A stretch of DNA of 64,000 bases from Desulfobulbaceae bacterium (GTDB lineage: Bacteria > Desulfobacterota > Desulfobulbia > Desulfobulbales > SURF-16). Shown one piece after another: positions 1 through 64,000 of the stretch (positions are counted from its first letter, which is position 1; every line of letters begins with the position of its first letter). Position numbers and translations under genes: made by a program. The stretch lies in assembly GCA_020444175.1 (NCBI GenBank), contig JAHLLM010000004.1, forward strand, positions 13,399 to 77,398. Direction: 5' to 3'. The notes below the pieces were generated by a model. That model searched no databases and had not been told where the DNA came from. It saw nothing but the letters and a program-made list of their open reading frames with translations.

Positions 1-1319
1 TTAAGCAGCATGTCCACGGCCCACAACTGGTAAAAAGGGGTGTTCATTGTTTCGCCAAAGTAGGAATTGCTCGGGAACGCAACATTTTCATCCCATAATT
101 GATATATTGATGTGGGGGGAGTTTTGCTGGTTGTCACTGAATCATGGCTGAAAGAAAAAGCAGTTCCGTCAGGGAAAATTCCTTGGGGACCTTCTATGAC
201 GTTGTCATGGGGAACGGCATAGGGACTGTTGTCTGTTACGGTTGTGCTTTCAGTCCATTTATCTGTATGAATGTCGATGCCGTAATTGTTCAGCAGCCAC
301 TGGTCGATGCGTATGGTGTTATCGTTGCTCGATCGTAATGATTCAGGAAGATGGAAATAGGCATCATTGGTATAGGGCAGGCCGGTATCCATAAGAAGGT
401 GGACAACAATATCATTATCGCTTGCGGTTGAATATGAAGCGCCATGACCGCCCATGCCGAGTGCTGCCCTGCCGTATGGGCTCATTGAGATAATGATCGG
501 TTTATTGTCTTTTTCAAGGTCCATTACATCGGCATAAGACGGAGCCGTCATGTTGAACATATCCATGCTGTGTCGAGGCGCATCGTTAAAGGCAAGTGGG
601 AAAGAGTCGCCCAGTTTTATATTATTGCCCACTATGCCGTGTATTCCCGGGGTGGCGCCGGTACCGATCACGGTATGTGATACGGCGGTTCGAGAACCGG
701 CATAGCTCAGGCGCGCATTCGGGTAATACGTTCCTTTATGAATCAGTTCCTTACTCGTAAACTGCCAGGCCTCTTTTATTTGCGGATTGGTGAAGTAATC
801 GGCCCGGGCCTGGTCAAGAGTGAACACTAAAGCGACTTTGGGCGGCGGAGTGGAGGAACAATTATTTTTGTGATGTTTTTTCGTCCAGGGCAATGAGTTT
901 TTCAGGGCATCTGACAAAATATTGCCATTGGAATCATCCGGGATAGCAGTACTCAGAATCGTTGCCAACGTTGGGACAATATCTTCGTTTGAAACCTGGG
1001 CTGTTGAGACAGCTCCCTTTTTGATGCCTTTTCCGTAGAGCAGAAGCGGGATGCGTGTATCCGATTCCCAGGCAAAGCCGTGGGAACAGGCAAAAGTAGC
1101 ATTTGCAGATGAACTGGTTAATACATCAGGAAGGTAGACAACGTTGAGTTCGGGAGTACGGTCTTCATGGTTCGGGGCAAAATTACGTTGATACATTGGG
1201 AGGAAGTCGGGGTTTTCGTCGACTTCAGCCCCTGTGGCGCTTTCTGTTGAAAACAGACACAGCATGCTCATCAAGGCGACGCTGCCCCATGCTGTTACAT
1301 GTTTTGGGGGAAATTTCAT
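1..1319 (-). CDS. Secreted alkaline-phosphatase-superfamily protein (nucleotide pyrophosphatase/phosphodiesterase-like); 3' end lies outside the window
   Basis: Absent from the ORF track because it runs off the window. My minus-strand translation from ATG 1319..1317 stays open to position 1. It starts MKFPPKHVTAWGSVALMSMLCLFSTESATGAEV (signal-like). Later motifs: CSHGFAWESDTRIPLLLYGKG, ALVFTLDQARADY and SRTAVSHTVIGTGATPGIHGIVGNN, typical of AlkP/NPP metal-ligand and nucleophile regions. Confidence 0.6.
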   Translation of the reverse strand, partial: MKFPPKHVTAWGSVALMSMLCLFSTESATGAEVDENPDFLPMYQRNFAPNHEDRTPELNVVYLPDVLTSSSANATFACSHGFAWESDTRIPLLLYGKGIKKGAVSTAQVSNEDIVPTLATILSTAIPDDSNGNILSDALKNSLPWTKKHHKNNCSSTPPPKVALVFTLDQARADYFTNPQIKEAWQFTSKELIHKGTYYPNARLSYAGSRTAVSHTVIGTGATPGIHGIVGNNIKLGDSFPLAFNDAPRHSMDMFNMTAPSYADVMDLEKDNKPIIISMSPYGRAALGMGGHGASYSTASDNDIVVHLLMDTGLPYTNDAYFHLPESLRSSNDNTIRIDQWLLNNYGIDIHTDKWTESTTVTDNSPYAVPHDNVIEGPQGIFPDGTAFSFSHDSVTTSKTPPTSIYQLWDENVAFPSNSYFGETMNTPFYQLWAVDMLL

Positions 1320-2128
1320 TTTTTTCTGTCCTTTTTGTTTTTTTTCTCATCAATTAGCCATGCTCTCAAGGTTACGTTGTTTTGCTGTCTGGCTAATGTC
1401 TCAAAATCATATGGGTTTATTTGATTTTTAAAACGAACGATTTGTGTCAGGGAAATCCGGAAAATCGACGCACAGGCACCTCCTTTATTTTTTAATGTGT
1501 GTGAGGGATTTATAATAAATAGGTAATGACGATTTGTAAAATAGAAAATTACTATTTCTGGGCGGGCGTTTTTCAAGAAAATAAGAGCAGAATCAGTCCA
1601 TTGCGCCGTTACCTTTGCTGTGGGAATGGTTCTGGTACATCATTTTTCCACTTTGAGTGGAGCCGGTTGGTTATCTGGGTTTATCTCTTTGCAAGAGAAA
1701 ATATGAAGAGGTATTGGATTTTTTTTGACACGCACTGCCTGTGCGTGTCAATTTCGCCGGATTGATATCAATAAAAATGAAAAACTGATAAGATGACTTT
1801 GTGGAATTTTTTCTGGGGTCAATGCCTGCCTGCGGACCGGGATGGTATCTCTTTGAAAAGAAAGGTTATTCCTGGTATGTAATGAAGAAAGGGAAGGGTG
1901 AAAAAATTCTGGAGTGAACCAGGCGCTGGTCAAATAGCAACAGGTTCCACACGTTATGGCGGCGGCGAGGTGTTTACTGAGTCAAGGGCTATAAATGCCG
2001 GGTCATCAAAAATGACAAAGCCGGTTGAATGTGTCATTGTTTATGGCAGTGCTGCAATGCCAAAAGGCGCTCACCTTGGGGCAATTGGTCAGGATTATTT
2101 TTGATTTCTGGAAAAAAATGAGGCAGTT

Positions 2129-2908
2129 ATGAATACAATTCCATCTCTCTTTATTTCCCACGGGCCTCCTTCTGTTGCCTTTATGAAAAATGAAACCTCT
2201 GGTTTTCTGAAAAGTGCCGGTCGGATGTTCCCGACTCCCACTGCAATTATTTCCGTTTCTGCCCACTGGGAAGCGCTGTATGCCAAAGTAACAAGTTCGG
2301 ATAATCCTCAGATACGATATGATTTTTCCGGTCCCAAAGGTTTCATGGAGATGTCCTATGAGACGCAAGGCCGTCCGGAGTTGGCCCAAAAGGTCACTTC
2401 TCTGCTCAATCAGGCCGGGATCAAGGCCGAACTTGATGAAAACCAGGGATTTGATCATGGAACCTGGATACCTTTAATGATGATGTATCCCAGCACGAAG
2501 ATTCCGATCATTCAGATTTCCCTGCAGACAGAAGAGAGGGGGCAATATCATTTTGACCTTGGCCGGGCGCTTCGTCCCCTTCGGGATGAAGGTGCGCTCA
2601 TCATGGGCACTGGTGGGGCTGTGCATAATCTAGATGAAATACGGAAATATTCTCTTGATGCGGAGCCGCCGGACTACGTCCGGGCTTTTGATACCTGGCT
2701 TGAAGACAATATAAGCCAGGGTAATATTGAACAGTTGATAAATTATAAAAAAGAAGCCCCTGATTTTGATAAATGTCATCCCTACCCCGCAGAGCATTTT
2801 TTGCCCATGTTTGTTGCGCTCGGGGCCGGAAGTGATCCGAAAGGCCGCCTCCTGCACCGTTCGTTTCTGTATGGGACATTGTCGATGGCTTCCTATGCTT
2901 GGGACTAG
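2129..2908 (+). CDS. ygiD: Class III extradiol dioxygenase, 4,5-DOPA dioxygenase (YgiD/LigB) family
   Basis: 259 aa. Colinear with E. coli YgiD as I recall it: PSLFISHGPP, ISVSAHWE, GFDHGTWIPL, HFDLGRALRPLRDEGALIMGTGGAVHNL, AEHFLPMFVALGA. Confidence 0.75.
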   Translation: MNTIPSLFISHGPPSVAFMKNETSGFLKSAGRMFPTPTAIISVSAHWEALYAKVTSSDNPQIRYDFSGPKGFMEMSYETQGRPELAQKVTSLLNQAGIKAELDENQGFDHGTWIPLMMMYPSTKIPIIQISLQTEERGQYHFDLGRALRPLRDEGALIMGTGGAVHNLDEIRKYSLDAEPPDYVRAFDTWLEDNISQGNIEQLINYKKEAPDFDKCHPYPAEHFLPMFVALGAGSDPKGRLLHRSFLYGTLSMASYAWD

Positions 2909-2926
2909 AAAATCACACGCGAAACC

Positions 2927-3775
2927 ATGAAGAAAAAAGCACTTCTTGCCAGCGACATGGACGGGACGGTTATCCCTCTGGAGTCCGGACAGGACCGGGA
3001 TGATGAAATACTTCAATTTAAGCGATTGATGGAGGAAAATCCACACGTGGCTCTTGCTTATGTGACGGGAAGGCATCTTGAGCTTGGTCTGGAGGGTATT
3101 CAGGAATACCATCTCCCTTATCCCGATATTTTTGTCTGTGACGTGGGAACATCGATTTATTTCCACAGTGCTGAAGGCTGGCAAAAGGATAAAGAATACC
3201 GGGAAGAACTAAAAAAATCCTGGAACGGAAGAACAGGTCCGGATATTGCCAGGCTGCTTGAGGAGATTTCATTTCTTACGTCCCAGGAGCCAGAAAAGCA
3301 GAAAGAATTTAAGCAGAGTTATTACGCTTCCCGAAAAATTGATGCTGACCGCATAGTGAAAGCGATTCATGCCGTTCTCGATGAGTATGCTCTAACCGCC
3401 AATGTCATTTATAGTGTTGATTCAAAGAAAGATATCGGGCTTGTTGACGTGCTGCCCGAGATTGCCGCCAAGGATTACGCCCTGGCATATTTGTGTCAGA
3501 AATTGGCGCTTCCCAAAGAAAAGGTCGTTTACGCAGGCGATTCCGGCAACGATCTGCTTGCCTTTGTCAGCGGATTTCGTGCAATTGTCGTGGCCAATAC
3601 TGACGAAGGTGTCAAAGAGACGGTGCGCCGTCAGTCAGGAGAGAAAGGCATTGCGGAGATGATTTTTTTTGCATCTGATAAGTATGTGGCAGGTGTCATG
3701 GAAGGTTGTTATCATTTTGAACTTCTGGGGAAGCCTGCTCTTTCGCGATCCGGTAATTTTTCCAAGATTCAATGA
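2927..3775 (+). CDS. HAD-IIB family hydrolase (sucrose-6-phosphate-phosphatase-like sugar-phosphate phosphatase)
   Basis: 282 aa. HAD motif I is SDMDGTV, motif IV is GDSGNDL. The cap region resembles the SPP-like subfamily. Its stop overlaps the next gene's start (ATGA at 3772-3775). Confidence 0.65.
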   Translation: MKKKALLASDMDGTVIPLESGQDRDDEILQFKRLMEENPHVALAYVTGRHLELGLEGIQEYHLPYPDIFVCDVGTSIYFHSAEGWQKDKEYREELKKSWNGRTGPDIARLLEEISFLTSQEPEKQKEFKQSYYASRKIDADRIVKAIHAVLDEYALTANVIYSVDSKKDIGLVDVLPEIAAKDYALAYLCQKLALPKEKVVYAGDSGNDLLAFVSGFRAIVVANTDEGVKETVRRQSGEKGIAEMIFFASDKYVAGVMEGCYHFELLGKPALSRSGNFSKIQ

Positions 3776-5184
3776 GCGGATATCTAAGCATGTTTTCTTC
3801 AGTTCTTTCTAAAATATTCACCCGGGGTAATGATCTTGAAACTCCTGACCGGGTGACTTTTTCCTGGTTGCTTCACTTCAGGTGGCTCACTGTTGCGAGT
3901 CTTTTTTTCCTGATCAGCGCGGCGTACAATGTTTTTGAAGTGAATGCCTCTCTGCTTATTTCTCTGATTCTGGTGATGGTCGTTGTTGCCAGCAACATTG
4001 CCTTTTATGTCCTGCTGGCCAAGGAAGAGGTTATATCCCACAGGCTGACCACGGCTGTCATGGTTTTTGACGTGAGCCTGCTTACTGCGCTCTTTACGCA
4101 GATTTCCTGTTCTCTGAATCCTTTTATCATCCTGTATATCCTCTATGTTTTTCTTGGGGCAACTCTTTTGCGCTTCAGGGATGCCTGCATTTTAATTTGT
4201 TTTTCTGTCTGCTGCTATGCCGTCTTCTACTTTTTTTTGTCAGATCCAATGGTTATGGGGGACGAGGCCTTCAGGAAAGTGGCGGCCCGCGGCATGCTTC
4301 CCCCGCAGGATTATATGGGAGCGTTTACGTTCTTTGTTGAAAATATCAAGGCTGACCTGGAGTCTTACTCAAATTTATTGTTTGCCGTGGTTTTGCTTGC
4401 CATGATTACCATTGGTTTTCTTGTCATCAAGATGAAGAAATCAATGGATGAGCAGCAAAAGATGACCAAAGACTATGAAACTATCAAAATCCGGTCTGAA
4501 AAACTCGCTTCACTGGCAACGCTTGCCGCAGGTGCAGCCCATGAATTTTCCACGCCATTGTCAACCATAGCCGTTGCGTCCGGGGAGATGCTTCATTATC
4601 TCAGGGAGCAGGGGGGAAGCCCGGACATGATTGAAGATACCAGGCTGATACGGGAACAGATTGGCAGGTGTAAAGAGATTTTGTACCAGATGTCGGCAGA
4701 TGCAGGAGAAAATCTTGGCGAGAATGCTGAAACATTTTTTGTTTCCGAAATCATAAATGAAATACCAAAGGTGCTCTCCTCTGAGTTGTATGGGGATGTT
4801 TCATTTGTAAATAAGATTGGCGATCTGCAGGTTACCATGCCTGTCCGCACATTGTTGCGCACCTTGAGAGGGGTATTGAAAAATGCCTTGGAGGCTTCTG
4901 AAGGGGAGGGACCTGTTGAATTTATATGCGATTTGACACAGACGCATCTCCTCTTTCAGGTAAAGGATCATGGCTCAGGCATGGACGAAGAGATGGTAAA
5001 GCGGGCCACGGAGCCATTTTTTACCACCAAGGAACCGGGGAAAGGCATGGGGCTCGGTCTTTATCTTGCCCAGGTCTTTGTGGAGAAATATGACGGATCA
5101 CTTGAATTTGATTCAGAGCCCGGCAAGGGAACAACTGTGACCCTGAGTTTTTCCAGGCACAGTATTCAGGGCAAAGAGTGCTGA
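3772..5184 (+). CDS. Membrane sensor histidine kinase, RegB/PrrB/ActS-like architecture
   Basis: 470 aa with about 6 N-terminal TM helices. A TM-embedded SCSLNPF resembles the RegB GGxxNPF motif. H-box is AAGAAHEFSTPLSTI. HATPase_c G-boxes are DHGSGM and GKGMGLGLYLA. Confidence 0.7.
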   Translation: MSGYLSMFSSVLSKIFTRGNDLETPDRVTFSWLLHFRWLTVASLFFLISAAYNVFEVNASLLISLILVMVVVASNIAFYVLLAKEEVISHRLTTAVMVFDVSLLTALFTQISCSLNPFIILYILYVFLGATLLRFRDACILICFSVCCYAVFYFFLSDPMVMGDEAFRKVAARGMLPPQDYMGAFTFFVENIKADLESYSNLLFAVVLLAMITIGFLVIKMKKSMDEQQKMTKDYETIKIRSEKLASLATLAAGAAHEFSTPLSTIAVASGEMLHYLREQGGSPDMIEDTRLIREQIGRCKEILYQMSADAGENLGENAETFFVSEIINEIPKVLSSELYGDVSFVNKIGDLQVTMPVRTLLRTLRGVLKNALEASEGEGPVEFICDLTQTHLLFQVKDHGSGMDEEMVKRATEPFFTTKEPGKGMGLGLYLAQVFVEKYDGSLEFDSEPGKGTTVTLSFSRHSIQGKEC

Positions 5185-5214
5185 GTTTGTCTTGCCTGAG
5201 GAGGTAATTACCCT

Positions 5215-6045
5215 ATGGAACGGATAAAAAAGTGCGTGGCCCATTGTGCCCACTCGCCTCTGTCTGAGATTCTATCAACAGCCGGGCAGGCAGCCCTTGA
5301 GGCGGGGAAGATTCTCCGAAATCTCTACTCCCAACCCCATCAGGTGCGATATAAGGGTGAAATTGACCTGGTCACCGAAGCCGATGTTGCCGCGGAAAAA
5401 AAGATTCTTGATATTTTTTCCCGCAGGTGCCCCGACGTCGCTATTCTGGCAGAGGAGTCCCATGCTGATTACACGAGCGTGCCGAAAGGAGCTGTCTGGA
5501 TTATTGACCCTCTGGACGGGACCACCAATTTTGCCCACAATTTTCCCTGGTTTGCCGTGTCTATCGGCTATGCGGAAAAGGGAGAAGGCCTTGCCGGTGT
5601 TATTTATGCTCCAATGCTTGATGAATTGTTCTGTGCCTGTAAAGGGTATGGAGCCTGGCTGAACGGAGAAAAGATAACGGTTTCCGGAACAGGCGATTTG
5701 GGGAAATCTCTTTTTGCCACGGGTTTTCCCTATGATGTTCGCCAAAAGCCTGAATCGGTTATTGCTGCCCTTGAGAAGGTGTTGACCCGAAGTCAGGGCA
5801 TCAGGAGAGCAGGTGCTGCAGCTCTTGATCTGGCCTATGTTGCCTGCGGCAGGCTTGATGGCTTCTGGGAGATTAAATTGAAGCCGTGGGATACGGCAGC
5901 CGGCTACCTGCTGGTGCAGGAAGCCGGTGGCAGGGTCACTGATTTCAGGGGTCGGACATATTCGCCTTTTGATGGCGAAATCTGTGCTTCAAACGCACTC
6001 GTTCATGACGGGATGACGGATATTCTCAAGGAATTTTCTTTTTAG
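5215..6045 (+). CDS. suhB: Inositol monophosphatase family protein
   Basis: 276 aa. IMPase signatures: AEESH, WIIDPLDGTTNFAH, WDTAAG. Confidence 0.85.
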   Translation: MERIKKCVAHCAHSPLSEILSTAGQAALEAGKILRNLYSQPHQVRYKGEIDLVTEADVAAEKKILDIFSRRCPDVAILAEESHADYTSVPKGAVWIIDPLDGTTNFAHNFPWFAVSIGYAEKGEGLAGVIYAPMLDELFCACKGYGAWLNGEKITVSGTGDLGKSLFATGFPYDVRQKPESVIAALEKVLTRSQGIRRAGAAALDLAYVACGRLDGFWEIKLKPWDTAAGYLLVQEAGGRVTDFRGRTYSPFDGEICASNALVHDGMTDILKEFSF

Positions 6046-6769
6046 TCCTGGCTGATTTTTTTCTGGAATACCCTGTTAAGCCAGCGAGGCCTGTGCCGAA
6101 AAGCAGCATGGTTCCCGGCTCCGGAATTGGGTTAGTCGGTCCCGGTCCCGGCTCGTCGCTTGTAATGACAAGGGTGCTTGACAGATAAATTGATATTCCG
6201 CTTAAATCGTCATGTTGTTCCAGGTAGAAACCGGAATTTGGGGCAGACTCGGAAAGGGTTAGTGTAATAACCGCTGTTTCAAAGTCGTCCAGGGAAAAAT
6301 GCCAGCCCATACCCATTGACACGTCGTCTTGAGTTATATTCTCATCATCATTGAAGATTGTTTTGTCAAGGTCTCCGCCTAATAGGTGACTGTGTATATC
6401 TCCTGTTTTGTCGCCGTCATAAATAGCCCAGTAACCCGGCTCATCAATCTCCCAGGTCTGGCCAGCCTCAGCAGTCCCATATGCGCTTCCCGATTCGTTA
6501 AAGAAGGAATTTACACTAGTTTCAATATCATGGTCAAAGACTGCCAGAAAGGTGTGGGCGCCGAACTCACTCGTTTGCCATGTCAGTGTGCCGAGGCCTG
6601 TCTCGGATATGAACCCCGTATTGTCAACAGTTCCCATATAAGGTTTGTAAAAGTATGCCCCGTCAATGTTAAATCCCCAGTCAAAGAGATCTATCTGCGT
6701 GGCTGAAACATTCTGACAGCCAAATGCCAGGATAAGAAATGTCAGCGTGCATGCTTTACATGTTTTCAT
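6026..6769 (-). CDS. PEP-CTERM sorting-domain protein (exosortase substrate), N-terminal domain unknown
   Basis: 247 aa with a signal peptide. C-terminus is PIPEPGTMLLFGTGLAGLTGYSRKK (PEP motif, TM helix, basic tail). Lies 18 bp downstream of the preceding gene. Its 3' end overlaps suhB convergently by 20 bp. Confidence 0.85.
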   Translation of the reverse strand: MKTCKACTLTFLILAFGCQNVSATQIDLFDWGFNIDGAYFYKPYMGTVDNTGFISETGLGTLTWQTSEFGAHTFLAVFDHDIETSVNSFFNESGSAYGTAEAGQTWEIDEPGYWAIYDGDKTGDIHSHLLGGDLDKTIFNDDENITQDDVSMGMGWHFSLDDFETAVITLTLSESAPNSGFYLEQHDDLSGISIYLSSTLVITSDEPGPGPTNPIPEPGTMLLFGTGLAGLTGYSRKKSARTKKKIP

Positions 6770-6787
6770 CTTTCTTCTCCCCTTTTA

Positions 6788-7519
6788 TCAGTTTTTAGCC
6801 TTAATTAATACTGTTACAGAAGTACCTGCCTGGGGCACGAGCTGTTCGTTTACAAACCAGATCTCATCGTTATTGCCGCTTTCCGCCTCATGGTCGATGA
6901 GTGCTGTCGGATCGTGATAGACGGCGGCAATGGAGCCTTGCACCTGTGCTTGAAATACTCCGTCCATGACAAATGATCCTGTGTATTTCCAGGCAAGTGA
7001 AACGGGTTTATTGGTGTTGTTTTGCCTTGTTTCGATCCAGGTATCCGCTGGAACTCGTTGGTTCTTGTTCCCGTCATGATAAATAATTGTTATTTCAACA
7101 GGGTCGCCGGCAGGGATTTCGGAGGCGCCCTGCTCAGTGAGGGGCTTGTCGGTTCCTTCAAAACCCAGCAGTAAGAAGGCAATATTCAGAAAATAGGGAT
7201 CCGTATCGGTGCGCAGCAGACTTTCATGGGTTTTCCCCTGTGACTGCACCAGCAGATACTCCAGTAATCCTTTATCCATATTGACCTGGGCCGGGAAAGT
7301 AATGCTGCGGGCCTTTTTGTGAATTTGAATTTCTCCAATGCGGTAAACTCCAGGAGCAATTTTTTCAATTGCCGGCTCAATATTTCTGCCTTCCGCTCCG
7401 GGCAAAGGCGTTCCCGGCTCAGCTGATACATTGCCGGCAGCCAGTATGAACAATACTATTGCCGTGAGCAGAAGACTTGCCCGTCGAAGTGATTTTGTTT
7501 TCAGTTTTTTCATGTGCAT
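6788..7519 (-). CDS. Secreted protein of unknown function (possibly YdjY-like domain)
   Basis: 243 aa with a signal peptide (LLLTAIVLFILAAGNVSA). The motif GLLEYLLVQSQGKTHESLL reminds me of YdjY-domain proteins. The ATG (7519..7517) directly abuts the RHS stop codon (7520..7522). The CDS is solid; the family call is weak. Confidence 0.55.
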   Translation of the reverse strand: MHMKKLKTKSLRRASLLLTAIVLFILAAGNVSAEPGTPLPGAEGRNIEPAIEKIAPGVYRIGEIQIHKKARSITFPAQVNMDKGLLEYLLVQSQGKTHESLLRTDTDPYFLNIAFLLLGFEGTDKPLTEQGASEIPAGDPVEITIIYHDGNKNQRVPADTWIETRQNNTNKPVSLAWKYTGSFVMDGVFQAQVQGSIAAVYHDPTALIDHEAESGNNDEIWFVNEQLVPQAGTSVTVLIKAKN

Positions 7520-10500
7520 TTAAAATGGTGCCAATTGATTTAAGTAGTTGAATGCCTCGGTGACGCCGTTCTCAAAACCACCGCCTGAAGCCTCTTTGGT
7601 GAACTCTCTCTCGCCTGACAGATTTCGCCACGTTGCCGTCAGTTTAAAGCCGACCTTGAATGTTACTCCGCCTTTGAAGGCTTCCGGTATGCCGCCGAGC
7701 AGTTTCAGTTGGCTCTTTTCGGCAATATAGCTTGCCCCACCCAGTTTTGTTTTAACCTTGTTTATTTCTATTTTTGTTTTCTCCATGGCAAGATACCAGT
7801 GAATGCCTATGTCATAACCCTCGCCGATTAATTCCATGTAGCTTGCCAGAAATTGTATATTCGTGGTGCTGAAACCATGCAGAAAACCTGCAAGTGCGGC
7901 CGATACCTCTTTGCCGCTTGGATAAGACAACACAACGACATAGCTTACAAGCGCTGTTTGTCCACTGGGGTCGGTATAAGTGACCGGATTATTCATGACA
8001 TAGGAGTATAGGTTGAGTGACTGGGGCAGGGTCAGGTCGCCCTGCTGCCCGTCACGTTGCAGGAAGCGTCCCAGGGCAGGATCGTAGGCCCTTGTTCTGT
8101 AATGGTAAAGACCGCTTTCCGCATCATACTCCCGACCGGTATATGTGAATGTGTTGACAAGTCCTGCTCCGCTGAAAGAGAAACTGCCGGAGTTTACAAG
8201 AAGCTGTCCCCAGGCGTCATATCCATAACGTTGCACCACATTCCCCGAGGAGTCGGTCAAGGCCACGACATTGCCCTGGCCATCCGCATGGTAAAAATAG
8301 ACGGAGCCGCCCTGCAGTGTCATCAGTGGTTCGTCCACCCTGTTGCTGTAAACATAATGGGCGGCCAGGGTGCCGTTGAGGTACTCGCTGAGAATGTGCT
8401 GGTTATCGTAGAGGTATTCACGGCTGTCGGCGGCAACAGTTTTTGCTGTGCGGCGTCCCATGGAGTCGTATTGATAGGTTGCCGTGAGTGTGCCGGAGCT
8501 GAACCCGGTCAGACGGGATGCACTGTCGTAGGAGTAGGCCGGGCCACCCGTAAAGGTCGTCATGTTGCCGTTTGGATCATAACTGTATGTGGTCGCGCCT
8601 CTTTGGTGCAGGGAGTTGTCTGTATTATAGGTTTCCGGGGTCCCTGCCGTAAAGCGGTTGCCGACGTTGTCATAGCTGAAGGTTTGGCTCGTTGTTCCCA
8701 GGTTCGTTGAGGAGATGTCTTCCCCGGTAAGCCGGTTCAGATTGTCAAGGGCCCAGCTGATGGAACCATCCGCTAGTGTGACGCCGGTGCGGTTGCCAAG
8801 GCTGTCGATTGTGTAGTCGTAGCTTGCTATTACTGTATCTGCGGCATCTTTTATAAGGATTGAATCAAGTCGGCCAAGGGAGTCATAGCCATAGGTGGTG
8901 GTCACGCCGTTTGAATAGGCAGCCGTCTGCCGCTGACCGGCAGCATTATAGCTAAAAGTGACCTGGTTGCCTCCTGCCTGCACTGAGTGCAGCCTGGAAG
9001 CGGCATCATAGGTGTAGATTATTTCCGTGCCGTCCGCAGCCGTTACTTTGGTGCGATTACCGGCTGTATCATACTCGTAGGCCACTGTGCGTCCATTGGG
9101 GTCAGTGACGCTTGCCAGCCAGCCGAAAGCGTTGTAAGTCATGTTGGTGATGAGGTCACTGCCGCCGTAGTTTTCCACCATCTGGGTGATCCGGCTGTTT
9201 TCGTCATATGTATAACTTACAGTGCCTTCGGGTTTGGTCTCTCTGACCAGACGTCCCATGTCGTCTCTGTCAAAAGTGATGCTCGCCCCGTCAGCCAATG
9301 TTTTGCCTGAGATATAGCCCTCTGCGTCATAGCTGAATCCTGAGCTGTTGCCCAATGGATCGGTGCGGTTGACCATCCTGCCGAGCCCGTCATAGTCATA
9401 AAGGCTTGGAACGCCATTGGCATTGGTAAGAGTTGTCATCTTGTTGATGTTGTTGTAGTCGAGCATGACCACCCCGGCCTGAGAATCGGTCACCTGGGAG
9501 AGGTTGCCGGAACCTGTGTAGGCGAAGCTGTCCGTGCCGTTGGCGTCGGTCCGCGATGTTATCTGGCCTTCATGATTGGAATTCAGGCTGAAAAGGATTT
9601 CGCCATCATGGTCTGTGACGGTTGCCAGATTGCCCATACCATCATAGGTAAAGCTTGTACGTTGACCGAGGCCGTCAATGATTGCCGTTTTCCTGCCCAG
9701 AGTGTCATACTCGTAAGAGGTTGTGAGACCGGCAGCATCAGTCATGCTGGTCTGGTCGCCAAAGGCATTGTAGGCTGAGTGGCTTATCTGGCCATTGGCA
9801 TTTGTATGGCTGAGACGGTTTCCGGAACCATCGTATGTCCAGCTTTCTGAAAAGAGGACAGTGCCGCCGCTGTTTTTCTTCTCTTTTGTCAGCGGGTTGC
9901 CGTCAGCGTCATACGTATAAAGAGTCTGGTCTCCCAGGGGATTCGTAATGCTGGTGACCTGGTTAAGTGAGTTATAGGTAAAGGTTCTGGTGAGCGCAGA
10001 GCCAGGATCAGCACTGTCTGTATAGCGGGTTTCGCTCAGCTTGTTGCCGTTGCCGTCATAGGTGAAGGTTATTTTCCTTCCACTTGGGTCGACACGTTCA
10101 AGCAGGTTGCCGTTGGCGTCATAAGAAAAAGAGGTAAGTCCGACAAGGGAATCGTTTTCCTCCACCACATTAGCCATGGAGTCGTAGGTATAGGTAATGC
10201 TGTGTCCGTTTGGATCGGTAACCGTCTCCTGACGTGCCGGCGGATTATAGCTGTATTCTGTCCGGTTCCCCAGGCTGTCAAGGTGGGCACTGAGTCGCCC
10301 GTCCGGGTAATATTCATTTCTGAGTGGCAAATGGCCATCCGGGGCCTGGATTTCCAGGAGATAATGGTCGCTGCCATAGACATATGTGGTTACATTGCCG
10401 TTCTGGTCGGTAAACTGAACGAGATCTCCGGCACCATCATAGGTGTAGGTCGTCTGCTGGCCGGCAGGATCGATAATGTTTGTGATACGACCTTGACCGT

Positions 10501-13500
10501 CTCTGGCAAATGTCACGTTTCGGCCTGTATTGGTGGTGATACCGTCAGTGGTAATTTCCATGAAATTACCGATTCTGTCTTCTATTCTATTGATCCCGAA
10601 GTCTTGATTAATGGTATATGTCAAGCCTGTTTTTGTACGCAGGACATAGGTTTCGGGATTGAAGATACCGGCTGAGTCGAGGAAGAAATACCAGTCTCCT
10701 CCTGAATAAACAACGGAGTGATTTCCGATAAAGTCAAGTTCATCATAGACCCCGGGAGGGGCTGTGAACTTGGCTTCGTACATCGGGAACCACGGTGAAA
10801 TTTGTACTGGAGTAAAGGCAAAGGCCACTCTGCGTCCGTCCGGCAAAGTGATAAAGACATTATGGCTCGCATCTTCACGGATATCAGCATTTTTCATATC
10901 CAGGGTCCAGCCGGCTCCAAAATCATCCTGGATGTTACGACTGCTGTCGTAGCTGCGTGTGAGGCTCAGGTCCATGCCCATGAGCGGCATGGCCAGATCT
11001 TCGTAGCTGATCACAAATCGTCCAAGCTGCAGAGGATCATTGACCTGACAATCAATCCAGGAGGATGAACTCTGGTTGGCATCATAGGCCGTGAGGCGGA
11101 AGCGGTAAAAGTCGTTGGTAAGTGTTCCTGCGTCAATCTGGCCGAGCAGGCCGCCTGTTACCGAGGTGTTGCCGCTTGCAATCTCGGTCCACTGATCACT
11201 GCCCACAGGGGCATATTCAAGAAGCCAGGAGGTCAGGTGGTCATCGCTTGCTGTTCCCTCAATGGCAATGACGCCGCTGATGATGTCTCCGGCTGCAGGT
11301 GTTGCAAAGGAAACCTGCGGCGGAACTTCATCTTCAGCTGCAGCCGGATCATAGACAATGACTGTGGCGCTATCTGTTGCGTTTCCTCCGAAGCCGTCAT
11401 CAGCAGTCAACATGACTGTGTAGCTGCCCGAGGTATCAAAGGTCAGATCCACTGTTGTTCCTGTATATGTATCACCGTCGTACGTCCAGGTATAGGTCGG
11501 CGTATCGCCGTCAGGATCAGCACCGTTGGCGGTTAAGGTGATCGGTGTTGCTATGGCCCCTTGATATGGTCCGCCTGCATCAATTACCGGATCGTTATTT
11601 GGAGGATGGGCAATGCTTAGGAGCTGCGTCGTTGTATTGGTGGCGCCTCTGTCATCGGTTACCGTCAGGCTTACAGTGTAGTCGCCGGGATCTGCATAGG
11701 CATGACTGACCATGGTGCCGGTGGTGGAGAGGCCGTCACCGAAATCCCATTGCCAGTTGGTTAGGGGCAGACTTTCCGGATCGCTTGATACGCTGCCGTC
11801 AAAGGTCAGTGTCTGCCATTTGAGGAGTTCTCCGGTTACGCTGAATGCTGCCGTCGGAGGCTGATTGGGTGGAGTTACATTGACCGTTGCGCCGGCTGAG
11901 TCCAGTCCGCCTCTACCGTCATCAACGGACAGAGAAACGTTAAAGAGTCCTTCACTGGTGTAAACATGGCTGACAGTCACGCCGTATTCGGGTGGGGTGC
12001 TGTCGCCGAAGTTCCAGGTATAGGTGAGCGGATCGTTGTCCGCATCATAGGACGCGCTGCCGTCAAAGGTGATTGCCGTATTAACCGCACCCGTATACGG
12101 ACCACCAGGATCGGCTATGGGAGGCGTGTTGGGCAGTTCCACCTGACAGGAGGTCTCCGCATGACCGGTGGCTCCCCGGTCGTCGGTAACATACAGGGTA
12201 ACTGTATATATGCCATCTGCCGTATAGGTGTGGCTTACCTGAATGCCATGCTCCTCGCTGCCGTCACCAAAGACCCAGTGATAATCAACAATCAGGTCTC
12301 CTTCTGGATCATAGGAGCCGCTGGCGTCAAAATTTATCTCTTCATTGATCAAAGAACTGTAGGGGCCGTCATGCACTGCAATCGGCGCGTCATTCGGCCG
12401 TGGGCTCACTTCGATCTGGAAGAACTGCGTGGCGGATATGCCGTCACCGTCGGTAACACGGATCATCACGTCATGAACTCCCCATTGGCTGCGCAATGGA
12501 GTCCAGATAATAAGCCCGGAGGCAGGATCGATCGTCATGCCGTCCGGTGCCAAATCAAGCAGAAAGGTCAAAGCGCTTCCCTCCGGGTCACTTGCTTCGA
12601 CATCATATTCGTAGAGTATTTCTTCAACAGCTTCTGTTATCGGAGTACTTGATATAACCGGGGGAAGGTTGATGATTCGTCCCTGTGAATAGACATAGAT
12701 CGGATAGGAAATCAGCTCTTCGCCGTTAATTTCCGTGAAAATGCGGTACCAGTAATCTTTGTCAAGCTCGATTCCCGTAACCTGCATACAATCTGTGCGG
12801 CCAAGTTCGTCAGCGATAAATGCCGCATCAATGCCATCAACATCAAGGTCTTCGTCAAAATCGCCCAGGCAGGGGAAGGTGGCAGGGTCGCAGTCAATAC
12901 GACCGAGCTCAAGGGCAAAAAGTGCTTCATCATCAGCATCAACGACAGCGTCGTCATTGAGGTCGGAAGCGCAGGTATTGGCTAGTTCGCCAACGTTTTC
13001 TGCCAGATTGTGGTCAAGGAAAGATGCATAGGTAGAGGGGCTTGTGCCTATTTGCCTGAAAGCTTCATTGGGGCCGATTTCCGAACGGAAAATACGATAG
13101 GCAGTGGCACCGGCCAGTGGAGACCAGAGAAGCTGGCATTTCGTATATTTGGGTCTGGCTGAAAGCCCGGTAACGCCGATATTGTAGACAGCGACCTCGC
13201 CATAATCCACATTGGTCAGGTCCGGCTGAGCGGATTGCGGAAACACGGTTGCTGTATTGTCGGTGACGCGCAGGGCGATATCAAAGCGGCCGGATGAGGT
13301 AAAGGCCGGGAGTATGGCTGTCTCCCCGGTGGCTTCTGCAAAATCGTATGGGGCAATAAAATCAGACTCCCAGTCCCAGGCGGTGATTGAGTCGCCTTCA
13401 GGCTCATCGATATCATAGGAGCCGGAGCCGTCTACCTGGACTTCTTCCCCAACGGCAGTCAGATAAGGGCCGCTCATCACTGCAGTCGGCGGATGGGGAG

Positions 13501-15700
13501 GGATAGTAACATGCATGGTGAGACTTGAGGTGTCGAAACGCACCGGTGTCGAGTTGTCAAGAACCTTGAGACTCACTGTGTAGTCCTGCAACTGGCCGAA
13601 GGCATGGTCAACTGTCACTCCCAAAGCATCGGGGTGAACAAAGTCAACTCCGTCCGAGGCGTCAAAATCCCACAGGTAATCAACTATTTCTTTGGCTGGA
13701 TCGACGTGGTAGGAGCCCGAGGCGTCAAAGTGAATGAGCTGCCCCACAGCGCCGGGATTTGGTGCGGCATTGATAATTGCCACCGGAGGTTTTTCAAACA
13801 GGGTACGGGTCAGGATGATGACGTCCCAGGCCGTGGCCGTCCGTTTTCCTAACCAGCTATAATTATTCCAGGATCCATCAGAGTTTTGATGGTTGACCAG
13901 ATGGCGCGCCATTCCATAGGTTTCATCTCCGTACCAGTCGAGTCCCGTTGCTGAAAGATGGGTAACCTCTTGGGGGAGAGCGAGCCGCAAGGCTTTGGTG
14001 AACGCATAATAACCATATGTGAATTGTCCATTCCATTGGCCGAGAAATGAACTCCAGGAGTTGGCTAACCAGTTTTCAGCTGTCTGCCAGCGCGAGTCGC
14101 TGGTGGTGAAACCGTCAAAGGCCAGCTGCACCATTCCTGAAGGTGTCGTTGCCCAGCCGTTTCCGCTTCCCGTATAGCCAAAACCTGTGCCATTATAGCT
14201 GTTAATCAACCATGAGTTGTTTCTGTCTTTTACCCATTGTGGAACCGTGCAGCCAAAGTTATTTTCAGCCGGTATCATGCCGATGGCCCCCCATTGGGCT
14301 GCGGAGTTATCAGGCCAGTCTTCCCAGTTGTAACGCCAGCCGCCATAGGTGTTGTGTTGTCCCCAGGCGTACATGTCAACCATATCCTGGACAATATCCT
14401 GATACCGGCGGCCAAGGACATTGGCTCCCCCGGACTGGGCCATGGCATCAGGTGAGCCGGTAGCCACAAAGGCGTCCATCACAGCACCAGTTTCATAGAT
14501 TGAGCGACCGCTGGACCAGCTGAGCCCGATGCCATTGCTATTTGTATCAGGATTGGCTGGGTTGCCGCTGCTGTCCGTACCCTGGATCGTCATGTTGGTT
14601 GAACCCAGGCCGCTCAGCAGATAATCGATGCCTCCCAGCACTGCTCCCACATATGGGTCTTCGTTTGAATCTCCTGTTTCATGGTGGCCGTTGATCTCAA
14701 AGGCCTGCACTGCCGATGCTGTTGAATTGCCATAGTAGCCCGTATAGTCGGATGCAGGATAATTCTGCCAGCGAACACTTGGGTTTGGATTCCAGTAGAG
14801 TTCGGCTCTGGCTCCACTTCCAGCTTCATAGTACTCCATGACGATGTCATGTCTGCCGGCACTCATATACAAGAATGAAGTGTAATTCCACGTAGATGCC
14901 TGATTTTCCCAGTCATTTATAAGAAGTTGGTTGTCGATAAAGAGCCGCACTCCATCATCGGTACGGGTTGCAAATTGGTAGTAGCCATTTTCTTTGATGT
15001 CAATTTCTCCACTCCAACGGATACTGAAAGAGTCTACCCCCATTCCACTGATTGGAGCTCCTACCCAGTAAAAATTTACCTGGGAATCAACACGACTTGT
15101 GAAAAAATCGTTAAAATTGTAGTTGTCGTAATATTCACCTAGCAAACCCGGATCTCCATCTGGTGTGAAGAGAGACGTGGTTGGAATGATTTGTTGGGAA
15201 CCTGAAAACTGCTTGTTCGTATAGAGCCACCACAAACCGTCGTCAATGGACTTGTTGACTTCCACGTCCAGGTTTTGGGCACGGATGAGGATACGGTAGT
15301 CGTCCGAGGAGGATTCTCCGGCAGTATCGGTAACGTGCAGGCGAGCGATAATAAGCGTACCCGGGTCAGCAGAATAGGTATGGGTTGCTGCAAGGTTGTC
15401 GGCATTGGTGATGGTCTGTACGGGGGAAACATCGCCATCGCCAAATTCCCAGTAATATGTGCCGCCGAGATGGTCACCGTCTGCATCCCTGGCAATGCCC
15501 TTCAAAATAGTTGGTTCCCCGGACCAAGTCTCATGGGGAACTAGAAGATCAGTTGGTACCTGTGGAACGGTAATAACCTGGGGAGGAGCTGCTGAAGCAA
15601 TGCTCGGGCCGATTATTAAAGAAGTAAAAAAGAATCCGAAATGGACAGTGAGTAAAAAGAAAAATGCTTTAACAAAATAATCACTTTTCTGTTGATTCAT
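7520..15700 (-). CDS. Giant RHS/YD-repeat surface protein with PKD, PA14, terpene-cyclase-like toroid and dockerin-like modules and a variable C-terminal domain
   Basis: The track ORF is 2744 aa (to 15754). The likely start is ATG 15700, preceded by GGGGGAGAG, giving MNQQKSDYF plus a hydrophobic anchor.
Modules in order:
- PKD-like module.
- PA14 (GLLGEYYDNYNF...AELYW, about 14795-15150).
- Prenyltransferase/squalene-cyclase-like repeats (GGWRYNWEDWPDNSAAQWG, HQNSDGSW).
- Dockerin-like Ca loops (DLNDDAVVDADD, DFDEDLDVDGID).
- Five tandem PKD domains.
- Dozens of YD repeats (YxYDxxGN).
- RHS core end YDPALGRFLQRDG...NLYSYVMNNPVTYTDPSG. Confidence 0.9.
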   Translation of the reverse strand: MNQQKSDYFVKAFFFLLTVHFGFFFTSLIIGPSIASAAPPQVITVPQVPTDLLVPHETWSGEPTILKGIARDADGDHLGGTYYWEFGDGDVSPVQTITNADNLAATHTYSADPGTLIIARLHVTDTAGESSSDDYRILIRAQNLDVEVNKSIDDGLWWLYTNKQFSGSQQIIPTTSLFTPDGDPGLLGEYYDNYNFNDFFTSRVDSQVNFYWVGAPISGMGVDSFSIRWSGEIDIKENGYYQFATRTDDGVRLFIDNQLLINDWENQASTWNYTSFLYMSAGRHDIVMEYYEAGSGARAELYWNPNPSVRWQNYPASDYTGYYGNSTASAVQAFEINGHHETGDSNEDPYVGAVLGGIDYLLSGLGSTNMTIQGTDSSGNPANPDTNSNGIGLSWSSGRSIYETGAVMDAFVATGSPDAMAQSGGANVLGRRYQDIVQDMVDMYAWGQHNTYGGWRYNWEDWPDNSAAQWGAIGMIPAENNFGCTVPQWVKDRNNSWLINSYNGTGFGYTGSGNGWATTPSGMVQLAFDGFTTSDSRWQTAENWLANSWSSFLGQWNGQFTYGYYAFTKALRLALPQEVTHLSATGLDWYGDETYGMARHLVNHQNSDGSWNNYSWLGKRTATAWDVIILTRTLFEKPPVAIINAAPNPGAVGQLIHFDASGSYHVDPAKEIVDYLWDFDASDGVDFVHPDALGVTVDHAFGQLQDYTVSLKVLDNSTPVRFDTSSLTMHVTIPPHPPTAVMSGPYLTAVGEEVQVDGSGSYDIDEPEGDSITAWDWESDFIAPYDFAEATGETAILPAFTSSGRFDIALRVTDNTATVFPQSAQPDLTNVDYGEVAVYNIGVTGLSARPKYTKCQLLWSPLAGATAYRIFRSEIGPNEAFRQIGTSPSTYASFLDHNLAENVGELANTCASDLNDDAVVDADDEALFALELGRIDCDPATFPCLGDFDEDLDVDGIDAAFIADELGRTDCMQVTGIELDKDYWYRIFTEINGEELISYPIYVYSQGRIINLPPVISSTPITEAVEEILYEYDVEASDPEGSALTFLLDLAPDGMTIDPASGLIIWTPLRSQWGVHDVMIRVTDGDGISATQFFQIEVSPRPNDAPIAVHDGPYSSLINEEINFDASGSYDPEGDLIVDYHWVFGDGSEEHGIQVSHTYTADGIYTVTLYVTDDRGATGHAETSCQVELPNTPPIADPGGPYTGAVNTAITFDGSASYDADNDPLTYTWNFGDSTPPEYGVTVSHVYTSEGLFNVSLSVDDGRGGLDSAGATVNVTPPNQPPTAAFSVTGELLKWQTLTFDGSVSSDPESLPLTNWQWDFGDGLSTTGTMVSHAYADPGDYTVSLTVTDDRGATNTTTQLLSIAHPPNNDPVIDAGGPYQGAIATPITLTANGADPDGDTPTYTWTYDGDTYTGTTVDLTFDTSGSYTVMLTADDGFGGNATDSATVIVYDPAAAEDEVPPQVSFATPAAGDIISGVIAIEGTASDDHLTSWLLEYAPVGSDQWTEIASGNTSVTGGLLGQIDAGTLTNDFYRFRLTAYDANQSSSSWIDCQVNDPLQLGRFVISYEDLAMPLMGMDLSLTRSYDSSRNIQDDFGAGWTLDMKNADIREDASHNVFITLPDGRRVAFAFTPVQISPWFPMYEAKFTAPPGVYDELDFIGNHSVVYSGGDWYFFLDSAGIFNPETYVLRTKTGLTYTINQDFGINRIEDRIGNFMEITTDGITTNTGRNVTFARDGQGRITNIIDPAGQQTTYTYDGAGDLVQFTDQNGNVTTYVYGSDHYLLEIQAPDGHLPLRNEYYPDGRLSAHLDSLGNRTEYSYNPPARQETVTDPNGHSITYTYDSMANVVEENDSLVGLTSFSYDANGNLLERVDPSGRKITFTYDGNGNKLSETRYTDSADPGSALTRTFTYNSLNQVTSITNPLGDQTLYTYDADGNPLTKEKKNSGGTVLFSESWTYDGSGNRLSHTNANGQISHSAYNAFGDQTSMTDAAGLTTSYEYDTLGRKTAIIDGLGQRTSFTYDGMGNLATVTDHDGEILFSLNSNHEGQITSRTDANGTDSFAYTGSGNLSQVTDSQAGVVMLDYNNINKMTTLTNANGVPSLYDYDGLGRMVNRTDPLGNSSGFSYDAEGYISGKTLADGASITFDRDDMGRLVRETKPEGTVSYTYDENSRITQMVENYGGSDLITNMTYNAFGWLASVTDPNGRTVAYEYDTAGNRTKVTAADGTEIIYTYDAASRLHSVQAGGNQVTFSYNAAGQRQTAAYSNGVTTTYGYDSLGRLDSILIKDAADTVIASYDYTIDSLGNRTGVTLADGSISWALDNLNRLTGEDISSTNLGTTSQTFSYDNVGNRFTAGTPETYNTDNSLHQRGATTYSYDPNGNMTTFTGGPAYSYDSASRLTGFSSGTLTATYQYDSMGRRTAKTVAADSREYLYDNQHILSEYLNGTLAAHYVYSNRVDEPLMTLQGGSVYFYHADGQGNVVALTDSSGNVVQRYGYDAWGQLLVNSGSFSFSGAGLVNTFTYTGREYDAESGLYHYRTRAYDPALGRFLQRDGQQGDLTLPQSLNLYSYVMNNPVTYTDPSGQTALVSYVVVLSYPSGKEVSAALAGFLHGFSTTNIQFLASYMELIGEGYDIGIHWYLAMEKTKIEINKVKTKLGGASYIAEKSQLKLLGGIPEAFKGGVTFKVGFKLTATWRNLSGEREFTKEASGGGFENGVTEAFNYLNQLAPF
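7523..7957 (-). other. C-terminal variable (putative toxin/effector) module of the RHS protein; 145 aa after the PVTYTDPSG boundary
   Basis: The sequence after the conserved RHS core-end motif is TALVSYVVVLSYPSGKEV...GVTEAFNYLNQLAPF. I recognise no catalytic motif in it. By eye it is more AT-rich than the repeat region. Confidence 0.6.
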
Positions 15701-15864
15701 CGCTCTCCCCCAAAAGCTTAATTCATCATTTAAGAACATCAGGCCGACATTCAAAAAAAATGGATATTTTTTAAAAAAAATGGTTCGTTCTACCGCTTTT
15801 TTTCAGTTTGATAATCTGAATTTGTGTAATGGATTTATGCTGTTATATAATTTTATTTACTAAA

Positions 15865-15881
15865 TGCAAAAAGCATTCCTG
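15865..15881 (-). promoter_or_regulatory. Candidate sigma-54 (-24/-12) promoter for the RHS operon
   Basis: Minus strand reads CAGGAATGCTTTTTGCA. GG and GC have the canonical 12-nt register and the -12 TTGCA is perfect, but the -24 box is weak (AGGAAT vs TGGCAC). About 165 nt upstream of ATG 15700. Confidence 0.4.
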
Positions 15882-15979
15882 CTTTCATTTTCGGCATAGG
15901 GGGTGTGTGTTTGTAATGCGTTGATATTGTTATTTGTTTTTTTGTCTCCAGAGAGATGTCGGTCTGGAATTAGAGTGTG

Positions 15980-16010
15980 ATTTCTGAAATTTCCTTTTTT
16001 CCGGAAAAAA
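15980..16010. promoter_or_regulatory. Cluster of TTTC/GAAA palindromes (candidate enhancer/operator)
   Basis: ATTTCTGAAAT (15980-15990), GAAATTTC (15986-15993) and a perfect 16-bp palindrome TTTTTTCCGGAAAAAA (15995-16010). These lie 100-130 bp upstream of the candidate sigma-54 promoter. Confidence 0.4.
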
Positions 16011-16493
16011 TTCTGTGCAGCGTTCAGGTTTTTAGATTTTAATAATAGCTTGAAATAATAGCTGAAAATGATAAGTATTATCAAGTTGTTAGTTAGGGTG
16101 CCTCTCTCATTTCCTGTAAATCGGAAATTGTTTGGTTCGAAATGGGGAGACGTGTCCAATTGTTGAATATTTCAGCAAAAAAAATTGGTAACTCTTCATC
16201 GGTGCCCCACGGACTCCGTGTTACCTGCTCCCCGCACCTGAGGCAACCAGGTACTTGCTGTCCGGAGTTAAGATCCCTTTCTGGCCATGGCTGCATTGCG
16301 GCAGAATTTGTTTGCTTTTTCATCTGATTCCAGCAGAGGGAATGCCGGTTTGGATTGCGGGGAAGATTCGAACCCTTGGGTGTCATGTTTATTGCAATAA
16401 TATCTATAGTATCTATTGCAAAAGTTTGTCTGTAGCTTTATTGAATGTTTTTAATTCGACCTCGCGAGTTCATCCAGATTCGATGGATAAATA

Positions 16494-17159
16494 TTGAATA
16501 TGACAAAGCTGTTCCTGAAAATTTTACTGGGCATGATTTTTCTGTCTCTTGTTTTTATTGTCGAGTTTGAGTTGTTTGGCCATGATTTTGAGGCTCTTTT
16601 CAATCAACAGAAATGTATTGACTGGTTTACTCAAATAAAAGCTTATGGCTGGCTTTGCGGGATTGGGTTACTGGTCGGAGATCTTGTCCTGCCCGTTCCT
16701 GCAACCGGTATCATGGCTGCCCTTGGCAATGTTTACGGTATTCTTCCGGGGGCTTTTTTCGGCATAATAGGTTCTGCGGGGGCCGGTTTTGTGGGGTATG
16801 GTGCAGCCCGCCTGCTGGGCGATAAAGGACGAAGATATCTTGCCTCGGATGAGGAGCTTGATCGTTTTCAGGTTTTCTTTGACAAATGGGGAGGCGCGGC
16901 CATTATATTGAGCCGTATCCTGCCTATTTTGCCTGAAATCATGACCATCCTTGCCGGGATTGCCCGTATGCATCCTGTCAGGTTTTCGGTTTCGCTTTTA
17001 TTAGGCACTGTTCCCACCTGTTTTCTCTTTTCCTGGATCGGGTACTCTTCCCGTTCAACGCCGGTTTTCGGTATAGTGCTGGCTATACTCATACCTGTGC
17101 TGCTCTGGCCCATTTTTTTACGATATATTTCTATAAAAAAACCAGAGAATTCCAACTGA
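16494..17159 (+). CDS. DedA-superfamily / TVP38-TMEM64 (VTT domain) membrane protein
   Basis: 221 aa polytopic membrane protein. Typical VTT-domain look: VLPVPATGIMAALG, FFDKWGGAAIILSRILPILP. Confidence 0.7.
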   Translation: MNMTKLFLKILLGMIFLSLVFIVEFELFGHDFEALFNQQKCIDWFTQIKAYGWLCGIGLLVGDLVLPVPATGIMAALGNVYGILPGAFFGIIGSAGAGFVGYGAARLLGDKGRRYLASDEELDRFQVFFDKWGGAAIILSRILPILPEIMTILAGIARMHPVRFSVSLLLGTVPTCFLFSWIGYSSRSTPVFGIVLAILIPVLLWPIFLRYISIKKPENSN

Positions 17160-17212
17160 TATGCAACTTGTTCCATTGACTTCATTTTTCTGGTTTGATA
17201 CCTTGAAGGGTA

Positions 17213-18451
17213 TTGATGAAAGAGAGTAAACCACATAAAAAAACAGGTGTCTGGCTTGTTGGAGGACTTGGCTCAATTGCCGTTACCGTCATGGTCGGTG
17301 CCCTGGGCTTCCGAAAAGGCCTTGTTCCTTCATCAGGAATGGTGACAGAGAGTGAGGCGTTTTCTCAAATTGAGTTACCTGATGTCAGTGAATTTGAATT
17401 TGGTGGCTGGGATATCCGTCAGGACACCGTTTATGCTGCAGCACAAAAAATGGTTCAGGAATGCCGGACCATTGATCCTTCACTTCTTGGAAAGATTGCC
17501 CCAGAGCTTGATGAAATAAACAGGTGGATGAAACCGGGGCTTACTCGCAATTGCGGCCAGGCCATAGAATCCCTGGCCGCGGGAAGCGCACCGGGGACGC
17601 GATCTCTTCTTGAGGAAGTAAACGAGCTGCGCAGCCATCTGCGTTCTTTTAAGGAGGAAAAGGGGCTTACTGGTCTTGTCGTTATCAATCTTGCCTCCAC
17701 CGAGCCTTCTCTTGACCTGCAAGAGCATCATGAAAGCATTGCCTTGTTTGAAGCGCGTATAGCGGAAAATAAGGCGTGTGATATCCGGGCAAGCAGTCTC
17801 TATTCGTATGCCGCTCTTCTGGAAAGATGCCCTGTAATCAACTTTACCCCGTCTCCCGGTACACTGATTCCTGCTCTGATTGACTTTGCCGGACACCAGG
17901 GACTTCCTGTTATGGGCAATGATGGAAAGACAGGAGAAACCCTGGTGAAATCGGCTCTTGCTCCCATGTTTCTTTCACGGAATCTGGAAATACTCAGTTG
18001 GGAAGGGTTTAATATCCTTGGAAACATGGATGGCGAGATTCTGAATACCTCTGAAAACCGGGCAACGAAAATTAAATCAAAGGATAAGGTTTTAAGCGGC
18101 ATCCTGGGTTATCAGCCTCATTCCAGGGTGCATATAAATTATGTGCCCTCCCTAGGCGATCAGAAAACAGCGTGGGATTTTATTCATTTTCAGGGCTTTC
18201 TCGGTGCAAAGATGTCCTTGCAGTTTACCTGGCAGGCCTATGATTCCCTGCTGGCGGCTCCTCTTGTCCTTGATCTGGTTCGCCTGGCGCAACTGGCAAA
18301 AGAGAGAGGGGAATCCGGTGTCATGCCGCATCTGGCAAGTTTTTTCAAGGCACCGCTTGGCACGGATTGTTTTGATCATCATCAGCAGACAGATATGCTG
18401 GTGCAATATATTTCACAGGTTACAAGTGATGGAGGAGAATCATGGGAGTGA
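17213..18451 (+). CDS. ino1: myo-Inositol-1-phosphate (inositol-3-phosphate) synthase
   Basis: 412 aa. N-terminal Rossmann VWLVGGLGSIA. MIPS-typical GNDGKTGETLVKSALAPMF and FNILGNMDGEIL. Confidence 0.85.
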   Translation: MMKESKPHKKTGVWLVGGLGSIAVTVMVGALGFRKGLVPSSGMVTESEAFSQIELPDVSEFEFGGWDIRQDTVYAAAQKMVQECRTIDPSLLGKIAPELDEINRWMKPGLTRNCGQAIESLAAGSAPGTRSLLEEVNELRSHLRSFKEEKGLTGLVVINLASTEPSLDLQEHHESIALFEARIAENKACDIRASSLYSYAALLERCPVINFTPSPGTLIPALIDFAGHQGLPVMGNDGKTGETLVKSALAPMFLSRNLEILSWEGFNILGNMDGEILNTSENRATKIKSKDKVLSGILGYQPHSRVHINYVPSLGDQKTAWDFIHFQGFLGAKMSLQFTWQAYDSLLAAPLVLDLVRLAQLAKERGESGVMPHLASFFKAPLGTDCFDHHQQTDMLVQYISQVTSDGGESWE

Positions 18452-19629
18452 GAATTTTCATTTGTCTTGTTGTCGGTTGTTTGCTGTCTTTTGGCAATAC
18501 CGCCATGGGTGAAGAGCTAACAGTCAAGCCACAAGCGCGGGCCAGCGATCTTTCTTTAAAAAAAGAGGTGAGCCATGCCCTGGAAAAAGGGCTTGGCTGG
18601 CTTGAAAAAAATCAAAATTCAGGCGGCTACTGGTCGCAGCCGGAGCATCCTGCTTTGACGGCTTTGGTTCTCACCGCTTTCATGGGCGAACCTGCCGGCA
18701 GAATCAAGTCTCATCCTCCGGAGTTTGTGACAAACGGTTATAAGTACCTGTTGTCCACAGTTCAGGGTGATGGTGGGATCTATGTCACGGATCTGGCCAA
18801 TTACAATACCTCCATTTCCATTATGGCTTTGCTGATGGCTGGGAATCCAAAATTTGATCCAGTCATCAGAAAGGCAAGAAATTTTACCGTGGGCCTGCAG
18901 AGTGATTTTGATGAAAAGGGCTCAATTGATAATCCCTATGACGGTGGCATTGGCTATGGCGGCCGTTATAAACATTCCGACCTTTCCAATACCATGTTTG
19001 CCTTGGAAGCCATTCATTACACAAAACATCTGGCTGATAGTGGTGATGCAGCTAACGAACCGCTTGCTGAGCTCAACTGGTCTGCAGCCAGACGGTTTAT
19101 TGAACGCTGTCAAAATCTTCCGTCCACTAATGATCAACCCTGGGCCAGCGATGATCCTCAAAACAGGGGCGGTTTTGTCTATTTCCCTGGAGACAGCAAG
19201 GCTGGAGAGGTTGAGCTCCCCTCAGGGAAAAAGGCGCTGCGTTCCTACGGAAGTATCAGTTATGCCGGACTGCTGAGTTATATTTACGCGGATCTGGAAA
19301 AAAATGATAAACGTGTCCAGGCGGTTTTTGATTGGCTGCAGAAGAATTACACACTGGATGAAAATCCCGGTATGGGGGCGCAAGGACTCTTCTATTATTA
19401 TCACACCATGGCAAAAGCCCTTGCTGCCATGGGAGCCGAGGCTGATGAGCTGGAACTGGCTGACGGGAAGAAAGTCAACTGGAGACGCGATTTGGCCTTT
19501 AAGCTGCTCAATGTGCAAAATGCGGATGGCTTCTGGATGAATGAGAACGGTCGCTGGTGGGAGCGCGATCCTGTTCTGGTAACGGCCTATGCCGTGATTA
19601 CCCTGGAAGTTCTTTATCGCGGCCTGTAA
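18442..19629 (+). CDS. Secreted prenyltransferase/squalene-cyclase-repeat (alpha/alpha-toroid, terpene cyclase-like) protein
   Basis: 395 aa with a signal peptide (IFICLVVGCLLSFGNTAMG). Repeated QxxxGGW-type motifs: KNQNSGGYW, VQGDGGIY, VQNADGFW. GGAGGAG RBS. The start overlaps the MIPS stop by 10 nt. Confidence 0.7.
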   Translation: MGVRIFICLVVGCLLSFGNTAMGEELTVKPQARASDLSLKKEVSHALEKGLGWLEKNQNSGGYWSQPEHPALTALVLTAFMGEPAGRIKSHPPEFVTNGYKYLLSTVQGDGGIYVTDLANYNTSISIMALLMAGNPKFDPVIRKARNFTVGLQSDFDEKGSIDNPYDGGIGYGGRYKHSDLSNTMFALEAIHYTKHLADSGDAANEPLAELNWSAARRFIERCQNLPSTNDQPWASDDPQNRGGFVYFPGDSKAGEVELPSGKKALRSYGSISYAGLLSYIYADLEKNDKRVQAVFDWLQKNYTLDENPGMGAQGLFYYYHTMAKALAAMGAEADELELADGKKVNWRRDLAFKLLNVQNADGFWMNENGRWWERDPVLVTAYAVITLEVLYRGL

Positions 19630-19631
19630 GG

Positions 19632-20474
19632 GTGAGGCTCTCTTTCAGTACCAACGCCTTTACTCGCTTTACCGTTTGTGAGGCAGTGGGGAAAATTGGA
19701 GATCTTGGCTATCAGGGAGTGGAAATTCTGGCGGATGTTCCCCATCTTTATGCTGATAGCGTTGGGGAAGAAGAAGTGCGTGAACTCAAAGAAGCAGTAT
19801 CTCGCTCCCATCTCAAAGTGGCAAATATCAATACAAATACGGCGGCAGGGTACTATGCTGGAGCATTCTGGGAGCCTCTTTTTGAACCTTCGCTGGCCAA
19901 CCCGGATGAGATGGCAAGAAAATGGCGCATTGATTACACAAAAAAGGCGATTGATTTTGCGGTTTTTCTTGAATCGCCAGGGATAAGTATCACTTCCGGC
20001 AGGCCGGTTCCCGGTTGCGATCCTGAATATGGACTTGGTTTGCTGCAGGATTCTCTTGTTCAATTACTCGACTATGCCGGCCAGCGAGGGGTTAGAATAG
20101 GTATAGAGTATGAACCAGGACTCCTCATCGAGTCCTGCCGTGAGTTGGCGGAATTTCTTCAAGTGCTTGATAGCCCAATGCTTGGGGCAAACCTGGATCT
20201 CGGTCATAGTTATCTGCTTGGTGAAGATGTGGCTGATGTTCTGCGCCAACTTGACGGGAAGGTTTTTCATATCCATCTGGAAGATATGAAGGGCAAAAAA
20301 CATTTTCATCTTATTCCTGGACTTGGTAGTATGAATTTTGAGCATTTGCTCACAACGTTAAAGGAAAAATATGACGGATTTGTCACGGTGGAGCTGTACA
20401 CCTATCCCCAATCTCCGGAAGAGGCGGCCCGCAGGGCAATGTCCTATTTGCTCCAGTTCCCGGTCTGGTCATAA
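19632..20474 (+). CDS. Xylose-isomerase-like TIM-barrel protein (sugar phosphate isomerase/epimerase; EboE-like), copy 1
   Basis: I prefer the GTG start at 19632 (in frame with track start 19557). It gives RLSFSTNAFTRF...GYQGVEILAD, colinear with the paralog start at 21287 (MKFAFSSNAFRKY...GYEGIEIMAD). It sits 3 nt after the previous stop. Confidence 0.75.
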   Translation: MRLSFSTNAFTRFTVCEAVGKIGDLGYQGVEILADVPHLYADSVGEEEVRELKEAVSRSHLKVANINTNTAAGYYAGAFWEPLFEPSLANPDEMARKWRIDYTKKAIDFAVFLESPGISITSGRPVPGCDPEYGLGLLQDSLVQLLDYAGQRGVRIGIEYEPGLLIESCRELAEFLQVLDSPMLGANLDLGHSYLLGEDVADVLRQLDGKVFHIHLEDMKGKKHFHLIPGLGSMNFEHLLTTLKEKYDGFVTVELYTYPQSPEEAARRAMSYLLQFPVWS

Positions 20475-20486
20475 GAGGAGAAGACT

Positions 20487-21287
20487 ATGCGCATGATTGA
20501 ACCCCATATCCATACAATGGTGAGAACGACTGATGATTATTACAATATGGCGGTGGCGGGAATTGTCGCCTGTGTAGAACCTTCTTTCTGGTCAGGTATG
20601 GATCGTCGTTCTGTTGCCTGTTTTGAGGATTACTGGGAGCATATGCTTACTGTGGAAACCGAACGGGCCAGGAAATACGGTATTAAGCATTACGTCATGC
20701 TCAGCCTGAACCCGAAGGAGGCCAGGAATGAAATTGCCCATGATGTGGTTGATGCAATGGAAAAGTTTCTTGATCATCCAGCCGTGGTGGGGATTGGCGA
20801 AATAGGCTTTGACCTGATTACCGAGCAGGAGGAGGAAATTTTCCGTCGGCAGCTGCAAATGGGCAATGCGCGTAAAATGCCTATCTGTATCCACTCACCC
20901 CATCAGAATAAACTGAAGGGGATTGAGCGTATTATAGAGATCATCGAAGATGAGGGAGTGGCCCAGGAACGTATTGTCATTGATCATAATACGGAAGAGA
21001 CCATTGAGCTCAGCCTGCAGACCCGATGCTGGATGGGGATGACCGTGTATTATGTCACCAAATTAAGTGCCGAAAGGGCGGTTGCCATCATTGGCCGCTA
21101 CGGTACAGACAGGATGATTGTGAACGGTTCAGCGGACTGGGGCTATTCCGATCCACTGGCTGTTCCCAAGGTGGCTATGTTGATGCGTAAAAGCGGAGAT
21201 TTTCCAGAGAGTTCCATTCAGAAAATCGTCTTTGAAAATCCTTATAATTTCCTGAATCATTCAGAAAATTTTGAGCTCGATACCTGA
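20487..21287 (+). CDS. TatD-family metal-dependent hydrolase (EboB-like)
   Basis: 266 aa. TatD/amidohydrolase ligand pattern: EPHIH, GEIGFD, ICIHSPH, VIDH. Confidence 0.7.
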   Translation: MRMIEPHIHTMVRTTDDYYNMAVAGIVACVEPSFWSGMDRRSVACFEDYWEHMLTVETERARKYGIKHYVMLSLNPKEARNEIAHDVVDAMEKFLDHPAVVGIGEIGFDLITEQEEEIFRRQLQMGNARKMPICIHSPHQNKLKGIERIIEIIEDEGVAQERIVIDHNTEETIELSLQTRCWMGMTVYYVTKLSAERAVAIIGRYGTDRMIVNGSADWGYSDPLAVPKVAMLMRKSGDFPESSIQKIVFENPYNFLNHSENFELDT

Positions 21288-22105
21288 TGAAATTTGCTTT
21301 CAGTTCAAATGCCTTCCGAAAATACTCGCTGATTGAAACTATCAAAATTCTTTCTGATATCGGTTATGAAGGAATAGAAATAATGGCGGACAGGCCCCAT
21401 GCCTTTCCGCCTGATTTGTTTCCGGATGATATTGCCGCTCTTAAAAAGACCCTGAGAGACTGTAATATGCAGGTCTCAAATATCAATGCATTCATGCTCC
21501 ACGCCATAGGCGACACCTGGCACCCTTCCTGGATAGAGGTAGATGAGGAGCTGCGGCGGCAGAGAGTGGAGCACACCAAGGATTGCATCAGGCTGGCAGC
21601 ATCTCTTGGTGTTGCCAGCATCTCAACCGAACCTGGCGGACCTTTGGACGGCATGGATGAAAAGAAGGGGCGGGAGCTCTTTTTGGACGGGCTCATGGAG
21701 GTGCAGGAGCTGGCACGCCGTGAAAACATCAGGGTGCTCATAGAGCCGGAACCGGATCTGCTCATCGAAAACAGCACGCAGTTTATCGATTTTTTTAAGC
21801 TGCTTGATCCGCATGTTTTTGGGCTTAATTTTGACATTGGTCATTTTTTTTGCGTAGGTGAAGATCCCGCTTTTCTGGTTGAAAAAATGGCAGGATGCAC
21901 CGGGCACTATCACCTGGAGGATATTGCCGCAAGCCGGGTGCACCATCATCTTTTGCCAGGCCAGGGGGCAATTGATATTGCCGGGGTGCTGCATGCCATA
22001 AAAGAGAGTGATTATAATGGTTTTGTCACAGTGGAGCTCTATCCGTATGAGGATCGGCCGATTGAGACAGCTCGTGAGGCCTTGAGATTTCTGGAAAATC
22101 TCTAA
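21287..22105 (+). CDS. Xylose-isomerase-like TIM-barrel protein (sugar phosphate isomerase/epimerase; EboE-like), copy 2
   Basis: 272 aa, paralogous to 19632..20474. The ATG overlaps the preceding TGA by 1 nt. Confidence 0.75.
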   Translation: MKFAFSSNAFRKYSLIETIKILSDIGYEGIEIMADRPHAFPPDLFPDDIAALKKTLRDCNMQVSNINAFMLHAIGDTWHPSWIEVDEELRRQRVEHTKDCIRLAASLGVASISTEPGGPLDGMDEKKGRELFLDGLMEVQELARRENIRVLIEPEPDLLIENSTQFIDFFKLLDPHVFGLNFDIGHFFCVGEDPAFLVEKMAGCTGHYHLEDIAASRVHHHLLPGQGAIDIAGVLHAIKESDYNGFVTVELYPYEDRPIETAREALRFLENL

Positions 22106-22180
22106 CTGCAGAAATAAGAATTCAGGATTCTTTTCCTCCATCTTTGGGACCAATATGTCGGCGCTGGAGCAGAAAATAAT

Positions 22181-23068
22181 TTGAAAAACGTGGACACTAC
22201 TACAAAAATAAAGGGCTTTCTGCAGCTTGCCAGGTTCCCCAATACCTTTACGGCAATGGCTGATATTATGGCGGGAGTGCTCATTGTCTCGGGTTTTCAA
22301 TTCAATCTTTTTTCTCTGGGGTTTCTTTTGCTGGCAAGTGCTTCAATTTACGGAGCGGGTTGTGTATTAAATGATATCTGCGACCGCAAGGAAGATAGCA
22401 TCACCCGACCTTCTCGTCCACTTCCCTCCGGAGTTGTGTCCCTGCCCCAGGCTGCTCTCTTCTGTGTGGTTCTTTTTGGCACTGGCGTCTGCGCAGCAGC
22501 CATGGCTGGAAAGACATCGTTGCTTCTGGCAACCTGTCTTATCGCAGTGGTTATCACCTATGACTGCCTGAGCAAGAGTGTTTTCATCTTCGGGCCCTTG
22601 ACCATGGCGGCCTGCAGGTCTATTAACCTTCTGCTCGGCATGAGTGTTAATCTGACATTTGGACACGCTGCTGTTTTTCCTTTTCTTACCCTTGGCTATA
22701 TTTATTTTCTAACCTGGCTTGCCACCTTTGAAACAGGAAAAGAACAGGGAGCGGCCAGGTGGGTTATTTTTTGCGGGATTCATTTTATTCTGTCCGTGTT
22801 TTTACTGCTCACTGTGGCGAGGTATTTTCATCCGGACGGTCTTGCTTATCTGCTGCTGGTTTTGCTGGTCAGCGGTCCGCATCTCTGGAAAGCTGCTCTG
22901 AAACCAGGATCTGAGACAGCCGGTAAGTGTGTGAAGTGGCTGGTGCTTTCCATACCCCTTCTTGATGCCGCCTATGTGGCCGCAACCCATAACTGGCTTT
23001 ACGGGCTTCCCGTTGTTTTTTTTCTGGTTCCTTCCCTTATCTTTGCAAAAATATTCTATGTGACCTGA
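22181..23068 (+). CDS. UbiA-family aromatic/polyprenyl prenyltransferase (EboC-like)
   Basis: 295 aa with 8-9 TM helices. Asp-rich motif NDICDRKED (NDxxDxxxD). The track start is TTG 22181; GTG 22190 is an alternative. Confidence 0.8.
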   Translation: MKNVDTTTKIKGFLQLARFPNTFTAMADIMAGVLIVSGFQFNLFSLGFLLLASASIYGAGCVLNDICDRKEDSITRPSRPLPSGVVSLPQAALFCVVLFGTGVCAAAMAGKTSLLLATCLIAVVITYDCLSKSVFIFGPLTMAACRSINLLLGMSVNLTFGHAAVFPFLTLGYIYFLTWLATFETGKEQGAARWVIFCGIHFILSVFLLLTVARYFHPDGLAYLLLVLLVSGPHLWKAALKPGSETAGKCVKWLVLSIPLLDAAYVAATHNWLYGLPVVFFLVPSLIFAKIFYVT

Positions 23069-23072
23069 TGAT

Positions 23073-24404
23073 ATGAGAAAAAAAAGAGTTGTCGTGATTG
23101 ATGTTGTCGGACTGAGTTGCAGCCATCTGGAACAAAGAGAGGCTATCCCAAATATTTCCGCGCTCAGTGATTCCGGCATTTCATGCAACATGAAACCGCC
23201 ATTCCCCGCATTGACTTTGCCTGCCCAGGCCACATTGACAACAGGCCTTTCCCCCTCTCAACACGGGGTGGTTGCAAACGGATTCTATTTCCCTGAAAAT
23301 TTCCAGGTCTCTTTCTGGGAACAGGCCTGCAGTCTCGTGCAGGGAAAGCCTGTCTGGCAGCAGATACGGGAAGAAAATTCAGATCTCTCAACCGCTCTTC
23401 TGTTCATGCAGAATTCACTTTTTGCTGATTGCAAGGTGGTCATGACCCCCAAGCCAATGCACACCGAAGATGGACTTGTTCCCTGGTGCTATTCAAAACC
23501 CGTTGGTTTTTATGAAGAAGTGTGCCGTGATATTGGTGAATTCCCCCTCTACCATTATTGGGGCCCTCGTGCCGGTATTGAATCGAGCCGCTGGATTGCC
23601 GATGCCGCCCTGAAAACCCTGGAGATTCATGGGCCAGATCTGATGTTTGTTTATCTGCCCCATCTCGACTACTCCTGCCAGAAGTTCGGGCCGGGAAGTT
23701 CGGAGGTGATGGCTGAACTGACTCGGATTGATCATGAAGTTGGCAGAATTGTTGCCGGTGTCGATGCGCTTGGATTGCGTGATGAGACGGTTTTTGTTGT
23801 CCTTTCCGAGTACGCTTTTTCCACTGTGGTGGATGCCGTTCCCTTAAACCGCATTCTCCGCCAGCACAATCTTCTCCATGTCCGGGAAATAAGGGGGAAA
23901 GAGTACCTTGATTTTGAGTTGAGTCCTGCCTTTGCCATGGTTGATCATCAGATTGCCCATATTTATATCAAAGATGGTTTTAAGAAAGAAGTGGGTGCAG
24001 TGCTGGAAAAAGAGGATGGTATTGAAATGCTGCTGCAAGGCGATGGAGATAAAAAACTATATAACATTGACCATGGGCGGGCAGGCGACATCATAGCAGT
24101 CAGCAAGAGGGACAGGTGGTTTTCCTATTACTGGTGGCTGGACGATCGGTATGCTCCTGATTTTTCCGGAAAAGTGGATATCCATCGAAAGCCGGGTTAC
24201 GATCCGCTTGAGCTTTTTTTTGATCCAGAAACTCGGAAAATTCCCCAGGATACCAAGCTTATCCGAGGCTCCCACGGTTATCCGCCCCGAGCTGAAGAGG
24301 ATTTTGTCCCCCTCATCATAAACGGTAAGCTGCCTGATGAGCTTTTTGAGACAGGTATCGTGTCAATGGAAGATGTTGCTGGTTTTATAAAGAAAATACT
24401 CTAA
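23073..24404 (+). CDS. Alkaline phosphatase / nucleotide pyrophosphatase family protein (EboF-like)
   Basis: 443 aa. N-terminal VVVIDVVGLS...PALTLPAQATLTTGLSPSQHGVVANG (nucleophile region) and C-terminal GSHGYPP. Starts 4 nt after the UbiA stop. Confidence 0.75.
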   Translation: MRKKRVVVIDVVGLSCSHLEQREAIPNISALSDSGISCNMKPPFPALTLPAQATLTTGLSPSQHGVVANGFYFPENFQVSFWEQACSLVQGKPVWQQIREENSDLSTALLFMQNSLFADCKVVMTPKPMHTEDGLVPWCYSKPVGFYEEVCRDIGEFPLYHYWGPRAGIESSRWIADAALKTLEIHGPDLMFVYLPHLDYSCQKFGPGSSEVMAELTRIDHEVGRIVAGVDALGLRDETVFVVLSEYAFSTVVDAVPLNRILRQHNLLHVREIRGKEYLDFELSPAFAMVDHQIAHIYIKDGFKKEVGAVLEKEDGIEMLLQGDGDKKLYNIDHGRAGDIIAVSKRDRWFSYYWWLDDRYAPDFSGKVDIHRKPGYDPLELFFDPETRKIPQDTKLIRGSHGYPPRAEEDFVPLIINGKLPDELFETGIVSMEDVAGFIKKIL

Positions 24405-24514
24405 CAGACTGTTGAAAAACTACTGCACTCGAAGTCTCATTTTGTTGGCTATCTGCTGATACTGCGTCAGGATTCAGCGTTTCTGCGGTGCTCACTACGT
24501 TTTGCAACAGTCTG
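24405..24514. repeat. Intergenic palindromic repeat family 1, copy A
   Basis: Ends are CAGACTGTTGAAAAAC ... GTTTTGCAACAGTCTG. Internal CTGCTGATACTGCGTCA is shared (inverted) with the copy at 50184-50460. Confidence 0.7.
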
Positions 24515-24561
24515 CTCAGGAATGCTGGCACTATTTTCTAGAAAAAGAGGGCGTCTTCCTT

Positions 24562-25263
24562 TTATATTCTCAATTTTTTCCGTGAAAAACCTGCTATACC
24601 TGCAAGTCCAGTCCCAAAGAGCAACATGGTTGCCGGTTCGGGGATTGGATCAGGCGCAACATCATAACAGCCGCTGAGATTTGTCCAGTCCACCCCGAAA
24701 GAGCCTTCCACTGCGGTAAGTTCAACTTTAAGGAGGTGATCGTCTTCCAGGTAGGACCACACGTTTATATGGTTTGCTCCGTCACCGATCAATTCTGCTT
24801 CAATGGAAACGCCATCCCAGCTAAAAGTTGAGGTGCCATCCGGATCCTTGAAGTTTGCATTATATTCATCAGTTGAATCCAGATCAAAAAGCAGGGTCAT
24901 TTCTTCTGTTTCCTTATCCGAGCCGGCACCGCTTCCGCCCATGACATCGGTAAAGGCGAAGGTGAGATAGGCATAATGGAGGATGTCATCGGGAGTCATT
25001 TGGCCGGTGCCCATATATGATTCATCGTCCAAAAGAAAATCTTCCCCAAGAGTATGAACTTCAGAGTCGGCAAGCTTCCAGAGGTTCATGTCATCTTCAT
25101 TCAGGTTAAAGGTCCAGGTGTATGATGTCCCTTGTGAAAATTGAATGTCATCCGCGTAGAGGTCTTCAAAGTGAATATGCGTTGCCTGGGCCGGCTGGGT
25201 CAGGATAAAACCAAAGGCTACTGTTGCAAAGAGTGAAATTGGTGTATTCAGTTTTTTTGTCAT
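24562..25263 (-). CDS. PEP-CTERM sorting-domain protein
   Basis: 233 aa with a signal peptide. C-terminus PIPEPATMLLFGTGLAGIAGFSRKKLRI. Confidence 0.85.
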   Translation of the reverse strand: MTKKLNTPISLFATVAFGFILTQPAQATHIHFEDLYADDIQFSQGTSYTWTFNLNEDDMNLWKLADSEVHTLGEDFLLDDESYMGTGQMTPDDILHYAYLTFAFTDVMGGSGAGSDKETEEMTLLFDLDSTDEYNANFKDPDGTSTFSWDGVSIEAELIGDGANHINVWSYLEDDHLLKVELTAVEGSFGVDWTNLSGCYDVAPDPIPEPATMLLFGTGLAGIAGFSRKKLRI

Positions 25264-25317
25264 TTTTTTCCCCTGCTCTTTTCTTAGCTGTTTTTGAAAT
25301 ATTGAAAGATAAAAAAA

Positions 25318-25331
25318 GCAATTCTTGTTCC
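25318..25331 (-). promoter_or_regulatory. Candidate sigma-54 promoter for the PEP-CTERM gene 24562..25263
   Basis: Minus strand reads AGGAACAAGAATTGCT. GG-N10-GC register is correct and TTGCT is at -12. About 45-55 nt upstream of the ATG. Confidence 0.45.
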
Positions 25332-25516
25332 TTTGTCAGGGGGTGCGACAATTTTGCATTTTTCTTTTAATAACAAATTGTTAACGGGTTATTGGGCCGG
25401 GTGTAATGTTGGGTTTTTCCAAAAAATCGGAAAAAGTCCGGTATTTTGGAAAAATAGGCGACTGAAATTTATTTGGTTTAAAAGGAGGGTGATGAGTTCA
25501 GGCAGATTTGCTCTTT

Positions 25517-27802
25517 TTAAGATAAATAGCCGGCAAGTTTTTCTTTTAATTCCATGAACCATTCATCGTAAGGGGCAATTTCTTTATTTCTGGAGGCACT
25601 AACAAGCTTCTGGGAGATTTTAGCGGCATCATCAAGACCAAGATTCAGTAATGTTCCATGCAGTGAGTGGGTGACCGTAAAAATCTGCTCAGAATCTCCT
25701 TTGGATATTGCCTCTTCAAGTTTAAGAAGATGCTGGTCAATTGTCTGTTTTGAGGTTTCCAGCAGTTGTAAAAGCTTTTCCTCGGTAAAAGGAAATTTTT
25801 CTCGCAGCATGCTCAGCACTTTTTCTTCAGAGTCATTTTGCTTTGTTTGGCTTTTCCGGCTTACAAGGGAGTCTGGTTGCGTTTGTGGGTGGACAGAGGT
25901 GGCTCCTAAATTAATGATGTTTTTTAATGTGCGGGATACGGACTCAGGGGCAAATGGTTTTGTCAGATAATCATCCATGCCCGAATTCAGGCATTCATCT
26001 CTGTCCCCGCTGATGGCATGGGCTGTTAAGGCGATGATTGGCGTATGTTTTCCTCTGAGCCGCTCCGTAAGTTTATCGGCAAGTTCAAGAGGGAAAGTCT
26101 CAGTTACTTTATTTCCTTTTTCTAGAGCGCGAATAATTCTTGTCGCTGTGTAACCATCCATTTCAGGCATCTGGATATCCATCAATATGGCGTCAAAGGA
26201 GTATGCGACGAGTTTTTTGAGGGCATCAAGTCCGTTTTGCGCTTCTATAACGATATGTCCGTCACGGGTTAAAATCATTCGCGCCAGTTTTCTATTGATC
26301 AGCACATCTTCAACAAGGAGAATCCTTAAGGATGGAAGATGAAAATCTTCTTTGTTTTTAGCGTGTTCCGGAAAATCGATTTCTGTTAAGTCTGATTTCT
26401 GAAAGACAGCGGAAAAGACAAATGTGCTCCCTTTGCCTGGGACACTTTCTGCGTGGATATCGCCATCCATGAGCTGGCATAATTTTCGGCAAATGGCGAG
26501 GCCAAGGCCTGTTCCGCCATATTTTCTCGTAGTGCTGCTGTCTTCCTGCTCGAAGCTGTCGAAAATATGGTTTATTTTCTCGGGTGAAATTCCTGTTCCG
26601 TTATCTTGAACAGTGAATTGGAGTTCGAACTGGTCCTCTTTTTCCTGCATTTTTTTTACATGAATCGTTATTTCTCCATGGTCGCTGAATTTGACGGCAT
26701 TGCTTAAAAGGTTAAGAATAATCTGCAGGAGCCGAAGACTGTCGCCCCGTGCTGCTTCGGGAACATCAGCATCTATGTGGCTTGAGATTGTAAGATTCTT
26801 TTCTTCGGCAAGGAGGCTGACCGTGCGAATGGCATGATCAACTGTTTTGTGGAGATTAAAAGGTCTCTTTTCGAGTTTGAGCTTGTCGGCTTCAATCTTT
26901 GAAAAATCAAGGATGTCGTTTATGAGCTGTAACAGGTTCTGGGACGACATGGCGATTGTCTCCAGGTAATAGCGCATCTGCGGAGACGTCTGTTCGTCAA
27001 GAGCCAGTCTGCAGGCCCCCATGATGCCATTCATGGGGGTTCGTATTTCGTGGCTCATGTTGGCCAGGAAAGCGCTTTTGGATCTGTTTGCCCGCCTGGC
27101 TTCATCCCTTGACTGGACAATCTGGGCCAGCAGGGGGTTGATGATTTTCAGAAGGACAAAAATTCCAGTTATGAGCATCAAGACAGCAACACCCCAGACA
27201 AGAAAGCTTGTCTGGATATAGGCTGATTGGAGGTCCGTGATGGCGATTTTGGCGACAAGTCCCCAGTTGCTATGGGCGATCGGGGTGTAACCGACAATAA
27301 CCGGCACTCCCAGGTGGTCAATAAGCTGTCTGGTGCCGGTTTCCCCTGAGAGTGATTTGCCGATAGGTTTATGCTGCAGATCTTTCAGGGGAGTGGGGAG
27401 CATGTTTTTCCCCGTGGAATTCAGAAAGTAGACGGTGCCGTTTTCTACGCGGGCAAGAATAAACTGCAGAGAGCTTTTGGTTTTCCCCATGTCCCCAGGG
27501 GGTGAGTTGTTAGGTTTGTCACCTGAGACAGGAGCTGCAATGGACTGCTGGAAGAGAGCTAATGTGAAGTCAAGGGCTTCACTGTCATTTATATTTTGAC
27601 TCTGTGGATGACTGGTTGTTTGGGCTGAATTTATAACGGCTTCCAGTAGACGGGCCTGGCTGAGAACCATATCCAACAGGCGGTTCTTTTGTTCGTTGAC
27701 CGAAGTCTTGTAGAGGAAAGCGATGCTGCCAATACTGATAAAAAAAGTAAGGAAACAGAGTGTTGCTGAAAAGATAAAGATGATTTTACGTCGTTCGTTC
27801 AT
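25517..27802 (-). CDS. Hybrid sensor histidine kinase / response regulator with C-terminal Hpt domain
   Basis: The track ORF is 781 aa from a TTG. I prefer the internal ATG (MNERRK..., track-frame coordinate about 27802). Architecture: TM, periplasmic domain, TM; HisKA SHEIRTPMNGI; HATPase GTGLGLAI; REC ILLVEDVLINRKL...DAILMDIQMPEMDG; Hpt HSLHGTLLNLG. Confidence 0.85.
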   Translation of the reverse strand: MNERRKIIFIFSATLCFLTFFISIGSIAFLYKTSVNEQKNRLLDMVLSQARLLEAVINSAQTTSHPQSQNINDSEALDFTLALFQQSIAAPVSGDKPNNSPPGDMGKTKSSLQFILARVENGTVYFLNSTGKNMLPTPLKDLQHKPIGKSLSGETGTRQLIDHLGVPVIVGYTPIAHSNWGLVAKIAITDLQSAYIQTSFLVWGVAVLMLITGIFVLLKIINPLLAQIVQSRDEARRANRSKSAFLANMSHEIRTPMNGIMGACRLALDEQTSPQMRYYLETIAMSSQNLLQLINDILDFSKIEADKLKLEKRPFNLHKTVDHAIRTVSLLAEEKNLTISSHIDADVPEAARGDSLRLLQIILNLLSNAVKFSDHGEITIHVKKMQEKEDQFELQFTVQDNGTGISPEKINHIFDSFEQEDSSTTRKYGGTGLGLAICRKLCQLMDGDIHAESVPGKGSTFVFSAVFQKSDLTEIDFPEHAKNKEDFHLPSLRILLVEDVLINRKLARMILTRDGHIVIEAQNGLDALKKLVAYSFDAILMDIQMPEMDGYTATRIIRALEKGNKVTETFPLELADKLTERLRGKHTPIIALTAHAISGDRDECLNSGMDDYLTKPFAPESVSRTLKNIINLGATSVHPQTQPDSLVSRKSQTKQNDSEEKVLSMLREKFPFTEEKLLQLLETSKQTIDQHLLKLEEAISKGDSEQIFTVTHSLHGTLLNLGLDDAAKISQKLVSASRNKEIAPYDEWFMELKEKLAGYLS

Positions 27803-27970
27803 TGCCGGCACTTCATATTTTGTCGGACACGGATACAAAAGTAAATTTGTATGAGGATACAACGAAAGAATAGAGCTATCAAGCTATTGTCTGGTATGGT
27901 GCTGTTTTATTCTAATAAGGGGCAGGAGGCTGAAGTCTTTCCTGATCTCTGGAATAGAGGGGAGGGGCAT

Positions 27971-28006
27971 AAAAAAAGGAAAGCTTTTTGAGCTTTCCTT
28001 TTTTTT
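27971..28006 (-). terminator. Rho-independent (bidirectional-looking) terminator after the PEP-CTERM gene 28033..28587
   Basis: Stem GGAAAGCT / AGCTTTCC with a 5-nt loop. It is flanked by an A-run and a T-run, so a U-tract follows the hairpin on either strand. Confidence 0.7.
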
Positions 28007-28032
28007 GAAGAGAATTTTGGGCAAGAAGAAAT

Positions 28033-28587
28033 TTAGGATTTTTTGCTTTTCCTTCTTGAAATTCCAGCCAAACCGGCAATGCCTGTTCCGAAAAGAAGCA
28101 TGGTGGCGGGTTCAGGGACAGGAGAGGTGTCAAATTCTCCGACATGACTCAGTTTGCCAATATTTTTAATTTCTAGGACGTCAGCACCAATTTGGTCAAG
28201 GAGGTCAATGACCCCCCAGTTCAACCCGGCAAGGTTCTCATACAAAAAGGTGTCAAATTCAGAAACCTTTAAGTTGCCGGTTTTGATGAGAAAATATGCC
28301 GGTTCAGATGAGAGAGAATGGGCATAAACGCTGTTGTCATCAGCAAGCTGTATCCATCCGGTGCCATCATCTGTGTCATATTTGAGGTAGTCGTCAACCG
28401 TATAGTTGGTATCGAGTACGGTGTTGATCCAGTTAATTTCATTCTCATCACCTGAGTTGCCCAGTTCGGTGCCGGCTAGGAGGTTGTCGATTGCTCCGAC
28501 ATCGCTCATAGTGAGAGCCTGAGCCAAGCCGGCTGTGCCAAGTACAATCACCCCAAAGGCTAGACAAGATACAATTTTCTTTTTCAT
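28033..28587 (-). CDS. PEP-CTERM sorting-domain protein
   Basis: 184 aa with a signal peptide. C-terminus PVPEPATMLLFGTGIAGLAGISRRKSKKS. Confidence 0.85.
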   Translation of the reverse strand: MKKKIVSCLAFGVIVLGTAGLAQALTMSDVGAIDNLLAGTELGNSGDENEINWINTVLDTNYTVDDYLKYDTDDGTGWIQLADDNSVYAHSLSSEPAYFLIKTGNLKVSEFDTFLYENLAGLNWGVIDLLDQIGADVLEIKNIGKLSHVGEFDTSPVPEPATMLLFGTGIAGLAGISRRKSKKS

Positions 28588-28703
28588 ATATTACCCTTCC
28601 CGCTGGACTCTATTTGTTGCAGTTGCATGTGTCACTTTTAATTGATATTTGTCTTCACTCTTCTTCAAGGCGTTTTTGTTAAATCTTATTTGATATGAAA
28701 CCT

Positions 28704-28719
28704 TGCAAACATGGTGCCG
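28704..28719 (-). promoter_or_regulatory. Sigma-54 (-24/-12) promoter for the PEP-CTERM gene 28033..28587
   Basis: Minus strand reads CGGCACCATGTTTGCA vs consensus TGGCACG-N4-TTGCA. GGCAC and TTGCA are perfect with correct spacing. About 105-115 nt upstream of ATG 28587. Confidence 0.65.
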
Positions 28720-28811
28720 TTTTTTACGGGTGAATATTTTTTGTTTATATATCTAACTTTTTTAGTTAGATATGGCTTAATGAAAGATAATTAATCCTGG
28801 GGGGAAAAATT

Positions 28812-28863
28812 TTTTTCAGAAAAAGAAATCAGTTTTCCGGAAAAAAGTACATTTTTCCGGAAA
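28812..28863. promoter_or_regulatory. Three helically phased TTTC(C)/(G)GAAA palindromes (candidate enhancer for a sigma-54 activator)
   Basis: TTTTTCAGAAAAA (28812-28824), TTTTCCGGAAAA (28833-28844) and TTTCCGGAAA (28854-28863). Centres are about 20 bp apart, 93-144 bp upstream of the sigma-54 promoter. They are also only 25-75 bp upstream of the TauE-like gene on the other strand. Confidence 0.45.
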
Positions 28864-28887
28864 TTTTACAGAGGATTTACATAAAAT

Positions 28888-29628
28888 TTGTTTGAAATAT
28901 TTTCTGGCGGTCAAATCTATCTCATCCCCCTCATATTCCTTGCCGCAGGATTTACCCAGGGTGTATCCGGCTTCGGTTCGGCGCTGGTTGCCATGCCTCT
29001 TCTGCTTTTCTTCATGGATGCCCATACCGCCGTGCCTCTCTGCATGCTGAACGGCTTGATCATAACATCGTTTCTTTCCCTGCAGCTCCGCAGGCATGTT
29101 GACTGGCAAAAGATCACCCCTCTTCTTTTCGGTTGTATGCCGGGTATTTATGTGGGAGCGCGGTTTTTAAAGGAGGCGGACAGCAATCTGATAAAACTTC
29201 TTCTGGGTGTGATGCTGGTCGGCTATTCGCTGTACAGTTTGTTTTTGAAACCCCGCACCAGAAAAATAAGGGCGCTTTGGCCTTACGCCGCAGGCTTTGG
29301 AACGGGAGTAATCGGCAGCGCTTTCAGCGCTGGGGGGCCGCCGACCATAATTTATGTCACCCTGACCAGCTGGGAAAAGGATGATATCAAGGCCACCCTG
29401 TCTGTCTTTTTTTTCATCACAGGCATATTCATGGCCTCGGCCCATGCCGTCACCGGCCTCACGACAAGGACGGTGCTGGGGTATTTTTCATTATCAGCTC
29501 TCTTTGTTCTTCTCGGTGTCTGGCTGGGATCGATTTTTTACGGGAGGATCAGGAGGGAGACCTATCTTCGCGTTATTTTATCACTGCTTGTGGTTATGGG
29601 GGTGGTGATGATAGGGACTTCGTTTTGA
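28888..29628 (+). CDS. TauE/SafE (TSUP) family sulfite/anion exporter-like membrane protein
   Basis: 246 aa with about 8 TM helices. GFTQGVSGFGSALVAMPLL near the N-terminus and GFGTGVIGSAFSAGGPP in the internal repeat are typical of TSUP. TTG start in the track. Confidence 0.7.
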   Translation: MFEIFSGGQIYLIPLIFLAAGFTQGVSGFGSALVAMPLLLFFMDAHTAVPLCMLNGLIITSFLSLQLRRHVDWQKITPLLFGCMPGIYVGARFLKEADSNLIKLLLGVMLVGYSLYSLFLKPRTRKIRALWPYAAGFGTGVIGSAFSAGGPPTIIYVTLTSWEKDDIKATLSVFFFITGIFMASAHAVTGLTTRTVLGYFSLSALFVLLGVWLGSIFYGRIRRETYLRVILSLLVVMGVVMIGTSF

Positions 29629-29629
29629 A

Positions 29630-29737
29630 GTGACTAAAGTGACTAAAGTGACTAAAGTGACTGGAGTGACTGGAGTGACTGGAGTGACTGGAGTGACTGG
29701 AGTGACTGAAGTGACTGAAGTGACTGAAGTTGACTCG
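29630..29737. repeat. 9-bp tandem repeat array (GTGACTNNA x 11 plus one degenerate unit)
   Basis: GTGACTAAA x3, GTGACTGGA x5, GTGACTGAA x3, then GTTGACTCG. The array starts one base after the TauE-like gene's TGA stop codon (29626-29628). Inverted copies (TTTAGTCAC ...) lie at 29820-29854. Confidence 0.9.
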
Positions 29738-29859
29738 TTTTCCGAAAATCTGGAATTTTTTCGACAAAGAGGAGTGACTGCAATAGGCGCAGATGGTTAT
29801 GTCGTGAAAATACCCCAACTTTAGTCACTTTAGTTCACTTTAAACTTTAGTCACTCTCT

Positions 29860-30744
29860 TTACCTCTGCACTACCTTATATCCTTTCTTGCGCAGTAGAT
29901 CGACAACGCTCCCCGGTCCCACCAGGTGACCGGTGCCGACGATGGCAAGGGTGAGGTCGTTGCTTTTCAGTTTTTTTTCAAGTATGGGAATCCAGTTCCT
30001 GTTGCGCTGCAGGACAAGACGTTCATACTGTTCCGGGTAACCGGTAAAGCTTCTGGCAATAAGTCCGTGGAGTTTCTTGTCGTCCCCGGTTTTCCAGGCC
30101 TTTTCCAGCTCATCGGCCAGATCATCGGTCAGGGTCAAATCGGTCAAAGTCTGGTTTAGGAAGTCTTCCTGTTCCTTGTTGGACTGACTGAAGAACAGGC
30201 TGAGCTGAAATTCAACGGATTCAAGCGGGATAATGGTTTTTTTATCTTTGCGGGCCATTGCATAAAAATATTCATCCAGGCCGTATTCCGGCAGAAAACC
30301 AAGTTTTTCAAATTCCAGAACTGTCAGAGTCAGGGCGCAGAACCAGGGTTTCATCTGCATGAAGTGGGCAAGGGGGAGTTGTAAGTCCGCTACTTTGGCC
30401 TTTAAACGTTCCAGGGTGGCAGGGGAAAGCTGTTGCGCCAGAGTGCGTCCTGTTGGCAGGCGGCCGTATGAAAGTATCTTCTGCTGCATGGCCGGGGTGT
30501 CCATCTCGTCAAGATCGGTCTCAAAGATCAGGGTGTCGCTGGCCTGATAAACCTTTTCGATAAAGGGGTCAAGGGGATATGAGTTTTTTTTCAGAACATG
30601 GAGGGAGCCGAGAAGATAGAGGGTGTGCTCTCCTGAACGGACCTGCCAGAGAGTGTTTTTAGCCTGGCAGTTTACTGTCGAGAATAAAAGGCAGAACAGG
30701 GAAAAAAAGAAAATCAAAGAATGGCTGCGCCTGGTTTGTATCAT
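29860..30744 (-). CDS. TraB/GumN family protein (secreted)
   Basis: 294 aa with a signal peptide. LWQVRSGEHTLYLLGSLHVL and IVGTGHLVG are typical of the GumN/TraB family. Confidence 0.7.
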   Translation of the reverse strand: MIQTRRSHSLIFFFSLFCLLFSTVNCQAKNTLWQVRSGEHTLYLLGSLHVLKKNSYPLDPFIEKVYQASDTLIFETDLDEMDTPAMQQKILSYGRLPTGRTLAQQLSPATLERLKAKVADLQLPLAHFMQMKPWFCALTLTVLEFEKLGFLPEYGLDEYFYAMARKDKKTIIPLESVEFQLSLFFSQSNKEQEDFLNQTLTDLTLTDDLADELEKAWKTGDDKKLHGLIARSFTGYPEQYERLVLQRNRNWIPILEKKLKSNDLTLAIVGTGHLVGPGSVVDLLRKKGYKVVQR

Positions 30745-31694
30745 GTGTTTTCTCTCCTCAGTCTTTCCTGGCTGAAAATATCCTGGGTAAGCTGCTGGTA
30801 GCGCTCCACTGTTTTTGTTTTCTGAATTTTCTTCAGAAGCTTCTTTCCGTCGTGGAAGGCTCCTGAAAGATATTTCCAGATGCCCTTCATGCGACCGAGT
30901 ATGTGTGATGGGCCCTCAAGAAGTTCCCTGTATTTTTCAAAAAGCTCATCATGAAAGGAAGCAATGGTTTGCCTCAAGTCTCCTTTCATGGGCATGTTTT
31001 TGATCTCTGCAGGGAGAAAGGGGTCGGACAGAGCGCCTCTGCCTATCATCCAGCCTTTAACCTTTGGAAAACGATCAGCAAGTTCACGGAAACGGTTTTG
31101 GTCTGTTATATCACCATTATAGACCACAGGATGCCTGCAGAGTTCCAGACACTGGGAAAAGGTGTCCAGGTCAACCGTGCCTTCATACATCTGTAATCCG
31201 GTGCGGGGGTGAATAATAACCTCTGAAAGGGGAAATTTGTTGAAAATAGGGAGCAGGTCAAAGATTTCTTTGGTTTCCTTGCGGCCAAGCCTCGTTTTTA
31301 TGGAGATGGAAACAGGCAAACAATGAATTTTTTCAAGGAAAGACTCAATTTTTTCGGGATACGGCAGCAGACCGGAACCACGCATTTTATTGGCAACCAT
31401 TGGGTAAGGGCAGCCAAGGTTCCAGTTGAGTGTTGTATAACCCAGGTCTGCCAGGATTTTCCCAATGACAATAAAATGATCAGGGTTTTTAGCCAGTATC
31501 TGCGGAATAACGGGGAGATGCATATTGTTTTCGGGGAGCAGCTCCGCGATGCGCGCCGGTTTTACCCTGTTGCCCTGGTAGGTAGTGAGAAAGGGGGCCA
31601 CTGCCAGATCAAAACCCGGGAAGTGACGGGCAAAGGCATCCCTGTAAATGGCGTCAGTGATTCCCCGAATTGGTGCCAGGCTGAGGATGGTCAT
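30741..31694 (-). CDS. tRNA-dihydrouridine synthase family protein
   Basis: 317 aa Dus-like TIM barrel: LAPIRGITDAIYRDAF, NWNLGCP, HPRTG. Overlaps both neighbours by 4 nt. Confidence 0.7.
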   Translation of the reverse strand: MTILSLAPIRGITDAIYRDAFARHFPGFDLAVAPFLTTYQGNRVKPARIAELLPENNMHLPVIPQILAKNPDHFIVIGKILADLGYTTLNWNLGCPYPMVANKMRGSGLLPYPEKIESFLEKIHCLPVSISIKTRLGRKETKEIFDLLPIFNKFPLSEVIIHPRTGLQMYEGTVDLDTFSQCLELCRHPVVYNGDITDQNRFRELADRFPKVKGWMIGRGALSDPFLPAEIKNMPMKGDLRQTIASFHDELFEKYRELLEGPSHILGRMKGIWKYLSGAFHDGKKLLKKIQKTKTVERYQQLTQDIFSQERLRRENT

Positions 31695-32437
31695 AACGTT
31701 GTCTTATGCAGCGAGGCCTGTCTGTCGTATTCTTTGATGATATCGTCGGTTATATTAAAGCTCGTCTCATTGTAAAAGATTGATCCGGAATTTTTGTTTA
31801 AAACGTGGGTAAAACCATTTTCCCTGGCATATGTCTCAACAATGGTCTGGATTTCCACAATGATTTTGCTGATAATTTCTTCTTCTGCGCGATCAATATT
31901 ATCCTGTTTGCCTGTGCGGCGGAGCTCTTCATAGCGGTTTCTTGCCGCTTTGCCTCTTTGTGACTGGTTAATCACTTTCTGGATATCAATGACGCCGATG
32001 TTAACGGCTGCCTCGGGAATATCGTGTCTTTTTCTTTGAAGAGTCACGTCGGCAGAGAGGGGAGCTGCGGTCTGGGCAGGATCTCCTGTATTCGATGATA
32101 TGATCTTTTTCTTTCCCTGTTCCTGGATAATTTTTCTGGATGATGCCGGTGACAGTCTGTTGCAGGGTTTGTTTTTTATCAGCGAGAAATGAACCCAGCC
32201 GGATTGTTGAAGATCAATGGCCTCCACCTTCATCCATTTTCCCTTGCGTAGTATTGTCTGGACGTTTGTGCCCTTCAGTAATGGGAGTATGATCTTGTAG
32301 TTTGTTCCCGGCCCGGTTCGCAAATTTGCGTCCTGGCTGATAGAGCCGTTGCCGTCAGGACAGTTCTGGTAGGCAAAAGCTGCTGTGGTGGAAAATGTGA
32401 AAAACAGAAGAAGTAAGATGTGCTTGCAAAATTTCAA
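31691..32437 (-). CDS. Secreted SH3 domain + OmpH/Skp-like chaperone fusion protein
   Basis: 248 aa with a signal peptide. Bacterial SH3-like segment ANLRTGPGTNYKIILPLLKGTNVQTILRKGKWMKVEA. C-terminal OmpH-like coiled segment IGVIDIQKVINQSQRGKAARNRYEEL. Confidence 0.6.
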   Translation of the reverse strand: MKFCKHILLLLFFTFSTTAAFAYQNCPDGNGSISQDANLRTGPGTNYKIILPLLKGTNVQTILRKGKWMKVEAIDLQQSGWVHFSLIKNKPCNRLSPASSRKIIQEQGKKKIISSNTGDPAQTAAPLSADVTLQRKRHDIPEAAVNIGVIDIQKVINQSQRGKAARNRYEELRRTGKQDNIDRAEEEIISKIIVEIQTIVETYARENGFTHVLNKNSGSIFYNETSFNITDDIIKEYDRQASLHKTTL

Positions 32438-32667
32438 CGTAGGATCCCTCGTTTTGTATCTGAAAGTGCGGAATGAGGCTTTATTCTCAATAAATGCGAT
32501 CAGTACCGCATTTCCACACTTTCATATTTTGACGGTTTCGCAAAAAAACCGCTCAACCGCCGCCGACACGTATGTAACTTGTTGATATTGCTTTGGCGGA
32601 TGGTCAGCTTCAGAGCTTTTTGCGATATTGTCATCTTTTGAAGTGGTCATAACATGGTAATGTGCGA

Positions 32668-34053
32668 TCAGGCAACGCCTGGTGTTCTTGGAAAGGCAAT
32701 GACATCACGGATGTTGGACATGCCGGTCACAAATTGCACGAGGCGTTCAAAGCCGAGGCCGAAACCGGCATGGGGCACGGTTCCGTAACGGCGCAGATCA
32801 AGATACCATTCATAATTTTCAAGTGGAATATTGGCTTTTTTCATTCGTTCCTGCAGAATATCATAACGTTCTTCCCTCTGGCTGCCGCCAACTATTTCGC
32901 CTATTCCCGGAAAGAGAATGTCCATGGCTGCAACGGTTTTTCCATCGTTGTTCAGGCGCATGTAAAAAGGCTTGATGGTTTTCGGGTAATCCGTGACGAT
33001 TACCGGGCGCTGGTAGAGTTCTTCGGCAAGATACCGTTCGTGCTCTGACTGCAGATCAATTCCCCATTTGACCGGATAGTCAAATTTCTGCCCGGATTGT
33101 GTCAACTTGTCTACAGCCTCGGTATATGAGATCCTGGCAAAATCGTTTTCAAGCACGCTGCTCAGTTTGGCTGCAAGATTTTTGTCTATGAAACGGTTAA
33201 AAAGATCAATGTCGTCCGGGCAGTTGTCCACGCAGTCTTTGACAACATATTTCAGCATTTCCTCGGCAAGGTCCATGTCTCCTTCCAGGTCGCAGAAGGC
33301 CATTTCCGGCTCGATCATCCAGAATTCGGCCAGGTGTCGGCTTGTGTGGGAGTTTTCTGCCCTGAAGGTGGGGCCAAAGGTGTAGACGTTTCCCAGGGCC
33401 AGTGCATAGGCTTCGGCCTCAAGCTGGCCGCTGACGGTGAGGCTGGCCGGGCGACCGAAGAAATCCTTGCTGAAGTCGACTTTATTTTTGTCAAAGGGGA
33501 TTTGGCCAAGATCCAAGGAGGTGACGGTGAACATATCTCCCGCCCCTTCGCAATCGCTGGTGGTGATAACAGGCGTGTGTATCTGGAAAAAACCTCGTTT
33601 TGCAAAAAAATGATGCAGGGCCCAGGAAAGCCTGCTGCGTATCCTGGCCACTGCTCCCAGACTGTTTGTGCGTCCCCGTATATGGGCGATGGAACGGAGA
33701 AATTCAAATGAATGTCTCTTTTTCTGAAGAGGGTAGGTCTCAGGATCGGCCCAGCCAAGGACACTGATTTTTTTGGCGTGGACTTCGACATCCTGCCCTT
33801 TGGCCGGGGAAGAAACCAGTCTGCCCTCTATGGCCACTGAGCATCCTGTGGTCAATTTGCTGATTTCAGAGGTGTAGTTGCGTAAGGTGCTTTCAGCAAT
33901 AACCTGGATGCCGTTCAGGCATGATCCATCGGTGATGTCCAGAAAGGTCAGCCCTTTAGATTCCCGGCGGGATTTCAGCCAGCCGTTTAGAGTGACATCC
34001 TGATCAATAGGCTTTGCAGTGAGGATTGTTTTGATTCGAGCTTGGTTTTGCAT
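32668..34053 (-). CDS. asnS: Asparagine--tRNA ligase
   Basis: 461 aa. Colinear with E. coli AsnS as I recall it: FGPTFRAENSHTSRHLAEFWMIEPEMAF, GGSQREER, GFGLGFERL, C-terminal FPRTPG. Confidence 0.93.
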   Translation of the reverse strand: MQNQARIKTILTAKPIDQDVTLNGWLKSRRESKGLTFLDITDGSCLNGIQVIAESTLRNYTSEISKLTTGCSVAIEGRLVSSPAKGQDVEVHAKKISVLGWADPETYPLQKKRHSFEFLRSIAHIRGRTNSLGAVARIRSRLSWALHHFFAKRGFFQIHTPVITTSDCEGAGDMFTVTSLDLGQIPFDKNKVDFSKDFFGRPASLTVSGQLEAEAYALALGNVYTFGPTFRAENSHTSRHLAEFWMIEPEMAFCDLEGDMDLAEEMLKYVVKDCVDNCPDDIDLFNRFIDKNLAAKLSSVLENDFARISYTEAVDKLTQSGQKFDYPVKWGIDLQSEHERYLAEELYQRPVIVTDYPKTIKPFYMRLNNDGKTVAAMDILFPGIGEIVGGSQREERYDILQERMKKANIPLENYEWYLDLRRYGTVPHAGFGLGFERLVQFVTGMSNIRDVIAFPRTPGVA

Positions 34054-34205
34054 TGGAAAAATTCTTTGTCTCGGGGTGTTTTAAAGGGTAATTTGTTCTT
34101 TGGGGACATATTTTACCCGTTTTTTCGCGAATGTCGTGTAAAAAAAAGCAAGAGGGAGACATTACTTCGACCCTTTACTTTCTAAATTTATTCCGGAGAA
34201 AGAGA

Positions 34206-34763
34206 ATGGCCAAAATAAAAAGATTAACTCCTGACACTACAGGATTGCTTGTTGTGGATATCCAGGAAAGGATGATGCGTGTTATCCCGGGAAAAAATGA
34301 AGTGGTGAAAAACAGTGTACTGCTGCTCAAAGCCGCCTCTATTCTGCGGATGCCCATTGTGGCAACCACACAGTATGCCGCCCGCATTGGCCAATTGCTG
34401 CCTGAGGTTGCAACTGAAATGGAGGGAGTTGATCCCCTTGATAAGCTGGAATTCGGATGTTTTGATAATGATGCGGTTTTAAAGGAAATTCAGAGCCATG
34501 CTGCCGTTGATACCTGGATAGCCTGCGGTGTGGAGACGCATATCTGTATGTATCAGACAGTCCTTGGGGGAATCAGGGAAGGGTATTCGATGTGGATTCC
34601 CGCTGACGCGGTTAACTCCAGGACAGAAAAAAATTATCAGACCGGTCTTGCCCGGATAAGGCAGATCGGCGGTGCTGTCGGCAATACGGAAATGGCAATT
34701 TACGAGCTTCTTCACAAGGCGGGGACGCCGGAATTTAAGGCAATTCTGCCCTTTGTCAAGTAA
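34206..34763 (+). CDS. Isochorismatase-family (cysteine) hydrolase
   Basis: I prefer ATG 34206 (MAKIKRL, with GGAGAAAGAG upstream) over track start 34131. LLVVDIQ and GVETHIC catalytic-triad context. Confidence 0.75.
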   Translation: MAKIKRLTPDTTGLLVVDIQERMMRVIPGKNEVVKNSVLLLKAASILRMPIVATTQYAARIGQLLPEVATEMEGVDPLDKLEFGCFDNDAVLKEIQSHAAVDTWIACGVETHICMYQTVLGGIREGYSMWIPADAVNSRTEKNYQTGLARIRQIGGAVGNTEMAIYELLHKAGTPEFKAILPFVK

Positions 34764-34883
34764 AGAAACAATCGAAGCAAGGAGTGAAAAGGGAGCTGTG
34801 GGTGGTTGAAAATATTGAAAAAACATTTGAGAATAGTAAATGATTTCCGATAGGTATCAGTAACAGACCGTGGTAAGACGATA

Positions 34884-35846
34884 ATGTCGGAAACAGATAA
34901 CAAAAAAACGGAAATAAGGCAAATGTCTGAAATTACACTCACTCTTCCTTCTGTAGAAAAAACTGATCCTGTCCTTGGCTTAAGTATTCCCGCCGCCTGG
35001 CCTGAAGAGAGCGGGGATGAGTTTGCCGACAGGAAAAGGGAACGCGCTTCTGAGGAAATAAGGAGCCAGACTTCATTTTGCCAGGACTTAAATCCTGACG
35101 GCCTGCAGTTGGTGTATAATGAACGAGCCTTTGACCGTCTGCGCATGCCACGCTCTCCTCATTGGGCCATAGTCTGGTCTGATTTGATGATGACCATGTT
35201 TATCTTTTTTGCCGTACTTTACATTTACCAATCTTCATCACAGGAAATCACCTTCGGTGAAGGAAGTGGTTTTGATATTGGCTCGAACGTGGGAACAGGC
35301 GTCATGGGTATCAAAGGTGGCGGGACCATCGGGCCGGCCGGAGAACCTGTTGAGGAAAGGCTGGAAAAAATTTATGAAGGAAGTCGCCTGGCCCTTGATG
35401 CGGCAGAGCTTCACGAGTTTGCCCAGATTGACCTTGCTCCGGACAAGACGGTGCGAATTGTGCTGACCGGTGATCTCCTTTTTGACAGTGGCCAAGCGGA
35501 TATAAAAGGGACAGCTCTGGATGGCCTGAAGAAAATCATCCCCTATGTGGCGCAAAGTCCTTATATGATCAATGTTGTCGGTCATACGGACGACGTACCG
35601 ATTCAGACCGGGCGGTTCCCTTCAAACTGGGAGCTTTCGCTCATCAGGGCAAGCAAGGTCGCCCGTTTCCTGATGCAGGAAACCCGCCTTGATGAAGACA
35701 GGTTTTATGTGACCGGACACGCCTCTTTTGAACCGGTGGCCCCCAATGATACTCCGGCAAACCGGGCTGCGAATCGCAGGGTGGAAATCATCCTCACAAA
35801 GGACAAACCAACCGCCTCCAGAACCGGAGCAGGTGATGAAGAATAA
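34884..35846 (+). CDS. motB: MotB-like stator subunit (OmpA/MotB peptidoglycan-binding domain) with about 95-aa N-terminal extension
   Basis: 320 aa. MotB-type TM with the conserved Asp (WAIVWSDLMMTMFIFFAVLY). C-terminal OmpA-like VGHTDDVP...NWELSLIRA...NRRVEI. Confidence 0.7.
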   Translation: MSETDNKKTEIRQMSEITLTLPSVEKTDPVLGLSIPAAWPEESGDEFADRKRERASEEIRSQTSFCQDLNPDGLQLVYNERAFDRLRMPRSPHWAIVWSDLMMTMFIFFAVLYIYQSSSQEITFGEGSGFDIGSNVGTGVMGIKGGGTIGPAGEPVEERLEKIYEGSRLALDAAELHEFAQIDLAPDKTVRIVLTGDLLFDSGQADIKGTALDGLKKIIPYVAQSPYMINVVGHTDDVPIQTGRFPSNWELSLIRASKVARFLMQETRLDEDRFYVTGHASFEPVAPNDTPANRAANRRVEIILTKDKPTASRTGAGDEE

Positions 35847-36645
35847 AAATATCCTTGGCCTTCTTTGCTGTGTCATCATCTTTCTGGCAGGTTTTTTCTT
35901 TCATGGAAATATTGCCCTCTATTTTAACCTGTCCGGGGCTCTCGTTGTCCTGGGCGGGACATTTGGCGCCACCCTGGTTACCTACCGTCTTGAACGTTTG
36001 AAGATTGTTTATAAGGTTCTCCTTTCCTCGTATAAAACAAAAACAAAGACACCCGAGGATATTGTTGAAATACTGGTGGATTTATCCGTCAAATCAAAGT
36101 TTCAGGGAATTCTTTCCCTCCAGGAAGATGAGGAGGAGACAAGCCTGCTTTTCCTGAGACGGGCATTGGGGCTGCTGGTGGACGGCTACCAGGGCAGCGT
36201 GATCAGAGATATCCTCAACACGGAGATGTATTTTTTCAAATTACGCCGTGAGGATTGCGAACGCGTCATCCGGACCATGGGCGAGCTTTTTCCTTCTTTC
36301 GGGCTGGTGGGCAGCGTGGTCGGACTGATAAGTATGCTGGCCGGAGTCGGTGACAGCAAGGTTATTCTGGCCACAGTACCAATTGCCCTCACATCCACTC
36401 TTTACGGCGTTATCCTTGCCAATTTCTTTTGCGTCCCCTTTGCGGGAAATCTCCGGGAAAGAACCGACCGGGAGTTGCTGCTTCAGAAAATTATCCTCGA
36501 AGGTGTCATTGCCATTGAAAGTGAAATGGACCCTCGCAGTCTGGAGCGGAAGCTGCAGTCATTCATCACACCATCATCCCGTAATGTTCAGCTTGTTTCT
36601 CTGAAAAGAATTCAAGAGCGTTTCAACATCAAGACAGGATCGTAA
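35836..36645 (+). CDS. motA: MotA/PomA-like proton-channel stator subunit (MotA/TolQ/ExbB family)
   Basis: I prefer ATG 35836 (MKNKNILGLL..., 269 aa) over track start 35728. It overlaps the motB-like stop by 11 nt. C-terminal TM pair FPSFGLVGSVVGLI ... ALTSTLYGVILANFFCVPFA. Confidence 0.7.
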   Translation: MKNKNILGLLCCVIIFLAGFFFHGNIALYFNLSGALVVLGGTFGATLVTYRLERLKIVYKVLLSSYKTKTKTPEDIVEILVDLSVKSKFQGILSLQEDEEETSLLFLRRALGLLVDGYQGSVIRDILNTEMYFFKLRREDCERVIRTMGELFPSFGLVGSVVGLISMLAGVGDSKVILATVPIALTSTLYGVILANFFCVPFAGNLRERTDRELLLQKIILEGVIAIESEMDPRSLERKLQSFITPSSRNVQLVSLKRIQERFNIKTGS

Positions 36646-37011
36646 GTCAATCTCCTGCTTTAGGGCTATTTCGCCAAAAGAGAAGAATTTCTCTCTTTGA
36701 TTTGGGAAGTTTGATTAATCTCGAAAAAACAACATGTTACGTGTTCTGTTTTTGCCCGGGCGCGTAGAGGGGTTGGTCTGGGCATTCTTTTCTGGAAGAA
36801 GTTTATGGGTAATTAGTTGATTTTTTAAATGAAATTTGCGTAACATGAATTAATTGATAAAATCGTAAAAAAAAATTATGAAACTGACCAGCCGCCACCG
36901 CAATAGCAAGATCTTCCAGGCGTGTCGGTGGCAGGTGGGCGTTTTTACCCTCAAGGCGCATAATGTGAGATCATCAATTTGTTGCCAAAAAAAATATCAT
37001 AGGAATGGAAC

Positions 37012-37389
37012 GTGGAGCAGATTGAAGAGGCTGCTGAGCGGCGGAAACATGACAGGCTGGAAAAGGAATTTGTTGTACGCTATTCCAAAGTTGATGATCT
37101 AGCCCGAACGGAATTTAATGAGCAGGGGCTGATTCTCGATTTTGGTGCCGGAGGACTTCGTTTCCTTTCCGGGAAAAAATGGGAAAAACATGAGCAGCTT
37201 GTCATGAAGCTTGATTTTGAGGGCTGGAGAATTAATGGCTCCACCTGTGCCCTGGCGGAAAACAATGAGGAGTGCGGTTCCATGACAGTTATTGCTTCCG
37301 TAATGTGGGCGGCAGAGTCCATTTATGAGGATCAGTATGAAGTGGGGGTGACGTTTACCGCCAGATTACAAACCGATAGACAGGAATAA
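37012..37389 (+). CDS. PilZ domain protein (c-di-GMP receptor-like)
   Basis: 125 aa. ERRKHDRL (RxxxR) and LDFGAGGLRF (D/NxSxxG-like). GTG start with AGGAA upstream. Confidence 0.65.
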   Translation: MEQIEEAAERRKHDRLEKEFVVRYSKVDDLARTEFNEQGLILDFGAGGLRFLSGKKWEKHEQLVMKLDFEGWRINGSTCALAENNEECGSMTVIASVMWAAESIYEDQYEVGVTFTARLQTDRQE

Positions 37390-37398
37390 AAAATAGAT

Positions 37399-38979
37399 AT
37401 GTCTACCAGTAAACCGGATATTTTTCTTGAGATTGGTGCCGGCTTCTTCAGGATTCCTACTTCTGAAGCCGTTTATAACATTACGGTTTTGGGCTCGCAG
37501 GAGAGTTCCGTCACCAGGGTGGTTGAAAAGATTGTTGAAACAGAGAAGGAAAGGGAAGATTCTTTTGCTGAAAATGCCATGGCTGCTGTTTCAGAAGGCC
37601 TTTCCGCCGCCGGCGATGGTGAATTTTATAAGAGTGTGTCAAGTGAAATTTATCATGATATAGGAAACCTGGCTAAAAGTCTCAGTGTTACCATCATGGA
37701 TATCCCTGCCGAGGATCGCCTTGGAAAAAGAGTAGAACTCGATGAAGCCGGGGACAAGATTGAGGACGCCAAAAATCAGTTAAAAGATATTGTTGAAATG
37801 ACTGAAAAGGCGGCCATGCGGATAATGGATAATGTGGAAAATGTCCAGGGGGGCTCCAACGATGTTCGCGAACTGCTTAATTCTTTGAAAAACCACCCCG
37901 CTTTTAACATAGCCGAGCCTGACGATTCAAATGATGAAGAAGACGCACCGCTTCTTTTTGTTGAGGAGACCGAAAGCATTCAGGGACAGGTGGGGCAGGC
38001 CCTTGAGCTGCTTGCTGCCATGCAGGAAGGGAAGAGTGCAGAAGCTGAAACCGTCCCAGAAGAAGAGGCTGCTCCTGAGGTGAAAAAGGAAAAAAAGACG
38101 CGCTACCTTTTTGATCTTGATGTTGTATTCCAGACTCTCTATGAGCTGTGTACCAATGAAACGGTTAAAGAGCACATTACTTCAGCGCGGGAGAAAAGGG
38201 ACGAGATTTTTGTACTGGATAAATTTTACAATGCCATTGCCCCCTTGGCTGCCGGATATGAGGCAGACAGTGATAATTTTTTCACCGTACCCATGTCGGA
38301 TGTCTTTGTCTCGCTCCAGAAGAGTTGCAAGGACAAGGGGATAAGCAATCTGCTGAAAAAGATGGATGCCGGACAAGGTTCGATTTTTTTGGATCAGACT
38401 ATTCCTCTTGAAGTCCCCCCCACTGAGGAGATAGAGGTTGAAGTTGAACTGCCGGTCGCCAAAAAGAAGACCCCATCTCCGGCCCCGCCTCCATCTGCTG
38501 AACCGGATCCGCGTATAGAGCAGGTCAAAGAATTACTGCATCAGGTCAATGACGAGATGGGAACGCTTCCTGAAAAAGCCAAAGGCTACCAGCCTGTGAA
38601 GTCCAGTGTCATGACCATTGATGATCAGCAGGAGATTTTTGCAAAAATTGAAGATGCCTTTGGTCTTGCATCAACAATCAGTGAAGACGTGACGCGGATC
38701 ACCGAGGCCCTCAGTTTTCAGGATCTGTCAGGTCAACAGATTATGAAAATTATTAAGCTGCTCAGCGATTTTCAGATACAGCTTCTCGCCCTGGTCGTTT
38801 CTTTTGGTTCTCAATTAAAACATAAGGAAAAGAACAAGGATATTTCGGTGGAAGAGAGTAAAAAACTGGCCCAGGAGGATGTGGATGGCTATATCTCAAA
38901 ACTTTCCGGAGGTGGAGATGAAAGCGGTATGCTCGACCAGGATACTGTGAACAAGATGCTGGAGGATATGGGCTTTTAG
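37399..38979 (+). CDS. cheZ: CheZ-like CheY-P phosphatase with a long acidic insertion
   Basis: 526 aa. [27 protein letters not shown] aligns with E. coli [41 protein letters not shown] aligns with DFQDLTGQVIKRM (catalytic Gln). The C-terminus [14 protein letters not shown] aligns with QDQVDDLLDSLGF (CheY-binding peptide). Confidence 0.75.
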   Translation: [526 protein letters not shown]

Positions 38980-39005
38980 ACTTTGGAAGATGTTGTACTT
39001 GTTTA

Positions 39006-39043
39006 AAAGAAAAGCCGTTCCTGCCGGAACGGCTTTTCTTTTA
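39006..39043 (+). terminator. Rho-independent terminator after the CheZ-like gene
   Basis: GAAAAGCCGTTCC-TGCC-GGAACGGCTTTTC: a perfect 13-bp stem followed by TTTTAT. Confidence 0.85.
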
Positions 39044-39065
39044 TGTGTCGATAATTGATGAGCCT

Positions 39066-39206
39066 GTGCCTGTCCATAAATGGCCCTTTTGACCGATATC
39101 TGCGTCATGCTTAAAAAATTATCCTCGGAATATCGTATATATGCCTCCGGTAATTTTTTGCGCAATCCTTGATCTCGAACAAAATGACCTATTTCTGGAC
39201 AGACAC
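39066..39206. repeat. Intergenic repeat family 2, long copy
   Basis: GTGCCTGTCCATAAATGGCCCTTTTGACCGATATCTG (39066-39102) and CTGGACAGACAC (39195-39206). Together they match the compact copy at 62612-62657, with 92 bp inserted between them here. Confidence 0.7.
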
Positions 39207-39365
39207 GAGCTTACGTTTATGCCCGGAAGGGGAAAACGTGAATGGGGATTAATGCGGGATCGGCAATTTTTTTCTGTTTTTGGCCCGCGATTCTATGCTA
39301 AAATCTGAATAGGCCCAACATGGAAATGGAGGTATGTTATCGCTTTCCCTTTCGCATATATAAAA

Positions 39366-40715
39366 ATGATTCCAGAGCGATTTTTTTTAATTTTTCTCCT
39401 CGTGTGTCTGTTTGCTTCTTCGTTTAGCGGCACGTCAATTTCTCAACCACGCCAGCCTGATACCGCTCTGCTTCTGACTCTAAAAGGGACAGTCGGTCCG
39501 GCTGTCAGCGATTATATTTCCCGTGGCTTGCAGTATGCCGCAGACAAAAAAGCAGGTCTGGTCATTTTGGAGATGGACACCCCCGGCGGACTGGATTATG
39601 CCATGAGGGATATTATCAAGAATATCCTCGCCTCTCCGGTGCCGGTTGCTGCATATGTGTCGCCTGCAGGATCAAGGGCGGCAAGTGCAGGAACCTATAT
39701 CCTGTATGCAAGCCACGTTGCCGTTATGGCCCCGGCCACAAATCTTGGAGCTGCGACGCCGGTTCAGATCGGAGGTTTGCCCGGCCTGCCGGATAAAAAC
39801 GATGGGCAAAAGAAAAATGAAGATTCTTTGACAACCATGGAGCGTAAGATCATTAATGACGCTGAAGCCTATATACGTTCACTCGCAGCAATGCACGGAC
39901 GCAATGCCGACTGGGCGGCAAAGGCGGTTCGGGAGTCTGTCAGCCTCACTGCGGAAGACGCTCTCAAAATCAAGGTCATTGATCTGCTGGCGGAAGATCT
40001 CCATGATCTGCTGCTCCAGGCCGATGGCCGGGAGGTGTTGCTGGGGCATGAAAAAATTGTCCTTACCACTCAAAATATGGCTGTTGAAAAATATGAACCG
40101 GATTGGCGCAGCAGACTGCTGACAGTAATCAGTGACCCCAATGTTGCCTATCTTCTCATGCTTTTAGGCATGTATGGACTTATATTTGAGCTTGCCAATC
40201 CCGGTTACGTTTTGCCGGGGGTTGCAGGAGCCATCTGTTTGCTGCTCGCCCTCTATACCTTTCAGGTTTTGCCCATAAATTATGCCGGACTGGCTTTAAT
40301 CGCCCTCGGCATTTTCTTTATGATTGCCGAGGCCTTTGTGCCGAGTTTCGGAGCCCTTGGCATTGGCGGCCTCATCGCTTTTGTCATTGGGTCAATCATC
40401 CTGATGGATGAAAAGAGTTTACAGATCTCCCTGCCCTTAATCAGCGGGACAGCCGTTTCATCGGCTCTTTTTTTTCTCTGGCTCATTGGAAGGTTGCTTG
40501 CAGTCAGCAGTGCAAAGGTCCAGACCGGTGCAGAGGGGCTTATCGGCAGTATAGGTGAAGCCATGAATGATTTTGAAGGTGAAGGCCGGATATGGGTTCA
40601 TGGCGAGTCCTGGAAAGGTATATGTCCTGCATCTGTTAAAAAGGGTCAGAAGGTCAGAGTGGTATCAAAAAATGGACTGCAACTCAATGTAGAAATCTTA
40701 GAGGAGGAGCACTGA
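39366..40715 (+). CDS. NfeD-family membrane-bound ClpP-class serine protease
   Basis: 449 aa. Signal peptide, ClpP-like domain ([20 protein letters not shown]), TM block, and C-terminal NfeD OB domain ([12 protein letters not shown]). Confidence 0.8.
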
Positions 40716-40716
40716 T

Positions 40717-41475
40717 ATGATATTGGCACCTATTTTAGTCCCTGTTGCCCTGGTTCTCGGTTTGTTCCTGTTATCAATAAAGATTGTTGTCGAATATGAG
40801 CGGCTGGTTGTTTTTTTTCTGGGGCGCTTCCAGGCTGTCAAGATGCCCGGCTTGCGTATCATTATTCCCGGTATCCAACAGGCTGTTCGTGTTGATCTGC
40901 GGGTCATTACCATGGATGTTCCCAGTCAGGATGTTATTTCAAAAGACAATGTGACGGTGAAGGTCAATGCGGTCCTCTACTTTCGGGTGGTTGATCCGGA
41001 AAAAGCCATCATCCAGGTGGAGGATTATTACAATGCAACCAGCCAGCTGGCCCAGACGACTCTGCGTTCCGTGCTTGGACAGCACGATCTGGATGAGATG
41101 CTTTCCGAAAGGGAGAGAATGAATGCCGATTTGCAGGAAATAATAGACAAACAGTCCGATGCCTGGGGAATCAAGGTCACTAATGTTGAAATAAAACATG
41201 TGGATTTAAATGAAACCATGGTGCGTGCCATTGCCAGGCAGGCTGAGGCCGAACGTGAAAGGCGCGCAAAGGTGATCCATGCCGAAGGTGAATTGCAGGC
41301 CTCTGAGAAACTCCTTGCCGCCGCAAATGTTATTGCTGCCAATCCACAGGCCCTGCAGCTCAGATACCTGCAGACCTTAAACGATATATCCAGCGAGAAT
41401 GCCACAACCATAGTGTTTCCCATTCCCATTGATATTTTAAAATCTTTGCAGGAAAAACAGGTTGATGCAGAGTAA
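40717..41475 (+). CDS. SPFH/Band-7 (stomatin-like, slipin) protein
   Basis: 252 aa with an N-terminal [14 protein letters not shown] and the [17 protein letters not shown] coiled region. Classic NfeD-stomatin pair with a 1-nt gap. Confidence 0.85.
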
Positions 41476-41677
41476 GGATAGTGCTGAAGAGTTCCAGCTG
41501 ATCACAGGGTGAATTGCCGAAGTGTATTGAGCTCCCTGGCTGCAAGCGCTTATGAAGAGTTTCGTTTTTCTATTTGCCGGTCCTGTCAAAATTCAGTATT
41601 ATGGAGGACTTTGTGGCAGCAAGGTGTCTGCATAAAAAAAAAGGATCAACCAATTAAGATTGACCCTTTGAAATTGC

Positions 41678-41753
41678 TGGAGGCGGCGATCGGATTTGAA
41701 CCGATGAATAATGGTTTTGCAGACCACTGCCTTAGCCACTTGGCTACGCCGCC
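41678..41753 (-). tRNA. tRNA-Cys (GCA)
   Basis: Minus strand reads GGCGGCGTAGCCAAGTGGCTAAGGCAGTGGTCTGCAAAACCATTATTCATCGGTTCAAATCCGATCGCCGCCTCCA. It folds by hand: 7-bp acceptor, anticodon loop CTGCAAA, T-arm ATCGG/TTCAAAT/CCGAT, discriminator U73, encoded CCA. Confidence 0.92.
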
Positions 41754-41839
41754 AATCACCTCATGTTGCTGAGCGACAGATAATAAACAGAGAACACTCT
41801 TTTGACAAGAGAAATGTGAATTTTTGCCTGAAAAATATC

Positions 41840-42571
41840 ATGACTACCCTTGAATCACTGGTTATAAGAAATAAAGAGCAACTTGGCCTTTTTGAAAAAA
41901 AATTGGGTTATACCTTTAATAATCAAGCACTGCTGCAAAAAGCTTTTATTCACAGCTCCTATGCCTTTGAGCAGGGAAAGGATCTGCAAAGCGACAACGA
42001 AACCCTGGAGTTTCTTGGAGATGCGGTTCTCGATCTGACAGTAGGATATGCCCTGATCATGCGTTTTCCCGGCATGAATGAGGGAGAATTAACCCGTCTG
42101 CGGGCAGCTCTTGTCCAGGAGAGTCATCTGGCAGTAATGGCTAAAGCAGTTGATGTTGGCGACTATCTTCTGCTTGGCAAAGGGGAAGATGCCTCAAAGG
42201 GAAGAGAAAAATCATCTATTCTCTCCTGCGCTTTCGAGGCTGTAATGGGCGCCGTCTTTCTGGATGGGGGGTATGAGACTGCCAGGAAAGTTGTCGATGA
42301 CTTGGTTGTCCCCTATATTGACGACCGGAAAGAGGCCATGTATCTGGCGGATTCAAAAAGTCTTCTGCAGGAAATGATCCAGGAAAAATATAATGAAGGC
42401 CCGGTCTATGCTCTGGAAAAGGAAGAAGGGCCTGATCATGCCAAGGTGTTTCATGTTTCTGTCCGCTTTCAGGACAGGATTCTGTCCACAGGGTCGGCAA
42501 AAAGTAAAAAGGAAGCCGAGCAGCAGGCCGCTGCCGAGGCTGTCAAGAGTTTCGATGATTTAGGATTGTGA
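41840..42571 (+). CDS. rnc: Ribonuclease III
   Basis: I prefer ATG 41840 (MTTLESL...). Track start 41711 would overlap the tRNA. RNase III signature NETLEFLGDAVL and a C-terminal dsRBD (KSKKEAEQQAAAEA). Confidence 0.9.
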   Translation: MTTLESLVIRNKEQLGLFEKKLGYTFNNQALLQKAFIHSSYAFEQGKDLQSDNETLEFLGDAVLDLTVGYALIMRFPGMNEGELTRLRAALVQESHLAVMAKAVDVGDYLLLGKGEDASKGREKSSILSCAFEAVMGAVFLDGGYETARKVVDDLVVPYIDDRKEAMYLADSKSLLQEMIQEKYNEGPVYALEKEEGPDHAKVFHVSVRFQDRILSTGSAKSKKEAEQQAAAEAVKSFDDLGL

Positions 42572-42658
42572 CCCTGTTGCCTTTTTGCTTCTTTTCTCTC
42601 TTTCTAAATCTTTGGCGAGTTCGCTCCCTTTTTTGCCCACACCATATTTGAAACTTTC

Positions 42659-43708
42659 ATGACTCCCTTTATAATCCCTTTTTTTATTGCCCATCAGGGA
42701 TGTCCCCATCAATGTGTTTTCTGCAATCAGCATGTTATTACCGGAACGCAGGCATGGCTGACTGCAGACAAAGTTGCCGCAGAGATCAGGGAGTGTCTTG
42801 CCTGGCCAAGAGATAAAAAACGTCCGGTGCAGGTGGCCTTTTATGGTGGAAGTTTTACCGGCCTGGAAACAGCCCGCCAGGAAGAATTGCTGGGAGCGGT
42901 GCAACCGTTTCTGGAAAATGGAGCGGTCAATGCAATTCGACTTTCAACCCGCCCTGATTATATTGACCGCCGGAAGGCCATTTTTTTAAAGCAGAAAGGG
43001 GTGGCTGTTGTCGAGCTTGGCATACAGAGTTTCGATGAAAATGTGCTGACCCGGTGCCGACGCGGTCATCGTGCAGATCATGTTGAAATGGCCTTTAAGC
43101 TACTGCGCGAAGCCGGCCTCTCCGTTGGTGGGCAGCTTATGGTTGGCTTGCCTGGGGAAAGGACGCGCGCTGTTTTGGATGGAGCCAGGCGCCTTGCAAC
43201 CCTTGCACCGGATATGGTAAGAATTTATCCGACACTGGTTTTGAAAAACAGCCCGCTTGCCGATCTTTACAGCCAGGGAAACTACAGGCCATTGTCCCTG
43301 CAGAGGGCCGTCTGTCTTTGCGCGCAGCTTAAAATGATTTTTGAAGAGAGCCATATTCCTGTGATCCGCATGGGGCTGCAACCTTCTGACTCCCTGGAGA
43401 AAGATCTTGTTGCCGGCCCCTATCATCCGGCATTTGGAGAGCTTGTTTTATCCCGGCTTTTTTTCAGGAAGCTCCGAAATTATTTGAAAAACTTGCAACA
43501 GATGCAGGTTGGGGGTAGGATGAGACTTCTGCTTTCAAGAGCCGACATCTCACTGTTCCAGGGACAGAAGAAGTGCTCAGTGAAGCGTCTGACTGGCCTG
43601 GGACTGTTAAGGGATATTGATGTTATCTTTCAGGCCGGACAGCAGAGATTCATGATAGCCCATGACTCGGCACCCCAGAACACAGAACCCCAGAATTTAA
43701 ATCAATGA
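42659..43708 (+). CDS. Radical SAM protein (ELP3-like N-terminal domain family, no GNAT domain)
   Basis: 349 aa. Cluster motif CPHQCVFC (CxxxCxxC) near the N-terminus, then YGGSFTG. Confidence 0.7.
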   Translation: MTPFIIPFFIAHQGCPHQCVFCNQHVITGTQAWLTADKVAAEIRECLAWPRDKKRPVQVAFYGGSFTGLETARQEELLGAVQPFLENGAVNAIRLSTRPDYIDRRKAIFLKQKGVAVVELGIQSFDENVLTRCRRGHRADHVEMAFKLLREAGLSVGGQLMVGLPGERTRAVLDGARRLATLAPDMVRIYPTLVLKNSPLADLYSQGNYRPLSLQRAVCLCAQLKMIFEESHIPVIRMGLQPSDSLEKDLVAGPYHPAFGELVLSRLFFRKLRNYLKNLQQMQVGGRMRLLLSRADISLFQGQKKCSVKRLTGLGLLRDIDVIFQAGQQRFMIAHDSAPQNTEPQNLNQ

Positions 43709-44112
43709 ACCCGCTTTCCCGAATAGCTGAACGCAAAATTTCCCAGGCCATTGAAGACGGCAGTCTTCGCTTTGACAAGTGGAAGGACAAACCACTGCCG
43801 GAGGATGATAATGACCATCTGGTACCGGATGACCTGAAAATAGCTTATAAAATGCTGAAAAATTCAGGTTTTCTTCCTCCGGAAATTGAAGCAAAAAAAG
43901 AGATCCAGCGGATTGAAGAACTGATCGCCCACACCGAGGATGTCCATGTGCGCCTCAAGCAGATGAAGAAGCTTCATGTGCTTCTGATGAAAGTTGACGG
44001 CGGCAGGGAAAAAAGGATGCATCTTGAAGCACAGGCCGACTACTACCGTAAGGTGGTTGAGCGTATAAGTCTCCACTCCCAGCCGGGAGAGGAAAAAGAC
44101 CAAGGAGCGTAA
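43705..44112 (+). CDS. DUF1992 (DnaJC28-like) domain protein
   Basis: 135 aa. IAERKISQAIEDGSLRFDKWKDKPL and NSGFLPPEIE are typical of DUF1992. Overlaps the previous gene by 4 nt. Confidence 0.65.
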   Translation: MNPLSRIAERKISQAIEDGSLRFDKWKDKPLPEDDNDHLVPDDLKIAYKMLKNSGFLPPEIEAKKEIQRIEELIAHTEDVHVRLKQMKKLHVLLMKVDGGREKRMHLEAQADYYRKVVERISLHSQPGEEKDQGA

Positions 44113-44121
44113 TGAAGCATT

Positions 44122-44508
44122 ATGGGGAGAAAAAAGCAAAACAGCCAAAAAATTCTCGTTATAGATGACGACCCTACGGTTCTTGAGTTAATTAAAGCTA
44201 TATTGGGTTCTGTTGGTTATAGGGTGGAAGTGGCCCAGGATGGGAAAAAAGCGATGGAGCTTGCTGAGTGCTCCAGCGAACCCATTGATTTGCTCCTGAC
44301 TGACGTTGTCATGCCCGGAATGGGCGGAGAAGAGGTTGCTTTGTCGTTTAAAAAGGAATATCCCTTTGCCCATGTGCTGTTCATGTCTGCCTATCTGCAG
44401 CCTCCGGTGGAAAAATATCAGGACATGCACGGCAAGGTGGATTTTGTTATGAAGCCCTTCACCATGCAGAAATTAAAGGGCATGGTGAAAAGGATTCTGT
44501 CCGCATAA
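44122..44508 (+). CDS. Stand-alone response-regulator receiver (CheY-like) protein
   Basis: 128 aa. ILVIDDDP, LLLTDVVMPGMGG (phospho-Asp), MKPF. Confidence 0.85.
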   Translation: MGRKKQNSQKILVIDDDPTVLELIKAILGSVGYRVEVAQDGKKAMELAECSSEPIDLLLTDVVMPGMGGEEVALSFKKEYPFAHVLFMSAYLQPPVEKYQDMHGKVDFVMKPFTMQKLKGMVKRILSA

Positions 44509-44520
44509 AATCATTACATT

Positions 44521-45483
44521 TCAAGCCCTTGCTTTCAGAAAAACCCGCAAAGGTGCCGGGTAGCCTTCCACCGTCAGATCTGGGTTGTTCGGATCGATAA
44601 AATCATCAAAAGACTCAAAAACCATCCAGTCCGTCTTCCTTTGTTCATCGCTGCTCATGGCATGGCTGCAGAAAATTTCCACATCAATAAAACCCGCTCT
44701 TGTCAGCCAGTTTTTCAGACACGCTGCAGTTGGCACAAAGTAGGTGCCTGGAACTTTCGCATAGCGTTCTTCGGGAAACAGGGCCACCGGATCATTGCCG
44801 GGGATGGCCTGGGATTCGACGATAAGCGTGCTGCCCGCTTTCATGCTTTTTTTGAGATCCTTGAGCATTTCCACCGGTGAAATACGATGATAAATGATGC
44901 CCATGAGAAAGATGACATCAAAACATTTTTCATAGAGAAAAAGATGTTCCACGCCGAGAAGCTCCAGGTGGAGATTGGCAAGCCCGGCAAAGCTGTTTAA
45001 GGTTTTAAAGGTAAAGTAGTGGTGGTGATAGGGCTCAAAACCAATAACGGCAAGAGGCTCGTGATGGGCCATGCGGAACATGTAGTAGCCGTTGTTGCAG
45101 CCCACGTCGGCAATAACTTTACCCTTAAGATCGGGCAGCACCGGTAAAATCCGGTCCCATTTGCGGTAGCTACGCCATTCTGCATCAATGTCAATGCCAA
45201 AGACCTGAAAGGGACCCTTCCGCCACGGCATAAAGCCGCGTAAAACCGAGTGCACATGCTGTCTGTCTTCCGGGCTGATATCGTCCCTGTCTCCTATGCG
45301 CACAACATCACCTGCCAGATCAAGTGAGCTTGCCCGCAGATGGCTGACCGATTCAAAGGGCATTCGGTAGGAGAGGAATCCTTTTTTATTGCTGTTTAAT
45401 TTTTTGTCATTCTGCCTGCGCAGTGATTTGATCTTTTCACGGTCAGCGCCGGGCATCAGATCCAGATAGTCGTTGTCCGTCAT
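44521..45483 (-). CDS. cmoB: tRNA U34 carboxymethyltransferase CmoB
   Basis: 320 aa. MPWRKGPFQVFGIDIDAEWRSYRKWDRILP and VEGYPAP match E. coli CmoB as I recall it. Confidence 0.88.
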   Translation of the reverse strand: MTDNDYLDLMPGADREKIKSLRRQNDKKLNSNKKGFLSYRMPFESVSHLRASSLDLAGDVVRIGDRDDISPEDRQHVHSVLRGFMPWRKGPFQVFGIDIDAEWRSYRKWDRILPVLPDLKGKVIADVGCNNGYYMFRMAHHEPLAVIGFEPYHHHYFTFKTLNSFAGLANLHLELLGVEHLFLYEKCFDVIFLMGIIYHRISPVEMLKDLKKSMKAGSTLIVESQAIPGNDPVALFPEERYAKVPGTYFVPTAACLKNWLTRAGFIDVEIFCSHAMSSDEQRKTDWMVFESFDDFIDPNNPDLTVEGYPAPLRVFLKARA

Positions 45484-46214
45484 TATTTCTCCTCCTTTAC
45501 CGCAATAAAAGAGGCAAAATTAAACCACTGGAAAAACGGCTCTACATGGGAAAAACCTGCTTTTTGCAACAGCTCCGTGTTTTCCAGAATGGAGAAGGGG
45601 ATGAGGATATTTTCAAGGGATTCCCTTTTTCTGGCGATTTCGGTTTCCGAGTAGCCCTGGCTGCGTTTGAAGTCATGGTAAAAGTCGATATAAGCCCGGT
45701 TGAGCAGGGGATCATGGGAAATAATTTTCTCACTGATGAGCAGGATGCCTCCTGGTTGCAGGACGTTATGCAGACGGCGCAGGAAGTCTTTGCGGACAAT
45801 GGGGCGAAAAAACTGCAGGGTATAGTTCAAAATAAAAGCCTTGCAGGGCGAAATGTCGGTTTCGTCAATATCGGCTTTTAAAAACGAAACTTTCTCCTTT
45901 TGGGAAAACATTTCCGCTTTAAGGGAAGCTTTCTTTATCATGGCCTCTGAATTGTCGATGCCAATGAAATTGATTTTTTTATCCTCTAAGCGCCTGGAGA
46001 GTTCCAGCAGGGTGGTGCCGGTAGAACAACCCAGATCGTAAACCAGGTCGCCGTTTCGACAGAATCTGTTGAGCTGGATGGCCATCATGTCAATGACCTG
46101 GTCGTAACAGGGCACGGATCGTTGCAGCATGTCATCGAAGACTTCTGCAACCTGGGAGTTGAAAATGAATTCAGCCGGGGCTTCCGGGTTCTGGTAAAGC
46201 TTGTCTTTTGTCAT
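45483..46214 (-). CDS. cmoA: Carboxy-S-adenosyl-L-methionine synthase CmoA
   Basis: 243 aa. FIFNSQVAEVFDDMLQRSVPCYD and DLGCSTG SAM motif. Overlaps cmoB by 1 nt. Confidence 0.88.
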   Translation of the reverse strand: MTKDKLYQNPEAPAEFIFNSQVAEVFDDMLQRSVPCYDQVIDMMAIQLNRFCRNGDLVYDLGCSTGTTLLELSRRLEDKKINFIGIDNSEAMIKKASLKAEMFSQKEKVSFLKADIDETDISPCKAFILNYTLQFFRPIVRKDFLRRLHNVLQPGGILLISEKIISHDPLLNRAYIDFYHDFKRSQGYSETEIARKRESLENILIPFSILENTELLQKAGFSHVEPFFQWFNFASFIAVKEEK

Positions 46215-46514
46215 TGCTAATAGGCTGCTGAGTTTTTTTGATTCTGGTTCAGGATGTTAAGTTACGGCATGAGTAGTACGAAGGGAGTAACTATGCCACA
46301 ATTTTTCATGAATTCACGCAAAAAAAATTTCTACCATGCAGGGCAGTTATTTTGTTATGCTTGAATCGTAAAAAGCGTGGCATGACCATGGCTTTATTAA
46401 AGATGATTACCACTCATCTTCAGTTTTTTTGTGCGTCATTGCCCCGAACGAGGCAACGACGTGTGGGCAGACAGCATTTTAAGGCATACAGGTTTTATCG
46501 GAAAAGAGGGAAAA

Positions 46515-46769
46515 ATGGGAAAAACAATTGTGAGCAGCATACTGGTGATGTTCTTTCTGGGGGTATTTGGGGTTTCTTCTGCTGCTGCAGGACACGATCA
46601 GAGTAATTCCGAAAGTGCAGCCCCCGTGGGACATGATAACGGTGCAGTAATGGAAGATGACCCGGCCATGGCAGCCATTCCGCCTGCTGAGCAACCCGCT
46701 GTTCTTCCGGACCAGGGCAAGCAGCCCCCTGAAGAGGAACCGGCCATGGCAACCATTCCGGAAAAATGA
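46515..46769 (+). CDS. Small secreted protein, unknown function
   Basis: ATG 46515 has a GAGGG RBS and is in frame with track ORF 46431. 84 aa with a signal peptide (MGKTIVSSILVMFFLGVFGVSSAAA). Two PAMA(A/T)IP motifs. Confidence 0.45.
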   Translation: MGKTIVSSILVMFFLGVFGVSSAAAGHDQSNSESAAPVGHDNGAVMEDDPAMAAIPPAEQPAVLPDQGKQPPEEEPAMATIPEK

Positions 46770-46831
46770 TGCCGTTTTAATTTATACGCCTGGATTCATG
46801 GCAAAAAAGTCAGGTCGAAGCCGTGGAGAGT

Positions 46832-47611
46832 TCATTTCAAGGCGTCTTGCAAAAAGGACAGCGCCTCATAATGAGTGAGATCCAGATGGATGGGGGTGAT
46901 GGAGATTGCATTTTTTTTAATTTCAAACGAATCCGTTCCCGGCACCCTGTCTTTTGAAGGACTTCCGCCTCCTATCCAGAAACAGGGACGTCCCCATGGG
47001 TCGGGGAGCTCCTGCAGGGCATTTTCGTAAATTCTGCGGCCCTGTTTGGTGATTTTTATTCCGGAAATGTCTTTTTGGGCAAGATTCGGAACATTAATAT
47101 TCAGATAACAGTCCTTGGGAAATGCTGATTCCAGCAGAATATCCACAATTCCCAGAGCGCAGTTAACTGCTGTTTCGTAAAGATAGGGAGGCTCTCCGGA
47201 CATGGAAAGGGCCATGGACGGCACGCCGCGAATCGTTCCTTCCTTGGCTGCGGAAACGGTTCCCGAGTAGCTGATATCGTGCCCAAGGTTCGCTCCGGCA
47301 TTGATGCCGGAAACAACAAGGTCCGGCCTTCTGCCTAAAACTTTTTCCACGCCAATGGTCACGCAGTCGGCTGGGGTTCCGTTAATGGCGAAGATGTTTG
47401 GTTCAATTTCGATTACCCTGAGGGGTCTGTTCAGGGTAAGGGAATGGCTCACGGCGCTGTTGTCCCGGTCAGGGGCAACAATGACAGGATTGCCTGCCGA
47501 TTTCATTGCCTCAAAAAGCATTCTCAGTCCCGGAGCATGGACGCCGTCGTCATTGGTGACCAGGATTAATGGCTCTTCTTGCTGCTGGAGCTGTTTCTCT
47601 TCGGTGCTCAT
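46832..47611 (-). CDS. surE: 5'/3'-nucleotidase SurE
   Basis: 259 aa. ILVTNDDGVHAPGL and SGINAGANLG. Confidence 0.9.
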   Translation of the reverse strand: MSTEEKQLQQQEEPLILVTNDDGVHAPGLRMLFEAMKSAGNPVIVAPDRDNSAVSHSLTLNRPLRVIEIEPNIFAINGTPADCVTIGVEKVLGRRPDLVVSGINAGANLGHDISYSGTVSAAKEGTIRGVPSMALSMSGEPPYLYETAVNCALGIVDILLESAFPKDCYLNINVPNLAQKDISGIKITKQGRRIYENALQELPDPWGRPCFWIGGGSPSKDRVPGTDSFEIKKNAISITPIHLDLTHYEALSFLQDALK

Positions 47612-48468
47612 TCGTCACTCCTGTACCTTTCTTCTTCCTGGTAATATCTGTTAAAGCCAACCACGTCTTTCAGTCCTGAAAAATCAATATGTTCCGGATA
47701 CCTGCCTTGTTTCAGGCTGAGCAGAGCCTGCTGCATGGAGGTAACGGCAGAGCTGAGGAGCATCAGAGGGTAGGCGGCAATTTTAAAACCGATTTCTTCA
47801 AGTTCCTCCGGGCAAAGCAGCGGGGTTTTGCCGTTTTGAATCATATTGGCCATGGTATGGCCTGGCACTTCCCGGCAGAATCGCACCATTTCGTCCCGAG
47901 ACCGGGGGGCCTCAAGGAAAATGATATCTGCTCCAAGATCCGCAAAAGTCCGGCAGCGGTAGAGTGCTTCCTCAAAACTATCGGTCTGCCTGGCATCGGT
48001 GCGCGCCATGATGAGAATATCCGCTCCTTCATCCCTGGCGTCAACCGCCGCTCTGATACGCTGAAATGCCTCGTTGCGGTCCACAACCTGCTTGCCCTTG
48101 GTGTGGCCGCATCTTTTCGGCATTACCTGGTCCTCCACCATGGCGCAGGAAAAACCGGCAGCCGCATAGCCGGAAATGGTTCGTTTTACGTTGAGAGCGT
48201 TGCCATAGCCGGTATCCGCGTCGCCAATAACCGGAATGGCAACCCTGCTGCAAATGGCGCGACCCTGGTCAACCATTTCACCATAGGAAATAAGTCCGGT
48301 GTCGGGCAACCCCAAGTGAGCCGCGCTGACGGCAAAGCCGCTCATGAAGGTGAGCCTGAAACCTGCCTGTTCGACAAGTGCCGCTGACAGGGCATCAAAG
48401 CAGCATGGCATAAGAAGCAGACCTGGTTCAGCAAGCAGTTTTTCGAGTTTTTGCCTCGGCGTTGTCAT
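47608..48468 (-). CDS. Isocitrate lyase / PEP mutase family protein (2-methylisocitrate-lyase / carboxy-PEP mutase-like)
   Basis: 286 aa. GDADTGYGNALN, EDQVMPKRCGH, MARTDA. Confidence 0.75.
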   Translation of the reverse strand: MTTPRQKLEKLLAEPGLLLMPCCFDALSAALVEQAGFRLTFMSGFAVSAAHLGLPDTGLISYGEMVDQGRAICSRVAIPVIGDADTGYGNALNVKRTISGYAAAGFSCAMVEDQVMPKRCGHTKGKQVVDRNEAFQRIRAAVDARDEGADILIMARTDARQTDSFEEALYRCRTFADLGADIIFLEAPRSRDEMVRFCREVPGHTMANMIQNGKTPLLCPEELEEIGFKIAAYPLMLLSSAVTSMQQALLSLKQGRYPEHIDFSGLKDVVGFNRYYQEEERYRSDE

Positions 48469-48486
48469 GGGAGCACTGACTTTGTC

Positions 48487-48798
48487 TTAAGGAAGGACAA
48501 TGCGCTTATCAGCCTTTTTATCCTTATTGGCGCGATAGAGAAGCGCTGTTTTGCCCAGGGTCTGAACCAGGGCGGCTCCGGTCTGGGCCGCTACCTTTTC
48601 AGCAATATTTTGGCGATCACTTGGGGAGTCGTATTGGATTTTAATTTTTACCAGCTCATGGGTCTGTAAAACTTCGTCAACTGCTGCCAGCACCTGCTTG
48701 GTAAGGCCATGCTGACCGATCATGGCCAGGGGGGACAGGTGATGACCGAGACCGCGCAGGTAACGGATGTGTTTGCTGGAAAGTTTTTTCTGTTTCAT
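48487..48798 (-). CDS. yhbY: Ribosome-assembly RNA-binding protein YhbY (CRM domain)
   Basis: 103 aa. LSSKHIRYLRGLGHHLSPLAMIGQHGLT...HELVKIKI is colinear with E. coli YhbY. Confidence 0.85.
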   Translation of the reverse strand: MKQKKLSSKHIRYLRGLGHHLSPLAMIGQHGLTKQVLAAVDEVLQTHELVKIKIQYDSPSDRQNIAEKVAAQTGAALVQTLGKTALLYRANKDKKADKRIVLP

Positions 48799-48858
48799 AT
48801 GATATTATTTCGCAAAAGCGCAGAATTGGAGGCACTCTTTGCCTCCTGTTAGTTATAA

Positions 48859-48904
48859 CAGCCTGTTGAAAACTGCCGCGTTCTCTTTGTTTTGCAACAG
48901 CCTG
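48859..48904. repeat. Intergenic palindromic repeat family 1, minimal copy B
   Basis: CAGCCTGTTGAAAAC-N16-GTTTTGCAACAGCCTG. The imperfect hairpin has one mismatch and one bulge. Confidence 0.7.
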
Positions 48905-48920
48905 ATAGGTTGTGGTCCGA

Positions 48921-50114
48921 TCAGGGACCTGTCAGGTTCGATAAAATTTCAAGTCCTCCGACCCAGGTTCCGATCATGCTGCCGAATCCCGGCAACATGA
49001 AGGCAAGAAAGACCTTGAGGAGTTTGTTGCTCCACCAGCAGCGGAGTTTCGACATATCTTCCAGCACGGTCTCAAACTCATGGACAACCGGTGGCTGCAT
49101 CATGGCCTGAATAAAGGCGCAGACATATCCGGCCCCGATAACCGGAGTAAGACTGGTGATCGGCGCTGCTATAAAGGCAGAGATAATGGTTGCAGGGTGA
49201 GCCAGTCCGATGAGAGCCCCCAGTGAAGAGGGAATGCCGTTGGCAAGAATCCAATAGATGAGATTGTCTCCCGCAACATCCACACCTTTTGTAAAGCCGA
49301 TGAAAAGAATGGAGCCGATTATGACAAGGGGGATAAGCCATCCCGCAGCTTTCCATGCCTTGGAAATCGGAGGGATGGTATTAATCTCTTCCATTCTGTC
49401 ACTTCGATCTTCGTGCAGGGCTTTTTTCACTCCCTCAATGTGTCCGGCGCCGACCACGGCGACAATTTTCTGGCCTGGAGCGTGCTTTATTTTTTCCGCC
49501 AGAAATGTATCGCGTTCATCAATGAGTACGGTTTTCAGTTCAGGAAGGGACTGGCCAAGCTCTGCCATTAATTCCGAAAGAACATCGGTTTCTTTCAGCT
49601 CGTTTAATTTTTCCTCGGTGATTTCCGTTTCTTCAAACAGGGAGGCAACGAGGCTGGCCACAAGGTAGCCCTTCTTGAAAAAGGAAGTGGATTTCCAGGC
49701 CCGTCGCATGGTTACGCGGACATCCCGGTCGCACAGTTCAATGGGAATGTTTTTGCTGTCAGCGGTTACAGTCGCCTCCAGCAGTTCCGATCCCGGCATC
49801 ACGCCCAGCTTGTCGCCAAGTTTTTTCTGGTAGGAGGCAAGCACCAGATTCATCATCAGGGTGCTGAGCTGCTTTGTGCGTATGAGGTGTTTGATATCAA
49901 GGGATTTCCAGCGTTTTTTACTGGACAGGGATTCGTATCGTTTGGCATCAAGCTCCACACAGACACAGTCCGGGTTTTCCTTGTCAATAACCTCGTGAAC
50001 AAGGTTAACGGACTCACGGGAGACATGGGCCGTGCCCACAAGGATAAATTGCCGGCCGTCCAGTTCAACAACATGGACGTCTCCGGCCTCTAAATGGGTT
50101 GTACTCTCGGTCAT
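48921..50114 (-). CDS. TraB family (pheromone-shutdown-like) membrane protein
   Basis: I prefer ATG 50114 (MTESTTH...) over the TTG at 50159. FILVGTAHVSRESV, CVELD, VVGAGHIEG, and C-terminal TM helices. Confidence 0.75.
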   Translation of the reverse strand: MTESTTHLEAGDVHVVELDGRQFILVGTAHVSRESVNLVHEVIDKENPDCVCVELDAKRYESLSSKKRWKSLDIKHLIRTKQLSTLMMNLVLASYQKKLGDKLGVMPGSELLEATVTADSKNIPIELCDRDVRVTMRRAWKSTSFFKKGYLVASLVASLFEETEITEEKLNELKETDVLSELMAELGQSLPELKTVLIDERDTFLAEKIKHAPGQKIVAVVGAGHIEGVKKALHEDRSDRMEEINTIPPISKAWKAAGWLIPLVIIGSILFIGFTKGVDVAGDNLIYWILANGIPSSLGALIGLAHPATIISAFIAAPITSLTPVIGAGYVCAFIQAMMQPPVVHEFETVLEDMSKLRCWWSNKLLKVFLAFMLPGFGSMIGTWVGGLEILSNLTGP

Positions 50115-50183
50115 AAAATTTTTCTTTGTTGAAAAAATGAAAAAGCAGGAACGGGTCAATGCCGCTCCTGCTTTAATTTAGAG

Positions 50184-50460
50184 AAAACAGCAACAGATCA
50201 AAATAGCCAATGTTGTCTGTTCCGTCAATAGTTAGATTCTTCGCTGCAGAGGAATGTCAGCGACCATGATACTTGCTGATATCTTCTTTCTCTTCATACC
50301 TAGCAGGCTATTGAAAATGTAGCGAGCGTAGCGGAGACAAGGATTTATGCCCTTTAGGGTAAAAATGAGGCGAAAAAGCACAGTTTACATGGAGTAAATG
50401 AGCATTTTGAGCCGAATTTTGACGCAGTATCAGCAAGCGCAGTAGTTTTTCAACAGCCTG
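50184..50460. repeat. Intergenic repeat family 1, long composite copy C
   Basis: The right end GACGCAGTATCAGCAAGCGCAGTAGTTTTTCAACAGCCTG equals the inverted end of copy A. An internal inverted arm CTTGCTGATA lies near 50270. It ends exactly at the fadL-like stop codon. Confidence 0.6.
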
Positions 50461-51756
50461 CTAAAACTTATAGATCAAACCCAGGTTAACCACGTGGGCT
50501 CCGGCATCTTCGAATGTGCCGTCAATGCCGTTAATATTACTGTCCGACGTGGTAATTTCACGACTTTTTTTGTAGTCGTAGAGATAGGCGCCGCCCACTT
50601 CAAGATTGTTGTTTACTTTGTAACGGCAGCCAATGGAGTAAATGATGCCATCGGAGCCTGGAAGTTCAAAGCCCAGGGTGTCGTCCGGGATCGGCGTTTC
50701 ATCATAGGCAAATCCAAGCATGGCGGTCAGCTTTTCCGTGCATTTATGGGTGATTCCGATTCGGTAGGCATTTGAATCGTGCCAGTCCTTGTCTTTTGGA
50801 GCGTCAAAAGCGGAAGAAAGTGGATTCGTCCCTGCCGGAGCCAGGCCCATGGCAATCAAGGTCGCTCCGACATTGTTGGTCAAAGAGCTGCCATAGTCAA
50901 AATCGAGTTCTTCATATTTTGACCAGTATGTCCTGTCCCAGGTCAGTTCCACCGTTGTTTTGTCAAAAGTATAGGATGTGGCGAGAGTGGAGACGGCAGG
51001 TGCTGGAATGGTTACGGAAACGTCATCATCATACCTGTCGGCAACCAAGCCCCCCGATATTGAGGCGGCCATTTTGGCATGTCCTTCCACGTCAAGGTCC
51101 ACCTTGGAACGATAGGTTGCGGCAAGGGTCCACTCTTTAGTGGGTTTGACCGTCATGGCCAGGTTGTAACCGTATTCAATGGTGTTTCCCTCCATGCTTC
51201 GGCTAAGTGAGATGCCGTTGAAAATGCCGTCGCTTAAAACTTTCCCCCTGGTGTAAAGGACCCTTGGTCCTGCTGCAACAGAAAAGCGGTCGTTGAATTT
51301 ATAGGCAACAGTCGGATTTGCCTCAAAAACATGCAGGGTGAACTCTTCGGCGGACAGGCGGGGAACCGGATCATTCCAGCGTTTTGAAAGACCGTAGGGC
51401 ACAGTGATGGAAAAACCAAAACGAAAGTTGTTAAAATCCGGGGAAACAGCATGAAACATGGGGAAGAAAATATCTTCTGTCTTGCTGGTATCCACGTTGC
51501 TGGAGTTTTCTGCCGTGTAATCAATGGCGGTCAGATTGATGTAATTGATACTGGCCTCAACCTGCCATCTGTTTTCCTGCCATGCCATGTTGGCGGGATT
51601 GTAATAGGCTGTGTCCGGACCCTCAGTATTGGCAATATAGGCGTTGGACAGGGCTACGGCATTAATGGATTGCTCTGGGACGCGGTATCCCGAGCCATAA
51701 GCCGATCCTGCGGTCATAACTCCAAGAGCAGCCAGAATGGCGATTTTCTTTTTCAT
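50461..51756 (-). CDS. fadL: Outer-membrane hydrophobic-compound transporter, FadL/TodX (OMPP1) family
   Basis: 431 aa with a signal peptide. N-terminal GSGYRVPEQS hatch motif. Beta-barrel-like alternation. Terminal LIYKF. Confidence 0.8.
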   Translation of the reverse strand: MKKKIAILAALGVMTAGSAYGSGYRVPEQSINAVALSNAYIANTEGPDTAYYNPANMAWQENRWQVEASINYINLTAIDYTAENSSNVDTSKTEDIFFPMFHAVSPDFNNFRFGFSITVPYGLSKRWNDPVPRLSAEEFTLHVFEANPTVAYKFNDRFSVAAGPRVLYTRGKVLSDGIFNGISLSRSMEGNTIEYGYNLAMTVKPTKEWTLAATYRSKVDLDVEGHAKMAASISGGLVADRYDDDVSVTIPAPAVSTLATSYTFDKTTVELTWDRTYWSKYEELDFDYGSSLTNNVGATLIAMGLAPAGTNPLSSAFDAPKDKDWHDSNAYRIGITHKCTEKLTAMLGFAYDETPIPDDTLGFELPGSDGIIYSIGCRYKVNNNLEVGGAYLYDYKKSREITTSDSNINGIDGTFEDAGAHVVNLGLIYKF

Positions 51757-51778
51757 CCTTTTTCTCCTTACTCAGCTT

Positions 51779-53470
51779 TTAATTTGCATAGAGGTAACGC
51801 TTGATTTTATGAGTGGCTGTCTTAATAAAAGGCTCCTGACGTTCAATAATTTTACTGATTTTTGAATAGGGCGGCAGCTGGCCGTTTACCGTTTGCTGAA
51901 TGTTTTTCAGTAGATGTTTGATATGCTCTTTTTTCTGTTGCGCTGTTTTCTTTCTGGTTTCAAGGTCAACAAGGTCATAGTCCAGGTAAACCCGCGCTTC
52001 CAGCCTGTTATTGTTTTCCACCACAAGGGATTCGGCAATATGTATGCAGGAGTTGATTTTTTCTTCAATGGCTTCAGGATAAATATTTTCTCCGCTGGCC
52101 AAAACAATGACGCTTTTGGAACGCCCTTTTATGTGCAGGTTGCCTTTTTGGTCAAAACTCCCCAAGTCCCCTGTTGCCAGCCAGCCATCCTGGTCAATGG
52201 CTTCTGCCGTTAAATTCGGGTGGTTGTAATAGCCTTTCATGACATTGGGGCCTCTGGCCATAATCTCACCGATGCCCGTGGCAGGATCCGGTCTGCTGAT
52301 TTTGATTTCGACTCCTGGAACCGGTTTACCGGTCGAGCCTACCTCAATAGTCGGATCATGGAGCGGGCCGCCGGCCAGGACGGGAGATGTCTCGGTGAGG
52401 CCGTAGCCGATGATATAGGGAAAACCCGCGTCTTTGAGGAACTGTTCTGCTTCGATGTTGATGGCAGCCCCGCCAATGGCCACCAGTTGCAGCTGTCCTC
52501 CAAAAAAGGCCAGCAGTTTCTGGCCGATTTTCTTGAAAAGTTTCCTGCGCAGAGCGGGAATTTTGGTGGCGAGTTTGAGCAGGGTATTTTTGTCAATGGC
52601 CGACAGAACTCGTTTTTTATAAATTTTTTCCATGATCATGGGAACAACGCAGATGGCTGTTGGGTGTTCCTTTTTACATATCCTTTCGAGAATCGAAGGG
52701 GTGGGGGATTTCCCCGCATAAACAATGCGAGCTCCGTTTAAAAAGGGGAGAAGGAAGCCAACTGTAAATTCATAGGTATGTGACATGGGCAGAATGGAAA
52801 GAAATGTCCAGTGGGATGTAATTTTCACAAGTTGATTGGCGGAACAGACATTGCTGTAGAGGTTGCGGTGGCTGAGCATGACTGCCTTTGAGTGTCCTGA
52901 TGTCCCTGATGTGTAAATTATTGACGCCAGGTCTTCCGGGTTAACATTGGCAGGCTCCCTTAGTTTCTGCCGTTTTTTTTCGGGAAGTTGCGCCGCTTTT
53001 GCTAAAAATGAGGAAAATGTCTCAATGTTAGCCGCTAATTCCTTGTCCCCGTGACTGTCATCAAGGGTGATGATTCTGTTGATTGTATGTTTCTCCAACT
53101 CATAGATTTTTTCAATCTGGCGCTGGGTTGTGAAAAGAACTTTTGCCTTTGCCTCGTTAAGAATATGACGGACATCGGATTCCGGAAAATCAGGAAGAAT
53201 CGGCACAACTATGGCCCCAATACGAATGGCGGCCATGTAGGACATGGCCCAGTTTGGAGAGTTCTCGGCAAGTATGGCGATTTTATCTTTTTTTCTGACT
53301 CCCGTTTCTTTTAACTGGGCGGCAAGGGCCAGGATTTTTTCGAAAAGTTCGCTGTAGCTGAGGGGTTCTTTAAAAGCCAGACTCAAAGAGGGGCGGGTGG
53401 CATATTCATGGCAGCTGCTTTCAACAAGATCATTCAGGGTTTTTCCTGTATAATTATGGCTTGTGGTCAT
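51779..53470 (-). CDS. fadD: Long-chain fatty acid--CoA ligase (AMP-binding enzyme)
   Basis: 563 aa. YTSGTSGHSKAVMLSHRN, GYGLTE, TGDLG. Confidence 0.85.
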   Translation of the reverse strand: MTTSHNYTGKTLNDLVESSCHEYATRPSLSLAFKEPLSYSELFEKILALAAQLKETGVRKKDKIAILAENSPNWAMSYMAAIRIGAIVVPILPDFPESDVRHILNEAKAKVLFTTQRQIEKIYELEKHTINRIITLDDSHGDKELAANIETFSSFLAKAAQLPEKKRQKLREPANVNPEDLASIIYTSGTSGHSKAVMLSHRNLYSNVCSANQLVKITSHWTFLSILPMSHTYEFTVGFLLPFLNGARIVYAGKSPTPSILERICKKEHPTAICVVPMIMEKIYKKRVLSAIDKNTLLKLATKIPALRRKLFKKIGQKLLAFFGGQLQLVAIGGAAINIEAEQFLKDAGFPYIIGYGLTETSPVLAGGPLHDPTIEVGSTGKPVPGVEIKISRPDPATGIGEIMARGPNVMKGYYNHPNLTAEAIDQDGWLATGDLGSFDQKGNLHIKGRSKSVIVLASGENIYPEAIEEKINSCIHIAESLVVENNNRLEARVYLDYDLVDLETRKKTAQQKKEHIKHLLKNIQQTVNGQLPPYSKISKIIERQEPFIKTATHKIKRYLYAN

Positions 53471-53720
53471 GTGCAGGTCATTTCCGGGTAGAGGTGGAAA
53501 AGTGAGAAAAAATATCGATTTGGTCCAAAAAAACAGAATTTCGCATTTTTTTCAACATTTACCGTTGGCTGGGCTGTCAAATGCTTTCGGCTGTACGTAC
53601 TGAATGTAAAAAAATATGAACCAAAAGCAGGGAGGACATGTCTAACACATTGTGATATGGTAAAGTAATACGTCCTGTAATGAATAAAATTGAAGTCAAT
53701 GATTTTTCTGGGAGAAAAGT

Positions 53721-54119
53721 ATGAAGCGTTCAGCTCTGGTGGTAGTTGTAATGGTTCTATTCGTGTTTTTAGGGGTCTCTCTGGCCCAGGCAAGTCCTAA
53801 AAAGAGGTTTGATCCCGGTACGCAAACCTGTCGGATTTTTGACAAGGACAGTACCTGGTGGGGAAATGGAGCGGAAATTTTCAGGAATAACTGTAAATCC
53901 TGTCACTTCAGGGGCAATGATAAGGGCGCGCCTTTTCTGTATTCTGAATCAAAGAGTTCCCGCGCCTGGAACAGGGTGTTTTTTAAGAAATATCCTGAAT
54001 GCGCCCAGGACGGTTCCTGGGGCAATTTGACCCTGGAAGACCAACTGGTGCTGAATGACTATCTCTACCGTAACGCCAACGACACCTACGATCCGAACGA
54101 TGCCGACGACTGCGGCTGA
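53721..54119 (+). CDS. Small periplasmic mono-haem c-type cytochrome
   Basis: 132 aa with a signal peptide and a single CKSCH (CxxCH) motif. Confidence 0.6.
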   Translation: MKRSALVVVVMVLFVFLGVSLAQASPKKRFDPGTQTCRIFDKDSTWWGNGAEIFRNNCKSCHFRGNDKGAPFLYSESKSSRAWNRVFFKKYPECAQDGSWGNLTLEDQLVLNDYLYRNANDTYDPNDADDCG

Positions 54120-54241
54120 TAAAGCTTCGCTTCCCCAGGTTGGGGAAAGAGTTCAGAGTTAAAGGTTCAAAGTTATAAAGACACTAACTATGATATCGTT
54201 GAGGGGCAGATGGGGTTTATTCCTTATTCCGCCCCTTTCTG

Positions 54242-54733
54242 TTAAAACCTCTCAAAATGCCATGACTGCGGCTGTCCATCTTTATAAGGCATCCAGCCAT
54301 GAAACTGGGCTGGATTGTCATCAAAGACAAGGGGGAGAAAATAGCGGTCCCCCGGCCACATCGGCAGATTTCCCAGACTGTCGATGGGGTGCCAGTCCAA
54401 GGGGCCTTCAGGGTTTTCAGAAAAGGGAGTGCCGCTGAACCTGTCGATTCGGAAGATAAAGCCCAGCCAATCCTCCCCGTTTTTACCAAACTCAGTCCAA
54501 TTCACTGTGCCGCGCAAGCGTATTTCCAGACATTCAATCCCCGCTTCTTCTCTGATTTCACGGCGCATACAATCCACAATGCTTTCATTGGATCGCATTT
54601 TGCCGCCAAGACCGTTAAATTTACCAAGATGCAGGTCTTCCTCTCTGGCGTTGCGGTGGACGAGCAGGGTGTGGGTGCGGTCAGGTGAAAGAATAAAGCC
54701 AAGTGTTGCAACAATTGGTGAATATGGAGACAT
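54242..54733 (-). CDS. NUDIX hydrolase (MutT-like)
   Basis: I prefer ATG 54733 (MSPYSPIVAT...). Nudix box GGKMRSNESIVDCMRREIREEAGI. Confidence 0.8.
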   Translation of the reverse strand: MSPYSPIVATLGFILSPDRTHTLLVHRNAREEDLHLGKFNGLGGKMRSNESIVDCMRREIREEAGIECLEIRLRGTVNWTEFGKNGEDWLGFIFRIDRFSGTPFSENPEGPLDWHPIDSLGNLPMWPGDRYFLPLVFDDNPAQFHGWMPYKDGQPQSWHFERF

Positions 54734-54948
54734 GGTAGTAGTTGTGTTTTTTGTCAGGATATCGTAATAAAAAAGTTTACAGATTCGTGTCTGGACAATA
54801 CTGTGGAAAAATAAAAATGATAAGGTAAAAATCACTATTTTTAGTCTTTGACTTTTACTTTTATATTTTCCCTTAAAAATTCTACACTATACAGACATCC
54901 ACCTGAAAAAAGTATGACCCAATATGGGAATGGAAGGAAATTGAAGAG

Positions 54949-55446
54949 ATGAGTGCGGCTGAGGTTTTTGTAAATCAGGAAAATATGGCGCTTTTCTGCT
55001 GTCCTCATTGTGATAAGATGACCCAGGTGTCAGTGGCTAAGTTTAAGGGGAAAAAGCATTCTCTCCAGATTAAGTGTTCCTGCGCAAAAACTTTTTCAGT
55101 CAATCTTAATTTTCGGAAAAAAGACCGCAAACCCACGGATTTGAGTGGGGTTTGCTGTAGAATGCCAGCGGGTCAGCCCGTAAAGCTTTCCGGGCTGGAG
55201 GACGAGAACTGCAGGGTCGTTAATATTTCCTTTGGTGGGGTGGGGCTTCGGCTTCACGGCGATCTGCAAGTTCAACTCGGAGATATCTTGCTTGTCAGCT
55301 TTGCCTTAGATGATAAGCAGCAGTCTGAGCTGAAGAGGAAAATTATTGTCCGGCATGTAGGTGATAACAATTATATAGGAGGAGAATTCAACGATAATAA
55401 AGATAATGTCTACGAAAAAACAATCGGTTATTATCTCATGTCCTAA
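54949..55446 (+). CDS. PilZ domain protein with N-terminal CxxC zinc-ribbon-like segment
   Basis: 165 aa. CCPHCDKM...CSC, then RKKDRKP (RxxxR) and NISFGGVG (NxSxxG). Confidence 0.65.
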   Translation: MSAAEVFVNQENMALFCCPHCDKMTQVSVAKFKGKKHSLQIKCSCAKTFSVNLNFRKKDRKPTDLSGVCCRMPAGQPVKLSGLEDENCRVVNISFGGVGLRLHGDLQVQLGDILLVSFALDDKQQSELKRKIIVRHVGDNNYIGGEFNDNKDNVYEKTIGYYLMS

Positions 55447-55660
55447 CCGTACCTGTCGCAAGTCTTCACGACCATGTCAACGTTAATTGTAACTGCCTGA
55501 TAAGTCGACATTGCAACAGAAACCACAGAGACACAGAGATACAAAATCTTTATAAATACTGATTACGAATTTTTCGCATGAAACAGAATTTTTTCAGCCC
55601 CTAAGGGTATAAACACGAGTTTATCAATTTCTCTCTTTTTTTCGGTGTGTATATTCACTC

Positions 55661-56896
55661 ATGTCGTCAGCAAAGACCTTCTCAGAACTGAAAACCGCCC
55701 GAGCCCGGGCCGCTGTGTCAATTTGTTTAAATATTTCCCTGGCCGTGATTAAAGCAACTGCGGCGATAAAAGCAAACAGTTCTGCTCTCCTCGGCGATGC
55801 TATCCATTCCGGAACGGACGTGTTTGCTTCTGCAGCAGTCTTTGTCGGGTTGTGGGTTGCAGGACGCAAGCATCCTTCCTTTCCCTATGGTCTCTACAAG
55901 GCCGAGACTATAGGAACACTTATCACTTCCATTGTTGTCATTATTGCAGGGTACGAAATCGGCAGACAGGCACTGCTTGGTCCGGAAAAAATGCCGGATG
56001 TGCAACTCGCCCTTCCGGTTACCCTGTTTTGCCTTGTGGTGGCTCTTTTATTCGGTCTCTTCCAGCACCGGGAAGGGGTGCGCCTTAATTCCCCCGCACT
56101 CAAAGCGGATGCCCGTGATTATATGGCAGACAGCCTTTCCACAGGGGTAGTTCTTGTTGGGCTTGTGGCAACAGGTTTGGGGTGGCCGATAGACCGTTGG
56201 GCCGCCGCCGCAGTTTCCCTTTTTGTTTTTCGGGCTGGAGGCGGACTCCTGCTTTCTGCTATCAAGGATCTCATGGATGGCGCAATTGATCGCGAGACGG
56301 AACGGGAAATTATCCAGATGGTTGAGGCCTGCCCCAGGGTAACCAGGGTAAAAAAATGTTTGAGCAGAACAGCAGGAGGACGTTTTATTGTTGATATGGA
56401 CGTTGTCATGCACACTCCTTCTCATCAGGTTGCAGACCAGGTTGCAGACAAACTTGAAGTAGATATTCCAAAGGAGTTTCCACGGGTTGTCATGGCCCGA
56501 ATCCGGCCTCATTTCGGTAGAGGAAACCAACTGAAGAGGCTCGTTCCTTTAACAGGACCGGGCGGAAAACTTGCCGGGCATGTTGGCGCAGCACCTTGGT
56601 TTCTTCTGGAAACCATTGACAAGAAAGCAATGAAGGTTGTCCGGGAATACGTGGAAAACCCATTCTGGCAGGAAGAGCGCAAAAAAGGATTTTTGGTGGG
56701 ACGCTGGCTTCTTACCTTTAAGCCGGATCAGCTTGCCGTGGCAGATGGTGAGAAGCAGGAAGGAACCGCGATTGCCCTGCTCCGGGAGGCTGGAGTGGAG
56801 ATTGAAAAAGTTGGCAGAGAAAATTTTAAAACGGATATGTCTGCATTTCCCATGGCGGACCGGAAAACGGCTACCCTGGAAGATGAGGAAATTTGA
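55661..56896 (+). CDS. Cation diffusion facilitator (CDF) transporter fused to a NifX/NifB-like C-terminal domain
   Basis: 411 aa. CDF TM region with ALLGDAIHSGTD. Cytoplasmic CDF domain to about aa 290. The tail then has GHVGAAPWFLLETID ... AIALLREAGVEIEKV, resembling the dinitrogenase FeMo-cofactor-binding (NifX/NifB-C) fold. Confidence 0.7.
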   Translation: MSSAKTFSELKTARARAAVSICLNISLAVIKATAAIKANSSALLGDAIHSGTDVFASAAVFVGLWVAGRKHPSFPYGLYKAETIGTLITSIVVIIAGYEIGRQALLGPEKMPDVQLALPVTLFCLVVALLFGLFQHREGVRLNSPALKADARDYMADSLSTGVVLVGLVATGLGWPIDRWAAAAVSLFVFRAGGGLLLSAIKDLMDGAIDRETEREIIQMVEACPRVTRVKKCLSRTAGGRFIVDMDVVMHTPSHQVADQVADKLEVDIPKEFPRVVMARIRPHFGRGNQLKRLVPLTGPGGKLAGHVGAAPWFLLETIDKKAMKVVREYVENPFWQEERKKGFLVGRWLLTFKPDQLAVADGEKQEGTAIALLREAGVEIEKVGRENFKTDMSAFPMADRKTATLEDEEI

Positions 56897-57251
56897 AAAA
56901 AAGATAACTTGAGAAACATTCTGGGGAACCAACCGCGGAAACCAATTGCTCTTTTTTTCAAAAGAGGAGGTTGCATTCTGAAAGCAGTCGTTGTTTACTC
57001 ATTGAAGAGTAATAACATGAAAAAGTCGGCAGCCTCAAAAGATCCTCAATCACCGACAGACCAGATATGTCTGCGGCTAAGGTGCTCCCTCGGGAAGGGG
57101 ATTACGGCAACGTGTTTATTTTGTCGAAAAGAGTTGAGTGTGCCTTAAATCGAAATTGCGCGAAGATAATTGTCTGAGCCTCAGAGCGCGCGGGTTTTCA
57201 GGATGCAAAAATCCGACTCTCTGTCTTTTTTATCCAGAATAATGGTAGATT

Positions 57252-59492
57252 ATGCAAAATCACAGGTCTTTTCTGCGGTCTCTCGTCCTTCTTCTATTTT
57301 GTCTTTCCCCTTTTAACCTCTTTGCATCTCAATCAGGAGAGCTTTTTCCCGTATTTGATTCCATCAAGGCAAATGTCGTTTTCTGGGAAAAGGTCTATGC
57401 CAAGTATCCGACAACAAAGGGGATTATCCATGATAATCGGAATTTGGGCATCATATATGAGGTCATTGACCTTGTCCCGCAGGACAGGGCTGGATCCCGT
57501 AGAATAAATAAAAAACGCGTTAAAAAGGTGAAGGCAAAGTACAAGAAAATACTCCTTTCCTTTGCCGCAGGCGGGCAGGCTAAGACAAAAGAAGAAAAAA
57601 AGACCATGGCTCTCTTTGGTGCAAACCCGTCTGCTTCCCAATTCAGAAAGGCTGCAGATTCGATCCGCTTTCAGCTCTGTCAGAAAGATCGTTTTTTCCG
57701 GGGAGTTGTTCGGTCTGGGGCATATCTTGAAGAAATCAAAAAGATATTTAAACGTAACGGCCTGCCGGAAGACCTTTCTTACCTGCCCCATGTCGAGTCT
57801 TCTTTTAATTACAAGGCGTACTCAAAGTTTGGCGCTGCCGGGATATGGCAGTTTACCCGCTCCACGGGAAAACGTTTCATGACCATTGATTATGTGCTTG
57901 ATGAACGGCGGGATCCGATTCGGGCCACCCATGCAGCCGCCCGTTACCTGAAAGAGAATTACAGCAAACTCGGCAGCTGGCCATTGGCCATAACGGCCTA
58001 TAATCATGGGGCCAATGGCATGATGAGGGCAAAAAAGAAAATAGGGGGCTACGAGAAAATTCTCAAAGAATATGATGGAAGAAGTTTTGGTTTTGCCTCC
58101 CGCAATTTTTATTCCGAGTTTATCGCAGCCCGCAACGTGGCAAAAAATCACAAAAAATATTTTGGAGATGTCAAGCTGGACAAGCCTGTGGCCGTTTACG
58201 AGGTTGCCATGCCGGGATTTGCTCCAGTAAAGGATTTGTCTCGTCACTTTCAGGTCGACCTTGCAACATTGGCTGACCTCAATCCAGGTTTACGTTCTCC
58301 TGTTTTTGAGGGGCGAAAATATGTACCAAAGGACTACAAATTGCGTCTGCCGGCCAATAACGGTCATATGACAAAACTTGCAGCCGCCATGCCGGGGGAA
58401 ATTTTTGCTGCGCAACAGAAACGCAGCCGATTTTACCGAGTCCAGAAAGGCGATACTGCCGGGGCCATTGCCAGGCAGCAGAGGGTAAAACTGCAGGATC
58501 TTCTTCTCGCCAATGGTCTGGACCGGCGGGCGACCATTTATGCCGGGCAGAATTTGCGCATTCCCTCTGTTGAGGAAAAAGTTGTGCTCCTGGCAAAAGC
58601 CAAGACAACTCGTTCTGATGTGACGGCTCCTGCAGCCATGGAAAAACCGCAAATAATTAAAGAGAAACCCGTAGCTGCCCCTGTTCGCGTTGAAAAAGAG
58701 AAAGAAGAAAAGCCGGAAAAAGTGGTTGAAGTCGCCGAAGTTGCCGAAGTTGCCGAACCGGCGCAAAAAGAAGAACCAGTGGAAAAAACAATTGGAGAAC
58801 TTGAAGAGGAGAGAGTTGTGTCCTCCAGTTGGGAAGAGCGGGTTGCCCGTGTGACGGAAAAACTCAGCAGCGAGGAAACGGAGACAACCGAGGAAGCAGC
58901 TGTTCCTGTTGAGGCGGTTTTGGCGAAAGCTGAAATTGAATCGACTGAGCCGGAAAAGCAAGCTGAACAGGAAGTGCTTGAAGAACTTTCCCTGGCCTCC
59001 CTTGCCGGAACAGAGGTTGACCCTTCAGTGGTGGTTGGTGATCTTCTGGTGGACAATATTGTGACAAAGAATGGGCATACAACCGGAACCATCCGAGTCG
59101 AAGTCGGAGAAACGCTGGGGCATTTTGCTGACTGGCTCCAGGTACCCACTCGCTCCATTCGACGGCTGAACGGCTTGCGTTTCGGCAGGGCAATCAAACT
59201 TGGTCAGCGTTTGAAAATTAAGTTTGGCAAAGTCAAAAAAGAAGATTTTGAAGAAAAACGATACGAGTATCACAAAGAGATTGAAGAGGATTTTTTTGCC
59301 GCATATAAAATTGAAGGTGCGCGTCTCTATCGGATACAGCCTGGTGATAACATCTGGAGCCTTTGCCATGAGGAGTTTGATTTGCCATTCTGGCTGATCC
59401 GGAAATTCAACTCGGCTCATGATTTTAATAACCTAAAGCTTGATGAACTGCTTATCGTTCCTGTGGTGGTGGGAAGAGTAAATGAGAACTGA
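57252..59492 (+). CDS. mltD: Lytic murein transglycosylase (MltD-like) with LysM domains and an E/K/P-rich linker
   Basis: 746 aa with a signal peptide. SLT motif VESSFNYKAYSKFGAAGIWQF. LysM YRVQKGDTAGAIARQ...IYAGQNLRIP plus a C-terminal LysM-like YRIQPGDNIWSL. The linker carries a GAAGTTGCC x3 (VAEVAEVAE) repeat. Confidence 0.8.
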   Translation: MQNHRSFLRSLVLLLFCLSPFNLFASQSGELFPVFDSIKANVVFWEKVYAKYPTTKGIIHDNRNLGIIYEVIDLVPQDRAGSRRINKKRVKKVKAKYKKILLSFAAGGQAKTKEEKKTMALFGANPSASQFRKAADSIRFQLCQKDRFFRGVVRSGAYLEEIKKIFKRNGLPEDLSYLPHVESSFNYKAYSKFGAAGIWQFTRSTGKRFMTIDYVLDERRDPIRATHAAARYLKENYSKLGSWPLAITAYNHGANGMMRAKKKIGGYEKILKEYDGRSFGFASRNFYSEFIAARNVAKNHKKYFGDVKLDKPVAVYEVAMPGFAPVKDLSRHFQVDLATLADLNPGLRSPVFEGRKYVPKDYKLRLPANNGHMTKLAAAMPGEIFAAQQKRSRFYRVQKGDTAGAIARQQRVKLQDLLLANGLDRRATIYAGQNLRIPSVEEKVVLLAKAKTTRSDVTAPAAMEKPQIIKEKPVAAPVRVEKEKEEKPEKVVEVAEVAEVAEPAQKEEPVEKTIGELEEERVVSSSWEERVARVTEKLSSEETETTEEAAVPVEAVLAKAEIESTEPEKQAEQEVLEELSLASLAGTEVDPSVVVGDLLVDNIVTKNGHTTGTIRVEVGETLGHFADWLQVPTRSIRRLNGLRFGRAIKLGQRLKIKFGKVKKEDFEEKRYEYHKEIEEDFFAAYKIEGARLYRIQPGDNIWSLCHEEFDLPFWLIRKFNSAHDFNNLKLDELLIVPVVVGRVNEN

Positions 59493-62097
59493 TACGCCAA
59501 CAACAGTCTTTTTGAAAGATTACCGTAAGCCTGATTACTTTATTGATAGAATTAATCTTCGTTTTGCTCTGCATGAAACCGAAACCATTGTTACCTCTCG
59601 TCTGGCCTGCCGACGCAATGGGAAGGCAGGAGAAGGTTCTCATCTCCCACTTGTCTTGGACGGTGAGGATATCGAGCTTCTGTCCGTGAAGCTTGATGCG
59701 CAAAAGTTGTCACCGGAAGAGTATGTTGTTGACGCGAATTCTCTCACCATTCCCCAGGTCCCTGACGACTTTTACCTTGAGATAATTACCAGAATAAACC
59801 CAAGGGACAATACCTCCCTGGACGGTCTGTACCAGTCAAGCGGTAACTTCTGTACCCAGTGCGAGGCAGAGGGGTTCAGGAGGATTACCTACTTTCTTGA
59901 CCGGCCTGATGTAATGAGTCGTTTTACCACCATTATCGATGCCCCGCACTCTATCCCGGTCCTGCTTTCTAATGGCAATCTTGTAAAAAAAGGCAACTCC
60001 GGTCATGGCCGCCATTTCGCCATCTGGCAGGATCCTTTTCCCAAGCCCTGTTATCTTTTTGCGCTTGTGGCCGGGAATCTGGTGCGGATTGCCGACACCC
60101 ATACCACTGCCTCCGGGCGTGTCATTGATCTCCATATCTATGTGCAGGAACATAACGCTGATCGCTGTGAACATGCCATGTCGTCGTTGAAAAAAGCGAT
60201 GAAATGGGACGAGGATGTTTTTGGGCTGGAGTATGACCTGGATCTGTATATGATAGTGGCAGTGGATGATTTCAACATGGGGGCCATGGAAAACAAGGGG
60301 CTGAATGTCTTTAATTCCAAATATGTTCTGGCAAAACCTGCAACCGCTACAGACAGTGATTACGAAGGTATAGAGGGAGTCATTGCCCATGAATATTTTC
60401 ATAACTGGACCGGCAATCGCGTTACATGCCGGGACTGGTTTCAGTTGAGCCTCAAAGAGGGGCTCACTGTTTTTCGGGATCAGCAGTTTTCCGCGGATAT
60501 GACCTCGGCAGCCGTGAAAAGGCTGCATGATGTGACCATGTTGCGGAATTTTCAGTTCCCTGAAGATGGTGGCCCCATGGCACACCCTGTCCGCCCTGAT
60601 TCCTATATGGAAATCAACAATTTTTACACTGTAACGGTGTATGAAAAAGGGGCAGAGGTGATTCGCATGATCCATACGCTACTGGGCCAGGAGAGATTCC
60701 GCCAGGGTATGGATCTCTATTTCGAGCGCTATGACGGGCAAGCGGTGACATGCGATGAATTTGTGCGGGCAATGGAAGACGGCAGCGGTATTGATCTCGG
60801 CCGGTTCCGAAACTGGTACAGCCAGTCGGGCACCCCGGAGCTGAAGGTAGAGTGCCTGCATGATGCCCATACTGCTTCCTGCACATTGCGCGTAACCCAG
60901 AGTTGCCCGGATACTCCGGGGCAAAGCAATAAAAAGCCCTTCCATATCCCGCTGGCAGTCGGTTTTCTCGACCAGAGCGGCAAGGAGGAAAAATCTACCC
61001 TTATCCTTGATGTGAAGGACTTTGAACAGGAATATGTTATTGAAAATATAATGGAGAAACCCGTGCCTTCCCTGCTGAGGGGATTCAGTGCCCCGGTTAA
61101 ACTTCACTATGACTATACTGACGAGGAGCTTTGTCTGCTTCTCGCCCATGATACAGACCCGTTTAACCGATGGGAAGCTGGGCAGCGACTTGCCTGCCGG
61201 GTATTGCTTGAATTGATTTGGGACATACAGCTGCAAAAGGAGATATCCCTGGATGCGGATTTTATCTCCGTATTTGCCGGCCTTCTCCATCCCTCAAAAG
61301 AAGATGCTGCCTTTCTTGCCCAGCTTTTAATATTACCATCGGAAAAATATCTGGGCGAGCTCCTTGATGTCATTGACGTGACGGCCATTCATCAGGCCAG
61401 ACAGTTTGTCCGGCATACCCTTGCTACAGAATTACGGGACTCCTTTCTGGAAGTGTATCATGAAAACAGCAGTTCGCTTCCCTACCGTTATACTCCGCAA
61501 AGCGCGGGCGGAAGAAGTCTGAAAAACGTCAGTCTGTCCTATCTGATGCTCCTTGACGATGAGCCTGTGATGGATCTGTGTCTGCGCCAATTTGAACAGG
61601 CTGACAATATGACCGATGTGCTTGCCGCTTTTCAGGCTCTGGTTCATAATCCTGATTGTCCTGAGCGTAAAAGCGTTCTTGTCTCTTTTTTAAGTGAATG
61701 GCAGAAAGACAGCCTGGTTCTTGATAAGTGGTTTTCCCTGCAGGCCACGGCACCACTTCCTGAAACGCTGGCAGAGGTCAAGGCGTTAATGCATCATCCG
61801 GCCTTTTCGTTGAAAAATCCAAATAAGGTGCGGGCATTGATCGGTGCTTTCTGCGGAGCCAATCAGCTTTGTTTTCACGCTGAAGACGGAGAAGGCTACC
61901 GTTTCCTGGCAGATCAGGTTCTTGCTATTAATGCGTTCAATCCGCAGATTGCTTCCCGGCTTTTGTCTCCACTTACCAGGTGGCGGAGATTTGATTCGGC
62001 GCGGCAGGATATGATGCGCCGGGAGCTGGAGCGGATTCTTAGGGATGAGAAACTCTCTAAAGATGTCTATGAGGTGGCATCTAAAAGTTTGAAATGA
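59482..62097 (+). CDS. pepN: Aminopeptidase N
   Basis: 871 aa. GAMENKGLN and HEYFHNWTGNRVT-N18-E (M1 zinc motif). Overlaps the mltD-like gene by 11 nt. Confidence 0.93.
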   Translation: MRTDTPTTVFLKDYRKPDYFIDRINLRFALHETETIVTSRLACRRNGKAGEGSHLPLVLDGEDIELLSVKLDAQKLSPEEYVVDANSLTIPQVPDDFYLEIITRINPRDNTSLDGLYQSSGNFCTQCEAEGFRRITYFLDRPDVMSRFTTIIDAPHSIPVLLSNGNLVKKGNSGHGRHFAIWQDPFPKPCYLFALVAGNLVRIADTHTTASGRVIDLHIYVQEHNADRCEHAMSSLKKAMKWDEDVFGLEYDLDLYMIVAVDDFNMGAMENKGLNVFNSKYVLAKPATATDSDYEGIEGVIAHEYFHNWTGNRVTCRDWFQLSLKEGLTVFRDQQFSADMTSAAVKRLHDVTMLRNFQFPEDGGPMAHPVRPDSYMEINNFYTVTVYEKGAEVIRMIHTLLGQERFRQGMDLYFERYDGQAVTCDEFVRAMEDGSGIDLGRFRNWYSQSGTPELKVECLHDAHTASCTLRVTQSCPDTPGQSNKKPFHIPLAVGFLDQSGKEEKSTLILDVKDFEQEYVIENIMEKPVPSLLRGFSAPVKLHYDYTDEELCLLLAHDTDPFNRWEAGQRLACRVLLELIWDIQLQKEISLDADFISVFAGLLHPSKEDAAFLAQLLILPSEKYLGELLDVIDVTAIHQARQFVRHTLATELRDSFLEVYHENSSSLPYRYTPQSAGGRSLKNVSLSYLMLLDDEPVMDLCLRQFEQADNMTDVLAAFQALVHNPDCPERKSVLVSFLSEWQKDSLVLDKWFSLQATAPLPETLAEVKALMHHPAFSLKNPNKVRALIGAFCGANQLCFHAEDGEGYRFLADQVLAINAFNPQIASRLLSPLTRWRRFDSARQDMMRRELERILRDEKLSKDVYEVASKSLK

Positions 62098-62171
62098 TGT
62101 TTTTTTATTAGGATGGAGCGGGAGTGCGCGGAGTTGCTTTAAGAAAAAAAATGAGTGAATGAGGATAACAG

Positions 62172-62537
62172 ATGGATATTTCAAAAACAATTGCCAGGAT
62201 GAAGGAAAATCCTGAATTTAAGAAAAACGTGGGAATGGTCCTTGTCCATAATGGTGTGGTCAGAGCCTGGTCGAGAAAGGACGGCAAGAATGTCTCCGCC
62301 CTTGAAGTAACGCCTGATTTTGAAAAAATTGAGAAAATACGCCAGGAGTTCCTTGTTGAGGAAGGCATTTTTGATATTATTATTGAGGCAAAATCAGGTC
62401 GCTTCCAGCCAGGAGACGACCTGCTTTTCATTGTTGTAGCCGGGGCCTTGCGGGAGCACGTCAAACCGGTTCTTGCGGCCCTTCTTGATCGGGTCAAGGC
62501 GGAGGCCGTCAGTAAAAAAGAGATTGTCGCATCTTGA
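62172..62537 (+). CDS. MoaE-fold (molybdopterin synthase catalytic subunit-like) small protein
   Basis: 121 aa. The pattern GMVLVHNGVVR...ALEV...SGRFQPGDDLLFIVVAGALREH...LLDRVKAEAVSKKE parallels MoaE (G.VR, HR.G.l.pGd, hR..af, lK...p.wKkE). The match is loose. Confidence 0.4.
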   Translation: MDISKTIARMKENPEFKKNVGMVLVHNGVVRAWSRKDGKNVSALEVTPDFEKIEKIRQEFLVEEGIFDIIIEAKSGRFQPGDDLLFIVVAGALREHVKPVLAALLDRVKAEAVSKKEIVAS

Positions 62538-62611
62538 AAAACGAGGCATGTTGGAGTAAATAATTGTTTTTTGCCATTTTTGAGCGAGATACTCTGACTT
62601 CACGTTAGTTA

Positions 62612-62657
62612 GTGCCTGTCCATAAATGGCCCTTTTGACAGATATCTGGACAGACAC
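62612..62657. repeat. Intergenic repeat family 2, compact copy
   Basis: GTGCCTGTCCATAAATGGCCCTTTTGACAGATATCTGGACAGACAC. The ends GTGCCTGTCC and GGACAGACAC form a 9/10 inverted repeat. Confidence 0.7.
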
Positions 62658-62829
62658 CAGTTAAAAATAACGCTGATTAATACACCACGAACAACACAGA
62701 GAACACGAAGAAAAGATTCTAACAAAGGAAAAACATGCTGTCCCCCTTTGTGTACTTCGTGCTCTTCGTGGTAGAAATTTTTTTTATTTTTGTTCCTCAT
62801 TTCCGTTTTACTCGACATGGAGTTATTTT

Positions 62830-63393
62830 ATGTACACTGCATCTGATTTACGAAAAGGTTTGAAGGTTGAAATTGATGGAGAACCATTCATTGTTACCGA
62901 CTTTGAATTCTCCAAGCCGGGGAAAGGACAGTCTCTTTACCGTACCAGGCTGAAAAATATGGTTACCGGCAATGCCTTCGAGAAAACCTATCGTTCCAAC
63001 GATAAATTTCGCAAGGCACCGCTTGAAGAGCGTACCATGCAATATCTCTATTCCCAGGGCGATGAATATCATTTCATGGATACTAAATCCTATGAACAGA
63101 TAGCCATCACTGCAGAACAGCTTGGCGACAATATCAACTTCATGGTTGATAATATGGATGTCGCCGTTCTGGTTTTCAAGGAGCGTCCAATTGGTGTCAC
63201 TCTGCCTAATTCAGTTGTCCTTGAGGTAACGCGGGCTGATCCCTGGGCCAAAGGAGATACCAGCGGCACGGACACAAAACCCGTAACCGTGGAAACCGGG
63301 TACACCCTCCAGGTTCCGCCTTTTGTGGAAGAGGGTGATAAAATCCAGATTGATACCCGTACAGGACAATATATAACCAGGGCAAAGGAGTAA
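62830..63393 (+). CDS. efp: Elongation factor P
   Basis: 187 aa with a KPGKGQS loop (modifiable Lys). Colinear with E. coli EF-P. Confidence 0.95.
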   Translation: MYTASDLRKGLKVEIDGEPFIVTDFEFSKPGKGQSLYRTRLKNMVTGNAFEKTYRSNDKFRKAPLEERTMQYLYSQGDEYHFMDTKSYEQIAITAEQLGDNINFMVDNMDVAVLVFKERPIGVTLPNSVVLEVTRADPWAKGDTSGTDTKPVTVETGYTLQVPPFVEEGDKIQIDTRTGQYITRAKE

Positions 63394-63399
63394 GCTTTT

Positions 63400-64000
63400 T
63401 TGGCATTTTCCTTTCTTTCCAGGCGGGCCGAAATTTTTCAGGCTGTCCGGCTGTTTTTCCTGGAGCGGGAGTATCTTGAAGTGGATACTCCCCTCCGCCT
63501 CCCCGCTCTTCTCCCCGAAGCAAACATCGCTCCGCTTGAATCGTCTGGGTGGTATTTGCAGACTTCGCCCGAGTTATGCATGAAACGGCTTCTTGCCCGT
63601 GGCCATGACAAAATTTTTCAGATATGCAAATGTTTCAGAAAGGATGAACGGGGCACCCTCCATCTTCCCGAGTTTACCATGCTTGAGTGGTATCGAACCG
63701 ATATTGACTACATGGATCTCATGGAGGAGTGCGAGAGTTTACTGCGTTTTGTTGCCGAGCGGGTTGCCTCGCAAAGCCCGGCTTCCCTTACCATACTGGC
63801 GGATGCAAGCTGGGAATATCTTTCCGTAACCAAGGCCTTTGACCTCTATGGCCGGATCTCGTTAGGAGAGGCATTAACCCAAGGAATGTTTGATGAGGTT
63901 CTGGTCAGAGATGTGGAGCCGCGTTTGGGATTTGTCAGACCGACATTTCTCTATGACTATCCCGCCCAGCTTGGCTCCCTTGCCCGTCTTAAAAGTGCAG
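63400..64000 (+). CDS. epmA: EF-P lysine aminoacylase EpmA (GenX/PoxA, class II LysRS paralog); 3' end lies outside the window
   Basis: Absent from the ORF track because it runs off the window. My translation from TTG 63400 reads LAFSFLSRRAEIFQAVRLFFLEREYLEVDTP...LQTSPELCMKRLLARGHDKIFQICKCFRKDERGTLHLPEFTMLEWY (class II motifs 1 and 2). Same frame as efp, 6 nt after its TAA. Confidence 0.8.
   Translation, partial: MAFSFLSRRAEIFQAVRLFFLEREYLEVDTPLRLPALLPEANIAPLESSGWYLQTSPELCMKRLLARGHDKIFQICKCFRKDERGTLHLPEFTMLEWYRTDIDYMDLMEECESLLRFVAERVASQSPASLTILADASWEYLSVTKAFDLYGRISLGEALTQGMFDEVLVRDVEPRLGFVRPTFLYDYPAQLGSLARLKSA

Follow-up and report, generated by a model that had tools for sequence, protein, structure and literature searches.

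A Giant RHS Protein with a Terpenoid-Cyclase-Like Toroid Head Carrying PA14 and Dockerin-Type Insertions in a Desulfobulbaceae Bacterium

Introduction

RHS cages are known mostly from T6SS, Tc, and WapA systems. In the T6SS Rhs effectors (Tse5/RhsP1, RhsA) and the TcB-TcC cocoons of Tc toxins, the cage holds a C-terminal cargo that is released autoproteolytically, and WapA of Bacillus subtilis is a Sec-dependent polymorphic toxin of the RHS/YD type. An immunity gene is almost always present in classical Rhs systems. Bacterial teneurin-like proteins (TLPs) are exported through Sec and carry adhesion domains at the N-terminus, then a YD shell, and at the C-terminus polymorphic domains of about 15 kDa; an NHL beta-propeller between plug and shell defines their "superfold", and an immunity gene almost always lies downstream (bioRxiv 10.1101/2025.11.11.687626).

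This study analyzed a giant RHS gene in a stretch of 64,000 nucleotides from a Desulfobulbaceae bacterium (the whole stretch is called the window). Like WapA and TLPs, the encoded protein has a predicted signal peptide at its N-terminus, presents adhesion or anchoring domains ahead of a YD/RHS shell that bears the aspartyl-protease release motif, and ends in a hypervariable C-terminal (CT) module of small size (about 15 kDa). It differs from TLPs in that no NHL beta-propeller was detected in it and no immunity gene lies directly downstream, and from both WapA and TLPs in having no cell-wall-binding or lipoprotein anchor and in its head, which belongs to a terpenoid-cyclase-like toroid family. 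With the T6SS Rhs effectors and TcB-TcC it shares the Rhs_assc_core motif and a DUF6531-type plug; unlike them, it is predicted to be Sec-exported, has no PAAR, VgrG-binding, or TcB-type module and no cognate immunity gene, and has about 1,550 aa of adhesin-like sequence at its N-terminus.

Results and Discussion

Gene Integrity and Domain Architecture

The open reading frame (7520..15754, minus strand) has its start ATG at 15700, behind an SD-like sequence (GGGGGAGAG), and encodes 2,726 aa uninterrupted, in agreement with the RHS gene of about 2700 aa that the initial annotation had placed at 7520-15700. An exact-sequence lookup of the protein returned no match. Two full-length orthologues were found in MAGs (L011, 55% identity over aa 20-2726; L008, 51%). 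A pseudogene or an assembly chimera, which the initial annotation had named among the findings that would overturn its reading, is ruled out computationally, because the frame is intact and both MAG orthologues are colinear with the window protein over the full length.

From the N-terminus, the protein consists of a putative signal peptide, a PKD-like domain, a toroid whose first helix is followed by a PA14 domain, two PKD domains, an FN3 domain with a dockerin-type module in a loop, a He_PIG Ig domain, four PKD domains, a Big_7-like Ig domain, the RHS shell, and the CT module of 145 aa (Table 1). We regard this architecture as nearly certain. Profile and structure tests upheld the PA14 domain, terpene-cyclase-like toroid, PKD/Ig stalk, RHS shell, and CT module of the initial annotation; its count of five PKD domains after the Ig module was not reproduced, as four PKD domains and one Big_7-like Ig domain were found. 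The Pfam/NCBIfam scan of the full protein gave seven PKD_4 stretches.

The sole TM-like segment of the protein lies at aa 12 (Kyte-Doolittle 19-residue maximum 2.1), and in the homologues, ordinary signal peptides of the AxA type precede a conserved mature N-terminus, AAPPxVxCVP. The protein has eight Cys in total, including four invariant ones in the dockerin-type insert. The N-terminal position of the only hydrophobic segment and these invariant Cys are consistent with an extracytoplasmic location in a disulfide-forming compartment.

Our best reading, in brief, is a Sec-exported RHS toxin or adhesin, a function that we infer. The functional reading as a whole, namely a Sec-exported, extracytoplasmic RHS protein of the polymorphic-toxin type, built in three layers and with a modular binding head, is tentative, and we give it a probability of roughly 0.45.

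Table 1. Features of the RHS protein and of the neighbouring genes in the window.
Feature	Position in window	Strand	Basis
Start codon and putative N-terminal signal peptide/anchor, aa 1-36 (...SIASA/APP)	15593..15700	-	hydrophobicity, homologues
PKD-like domain 1, aa ~45-140	15281..15568	-	PKD_4 E 1e-5, 25.9 bits, cut-off 27
Toroid helix 1, aa ~141-165, VEVNKSIDDGLWWLY	15206..15280	-	helix H5-22 of AlphaFold model
PA14 domain in loop after toroid helix 1, aa ~175-306	14783..15178	-	Pfam PA14
(alpha/alpha) toroid body, terpenoid-cyclase/prenyltransferase-like, aa ~307-640	13781..14782	-	AlphaFold, Foldseek, hhalign
Two PKD-type domains, aa 641-738 and 739-858	13127..13780	-	PKD_4 31.1 bits; 17.4 bits (weak)
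FN3-like domain split by dockerin insert, aa ~859-1008	12677..13126	-	family profile
Dockerin-type module in FN3 loop, aa ~903-977 (roughly 75 aa)	12770..12994	-	profiles, Ca-loop pattern
He_PIG Ig-like domain, aa 1011-1099	12404..12670	-	Pfam He_PIG E 2.2e-9, match at aa 1013-1099
Four tandem PKD domains, aa 1100-1452	11345..12403	-	PKD_4 79.4, 76.9, 79.5, 50.7 bits, each scanned separately
Big_7-like Ig domain ahead of shell, aa 1453-1548	11057..11344	-	Big_7 22 bits vs 24.1, sub-threshold
RHS/YD shell, aa ~1555-2581	7958..11038	-	DUF6531 plug, RHS repeats, Rhs-associated core
145-aa CT module, unannotated family, aa 2582-2726	7523..7957	-	no Pfam/PADLOC match
Abutting downstream gene, 243-aa secreted YdjY-like protein	6788..7519	-	similarity to L002 gene
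247-aa PEP-CTERM protein, same transcriptional direction as RHS gene	6026..6769	-	PEP-CTERM motif E 1e-6
tor395, 395-aa secreted single-domain toroid	18442..19629	+	homologous to head toroid

The Toroid Head and Its PA14 Insertion

The toroid gave no Pfam match, and no Pfam model covers it. As a first AlphaFold model including PA14 returned mostly PA14 matches, a second, toroid-only model was built, which showed about 12 helices (pLDDT 91.6, pTM 0.91). With this model, Foldseek returned only terpenoid-cyclase, prenyltransferase, and thioester-domain (TED) structures. The top matches were oxidosqualene cyclase (OSC) 1w6j, squalene-hopene cyclase (SHC) 8paj/1sqc, farnesyltransferase beta (FTase-beta) 1d8d, and complement C4dg 1hzf (E about 1e-3, TM about 0.5; probability 0.97-1.0 over the top 10), and class II cyclases of meroterpenoid and drimenyl type are among the closest structures. 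Structure prediction, which the initial annotation had proposed as a check, upheld the toroid fold, since all top matches fall in the same superfamily.

The fold is common to SHC, OSC, FTase-beta, MstE, drimenyl-PP synthase, C3d/C4dg, and the alpha2-macroglobulin TED. In contrast to these proteins, the head is a single toroid within an extracellular multidomain protein and shows a set of invariant residues peculiar to it (D439, D442, Q448, W455, Y457, D464-N465-S466, Q469, and W470), together with a QW/prenyltransferase-repeat-like motif, LVNHQNSDGSW. Neither the DxDD general-acid motif of class II cyclases (no D.DD match in aa 141-650) nor a CGEQ-type thioester motif (no CxEQ anywhere in the RHS protein) was found, and the single toroid Cys (FGCTVPQW) is not kept in the homologue P0056. 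An active class II cyclase and a thioester domain are ruled out for the toroid, because these motifs are absent. The PKD-like domain in front is kept across the entire head family, and the family profile of the two-PKD region behind the toroid matches collagenase PKD structures. A tblastn match of the toroid to a SurE gene at 47216-47521 (E 0.001) is probably due to chance.

The PA14 domain is a true insertion in the toroid. Its Pfam match (aa 183-305, E 4.7e-22) reached 78.8 bits against a cut-off of 24, and the best Foldseek match was the RsgI PA14 domain 6qe7 (42% identity, E 9e-11, rmsd 1.4 A), followed by PA14 domains of GH3/GH31 enzymes and adhesins. Toroid helix 1 is nearly invariant among 64 homologues, and in those without PA14 the conserved first helix (VEVNKAIDDGLWWLY) continues straight into the rest of the toroid. 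The domain is missing at the exact site in P0004, P0005, P0121, and P0125, and it is present in P0001, P0003, P0023, P0077, L003, L005, L008-L011, and L013. In the AlphaFold model, the beta domain sits between helix 1 and helix 2 (pLDDT 90.9). The insertion after the first toroid helix, as initially annotated, is borne out by both the PA14-free homologues and the model.

The domain, whose own Pfam PA14 match is well over threshold, resembles the PA14 domains of the clostridial RsgI biomass sensors, GH3/GH31 glycosidases, and RTX/yeast adhesins, and elsewhere PA14 is likewise often inserted in a host domain, e.g., in the GH3 beta-glucosidase 3ac0; the host domain here, however, is a terpenoid-cyclase-like toroid. 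Glycan or isoprenoid binding by the head is a guess based on these folds.

The Dockerin-Type Insertion in the FN3 Domain

The FN3 domain gave no Pfam match with the window copy alone, whereas its family profile matched the FN3 structures 3mpc_A (E 1.5e-12) and 5g56. Its two halves, separated in the window protein by the dockerin-type module, are contiguous in P0121 and P0005. The insert consists of two duplicated 28-aa segments, 50% identical to each other and each bracketed by Cys, and all four Cys are invariant. The putative ligands are D913-x-N915-x-D917-xxx-D921-xx-D924 in loop 1 and D947-x-D949-x-D951-xxx-D955-xx-D958 in loop 2; the D/N residues at Ca-loop positions 1, 3, 5, 9, and 12 are kept in all five orthologues (5/5).

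A word-based homologue search with the insert found none, and its relatives were found through the GTDB loci. The window copy is divergent, with Leu in loop 2 where Gly is normal, and stays below threshold with Dockerin_1 (10.6-11.6 bits vs a cut-off of 22.9; E 0.35-0.7). Orthologous inserts (L008, L010, L011, L016), which are 54-60% identical to it, scored 25.5-36.7 bits against the same cut-off. With phmmer against the PDB, the window copy matched dockerins only, and a five-sequence profile gave dockerins in 12 of 14 matches (best 2y3n_B, E 6.8e-6), the other two being "serine protease" chains. Thrombospondin type 3 repeats were rejected as an explanation of the Ca loops, as TSP_3 reached only E about 0.03, well below Dockerin_1.

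The initial annotation had listed two dockerin-type Ca loops. The orthologue scores, PDB profile matches, and D/N ligands agree that the loops are dockerin-like; their placement was revised, since they form not a free-standing linker but an insertion of roughly 75 aa within FN3. The two tandem segments, each a Ca2+ loop plus helix with D/N ligands, resemble type I dockerins and non-cellulosomal dockerin-like modules. Unlike type I dockerins, the insert sits inside an FN3 loop rather than at the C-terminus and a conserved pair of Cys flanks each segment; unlike cellulosomal dockerins, it occurs in MAGs labelled Deltaproteobacteria and not in a cellulolytic Firmicute. No cohesin match was obtained among roughly 20 window ORFs scanned. 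Two independent nested insertions, PA14 in the toroid and dockerin in FN3, show binding modules grafted onto a fixed scaffold.

The RHS Shell and the CT Module

The shell carries the DUF6531 plug (aa 1559-1627, E 1.4e-7), RHS_repeat matches over 18 stretches (E 1.8e-99; YD_repeat_2x E 2.8e-72), a partial match to NF041261 RHS_core, and Rhs_assc_core (TIGR03696, aa 2494-2581, E 7.2e-22). The Rhs-associated core ends with YDPALGRF...NNPVTYTDPSGQ, and the aspartyl-protease/cleavage motif (DPxxGRF ... PxxxxDPxG) is present as YDPALGRFLQRD...NNPVTYTDPSGQ. Between plug and shell, no NHL/beta-propeller was matched by Pfam at E<=0.1, so the protein falls outside the "superfold" definition of TLPs. Among the Pfam/NCBIfam matches on the full protein there was no PAAR, VgrG-adaptor, or TcB-type module for delivery, and the analysis revealed no route by which the RHS protein would cross the outer membrane.

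The window CT had no Pfam match, PADLOC was empty for it and the two downstream proteins, and a word-based search found no close relative. A full HMMER scan yielded a family of 22 representatives; 11 of them are proteins of 1,113-3,695 aa with the match at the C-terminus, the rest being short entries. All four long members scanned with Pfam proved to be RHS proteins that differ in their heads; four further long members align along the RHS shell. RHS proteins that bear this CT family have heads of FG-GAP, beta-propeller, or toroid type, and close RHS relatives of the window protein (L005, L009, and others) carry unrelated CTs. The CT of one relative, L015, has an HExxH metalloprotease motif. 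By these sequence comparisons, the CT modules are polymorphic, as in toxins. The alignment of the window family has conserved GF[LM]HGF, RT, and GGF motifs and no known catalytic signature, and none of ten CTs of the toroid-RHS class, the window CT included, matched a known toxin family.

A classical interbacterial, contact-dependent Rhs toxin, with its immunity gene elsewhere or overlooked and its head recognizing a receptor on competitors, would account for the RHS core, plug, release motif, and polymorphic CT. In L006, a small TPR-like ORF lies directly after the RHS gene, and giant toroid/RHS genes stand in tandem arrays in L001, L029, L039, L052, and L065, which also fit such a toxin. The genes after the CT, however, argue against it: across seven loci with the same CT family, three types of next gene occur, a YdjY-like gene in the window and L002, a gene for an EboF-like phosphodiesterase in L008 and L011, and a further giant gene in L001, L029, and L039, and none is CT-specific or conserved as a cognate immunity gene. 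The abutting 243-aa protein had no PDB sequence match; behind the L002 orthologue lies a gene with Pfam YdjY (PF27149) whose product is 49% identical to it. The YdjY-like gene adjoins tor395 in many loci without the window CT family, and in L001, L008, L011, L029, and L039 the same CT is not followed by it, so it partners tor395 rather than the CT. As a periplasmic protein of the YdjY family that tracks tor395, the abutting gene product is ruled out as the immunity protein. A classical Rhs toxin is, on balance, improbable, and with no conserved immunity gene behind the CT, the label "toxin" itself is uncertain.

Proposed Mechanism

In the polymorphic-toxin reading that we prefer, the head of about 1,000 aa would be the ligand-binding or anchoring end. 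In the window lineage, two modules would have been spliced into loops of the head: behind toroid helix 1 a PA14 domain of lectin type, which may bind glycans, and in FN3 a double Ca2+ loop of dockerin type, braced by disulfides, which may mediate Ca2+-dependent docking. The toroid may bind a hydrophobic, isoprenoid-type ligand or a protein partner. The stalk of He_PIG, four PKD, and Big_7-like Ig domains would space the head from the shell, and the RHS cage, closed by the DUF6531 plug, would enclose the 145-aa CT module. After a presumed export across the outer membrane, the aspartyl-protease motif (YDPALGRF ... DPSGQ/T) would cut the CT free inside the shell by autoproteolysis, and the released CT may be toxic. 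Because no cognate immunity gene follows, we favor one of two options: the target would be something other than sister cells (e.g., eukaryotic grazers or unrelated bacteria), or the cargo would do no harm until delivered.

Several observations run against this reading: there is no immunity gene, no match of the CT to a known toxin family, and no delivery module in the protein; the toroid lacks the catalytic and thioester motifs of its structural relatives; and the window dockerin copy is divergent, with no cohesin among the window ORFs scanned.

Distribution of the Toroid-RHS Class

Relatives were gathered by the full HMMER scan and through GTDB loci carrying the toroid. In 37 of 78 species-representative loci, RHS repeats follow the toroid in the same open frame, and toroid loci occur in MAGs labelled Deltaproteobacteria/Desulfobacterales, Verrucomicrobiota, and Planctomycetota, among others. 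The wide spread of these fusions is a direct result of the computation. The initial annotation had called the combination of head and cage unusual; this holds for the characterized RHS toxins found in the literature, from which it is absent, but not for genomes, where it is common. The toroid head family had not been reported for RHS/TLP proteins in the literature searched. The RHS protein belongs to a widespread, uncharacterized toroid-head class, a large unstudied group whose cage is led by a terpenoid-cyclase-like ring that has no Pfam model and whose checked loci show no apparent cognate immunity gene.

The head also occurs by itself, without RHS, in secreted proteins of about 800 aa (PKD, toroid, PKD, PKD, FN3) from many phyla. 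Such head-only forms would suit a non-toxic, teneurin-like giant surface adhesin or matrix protein, in which the RHS shell is structural, the CT is a retained plug and not a weapon, and PA14, toroid, and dockerin are multivalent binding sites that hold cells to each other or to EPS in the setting of a PEP-CTERM/exosortase biofilm. The PEP-CTERM protein of the window, which had no PDB sequence match, has whole-length homologues kept beside the head gene in 20 of the 78 loci, directly upstream in at least 10, and this points the same way, as do the wealth of adhesin-type modules, the missing immunity gene, and the lack of a known toxin domain in any CT tested. The swapping of CTs among related shells and their occurrence behind unrelated heads, however, are the signature of polymorphic toxins and not of a structural plug; the conserved aspartyl-protease release motif and the metalloprotease motif in the CT of L015 also speak against an adhesin, which we consider somewhat unlikely.

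The ebo Neighbourhood and tor395

EboC attaches farnesyl groups to aromatic substrates and to ones derived from cyclitols, and the ebo pathway has no known dedicated cyclase (bioRxiv 10.64898/2026.05.21.724671). In the window and other loci, tor395 lies inside an ebo/ino (ebo-type prenyl-cyclitol) cluster. The toroid of the RHS protein, like tor395, might bind or process a prenylated cyclitol or meroterpenoid of this cluster, by which the giant protein would be tethered to the envelope of the producer or its site of action marked. Besides the homology with tor395, farnesylation by EboC without a known dedicated cyclase (bioRxiv 10.64898/2026.05.21.724671) and the class II cyclases among the closest structures favor such a partnership. 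Within 10 kb of the head gene, tor395 was found in 15 of the 78 loci, YdjY-like genes in 16, and ebo core genes in 10 (tblastn E<1e-8, queried with the window's own proteins only). Against it, the head toroid lacks the DxDD motif, co-localization by this scoring occurs in only about a third of the loci, and the linkage could stem from a common envelope-related island and not from direct interaction. We consider the partnership quite unlikely.

A broader proposal, in which the toroid head, tor395, the YdjY-like protein, and the PEP-CTERM protein would form an envelope module tied to the ebo/ino pathway, with the rings as stripped receptors or unconventional cyclases and the RHS cages lipid-addressed, is a long shot. 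If true, RHS cages with novel cargo would be addressed to, or displayed on, membranes carrying the ebo/ino lipid, and a lipid-addressed class of Sec-dependent RHS proteins without immunity genes would exist. The linkage with PEP-CTERM and ebo provides a testable handle on the role of ebo products at the cell envelope and on the display or targeting of Sec-exported RHS proteins in diderm bacteria.

The recurrence of the toroid fold in the protein at 18442-19629, as proposed initially, was confirmed at the sequence level: hhalign aligned the head toroid with tor395 over 301 columns (probability 97.7%, E 2e-12) and paired the first helices of the head toroid and the tor395 family. With SQHop_cyclase_C, tor395 itself scored 25.8 bits against a cut-off of 26.1, and its family profile matched the SHC structure 3sqc_A (E 1.6e-10). 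Through this profile and the hhalign result, the head toroid is linked at the sequence level to squalene-hopene cyclase. The loci with tor395, YdjY-like, or ebo neighbours come from several phyla.

Anatomy of the window RHS protein

The 2,726-aa RHS protein of the window represents a large uncharacterised class and is not a one-off oddity. We infer that it would act as an RHS cage that is exported through Sec, bears a modular binding head and encloses a cargo of unassigned kind, which is the best mechanism at hand. Its gene is one ORF (7520..15754, minus strand), in which the ATG at 15700, with GGGGGAGAG upstream, gives the full product, as the initial annotation had placed it. Orthologues in two MAGs labelled Deltaproteobacteria are colinear with it over its whole length (L011, a single HSP covering aa 20-2726 at 55% identity; L008, 51%), and the suspicion of a pseudogene or assembly chimera was therefore rejected. 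Hydropathy analysis showed a sole strongly hydrophobic stretch, aa 9-34, with SIASA|APP next, and homologues start with ordinary signal peptides and have the same mature N-terminus.

The anatomy described initially was confirmed with small corrections: the domain order was right, and the "five PKD" proved to be four PKD and one Ig-like domain. The Rhs core ends with YDPALGRF...NNPVTYTDPSGQ.

Domains of the RHS protein (aa) and neighbouring genes (window coordinates)
Feature	Position	Strand	Remarks
PKD-like domain	aa ~45-140		25.9 bits, cut-off 27
PA14	aa 183-305		E 4.7e-22
Two PKD-type domains	aa 641-858		31.1 and 17.4 bits
He_PIG	aa 1013-1099		E 2.2e-9
Four PKD_4	aa 1100-1452		50.7-79.5 bits apiece
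Big_7-like Ig	aa 1453-1548		22 bits, cut-off 24.1
DUF6531	aa 1559-1627		E 1.4e-7
RHS shell			18 RHS-repeat stretches, E 1.8e-99
Rhs_assc_core	aa 2494-2581		E 7.2e-22
C-terminal module (CT)	aa 2582-2726		145 aa remaining after Rhs core
IMPase gene	5215-6045
PEP-CTERM protein	6026-6769	-
YdjY-like ORF	6788-7519	-	adjoins RHS stop codon; signal peptide
VTT/DedA	16494-17159	+	divergent from RHS gene
Myo-inositol-1-phosphate synthase	17213-18451	+
tor395	18442-19629	+	secreted SQHop-cyclase-like toroid
Xylose-isomerase-like TIM barrel	19557-20474	+
TatD-like (EboB)	20487-21287	+
Xylose-isomerase-like TIM barrel	21287-22105	+
UbiA (EboC)	22181-23068	+
PF01663 phosphodiesterase (EboF)	23073-24404	+
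PEP-CTERM protein	24562-25263	-
PEP-CTERM protein	28033-28587	-

Toroid and inserted PA14 domain

Pfam gave no match on the toroid (aa 306-650), and the homologue search returned at least 195 relatives, most of them secreted proteins of ~800 aa with the order PKD, toroid, PKD, PKD, FN3. In these head-only proteins the conserved helix VEVNxAIDxGLWWLY is joined straight to the remaining toroid; in the window protein and in four homologues (P0001, P0003, P0023, P0077), ~140 residues of PA14 interrupt the toroid after that helix. An AlphaFold model of aa 140-660, built on a 64-sequence alignment (pLDDT 90.9, pTM 0.85), contains helix 1, an all-beta domain and ~11 more helices, and PA14 structures predominate among its Foldseek matches, led by RsgI PA14 6qe7 (42% identity, rmsd 1.4 A, E 9e-11). 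The insertion topology claimed from the sequence is thus supported by both the homologues and the model.

The toroid-only model (pLDDT 91.6, pTM 0.91) matched the terpenoid-cyclase/prenyltransferase/thioester-domain superfamily and nothing else, with E values no better than 9e-4 and TM ~0.5; the matches were human OSC 1w6j, the SHCs 8paj and 1sqc, FTase-beta 1d8d, C4dg 1hzf, MstE, drimenyl-PP synthase and alpha2-macroglobulin. This fold assignment is supported by a sequence bridge through tor395, the secreted 395-aa neighbour. tor395 itself scores 25.8 bits on SQHop_cyclase_C (cut-off 26.1), its family profile of 13 sequences reaches SHC 3sqc_A at E 1.6e-10, and hhalign joins it to the head-toroid family with 97.7% probability (E 2e-12, 301 columns, helix 1 among them). 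The terpene-cyclase-like fold and its recurrence in the neighbour, both proposed initially, are therefore borne out. Class II cyclases carry a DxDD motif and thioester domains a CxEQ motif, both absent from the toroid by motif search, and therefore it is neither a canonical class II cyclase nor a thioester domain. Its invariant polar and aromatic residues are D439, D442, Q448, W455, Y457, D464-N465-S466, Q469 and W470.

Dockerin-type insert

The two acidic loops, previously read as dockerin-type Ca loops, sit in a ~75-aa segment (aa ~903-977) that splits the FN3 domain. The segment is absent from P0121 and P0005, where the FN3 halves ...STYSTF[IL]DYNV and DYWYRI... adjoin with 7-10 residues between them. 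Direct reading of the sequence showed an internal duplication of 28 residues per copy, 50% identical, each copy being Cys-bracketed, with D/N at Ca-loop positions 1, 3, 5, 9 and 12, and each loop leading into an amphipathic helix ending ELGRxDC. The window copy alone scores 10.6-11.6 bits on Dockerin_1 (cut-off 22.9), and the orthologous inserts of L008, L010, L011 and L016 score 25.5-36.7 bits. Against the PDB, phmmer with the window copy found dockerins only, and a five-sequence insert profile found dockerins in 12 of 14 matches (best 2y3n_B, E 6.8e-6). The four Cys of the insert are invariant and make up half of the eight in the entire protein, which points to predicted disulfides and an extracytoplasmic location. 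These matches and invariant residues indicate, at the sequence level, that the segment is a true, though diverged, dockerin-type module. A scan of ~20 window ORFs found no cohesin.

Spread of toroid-RHS fusions

A scan of GTDB species representatives gave 232 stretches encoding a toroid relative, and 78 loci were examined. RHS repeats follow in the same stop-free frame at 37 loci and in another frame at 2; at 23 the ORF ends without RHS, mostly as ~800-aa head-only forms, and 16 are cut by contig ends. The fused genes encode ~2,500-5,200 aa and occur in MAGs labelled Deltaproteobacteria/Desulfobacterales, Verrucomicrobiota, Planctomycetota and others. Genes of the head family are also present in Desulfobacter curvatus DSM 3379 and Geobacter sp. 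OR-1 (L045, L063). The combination had been called unusual, which holds for the literature, where we found no description of toroid-type heads on RHS proteins, but not for the loci, given the 37 fusions.

PA14 and dockerin occur together with RHS in L008, L010 and L011; PA14 without dockerin in the RHS-fused L003 (ORF broken at the head-shell junction), L005 and L009; and dockerin without PA14 in L016. L013 also has PA14, on a 1.7-kb contig without the RHS region. The full-length orthologue P0121/L002, 50-69% identical, has neither. This distribution indicates that the head scaffold is old and widespread, with PA14 and dockerin as lineage-specific grafts.

The nearest described concept is that of bacterial teneurin-like proteins, which are exported by Sec and combine varied adhesion domains at the N-terminus with a YD shell and polymorphic ~15-kDa CTDs (bioRxiv 10.1101/2025.11.11.687626); unlike in these, no NHL propeller was detected by Pfam in the window RHS protein.

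Tandem arrays, with an RHS gene ending just ahead of the next giant toroid gene, were seen in L001 (1-492 and 1541-10089), L029, L039, L052 and L065. In the first three, the CT of the upstream gene belongs to the same family as that of the window protein; no CT match was found in L052 and L065. In L001 the head and RHS part lie in different frames, with frameshifts near 4020 and 4900 that are probably assembly errors.

Gene neighbourhood

In its gene content, the region 16494-24404 corresponds to an ebo cluster (EboB, EboC, EboE, EboF) of the eboD-less, ino1-containing type (compare PMC5133447; bioRxiv 10.64898/2026.05.21.724671). Using tblastn with window proteins within 10 kb of the head gene at the 78 loci, we found whole-length homologues of the 247-aa PEP-CTERM protein (6026-6769) at 20, YdjY-like genes at 16, tor395 at 15 and ebo core genes at 10. 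In at least 10 loci, some head-only and some RHS-fused, the PEP-CTERM homologue directly precedes the head gene on the same strand. The linkage extends over several phyla and far exceeds what chance would give in a 20-kb interval, which suggests that the head family may work at the envelope together with these neighbours; the PEP-CTERM protein at 6026-6769 is a candidate for a physical partner or an anchor. One main rival to an exported cage with cargo is an ebo-linked lipid-addressed system.

An AT-rich intergenic region of ~790 bp (15701-16493) separates the divergent RHS gene from the VTT/ebo-side genes and contains promoter-like hexamers on the minus strand (16084-16055). At 46832-48468 (-), a SurE gene adjoins a PEP-mutase-family gene; a weak tblastn match between the toroid and the SurE ORF (E 0.001) looks like chance.

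C-terminal module

A full HMMER scan found 22 representative proteins related to the CT. Eleven of them have 1,113-3,695 aa and match at the C-terminus; all four scanned with Pfam proved to be RHS proteins, headed by a toroid, FG-GAP or beta-propeller, another four could be aligned over the RHS shell, and the remainder are short entries. Close shell relatives of the window protein carry unrelated CTs. A CT shared across heads and swapped among shell relatives is the pattern of polymorphic toxins. The other main rival is a non-toxic adhesin. Several results speak against a toxin: Pfam matched 0 of 10 tested CTs of the toroid-RHS class, alignment showed no recognisable catalytic signature in the window CT, which is not TM-like (maximum Kyte-Doolittle 1.0), and no immunity gene is conserved after this CT family in the loci sharing it.

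The YdjY-like product shares 49% identity with its counterpart encoded next to the L002 orthologue, downstream of it; that counterpart matches Pfam YdjY. Many loci without the window's CT have a YdjY-like gene paired with tor395, and the same CT is followed by an EboF-like phosphodiesterase in L008 and L011 and by another giant gene in L001, L029 and L039; therefore, the YdjY-like ORF was rejected as an immunity protein. YdjY-like and tor395 genes form an adjacent conserved pair in L002, L004, L011, L020, L043, L062, L065, L072 and L075. The RHS gene parts the two in the window, where they are encoded on opposite strands, suggesting a local rearrangement relative to L002.

Most CTs of the toroid-RHS class are Gly/Ala-rich and strongly hydrophobic, the DPxG site being immediately followed by TM-like helices (C-terminal 180-335 aa in L004, L012, L017, L025, L028, L037, L042, L043, L047, L053, L058 and L064); Pfam on six of these twelve gave no match. 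L015 has a HELGH metalloprotease-like motif instead. In L006, alone among the loci examined, a 119-aa TPR-like ORF (18630-18989) directly follows the toroid-RHS gene and is a possible immunity candidate for the CT of that locus.

Follow-up and report, generated by a model that had tools for sequence, protein, structure and literature searches.

A myo-inositol-phosphate synthase-type variant of the ebo pathway in a Desulfobulbaceae bacterium

Genes at the locus

Seven close-set genes lie on the + strand of the window (the whole 64 kb stretch of DNA that was analysed, from a Desulfobulbaceae relative of sulfate reducers) from 17216 to 24404, encoding in order myo-inositol-1-phosphate synthase (MIPS), a single-domain (α/α)6-barrel protein (the barrel), a short TIM barrel (TIM1), a TatD-like hydrolase (TatD), a second short TIM barrel (TIM2), a UbiA prenyltransferase and a nucleotide pyrophosphatase/phosphodiesterase (NPP) (Table 1). 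The genes and families listed in the initial annotation were confirmed, the families by Pfam matches, but the annotation overlooked an eighth co-directional gene, DedA/VTT; MIPS begins 56 nt downstream of it, and it is probably the first gene of the operon. Gene starts were refined using a gene call made independently on an identical Logan contig together with a reading of the sequence, which placed TIM1 at 19632 instead of 19557 and UbiA at 22190 (or 22181). The resulting spacings from MIPS through to NPP are –10, +2, +12, –1, +84 (or 75) and +4 nt, so that MIPS overlaps the barrel gene by 10 nt and TatD overlaps TIM2 by 1 nt. Promoter and terminator scans of the locus returned nothing above background level.

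Table 1. Positions of the operon genes and of the neighbouring genes discussed in the text
Feature	Position	Strand	Basis
Inositol monophosphatase-family (IMPase) protein	5215..6045	+	PF00459, 240 bits
YdjY-domain protein, beside giant surface-protein gene	6788..7519	-	NCBIfam ydjY_domain, 138.5 bits (cut-off 50)
PA14/He_PIG/PKD surface protein, 2744 aa	7520..15754	-	Domains from gene call on identical contig
DedA/VTT-domain membrane protein, 219 aa; predicted, candidate flippase	16500..17159	+	PF09335, 65 bits
MIPS (inositol-3-phosphate synthase), archaeal type, 411 aa	17216..18451	+	PF07994 and PF01658
Barrel, predicted secreted single-domain (α/α)6-barrel protein, squalene-hopene-cyclase/prenyltransferase-repeat type, 395 aa	18442..19629	+	Weak PF13243
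TIM1, short xylose-isomerase-like TIM barrel, not EboE, 280 aa	19632..20474	+	PF01261
TatD-like amidohydrolase-fold hydrolase, EboB-like, 266 aa	20487..21287	+	PF01026
TIM2, short xylose-isomerase-like TIM barrel, 272 aa	21287..22105	+	PF01261
EboC-like UbiA prenyltransferase, 292-295 aa	22190..23068	+	PF01040; motif NDICDRKED at residues 64-72
EboF-like NPP, without signal peptide, 443 aa	23073..24404	+	PF01663, 182 bits

MIPS, which shares 51-69% identity with its counterparts in other Desulfobacterota clusters, aligns over its full length with A. fulgidus MIPS (1u1i, E=3e-95) and keeps all residues equivalent to N255, K274, K278, K306, D332 and K367; it is thus predicted to be catalytically intact, and its description as the only cyclitol-forming enzyme of the cluster is supported. 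No dehydrogenase converting inositol to inosose, and none of the IolG type, is encoded in the cluster. The barrel protein has a hydrophobic N-terminus and is 100% identical to a database entry named 'MAG: terpene cyclase/mutase family protein [Desulfobulbaceae bacterium]'. Its AF2 model (pLDDT 81.5) matches best, in Foldseek, the small squalene-hopene cyclases 8paj/8pak, AprG, MstE and drimenyl-PP synthase at TM scores of about 0.5-0.55; as AprG and GH76 hydrolases give scores just as high, the fold alone is established. In a weak alignment the stretch equivalent to DxDD reads D-L-S-N-T and the DxDD acid is missing.

The Ebo assignments of three other enzymes hold: UbiA groups with EboC, TatD with EboB and NPP with EboF. 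TatD is 41-46% identical to Bacteroidota EboB, with which it clusters in a neighbour-joining tree, and 78-88% to its Desulfobacterota orthologs (top PDB match AF_1765); NPP shares 37-42% identity with Bacteroidota EboF and 55-67% with its orthologs in Desulfobacterota (top PDB match Xanthomonas NPP 2gsn). The best NCBIfam family for UbiA is EboC (NF035940), at 217 bits against a cut-off of 250, which together with the EboB- and EboF-like partners bears out the reading of the locus as an ebo-type cluster. UbiA carries the invariant residues N64-D65-x2-D68-x3-D72 and Y57, a Tyr noted for EboC-type enzymes (PMC9235831). It shares 42% identity with the EboC of one canonical Desulfobacterota cluster and falls within the Desulfobacterota EboC clade, in which UbiAs from MIPS-type and EboD-type clusters mix. 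It is also evolving faster than any other member of the cluster, with 39-45% identity as against 78-88% for TatD.

Exchange of the carbocycle-supplying module

The window contains no eboD, eboE or eboA gene. The absence of EboD and EboA had been noted before, and the proposal that MIPS stands in place of EboD is correct as far as it goes, but EboE is gone as well and TIM1 and TIM2 are part of the exchange. The TIM barrels had been taken as a duplicated EboE-type gene, which their scores contradict: a genuine EboE reaches 434 bits on NF035939, whereas TIM2 reaches 42.7 bits and TIM1 17.6 bits, the cut-off being 250, and both were rejected as EboE. A recent EboE duplication was likewise rejected, as the two are 36% identical to each other and each resembles its Bacillus and haloarchaeal orthologs more closely. 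The TIM1 orthogroup (Desulfobacterota, Bacillus, Haladaptatus) is 43-58% identical internally versus 32-38% to TIM2, and TIM2 is 45-69% identical to UbiA-adjacent orthologs from Desulfobacterota, Bacillus, Brevibacillus, Haladaptatus, Pirellulales and Isosphaeraceae. By sequence comparison, TIM1 and TIM2 thus appear to be two old orthogroups that co-vary with MIPS. The top PDB match of TIM1 is MJ1311, and in the TIM2 alignment numerous acidic and histidine positions are invariant (e.g. E153, D183, H209, E250).

We surveyed the neighbourhoods of 87 EboC-centred loci. EboD occurs in 61 of them, 57 of these also with EboE, and none of the 61 has MIPS or a short TIM barrel; conversely, short TIM barrels occur in 16 loci (10 with MIPS), all of which lack both EboD and EboE (Fisher p = 4e-11, the loci not being phylogenetically independent). 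Given this mutual exclusivity, and as the TIM barrels are a distinct pair co-varying with MIPS, we infer that MIPS, TIM1 and TIM2 replace EboD and EboE as a unit. The chassis of EboB-like TatD, EboC-like UbiA and EboF-like NPP is kept and the carbocycle-supplying module is exchanged, which makes the operon DedA-MIPS-barrel-TIM1-TatD-TIM2-UbiA-NPP of this metagenome-assembled genome a MIPS-type variant of the ebo pathway.

The expected conservation of gene order was borne out. The MIPS-type arrangement, in places partial or partly rearranged, is present in no fewer than 16 loci, spread over Desulfobacterota, Bacillota, Planctomycetota and haloarchaea; it is beyond chance, because distant genomes with UbiA at 35-45% identity share the order. 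The loci L004/5, L007, L011, L016, L018 and L093 follow MIPS-(YdjY)-barrel-TIM1-TatD-TIM2-UbiA-(TBDR-TonB)-NPP, TBDR being a TonB-dependent receptor, and four (L001, L008, L012, L017) are rearranged, the closest relative, L001, having neither TatD nor the barrel within its cluster. A Bacillus plasmid and the Brevibacillus brevis chromosome each carry a six-gene core, TIM1-TatD-TIM2-UbiA-NPP-MIPS, the UbiA of the plasmid being annotated as 'EboC' by PGAP; Pirellulales, Isosphaeraceae and Haladaptatus have partial sets. Throughout the MIPS-type clusters TIM2 lies immediately upstream of UbiA.

Accessory and neighbouring genes

Both module types share an accessory frame of YdjY, barrel, TBDR, and PKD and PEP-CTERM neighbours. 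The barrel is therefore not the addition peculiar to the MIPS variant for which it had been taken, since EboD-type clusters of Geobacter and other Desulfobacterota also carry it, alongside YdjY and TonB receptors; outside Desulfobacterota/Geobacter loci neither barrel nor YdjY genes occur, the 57 Bacteroidota loci having none. YdjY genes lie upstream of the barrel gene in nine loci (L004, L007, L008, L012, L016, L017, L088, L089, L093), and the YdjY protein of the window most resembles the second YdjY of L089, which adjoins that locus's own giant protein. Giant or PKD homologs flank the ebo clusters of L004, L016, L088, L089 and L093, so that the 2744-aa surface protein is a recurrent neighbour and at most a candidate for a functional link. 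The clusters of L004/5 and L007 contain TBDR and TonB genes, and TBDR genes flank those of L012 and L089. The IMPase of the window is 70% identical to that of L001, which directly precedes DedA-MIPS, and an IMPase also flanks the cluster of L011; it is possibly an accessory gene moved away in the window by an inserted block. A DedA ortholog (61% identity) lies directly upstream of MIPS in L001, and among the MIPS-type loci DedA accompanies the cluster only there and in the window.

Proposed pathway and product

The statement that such a variant has no described function is outdated, as a May 2026 bioRxiv preprint (10.64898/2026.05.21.724671) ties ebo genes to thallusin, which acts as a growth signal on algae, and to saccharoquinoline, and covers an Actinomycetota-type cluster without eboD but with ino1-3. 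In that work deletion of eboB, C, E or F abolished thallusin, EboC from three phyla farnesylated 6,7,8-trihydroxyquinaldate, and an eboD-less Saccharomonospora strain with ino1-3 is reported to produce thallusin. The thallusin link comes from this one preprint, before peer review. We consider it moderately probable that the MIPS-type variant follows the steps below to a product of the thallusin/saccharoquinoline type; the likeliest end product would be a farnesylated cyclitol-derived meroterpenoid, a metal-chelating quinoline, rather than an inositol lipid.

Judging from homology and its conserved catalytic residues, MIPS would convert glucose-6-P to inositol-3-P. TIM1 and TIM2, short metal-dependent barrels of the IolE/IolI kind, possibly with the IMPase, would isomerise and dehydrate inositol-3-P, and the module swap suggests that their output would be the intermediate supplied elsewhere by EboD and EboE. 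TatD and NPP would then process the ring and UbiA would add farnesyl in the membrane, as suggested by published EboC assays and Stieleria ebo deletions. More speculatively, DedA might bring the lipophilic product into the outer leaflet, and the periplasmic barrel might bind or modify its terpenoid part. Thallusin binds Fe(III) (PMC7289720), and the in-cluster TBDR genes of relatives suggest re-uptake of the metal complex.

Several observations count against this reading. UbiA scores below the EboC equivalog cut-off and has only 33-37% identity with Bacteroidota EboC of the assayed type, so it could act on a different acceptor. Desulfobulbaceae are mostly anaerobes, which counts against a thallusin-type product if its last step is an oxidation. 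The final step to thallusin has indeed been proposed as oxidative, and eboE is counted among the core genes (10.64898/2026.05.21.724671); the absence of a genuine EboE here, despite that status, is a further point against. The lack of an inositol dehydrogenase in the cluster, the linkage of DedA to it only in the window and L001, the missing DxDD acid and fold-level matches of the barrel, and the absence of TatD and the barrel from the L001 cluster weigh against it too.

If the cluster instead builds a lipid carrier, UbiA would directly prenylate an inositol-derived cyclitol or its phosphate and DedA would flip the resulting glycolipid-like membrane carrier, through which other molecules reach the periplasm. 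UbiA-family enzymes that make polyprenyl-phospho-sugars exist, e.g. decaprenyl-phosphate phosphoribosyltransferase, and the operon encodes a predicted periplasmic barrel of an isoprenoid-binding fold. The position of DedA in the window and L001 also fits, as do the top NCBIfam matches of its family, which are undecaprenyl-phosphate transporters; however, the best of these, UptA, scores 42 bits, well under its cut-off of 250, and most MIPS-type loci have no DedA. A prenylated cyclitol carrier was proposed by Klicki et al. (2018) for ebo mutants that hold the scytonemin monomer in the cytoplasm, but they found no lipid-conjugated intermediate (PMC6282210). EboC from Bacteroidota, Planctomycetota and Actinomycetota farnesylates hydroxyquinolines in vitro (PMC9235831; 10.64898/2026.05.21.724671), the window UbiA retains the Tyr of that group, and strains with ebo deletions lose a defined small molecule, thallusin. 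The prenylated inositol (phospho)lipid or carrier originally suggested is thus possible but not the best-supported product, and we regard it as unlikely.

We give a slimmer chance to the same chassis making a related yet distinct prenylated aromatic or cyclitol metallophore in Desulfobacterota, handled by the barrel and YdjY and re-imported by TBDR. With both EboD and EboE replaced and anaerobic hosts, the product might differ from saccharoquinoline/thallusin, and the TBDR/TonB genes, the phylum-restricted barrel and YdjY, the rapid evolution of UbiA and the oxidation in the proposed last thallusin step are all consistent with this. However, the accessory genes are common to EboD-type clusters of the same phylum, and since the eboD-less Actinomycetota type reportedly makes thallusin, a swap of the cyclitol module need not alter the product. 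Fortuitous adjacency, with MIPS and the TIM barrels serving ordinary inositol metabolism beside an unrelated UbiA, TatD and NPP, would suit the weak IolE-, IolO- and IolI-type matches and the nearby IMPase but is very improbable, being effectively refuted by the neighbourhood survey (linkage across four phyla at 35-45% UbiA identity, strict exclusivity with EboD/EboE, UbiA always adjoining TIM2) and opposed by the gene overlaps.

Comparison with known systems

With canonical eboA-F (Yurchenko et al. 2016, PMC5133447) the cluster shares an EboC-like UbiA, EboB-like TatD, EboF-like NPP and a cyclitol-forming enzyme in one operon, and with canonical ebo clusters of Desulfobacterota also accessory genes and neighbours; it lacks EboD, EboE and EboA/EboG, has MIPS and two short TIM barrels instead, and would start from glucose-6-P in place of mannose-6-P. 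The same kind of eboD-less inositol-synthase swap has already been described for actinomycetes (10.64898/2026.05.21.724671): in Saccharomonospora sp. CNQ-490 the cluster is flanked by ino1 (inositol-3-P synthase), ino2 and ino3, the latter two being putative isomerases/dehydratases that may be counterparts of TIM1/TIM2. The window differs in phylum and gene order, in a UbiA whose score is higher for EboC (217 bits) than for the actinomycete SCO3242 family (122 bits), in having no genuine EboE, whereas eboE is retained there according to the preprint, and in its DedA and periplasmic barrel, which the preprint does not mention. The EDB cluster of Pseudomonas fluorescens NZI7 (PMC12904256) likewise joins the ebo chassis to lineage-specific accessory genes, but keeps eboD and eboC homologs, and its three extra genes are not those of the window.

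At the level of single proteins, TIM1 and TIM2 share PF01261 with IolE, IolI and IolO and keep many invariant acidic and histidine residues, so they plausibly act on an inositol-derived substrate, although they score 44-75 bits on those models against equivalog cut-offs of 290-300 bits. The barrel has the single (α/α)6-barrel fold of MstE and other small single-domain class II terpene cyclases (6sbb, 8paj) and of SsDMS (7xq4), but at 11-16% identity and TM scores of about 0.5, with predicted secretion and D-L-S-N-T at the DxDD site; MstE cyclises a prenylated aromatic acid, the type of step needed for the drimane part of thallusin.

Gene organization of the cluster

The initial annotation had described seven tightly packed co-directional genes, and gene calls, Pfam and our reading of the sequence bear out both this set and its spacing. 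Its family assignments stand, with two amendments, as the start of TIM1 (the first of two short xylose-isomerase-like TIM barrels) lies at 19632 and not at 19557, and a DedA gene at the head of the cluster had been overlooked. Intra-cluster gaps do not exceed 84 nt (from DedA to NPP the junctions are +56, –10, +2, +12, –1, +84 and +4 nt), and the TatD-like and NPP genes share one operon with UbiA. Promoter and terminator scans of 15500-25400 returned shuffle-level counts (16 vs 12 ± 3.9 and 15 vs 12.4 ± 4 in shuffles, respectively), and an Rfam search found nothing within the cluster region, its sole match being a tRNA.

Coordinates of the cluster genes, of other features in the window and of features at the comparison loci
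Feature	Location	Position	Strand	Detail
DedA/VTT	window	16500-17159	+	PF09335
MIPS	window	17216-18451	+	PF07994 + PF01658
395-aa barrel protein	window	18442-19629	+	weak PF13243 match, hydrophobic N-terminus
TIM1	window	19632-20474	+	PF01261
TatD	window	20487-21287	+	PF01026
TIM2	window	21287-22105	+	PF01261
UbiA	window	22190-23068 (alternative start 22181)	+	PF01040, NDICDRKED
NPP	window	23073-24404	+	PF01663
4,5-DOPA extradiol dioxygenase-like gene	window	2129-2908		LigB family, 172 bits vs cut-off 233
IMPase	window	5215-6045		
Block of 2744-aa PA14/He_PIG/PKD surface protein, YdjY-domain protein and PEP-CTERM protein	window	6026-15754	–	beside cluster; YdjY-domain and PEP-CTERM proteins directly downstream of the 2744-aa protein
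PEP-CTERM gene	window	24562-25263		flanks cluster
PEP-CTERM gene	window	28033-28587		flanks cluster
tRNA	window	41681-41753		Rfam
Closest relative	L001 (GCA_016219175.1, JACRCD010000092.1)	5410-12231		IMPase-DedA-MIPS-TIM1-TIM2-UbiA-NPP
NUDIX hydrolase and MIPS	L004	3609-5383		NUDIX gene abuts/overlaps MIPS start
NUDIX hydrolase and MIPS	L007	167-1932		as L004
NUDIX hydrolase and MIPS	L016	3731-5520		as L004
Sensor kinase and sigma-54 response regulator	L089	1681-4465		ahead of cluster
Sensor kinase and sigma-54 response regulator	L093	3419-6224		ahead of cluster
MIPS-type genes	L012	9977-12046		83-100-aa ORF and EboG-associated TatD type after UbiA
MIPS-type genes	L017	4793-7052		as L012
Six-gene core	L086 (Bacillus sp. 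JAS24-2 plasmid NZ_CP031069)	5491-11417		cultured Firmicutes
Six-gene core	L096 (Brevibacillus brevis CP134050)	7336-13266		cultured Firmicutes
Partial set	L087 (Haladaptatus pallidirubidus plasmid NZ_CP085305)	1569-9797		NPP-TatD-TIM2-UbiA-TIM1
Barrel homolog	L094 (GCA_964512995.1)	834-10194		directly after 2634-aa protein, beside ZnuABC-like transporter

Relationship of UbiA, TatD and NPP to the ebo families

The top NCBIfam family of the window UbiA is EboC (NF035940, 217 bits, under the curated cut-off of 250), and its score against the SCO3242 family (122 bits) is well below this value. The protein conserves the NDxxDxxxD motif and Y57, is 42% identical to EboC of L003, a canonical EboD-type Desulfobacterota cluster, and falls among Desulfobacterota sequences from both MIPS-type and EboD-type clusters, which share one clade (neighbour-joining tree, no bootstrap). 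TatD is 41–46% identical to Bacteroidota EboB, with which it groups (neighbour-joining, again no bootstrap), and NPP is 37–42% identical to Bacteroidota EboF. None of the weak UbiA matches that we checked reached the cut-off of the SCO3242 family.

When 5.8 billion protein clusters were searched with UbiA, no more than three proteins reached 60% identity or above, all others being at most 46% identical; UbiA and its ortholog in L001, the locus most closely related to the window cluster, form an isolated pair with 61% identity to each other. TatD is by far the most conserved cluster member, at 78–88% identity to its Desulfobacterota orthologs compared with 39–45% for UbiA, 51–58% for MIPS, 52–58% for TIM1, 60–69% for TIM2 and 55–62% for NPP, a sequence pattern that points to either unusually strong constraint or a recent exchange of that single gene.

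MIPS and two TIM barrels in the absence of EboD and EboE

MIPS matches PF07994 (164 bits) and PF01658 (118 bits), aligns over its full length to 1u1i from Archaeoglobus fulgidus (∼50% identity, E = 3e-95) and keeps the equivalents of N255, K274, K278, K306, D332 and K367, which are all of the catalytic residues checked. Its 3′ end runs 10 nt into the barrel gene, and its linkage with ebo genes is kept in at least 10 loci. The absence of the DHQS-like sugar-phosphate cyclase EboD (a DEI synthase) and of EboA, as initially annotated, holds across the 64 kb window by BLAST, Pfam and a small-ORF check: EboD has no BLAST match among the window ORFs and PF01761 is found in none of the large ones, EboA/EboG has no homolog in the 64 kb, the small ORFs of the upstream spacer match nothing, and BLAST with the 94-aa protein of L003 gave no match among the window ORFs, although the MIPS-type loci L012 and L017 do have this small protein.

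EboE, which in canonical clusters is a long TIM barrel of ∼380–400 aa, also has no homolog within the 64 kb window. We considered the two TIM barrels as a duplicated EboE and ruled this out, as they score only 42.7 (TIM2) and 17.6 bits (TIM1) on the EboE model NF035939 (cut-off 250; the true 404-aa EboE of L003 scores 433.7 bits), match EboE weakly by BLAST (E = 6e-5 and 6e-4) and fall into orthogroups of their own. TIM1 and TIM2 are 36% identical to each other and form two separate orthogroups, each of them with members in Desulfobacterota, Bacillus and haloarchaea, which indicates that the duplication is old and that each copy has a separate role. Their nearest solved structures are MJ1311 and IolI, with weak matches to IolE and IolO models, and TIM2 has many invariant acidic and His residues, including E153, D183, H209 and E250.

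Probable exchange of the cyclitol module as a unit

To survey the genome neighbourhood we gathered loci from contigs with homologs of UbiA, the barrel protein and TIM2 and from a scan with the UbiA alignment (one genome per GTDB species), and ran the window and canonical Ebo proteins by BLAST against all ORFs of 90-odd loci. The cluster is conserved, as its order recurs in distant genomes: it is found in the Desulfobacterota MAG loci L004/5, L007, L011, L016, L018 and L093, whose UbiA proteins are only 39–45% identical to that of the window, and in some cases YdjY follows MIPS and a TonB-dependent receptor (TBDR) and TonB precede NPP. Rearranged forms occur at L001, L008, L012 and L017. A Bacillus megaplasmid and the Brevibacillus brevis chromosome both carry the six-gene core TIM1-TatD-TIM2-UbiA-NPP-MIPS, the UbiA of the megaplasmid being labelled 'UbiA-like protein EboC' by PGAP, and partial sets occur in Pirellulales, Isosphaeraceae and on a Haladaptatus plasmid.

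Among 87 non-redundant EboC-centred loci, 61 are EboD-type (57 also with EboE) and none of these carries MIPS or a short TIM barrel, and 16 have short TIM barrels (10 also with MIPS), none with EboD or EboE (Fisher p = 4e-11, for loci that are not phylogenetically independent). The four EboD loci lacking EboE are contigs that stop right after EboD. Inside Desulfobacterota both module types fill the same genomic frame, as seen in Geobacter pelophilus (YdjY-barrel-EboD-small ORF-TatD-EboE-NPP-UbiA), L089 (TBDR-YdjY-barrel-UbiA-small ORF-TatD-NPP-EboD-EboE) and the MIPS-type L093 (MIPS-YdjY-barrel-TIM1-TatD-TIM2-UbiA-NPP). Together, the mutual exclusion and the shared frame argue that MIPS, TIM1 and TIM2 stand in for EboD and EboE as a unit, and the window cluster is thus very probably a MIPS-type ebo variant with a swapped module. 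The initial proposal that MIPS replaces EboD was right but incomplete, as it is the EboD and EboE pair that is exchanged.

Several of these loci differ in gene content. L001, whose UbiA and MIPS are 61% and 69% identical to those of the window, contains neither TatD nor the barrel gene within its cluster, although eboB is counted as a core gene in the literature. The small ORF and the EboG-associated TatD type at the MIPS-type loci L012 and L017 imply that TatD subtype and cyclitol module assort independently. A PQQ-dependent/GSDH-like sugar dehydrogenase gene lies close to the core in both the Bacillus and the Brevibacillus loci. The Haladaptatus set neighbours a third TIM barrel and a Gfo/Idh/MocA oxidoreductase, with no MIPS within 8 kb, and this oxidoreductase may be the dehydrogenase missing from the bacterial clusters.

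Accessory and neighbouring genes

DedA scores 65 bits on PF09335 (cut-off 33.9) and 42 bits on the model of the undecaprenyl-phosphate transporter UptA (cut-off 250); the window and L001 are the only loci where it lies with MIPS. In L001 an IMPase gene is contiguous with DedA-MIPS; in the window an insertion on the minus strand lies between IMPase and the cluster, encoding a PEP-CTERM protein, YdjY and the 2744-aa PA14/He_PIG/PKD protein. Giant/PKD, PDZ and PEP-CTERM genes likewise flank clusters of both ebo types (L004, L016, L088, L089, L093 and the P0175 contig). Neither the NUDIX-MIPS arrangement of three of the comparison loci nor the sensor kinase/sigma-54 regulator pair of two others is present at the window cluster. 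We also considered whether the LigB/DODA-like dioxygenase of the window could be the ring-cleaving enzyme that a thallusin route still lacks, and rejected it, as it lies 14 kb upstream and is absent from all other loci examined.

The AF2 model of the secreted 395-aa protein is a single (α/α)6 barrel (pLDDT 81.5, pTM 0.82), which Foldseek matches with a probability of 1.0 to 8paj, 8pak, 6sbb and 7xq4, at a TM of only 0.5–0.55. Small squalene-hopene-type cyclases are among its nearest solved structures, together with the meroterpenoid cyclase MstE and drimenyl-diphosphate synthase, but AprG and GH76 enzymes match about equally well (TM ∼0.5–0.55). At the sequence level only QW-like repeats match SHC, and the DxDD general acid appears to be absent, the stretch that aligns weakly to 'SDVADT' of SsDMS reading S-D180-L-S-N183-T, with D180 and N183 invariant in 26 homologs. 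As far as this weak alignment is indicative, the degenerate acid motif makes a canonical class II mechanism unlikely, and we have dropped such a cyclase as a candidate. Members of the family are 58–71% identical with ∼90 invariant positions, and five of six sampled adjoin ebo genes of either type. The sixth adjoins a giant protein without ebo genes; at L094 no ebo gene lies within 9 kb of the barrel homolog, indicating that the barrel family is not strictly tied to ebo clusters.

Discussion

The window carries a real, conserved variant ebo cluster. The initial observation of it was correct; the initial interpretation is partly right but has been overtaken by work from 2024-2026. For ten years the ebo genes had no known product, and a single preprint (10.64898/2026.05.21.724671) now connects them with thallusin, an iron-binding bacterial signal that directs the development of seaweeds at picomolar levels. 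EboC enzymes transfer a farnesyl group to hydroxyquinoline carboxylates (PMC9235831). The preprint reports that thallusin production tracks with ebo genes in five phyla, that Stieleria no longer makes thallusin once eboB, C, E or F is deleted, and that aspartate enters the quinoline; its survey counts Desulfobacterota among the phyla with ebo core genes.

On balance we favour a mechanism in which MIPS, judged by its sequence, would make inositol-3-phosphate, and TIM1 and TIM2, perhaps with IMPase, would convert this to whatever EboD and EboE supply elsewhere. The module swap argues that both routes converge after the EboE step. By analogy with the published systems, TatD, NPP and UbiA would then build and farnesylate a polyhydroxy-quinoline-type ring, and, more speculatively, DedA and the secreted barrel may handle a lipophilic product on the periplasmic side, which would act as a metallophore. 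On the same analogy, that the product belongs to the thallusin/saccharoquinoline family is a serious possibility, though one we would not yet assert. The TBDR genes inside several Desulfobacterota clusters fit the ability of thallusin to complex Fe(III) (PMC7289720).

The main rival, the initially inferred prenyl-inositol lipid carrier, draws on an older lipid-carrier proposal for ebo (PMC6282210); set against the thallusin work, we consider it unlikely. A distinct anaerobic product made on the same chassis is somewhat less likely again. Chance adjacency of the cluster genes, whose order recurs in distant genomes, is effectively excluded.

Within the favoured mechanism, the current model has no proteins for export, terpene handling and re-uptake, and the accessory barrel, YdjY, TonB receptor and DedA of the Desulfobacterota clusters are candidates for these steps; they also carry the pathway into bacteria of anoxic sediments. 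A hitherto undescribed periplasmic stage of the ebo pathway may show itself here, in which DedA, in this lineage, flips the EboC-farnesylated intermediate, the secreted barrel and YdjY bind or cyclise it, and the metallophore product is retrieved by the cluster TBDR. We put this forward as a long shot; if true, it would bring the phenotype of 2018, 'transport to the periplasm', into line with the assignment to thallusin in 2026 and could provide the missing terpene-handling protein. In the literature we covered, which is incomplete, ebo genes were not linked to an SHC-like periplasmic protein, TonB receptors or DedA. The exchange of EboD and EboE for MIPS, TIM1 and TIM2 on one chassis, sometimes inside one phylum, constrains where each still-unassigned Ebo enzyme acts, and the cultured Bacillus cereus-group strains and Brevibacillus brevis that carry the six-gene core are tractable hosts.

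Comparison with the Actinomycetota cluster type

The initial statement that such a variant had no described function is outdated by the 2024-2026 work, including a preprint that describes an eboD-less ino1-3 cluster type in Actinomycetota and proposes its ino genes as a bypass to the same precursor (10.64898/2026.05.21.724671). The plasmid tblastn returned no actinomycete record, and the papers retrieved for SCO3242-3244 were all transcriptome studies. The Actinomycetota type and the window cluster are alike in lacking eboD and in encoding inositol-3-phosphate synthase with ebo genes; compared by description only, ino2 and ino3 are putative isomerases/dehydratases and the window has two PF01261 enzymes. 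The central idea is therefore already published, with a proposed function, for another phylum. New here are the replacement of EboD together with EboE, the occurrence of MIPS-type ebo clusters in Desulfobacterota, Bacillota and haloarchaea, and the accessory gene set of the Desulfobacterota clusters.

Follow-up and report, generated by a model that had tools for sequence, protein, structure and literature searches.

Phased palindromes upstream of a predicted sigma-54 promoter: a candidate activator site for PEP-CTERM genes in Desulfobulbia

Introduction

Three short palindromes lie between a gene for a PEP-CTERM protein and its divergent neighbour in a 64-kb stretch of Desulfobulbaceae DNA (the whole of which is referred to here as the window), and the question they raise is what would bind them and which gene they would serve. 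A regulatory framework for genes of this class has been available since the description of the PrsR-PrsK-PrsT system, in which a sigma-54 motif and an activator site, the PEP-CTERM box, precede PEP-CTERM genes (Haft et al., 2006; PMC1569441). The activator site, motif 1 of that work, is a 17-mer ending in TTTACA and located on average 63 nt (32-92) upstream of the sigma-54 motif, and the 2006 set included no Desulfobulbales genome. In the sulfate reducer Desulfovibrio vulgaris, the PrsR ortholog DVUA0057 was subsequently found by DAP-chip to bind the promoters of PEP-CTERM genes (Rajeev et al., 2011; PMC3333781). A sequence-only reading of the window had proposed that the palindromes are enhancer sites of a different kind, and we examined that proposal at the locus itself, in its orthologs and across related genomes.

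Results

The gene closest to the proposed promoter (28033-28587, minus strand) encodes a 184-aa secreted protein with an N-terminal signal peptide and, at its C-terminus, a PEP motif, a hydrophobic helix and a basic tail. PF07589 (E 2e-07) and TIGR02595 both score above their cut-offs, and the 655 homologs are mostly from Desulfobulbales. The candidate -24/-12 promoter, CGGCACCATGTTTGCA, is the reverse complement of 28704-28719 and thus faces this gene; its GG (28718/28717) and GC (28706/28705) are 10 bp apart within TGGCAC-N5-TTGCW, which is the exact -24/-12 spacing, and the single deviation from the consensus is C for T at -26. It is also the only exact match to GGCAC-N5-TTGC in the 64-kb window, although, as ~0.5 such matches are expected there by chance, the match is not significant by itself. 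Its score of 13.5 exceeds the 95th percentile of background for a matrix that approximates the published consensus and is calibrated only empirically. The case for a promoter is instead made by its position, by its orientation relative to the PEP-CTERM gene and by its conservation in orthologs, and on these grounds the near-consensus promoter originally proposed holds up. It is intergenic, 117 nt upstream of the gene (131 nt from GG to ATG), and with a predicted transcription start near 28693 the 5' leader would be ~105 nt long, similar to the ~70-130 nt that follow the sigma-54 motif in the set of Haft et al. (PMC1569441).

The divergent arrangement of a TauE-family gene and a PEP-CTERM gene is common to four species-level lineages, and the position of the sigma-54 promoter is kept in all of them: TGGCCTCACAATTGCA, TGGCCTTACAATTGCA and CGGCCCAAAATTTGCC occupy the equivalent place (-96 or -97) in the related loci L002, L011 and L024. 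In L002/L004, L005/L011 and L024, a TCCGGA block is found ~95-115 nt upstream of the conserved -24/-12 element (~95-141 nt for the palindrome core overall), and the spacer and flanks have diverged until they are unalignable. When the intergenic regions of the four orthologous loci were aligned with MAFFT, the result was poor beyond the TCCGGA block and misplaced the window's promoter, so that anchored coordinates were used to locate the orthologous promoters. The combination also precedes another PEP-CTERM gene, in Desulfocastanea (L010), with TATTCCGGAAAATC at a distance of 110 nt upstream of TGGCCTAAATTTTGCT.

The palindromes themselves form an array at 28812-28863. The distal candidate site, TTTCCGGAAA (28854-28863, centre 28858.5), fits the cross-genome consensus WWTTCCGGAAAA, in which the A-run faces the promoter, and is centred 141 bp from the GG of the -24 element; the middle site, TTTTCCGGAAAA (28833-28844, centre 28838.5), is at 121 bp; and the proximal site, TTTTTCAGAAAAA (28812-28824, centre 28818), a degenerate version with one additional central base, is at 100 bp. 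The centres are thus 20.5 and 20 bp apart, just as the sequence-only reading had described them, and an independent analysis with Tandem Repeats Finder gave an array with a period of 20 bp at 28813-28863. The 20-bp spacing of the middle and distal sites recurs in other genomes, and so does the degenerate member: L041 has the TTTTTCAGAAAAA 13-mer at 20.5 bp from a full site, and L012 and L035 contain TTTTCC-N-GAAAA variants. Chance is excluded as the origin of the TTTCCGGAAA copies: the window holds 4 exact copies against 0.28 expected, a number reached in 0 of 100 shuffles, and 17 copies with at most one mismatch against 4.6 expected. Three of the four exact copies fall in two intergenic regions that the first reading had named, and the fourth (24163) is inside a phosphodiesterase ORF.

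Several dyads on one face of the DNA, ~80-150 bp upstream of a -24/-12 element, have a familiar counterpart in the enhancers of NtrC-type activators. At promoters such as glnAp2, tandem dyads on the same DNA face ~100-140 bp upstream of -24/-12 promote oligomerisation of the activator, and NtrC recognises TGCACC-N5-GGTGCA. The window resembles these enhancers in its tandem layout and in the distance to the promoter; it differs in that the sequence is unrelated, the sites are two helical turns apart and the targets are a family of secreted proteins.

The site type is enriched at PEP-CTERM genes well beyond this locus. In an unbiased 8-mer test on a non-redundant set of 92 regions upstream of PEP-CTERM genes, most of them from genomes of Desulfobulbales, TCCGGAAA came out on top (9.4-fold, p 1e-30), followed by CCGGAAAA and TTCCGGAA. 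When only noncoding DNA was compared, there were 21 matches in 31.9 kb, compared with 12 in 123 kb (odds ratio 6.75, p 1e-7), and exclusion of the window changed this little (odds ratio 6.4, p 8e-7). Sigma-54 sites were found in 40 of 79 PEP-CTERM upstream regions and at 16 of 261 neighbouring genes (odds ratio 15.7, p 1e-17). A composite of a sigma-54 site with TCCGGA 60-170 nt upstream is specific for the PEP-CTERM class (17 of 79 genes as against 0 of 261; p 4e-12), where the related loci were ascertained through their PEP-CTERM genes and the background is the neighbourhood of those genes rather than whole genomes. The arrangement follows rules of position and spacing as well: the TCCGGA centre is upstream of the promoter in 32 of 32 cases, 73-140 nt from the GG in 21 of these, and companion half-sites occur 19-22 bp to either side of full sites in 13 of 20. 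The motif is nevertheless present in only about one fifth to one third of PEP-CTERM upstream regions. A motif-first metagenome scan with TTCCGGAAAA-N78-108-TGGCAY-N6-TGCW was of no use as a reciprocal test because chance matches dominated it; among the matches listed, a PEP-CTERM gene was downstream in 3 of 122, and most lay by chance inside coding DNA, notably in codons for the Walker-A GSGKT motif (GGTTCCGGAAAAAC) and in glmS. Together, the orthologs, the 8-mer enrichment and the position and spacing rules bear out the proposed reading of an enhancer-binding protein acting with sigma-54 on a candidate regulon.

Two other members of that regulon had been proposed within the window, and here the outcome is mixed. 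An operon on the minus strand (6026-15700; Pfam, NCBIfam and the gene calls of L091, which extends the window to the left) encodes a 2.7-kaa PA14/PKD/RHS protein, a protein with a YdjY domain and a PEP-CTERM protein of 247 aa (6026-6769), with 0 and 18 nt between its genes. Upstream of it are a perfect 16-bp palindrome, TTTTTTCCGGAAAAAA (15995-16010), 124 bp from the candidate GG, and a secondary site, ATTTCTGAAAT (15980-15990), 17.5 bp from the full one; the site and its distance therefore recur as claimed, but a strong promoter does not, as the candidate AGGAATGCTTTTTGCA (15865-15880, minus strand) is a weak match (score 10.0). The second PEP-CTERM gene (24562-25263), whose product, like that of 6026-6769, exceeds the PF07589 cut-off, is preceded by TTTTTCC-N8-GGAAAAA (25414-25435) and TTTTGGAAAAA (25444-25454). 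At 94-118 bp upstream of the candidate promoter AGGAACAAGAATTGCT (25317-25332, minus strand, score 10.3) these are at the proposed distance, but the sites are only degenerate and the promoter is again weak. Both AGGAATGCTTTTTGCA and AGGAACAAGAATTGCT reach only about the 90th percentile of background, and coding DNA holds equal scores. A TTCC-N8-GGAA variant is also present at 16109-16128 and in L005/L011.

Discussion

We consider it probable, at roughly three chances in four, that the three dyads are the upstream activating sequence of a sigma-54-dependent promoter serving a gene for a PEP-CTERM surface or matrix protein. In the mechanism we envisage, dimers of an enhancer-binding protein with an AAA+ domain and a Fis-type HTH would occupy the TTCCGGAA dyads at two-turn intervals along a single face of the helix and would assemble into the active oligomer; the AT-rich 80-100 bp between would loop out so that the oligomer could contact the closed sigma-54 holoenzyme at 28704-28719, and ATP hydrolysis would drive promoter opening. 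Protein binding, looping and rpoN dependence at 28704-28863 are all predictions from sequence. For a PEP-CTERM gene, RpoN dependence has an experimental precedent in the PepA floc-formation genes of Zoogloea and Aquincola (PMC9850573), which differ from the window in belonging to Betaproteobacteria with a PrsK/PrsR system.

It is natural to ask whether these sites are simply the PEP-CTERM box in another guise. The setting is much the same as that described in 2006, with mostly single-gene PEP-CTERM units, long 5' regions, a -24/-12 motif and an activator site that is sometimes repeated (PMC1569441), and the dyads do stand upstream of PEP-CTERM genes that have a sigma-54 motif. In contrast to the PEP-CTERM box, however, the element here is a TTCCGGAA dyad 73-160 nt upstream, usually paired at 19-22 bp. 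None of the window's dyads has the 17-nt TGT-N11-ACA form ending in TTTACA, and, measured edge to edge from the sigma-54 motif, the degenerate site (93 nt) and the full sites (115 and 135 nt) all fall outside 32-92 nt. Identity with the box was thus rejected on sequence, on spacing and on the coexistence of both types. Close to the dyads, at 28867-28883, there is a TTTACA-N5-TTTACA, which is a direct repeat and not a PEP-CTERM box.

A subtler version of this idea is that a PrsR ortholog (TIGR02915) itself binds the palindromes, which would then be the Desulfobulbia form of the box. The gene class and the sigma-54 context are identical, the CGGAA half-site is similar to the left half of TGTCGGAA, the Desulfovibrio PrsR box, and PrsR homologs adjoin PEP-CTERM genes in Desulfobulbia genomes (L076, L085). 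The DVUA0057/DVU0110 regulon of D. vulgaris offers a further parallel, as it includes a TSUP/TauE-family permease operon (PMC3333781; PMC4641369) and the window's PEP-CTERM gene has a divergent TauE neighbour; in both, a sulfate reducer carries PEP-CTERM genes with sigma-54 sites and a permease of this family. Yet the site consensus there is TGTCGGA-N3-TCCGACA / TGT-N11-ACA (Rajeev et al., 2011, PMC3333781; Kazakov et al., 2015, PMC4641369), which differs from that of the palindromes, the window's TauE gene is without a sigma-54 promoter, and TTCCGGAA was found in none of the 33 reconstructed D. vulgaris enhancer-binding-protein motifs. The half-sites are moreover arranged in the opposite sense, with TCCG/CGGA central and the A/T runs outside, and the palindromes are farther from the promoter, in 20-bp pairs, where the canonical box is ~63 nt from the sigma-54 motif. 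The canonical box persists unchanged in the same dataset, as TGTCGGAATTTTTTACA in L085, where it adjoins PrsR, and as TGTCGGGTTTTTTTACA in L021, and the genus Desulfopila holds both types (L085 as against L044). PrsR as the protein that binds these sites is therefore unlikely in our view. Since no description of the palindrome was found in the searchable literature, the suggestion that the enhancer motif is not one already described also stands, and most likely the palindromes are a real, apparently undescribed activator binding site within an already known type of regulation.

The original account of the locus carried the caveat that the palindromes might instead be the operator of the divergent TauE/SafE (TSUP) permease gene (28888-29628, plus strand; PF01925), which has its intergenic region in common with the PEP-CTERM gene. 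On this account a conventional repressor or activator would act on the TauE gene, and the relation to PEP-CTERM would be incidental. The distances behind the caveat are correct, as the palindromes are 25-76 bp upstream of the TauE TTG start, and both the retention of the divergent pair in four lineages and the targeting of a TSUP permease by DVU0110/DVUA0057 lend the idea some plausibility. But more than 20 motif-bearing loci are without a TauE gene, which adjoins the PEP-CTERM gene in close relatives only; neither of the other two motif regions of the window has a TauE neighbour, and the region before the second PEP-CTERM gene lacks a divergent gene altogether. The position and orientation of the sites follow the sigma-54 promoter and the PEP-CTERM gene, and the TauE strand offers no sigma-54 site (best score 3.2) and, upstream of the TauE start, no convincing sigma-70 promoter. 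A purely TauE-directed operator is accordingly very improbable, and the TauE gene is probably not the main target, although a secondary effect of the sites on it is conceivable.

That the array is no protein site at all, and merely a chance A/T-rich low-complexity repeat, a hairpin or terminator built from two self-complementary copies, or a target of restriction and methylation (TCCGGA being a known type II recognition sequence), is scarcely credible: the region is A/T-rich and a simple scan does flag 28834-28863 as a terminator-like hairpin, but only 4 of its 12 pairs are GC, a proper T-tail is absent, no gene end adjoins it on either strand and an Rfam search returned no family, which led us to reject a terminator or structured RNA, and the enrichment, the fixed distance to -24/-12 and the A/T flanks conserved in ~20 species-level genomes go beyond what composition or a 6-bp methylation site can account for.

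If the preferred reading of an activator site is right, its cognate protein is not nominated by adjacency, because the 64-kb window and the ~8-kb left extension in L091 contain no enhancer-binding-protein (GAFTGA) gene and those near PEP-CTERM genes in other genomes (11 related loci) belong to unrelated subfamilies (PrsR, PAS, GAF or receiver type) that show no consistent association with the motif. Neighbouring histidine kinases were considered as PrsK, an assignment that NCBIfam makes for neither. An NtrC-type regulator that immediately precedes four TTCCGG repeats with a perfect promoter (L102/L203) was likewise set aside; it comes from candidate division WOR-3 and drives an operon that is not a PEP-CTERM one, so that it is uninformative for Desulfobulbia.

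In the wider scheme suggested by the motif's distribution, the same site type would serve the RHS/YdjY/PEP-CTERM operon, the second PEP-CTERM gene in degenerate form and a large share of the PEP-CTERM genes found throughout the class Desulfobulbia; with the site type common to all of them, these genes would constitute a PEP-CTERM regulon parallel to that of the PrsR box and distinct from it in sequence. The class includes Desulfobulbus, Desulfocapsa and Desulfopila, and cable bacteria also belong to it. It is tempting to speculate, at somewhat less than even odds, that Desulfobulbia run a second, PrsR-independent regulon in which an enhancer-binding protein on paired TTCCGGAAAA dyads would direct sigma-54-driven expression of matrix proteins. 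Were this so, the regulon would take in a large number of secreted matrix proteins as well as, in this genome, the giant RHS/PKD protein, and the motif, used as a phylogenetic profile, could lead to the regulator and its signal.

Because the promoter and enhancer logic was already in print in 2006, the motif represents an incremental advance and not a conceptual one. PEP-CTERM proteins are regarded as major constituents of the extracellular matrix, flocs and biofilms that sediment bacteria form, and little is known of their control outside Proteobacteria and Desulfovibrio. A sharply defined motif would permit prediction of the regulon in any Desulfobulbia genome, nomination of the activator by phylogenetic profiling, the approach that had led to PrsR, and the design of reporter and DAP-seq experiments. 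With the PEP-CTERM genes of one clade split between at least two types of sigma-54 enhancer, it would follow that they respond to separate signals.

Results

The genes for a 184-aa PEP-CTERM protein (28033-28587, minus strand; Pfam PF07589, TIGR02595) and a TauE/SafE-family permease (28888-29628, plus strand; PF01925) diverge from the intergenic region 28588-28887, where the sequence-only reading had placed a near-consensus sigma-54 promoter and three palindromes some 20 bp apart. Both hold up. The promoter CGGCACCATGTTTGCA (28719-28704, minus strand) agrees with TGGCAC-N5-TTGCA at all consensus positions except the first T, has a spacing of exactly 10 bp between its -24 GG and -12 GC, and lies on the correct strand with GG 131 nt from the ATG. 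The exact string GGCAC-N5-TTGC is matched only here in the 64-kb window, where chance would supply about one match, so the weight of CGGCACCATGTTTGCA comes from its placement, strand and conservation. The proximal TTTTTCAGAAAAA (28812-28824), middle TTTTCCGGAAAA (28833-28844) and distal TTTCCGGAAA (28854-28863) dyads are centred 100, 121 and 141 bp from GG, 20.5 and 20 bp from one another, and Tandem Repeats Finder independently called a 20-bp-period array at 28813-28863. The window has four exact copies of the decamer TTTCCGGAAA where 0.28 are expected, a count reached in none of 100 shuffles; the fourth copy (24163), within a phosphodiesterase ORF, is presumably there by chance. A terminator at 28834-28863 was rejected, as the 12-pair hairpin reported by a simple terminator scan is an artefact of two self-complementary palindromes. 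Between the dyads and the promoter lies a perfect 10-bp inverted repeat, ATATCTAACT-N6-AGTTAGATAT (28747-28772), not found in the orthologous loci L002, L011 and L024, which may act as a bend or IHF-like site or be recognised by a second regulator.

The PEP-CTERM protein has 655 homologs, largely in Desulfobulbales, and an identical copy in a Desulfobulbaceae MAG. In the loci from related genomes that carry its 68-71%-identical orthologs (L002/L004; L005/L006/L011), the divergent TauE gene is kept, and so is the promoter, as TGGCCTCACAATTGCA or TGGCCTTACAATTGCA at -96/-97, with AAATTCCGGAATTCCGGAC 107 nt farther upstream in a spacer that is otherwise unalignable. In a fourth TauE-paired lineage (L024), CGGAAATCCGGAAAA lies ~95 nt upstream of CGGCCCAAAATTTGCC. 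The arrangement recurs at other PEP-CTERM genes: TTTCCGAAAAACCGGAATCATTCCCGGAAAC is 110-130 nt upstream of TGGCCCGAAAAGTGCA at the second such gene of L005/L002, and TATTCCGGAAAATC 110 nt upstream of TGGCCTAAATTTTGCT in Desulfocastanea catecholica (L010).

The window holds three PEP-CTERM genes, and the proposed recurrence of the motif at the other two stands only in part. A 2.7-kaa PA14/PKD/RHS protein and a YdjY-domain protein are encoded in one operon with the gene at 6026-6769, which comes last; upstream of this RHS operon are a perfect 16-bp palindrome, TTTTTTCCGGAAAAAA (15995-16010), and, 17.5 bp from it, a secondary site ATTTCTGAAAT, respectively 124 and 106 bp upstream of the candidate sigma-54 promoter AGGAATGCTTTTTGCA. 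At the second gene (24562-25263), the degenerate sites TTTTTCC-N8-GGAAAAA and TTTTGGAAAAA precede the candidate promoter AGGAACAAGAATTGCT by 94-118 bp. Both promoters are weak, with scores near the 90th percentile for random windows of 450 nt, and coding DNA reaches equal scores; the case for the RHS operon therefore rests mainly on TTTTTTCCGGAAAAAA, and that for the second gene is suggestive only. Half-sites 8 bp apart (TTCC-N8-GGAA, as in TTTTTCC-GATTTTTT-GGAAAAA and ATTTCC-TGTAAATC-GGAAAT) lie upstream of PEP-CTERM units in two genomes (25414-25435 and 16109-16128; L005 ~4804-4820). A conserved block (3772-6769; L005 5087-8150) comprises a 470-aa RegB/ActS-like kinase, an inositol monophosphatase and a PEP-CTERM gene. 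The PEP-CTERM genes at 6026-6769 and 28033-28587, adjacent in relatives, are here ~22 kb apart, with the RHS/YdjY genes, a DedA/VTT protein, myo-inositol-1-phosphate synthase, a UbiA prenyltransferase, two xylose-isomerase-like TIM-barrel (AP_endonuc_2 family) proteins, the phosphodiesterase, the second PEP-CTERM gene and a hybrid kinase between them.

Beyond the window, species-representative genomes were scanned for the C-terminal sorting signal. This yielded 80 loci, nearly all from Desulfobulbales or related Thermodesulfobacteriota, in which PEP-CTERM ORFs were called and 450 nt upstream of each taken, leaving 92 regions once redundancy was removed. All 8-mers were ranked in these regions against the remaining parts of the loci; the three highest-ranked GC-containing words were TCCGGAAA (49 versus 95 occurrences; 9.4-fold, p 1e-30), CCGGAAAA and TTCCGGAA. 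In noncoding DNA, TTCCGGAA is found 21 times in 31.9 kb upstream of PEP-CTERM genes and 12 times in the other 123 kb (odds ratio 6.75, p 1e-7; 6.4, p 8e-7 with the window removed), and about two thirds of these 33 occurrences precede a PEP-CTERM start codon by 160-460 nt. Sigma-54 sites were scored with a simple matrix from the published consensus, our own approximation, calibrated on random windows; 46 of the 92 regions exceed the background 95th percentile. In contiguous noncoding upstream DNA, such a site precedes 40/79 PEP-CTERM genes versus 16/261 other genes (odds ratio 15.7, p 1e-17), and a site with TCCGGA 60-170 nt upstream of it precedes 17/79 versus 0/261 (p 4e-12), bearing out across related loci the association with PEP-CTERM genes that had been proposed. 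Intragenic cases of TTCCGGAAAA (L096, L097, L164, L168, L178, L181 and others; 24163 in the window) are, among the metagenome-scan matches listed, often Walker-A codons for G-S-G-K-T (GGTTCCGGAAAAAC), so that genome-wide motif scans must stay intergenic.

The TCCGGA centre is upstream of the promoter in 32/32 cases, and 73-140 nt from GG in 21 of them. Aligned sites give the consensus WWTTCCGGAAAA, in which the promoter-side A-run is slightly better conserved. The 23 full sites have 20 companion half-sites (TTCCG or CGGAA) around them, and 13 of the 20 are at 19-22 bp. In L041, L012 and L035, full sites also have secondary sites with one extra central base, such as TTTTTCAGAAAAA and TTTTCC-N-GAAAA, at 19-21 bp, which justifies counting the imperfect third dyad of the window.

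Discussion

The palindrome is most likely a cis-regulatory motif that serves PEP-CTERM genes under sigma-54 control throughout the clade, and pairs of dyads separated by two helical turns and placed ~100-140 bp ahead of a -24/-12 promoter show the site geometry of an enhancer-binding protein (EBP). The earlier assignment of EBP sites and a sigma-54 promoter is supported and extended; binding, looping, rpoN dependence and the transcription start are inferred.

The dyads might instead serve the TauE gene, a caveat that can largely be set aside. TauE adjoins a PEP-CTERM gene only in close relatives of the window, the other ~20 motif-bearing loci and the window's other two motif regions having no TauE neighbour. 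No sigma-54 element was found on the TauE strand (best score 3.2), nor any sigma-70-like promoter upstream of the only plausible TauE start, the one flagged being placed to initiate inside the gene. In D. vulgaris, DVU0110 and DVUA0057 both target a TSUP (TauE-family) permease operon, and four lineages here keep TauE paired with a PEP-CTERM gene, making co-regulation or interference possible. Twelve tandem copies of the 9-mer TGAAGTGAC (29626-29735) overlap the TauE stop codon at its last base (29628) and lie in the gap before a convergent TraB/GumN-family gene.

Identity with the PEP-CTERM box, the site of the known EBP PrsR, is rejected: the palindrome differs in sequence, half-site arrangement and promoter distance, and the two coexist within a single order and even a single genus, so we do not file it as that box. 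Proteobacterial PEP-CTERM genes are mostly single-gene units with long upstream regions, and the box, 17 nt long with TTTACA at its end, precedes a sigma-54 motif by ~63 nt (Haft et al., 2006, PMC1569441), in a genome set without Desulfobulbales. The D. vulgaris PrsR ortholog DVUA0057 binds PEP-CTERM genes by DAP-chip (Rajeev et al., 2011, PMC3333781). Its listed sites include TGTCGGAAAAGGCAACA, TGTCGGGTTTTCCGACA and TGTCGGAGAACTTTACA, that is, TGT-N11-ACA, and TTCCGGAA is in none of the sites listed for other D. vulgaris EBPs (Kazakov et al., 2015, PMC4641369). Canonical boxes occur in L085 (TGTCGGAATTTTTTACA, beside a TIGR02915 PrsR) and L021 (TGTCGGGTTTTTTTACA). The direct repeat TTTACA-N5-TTTACA (28867-28883), whose end is 5 nt short of the TTG start of TauE, looks like the 3' half of a canonical box without fitting TGT-N11-ACA. 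The sequence-only reading did not recognise the palindrome motif as described, and a limited search of the searchable literature, which does not prove absence, likewise found no description of it.

As for the activator, no AAA+ activator gene was found in the window or ~8 kb to its left, and EBP genes near PEP-CTERM genes in other genomes are heterogeneous. PrsK identity was rejected for the hybrid histidine kinase between two PEP-CTERM genes and for the 470-aa kinase near the RHS operon. In four genomes (L025, L026, L077, L080), PEP-CTERM genes have at a distance of 1-3 kb a gene for a ~500-aa EBP with a Cys-rich sensor domain (50-59% identity between genomes); two of the four, L025 and L080, carry GTAAATTA 64-66 nt upstream of GG at the PEP-CTERM promoter in place of TCCGGA, which hints at a third enhancer type for PEP-CTERM genes. 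Overlapping metagenome contigs (L102 3154-4745; L203 1-1000), candidate division WOR-3 by protein similarity, carry an NtrC-type response-regulator gene followed by TTTTCCGGTTTTCCGGAAAA twice and a perfect TGGCACGAAAATTGCT ahead of an operon for an unknown 149-aa protein, a receiver-only regulator and a 217-aa protein, indicating that an unrelated phylum uses this core motif for genes other than PEP-CTERM ones.

The palindrome works like the PEP-CTERM box, in the same kind of system. PrsR, PrsK and PrsT were found through phylogenetic profiling (Haft et al., 2006, PMC1569441), and profiling based on this motif is a concrete route to a new regulator.
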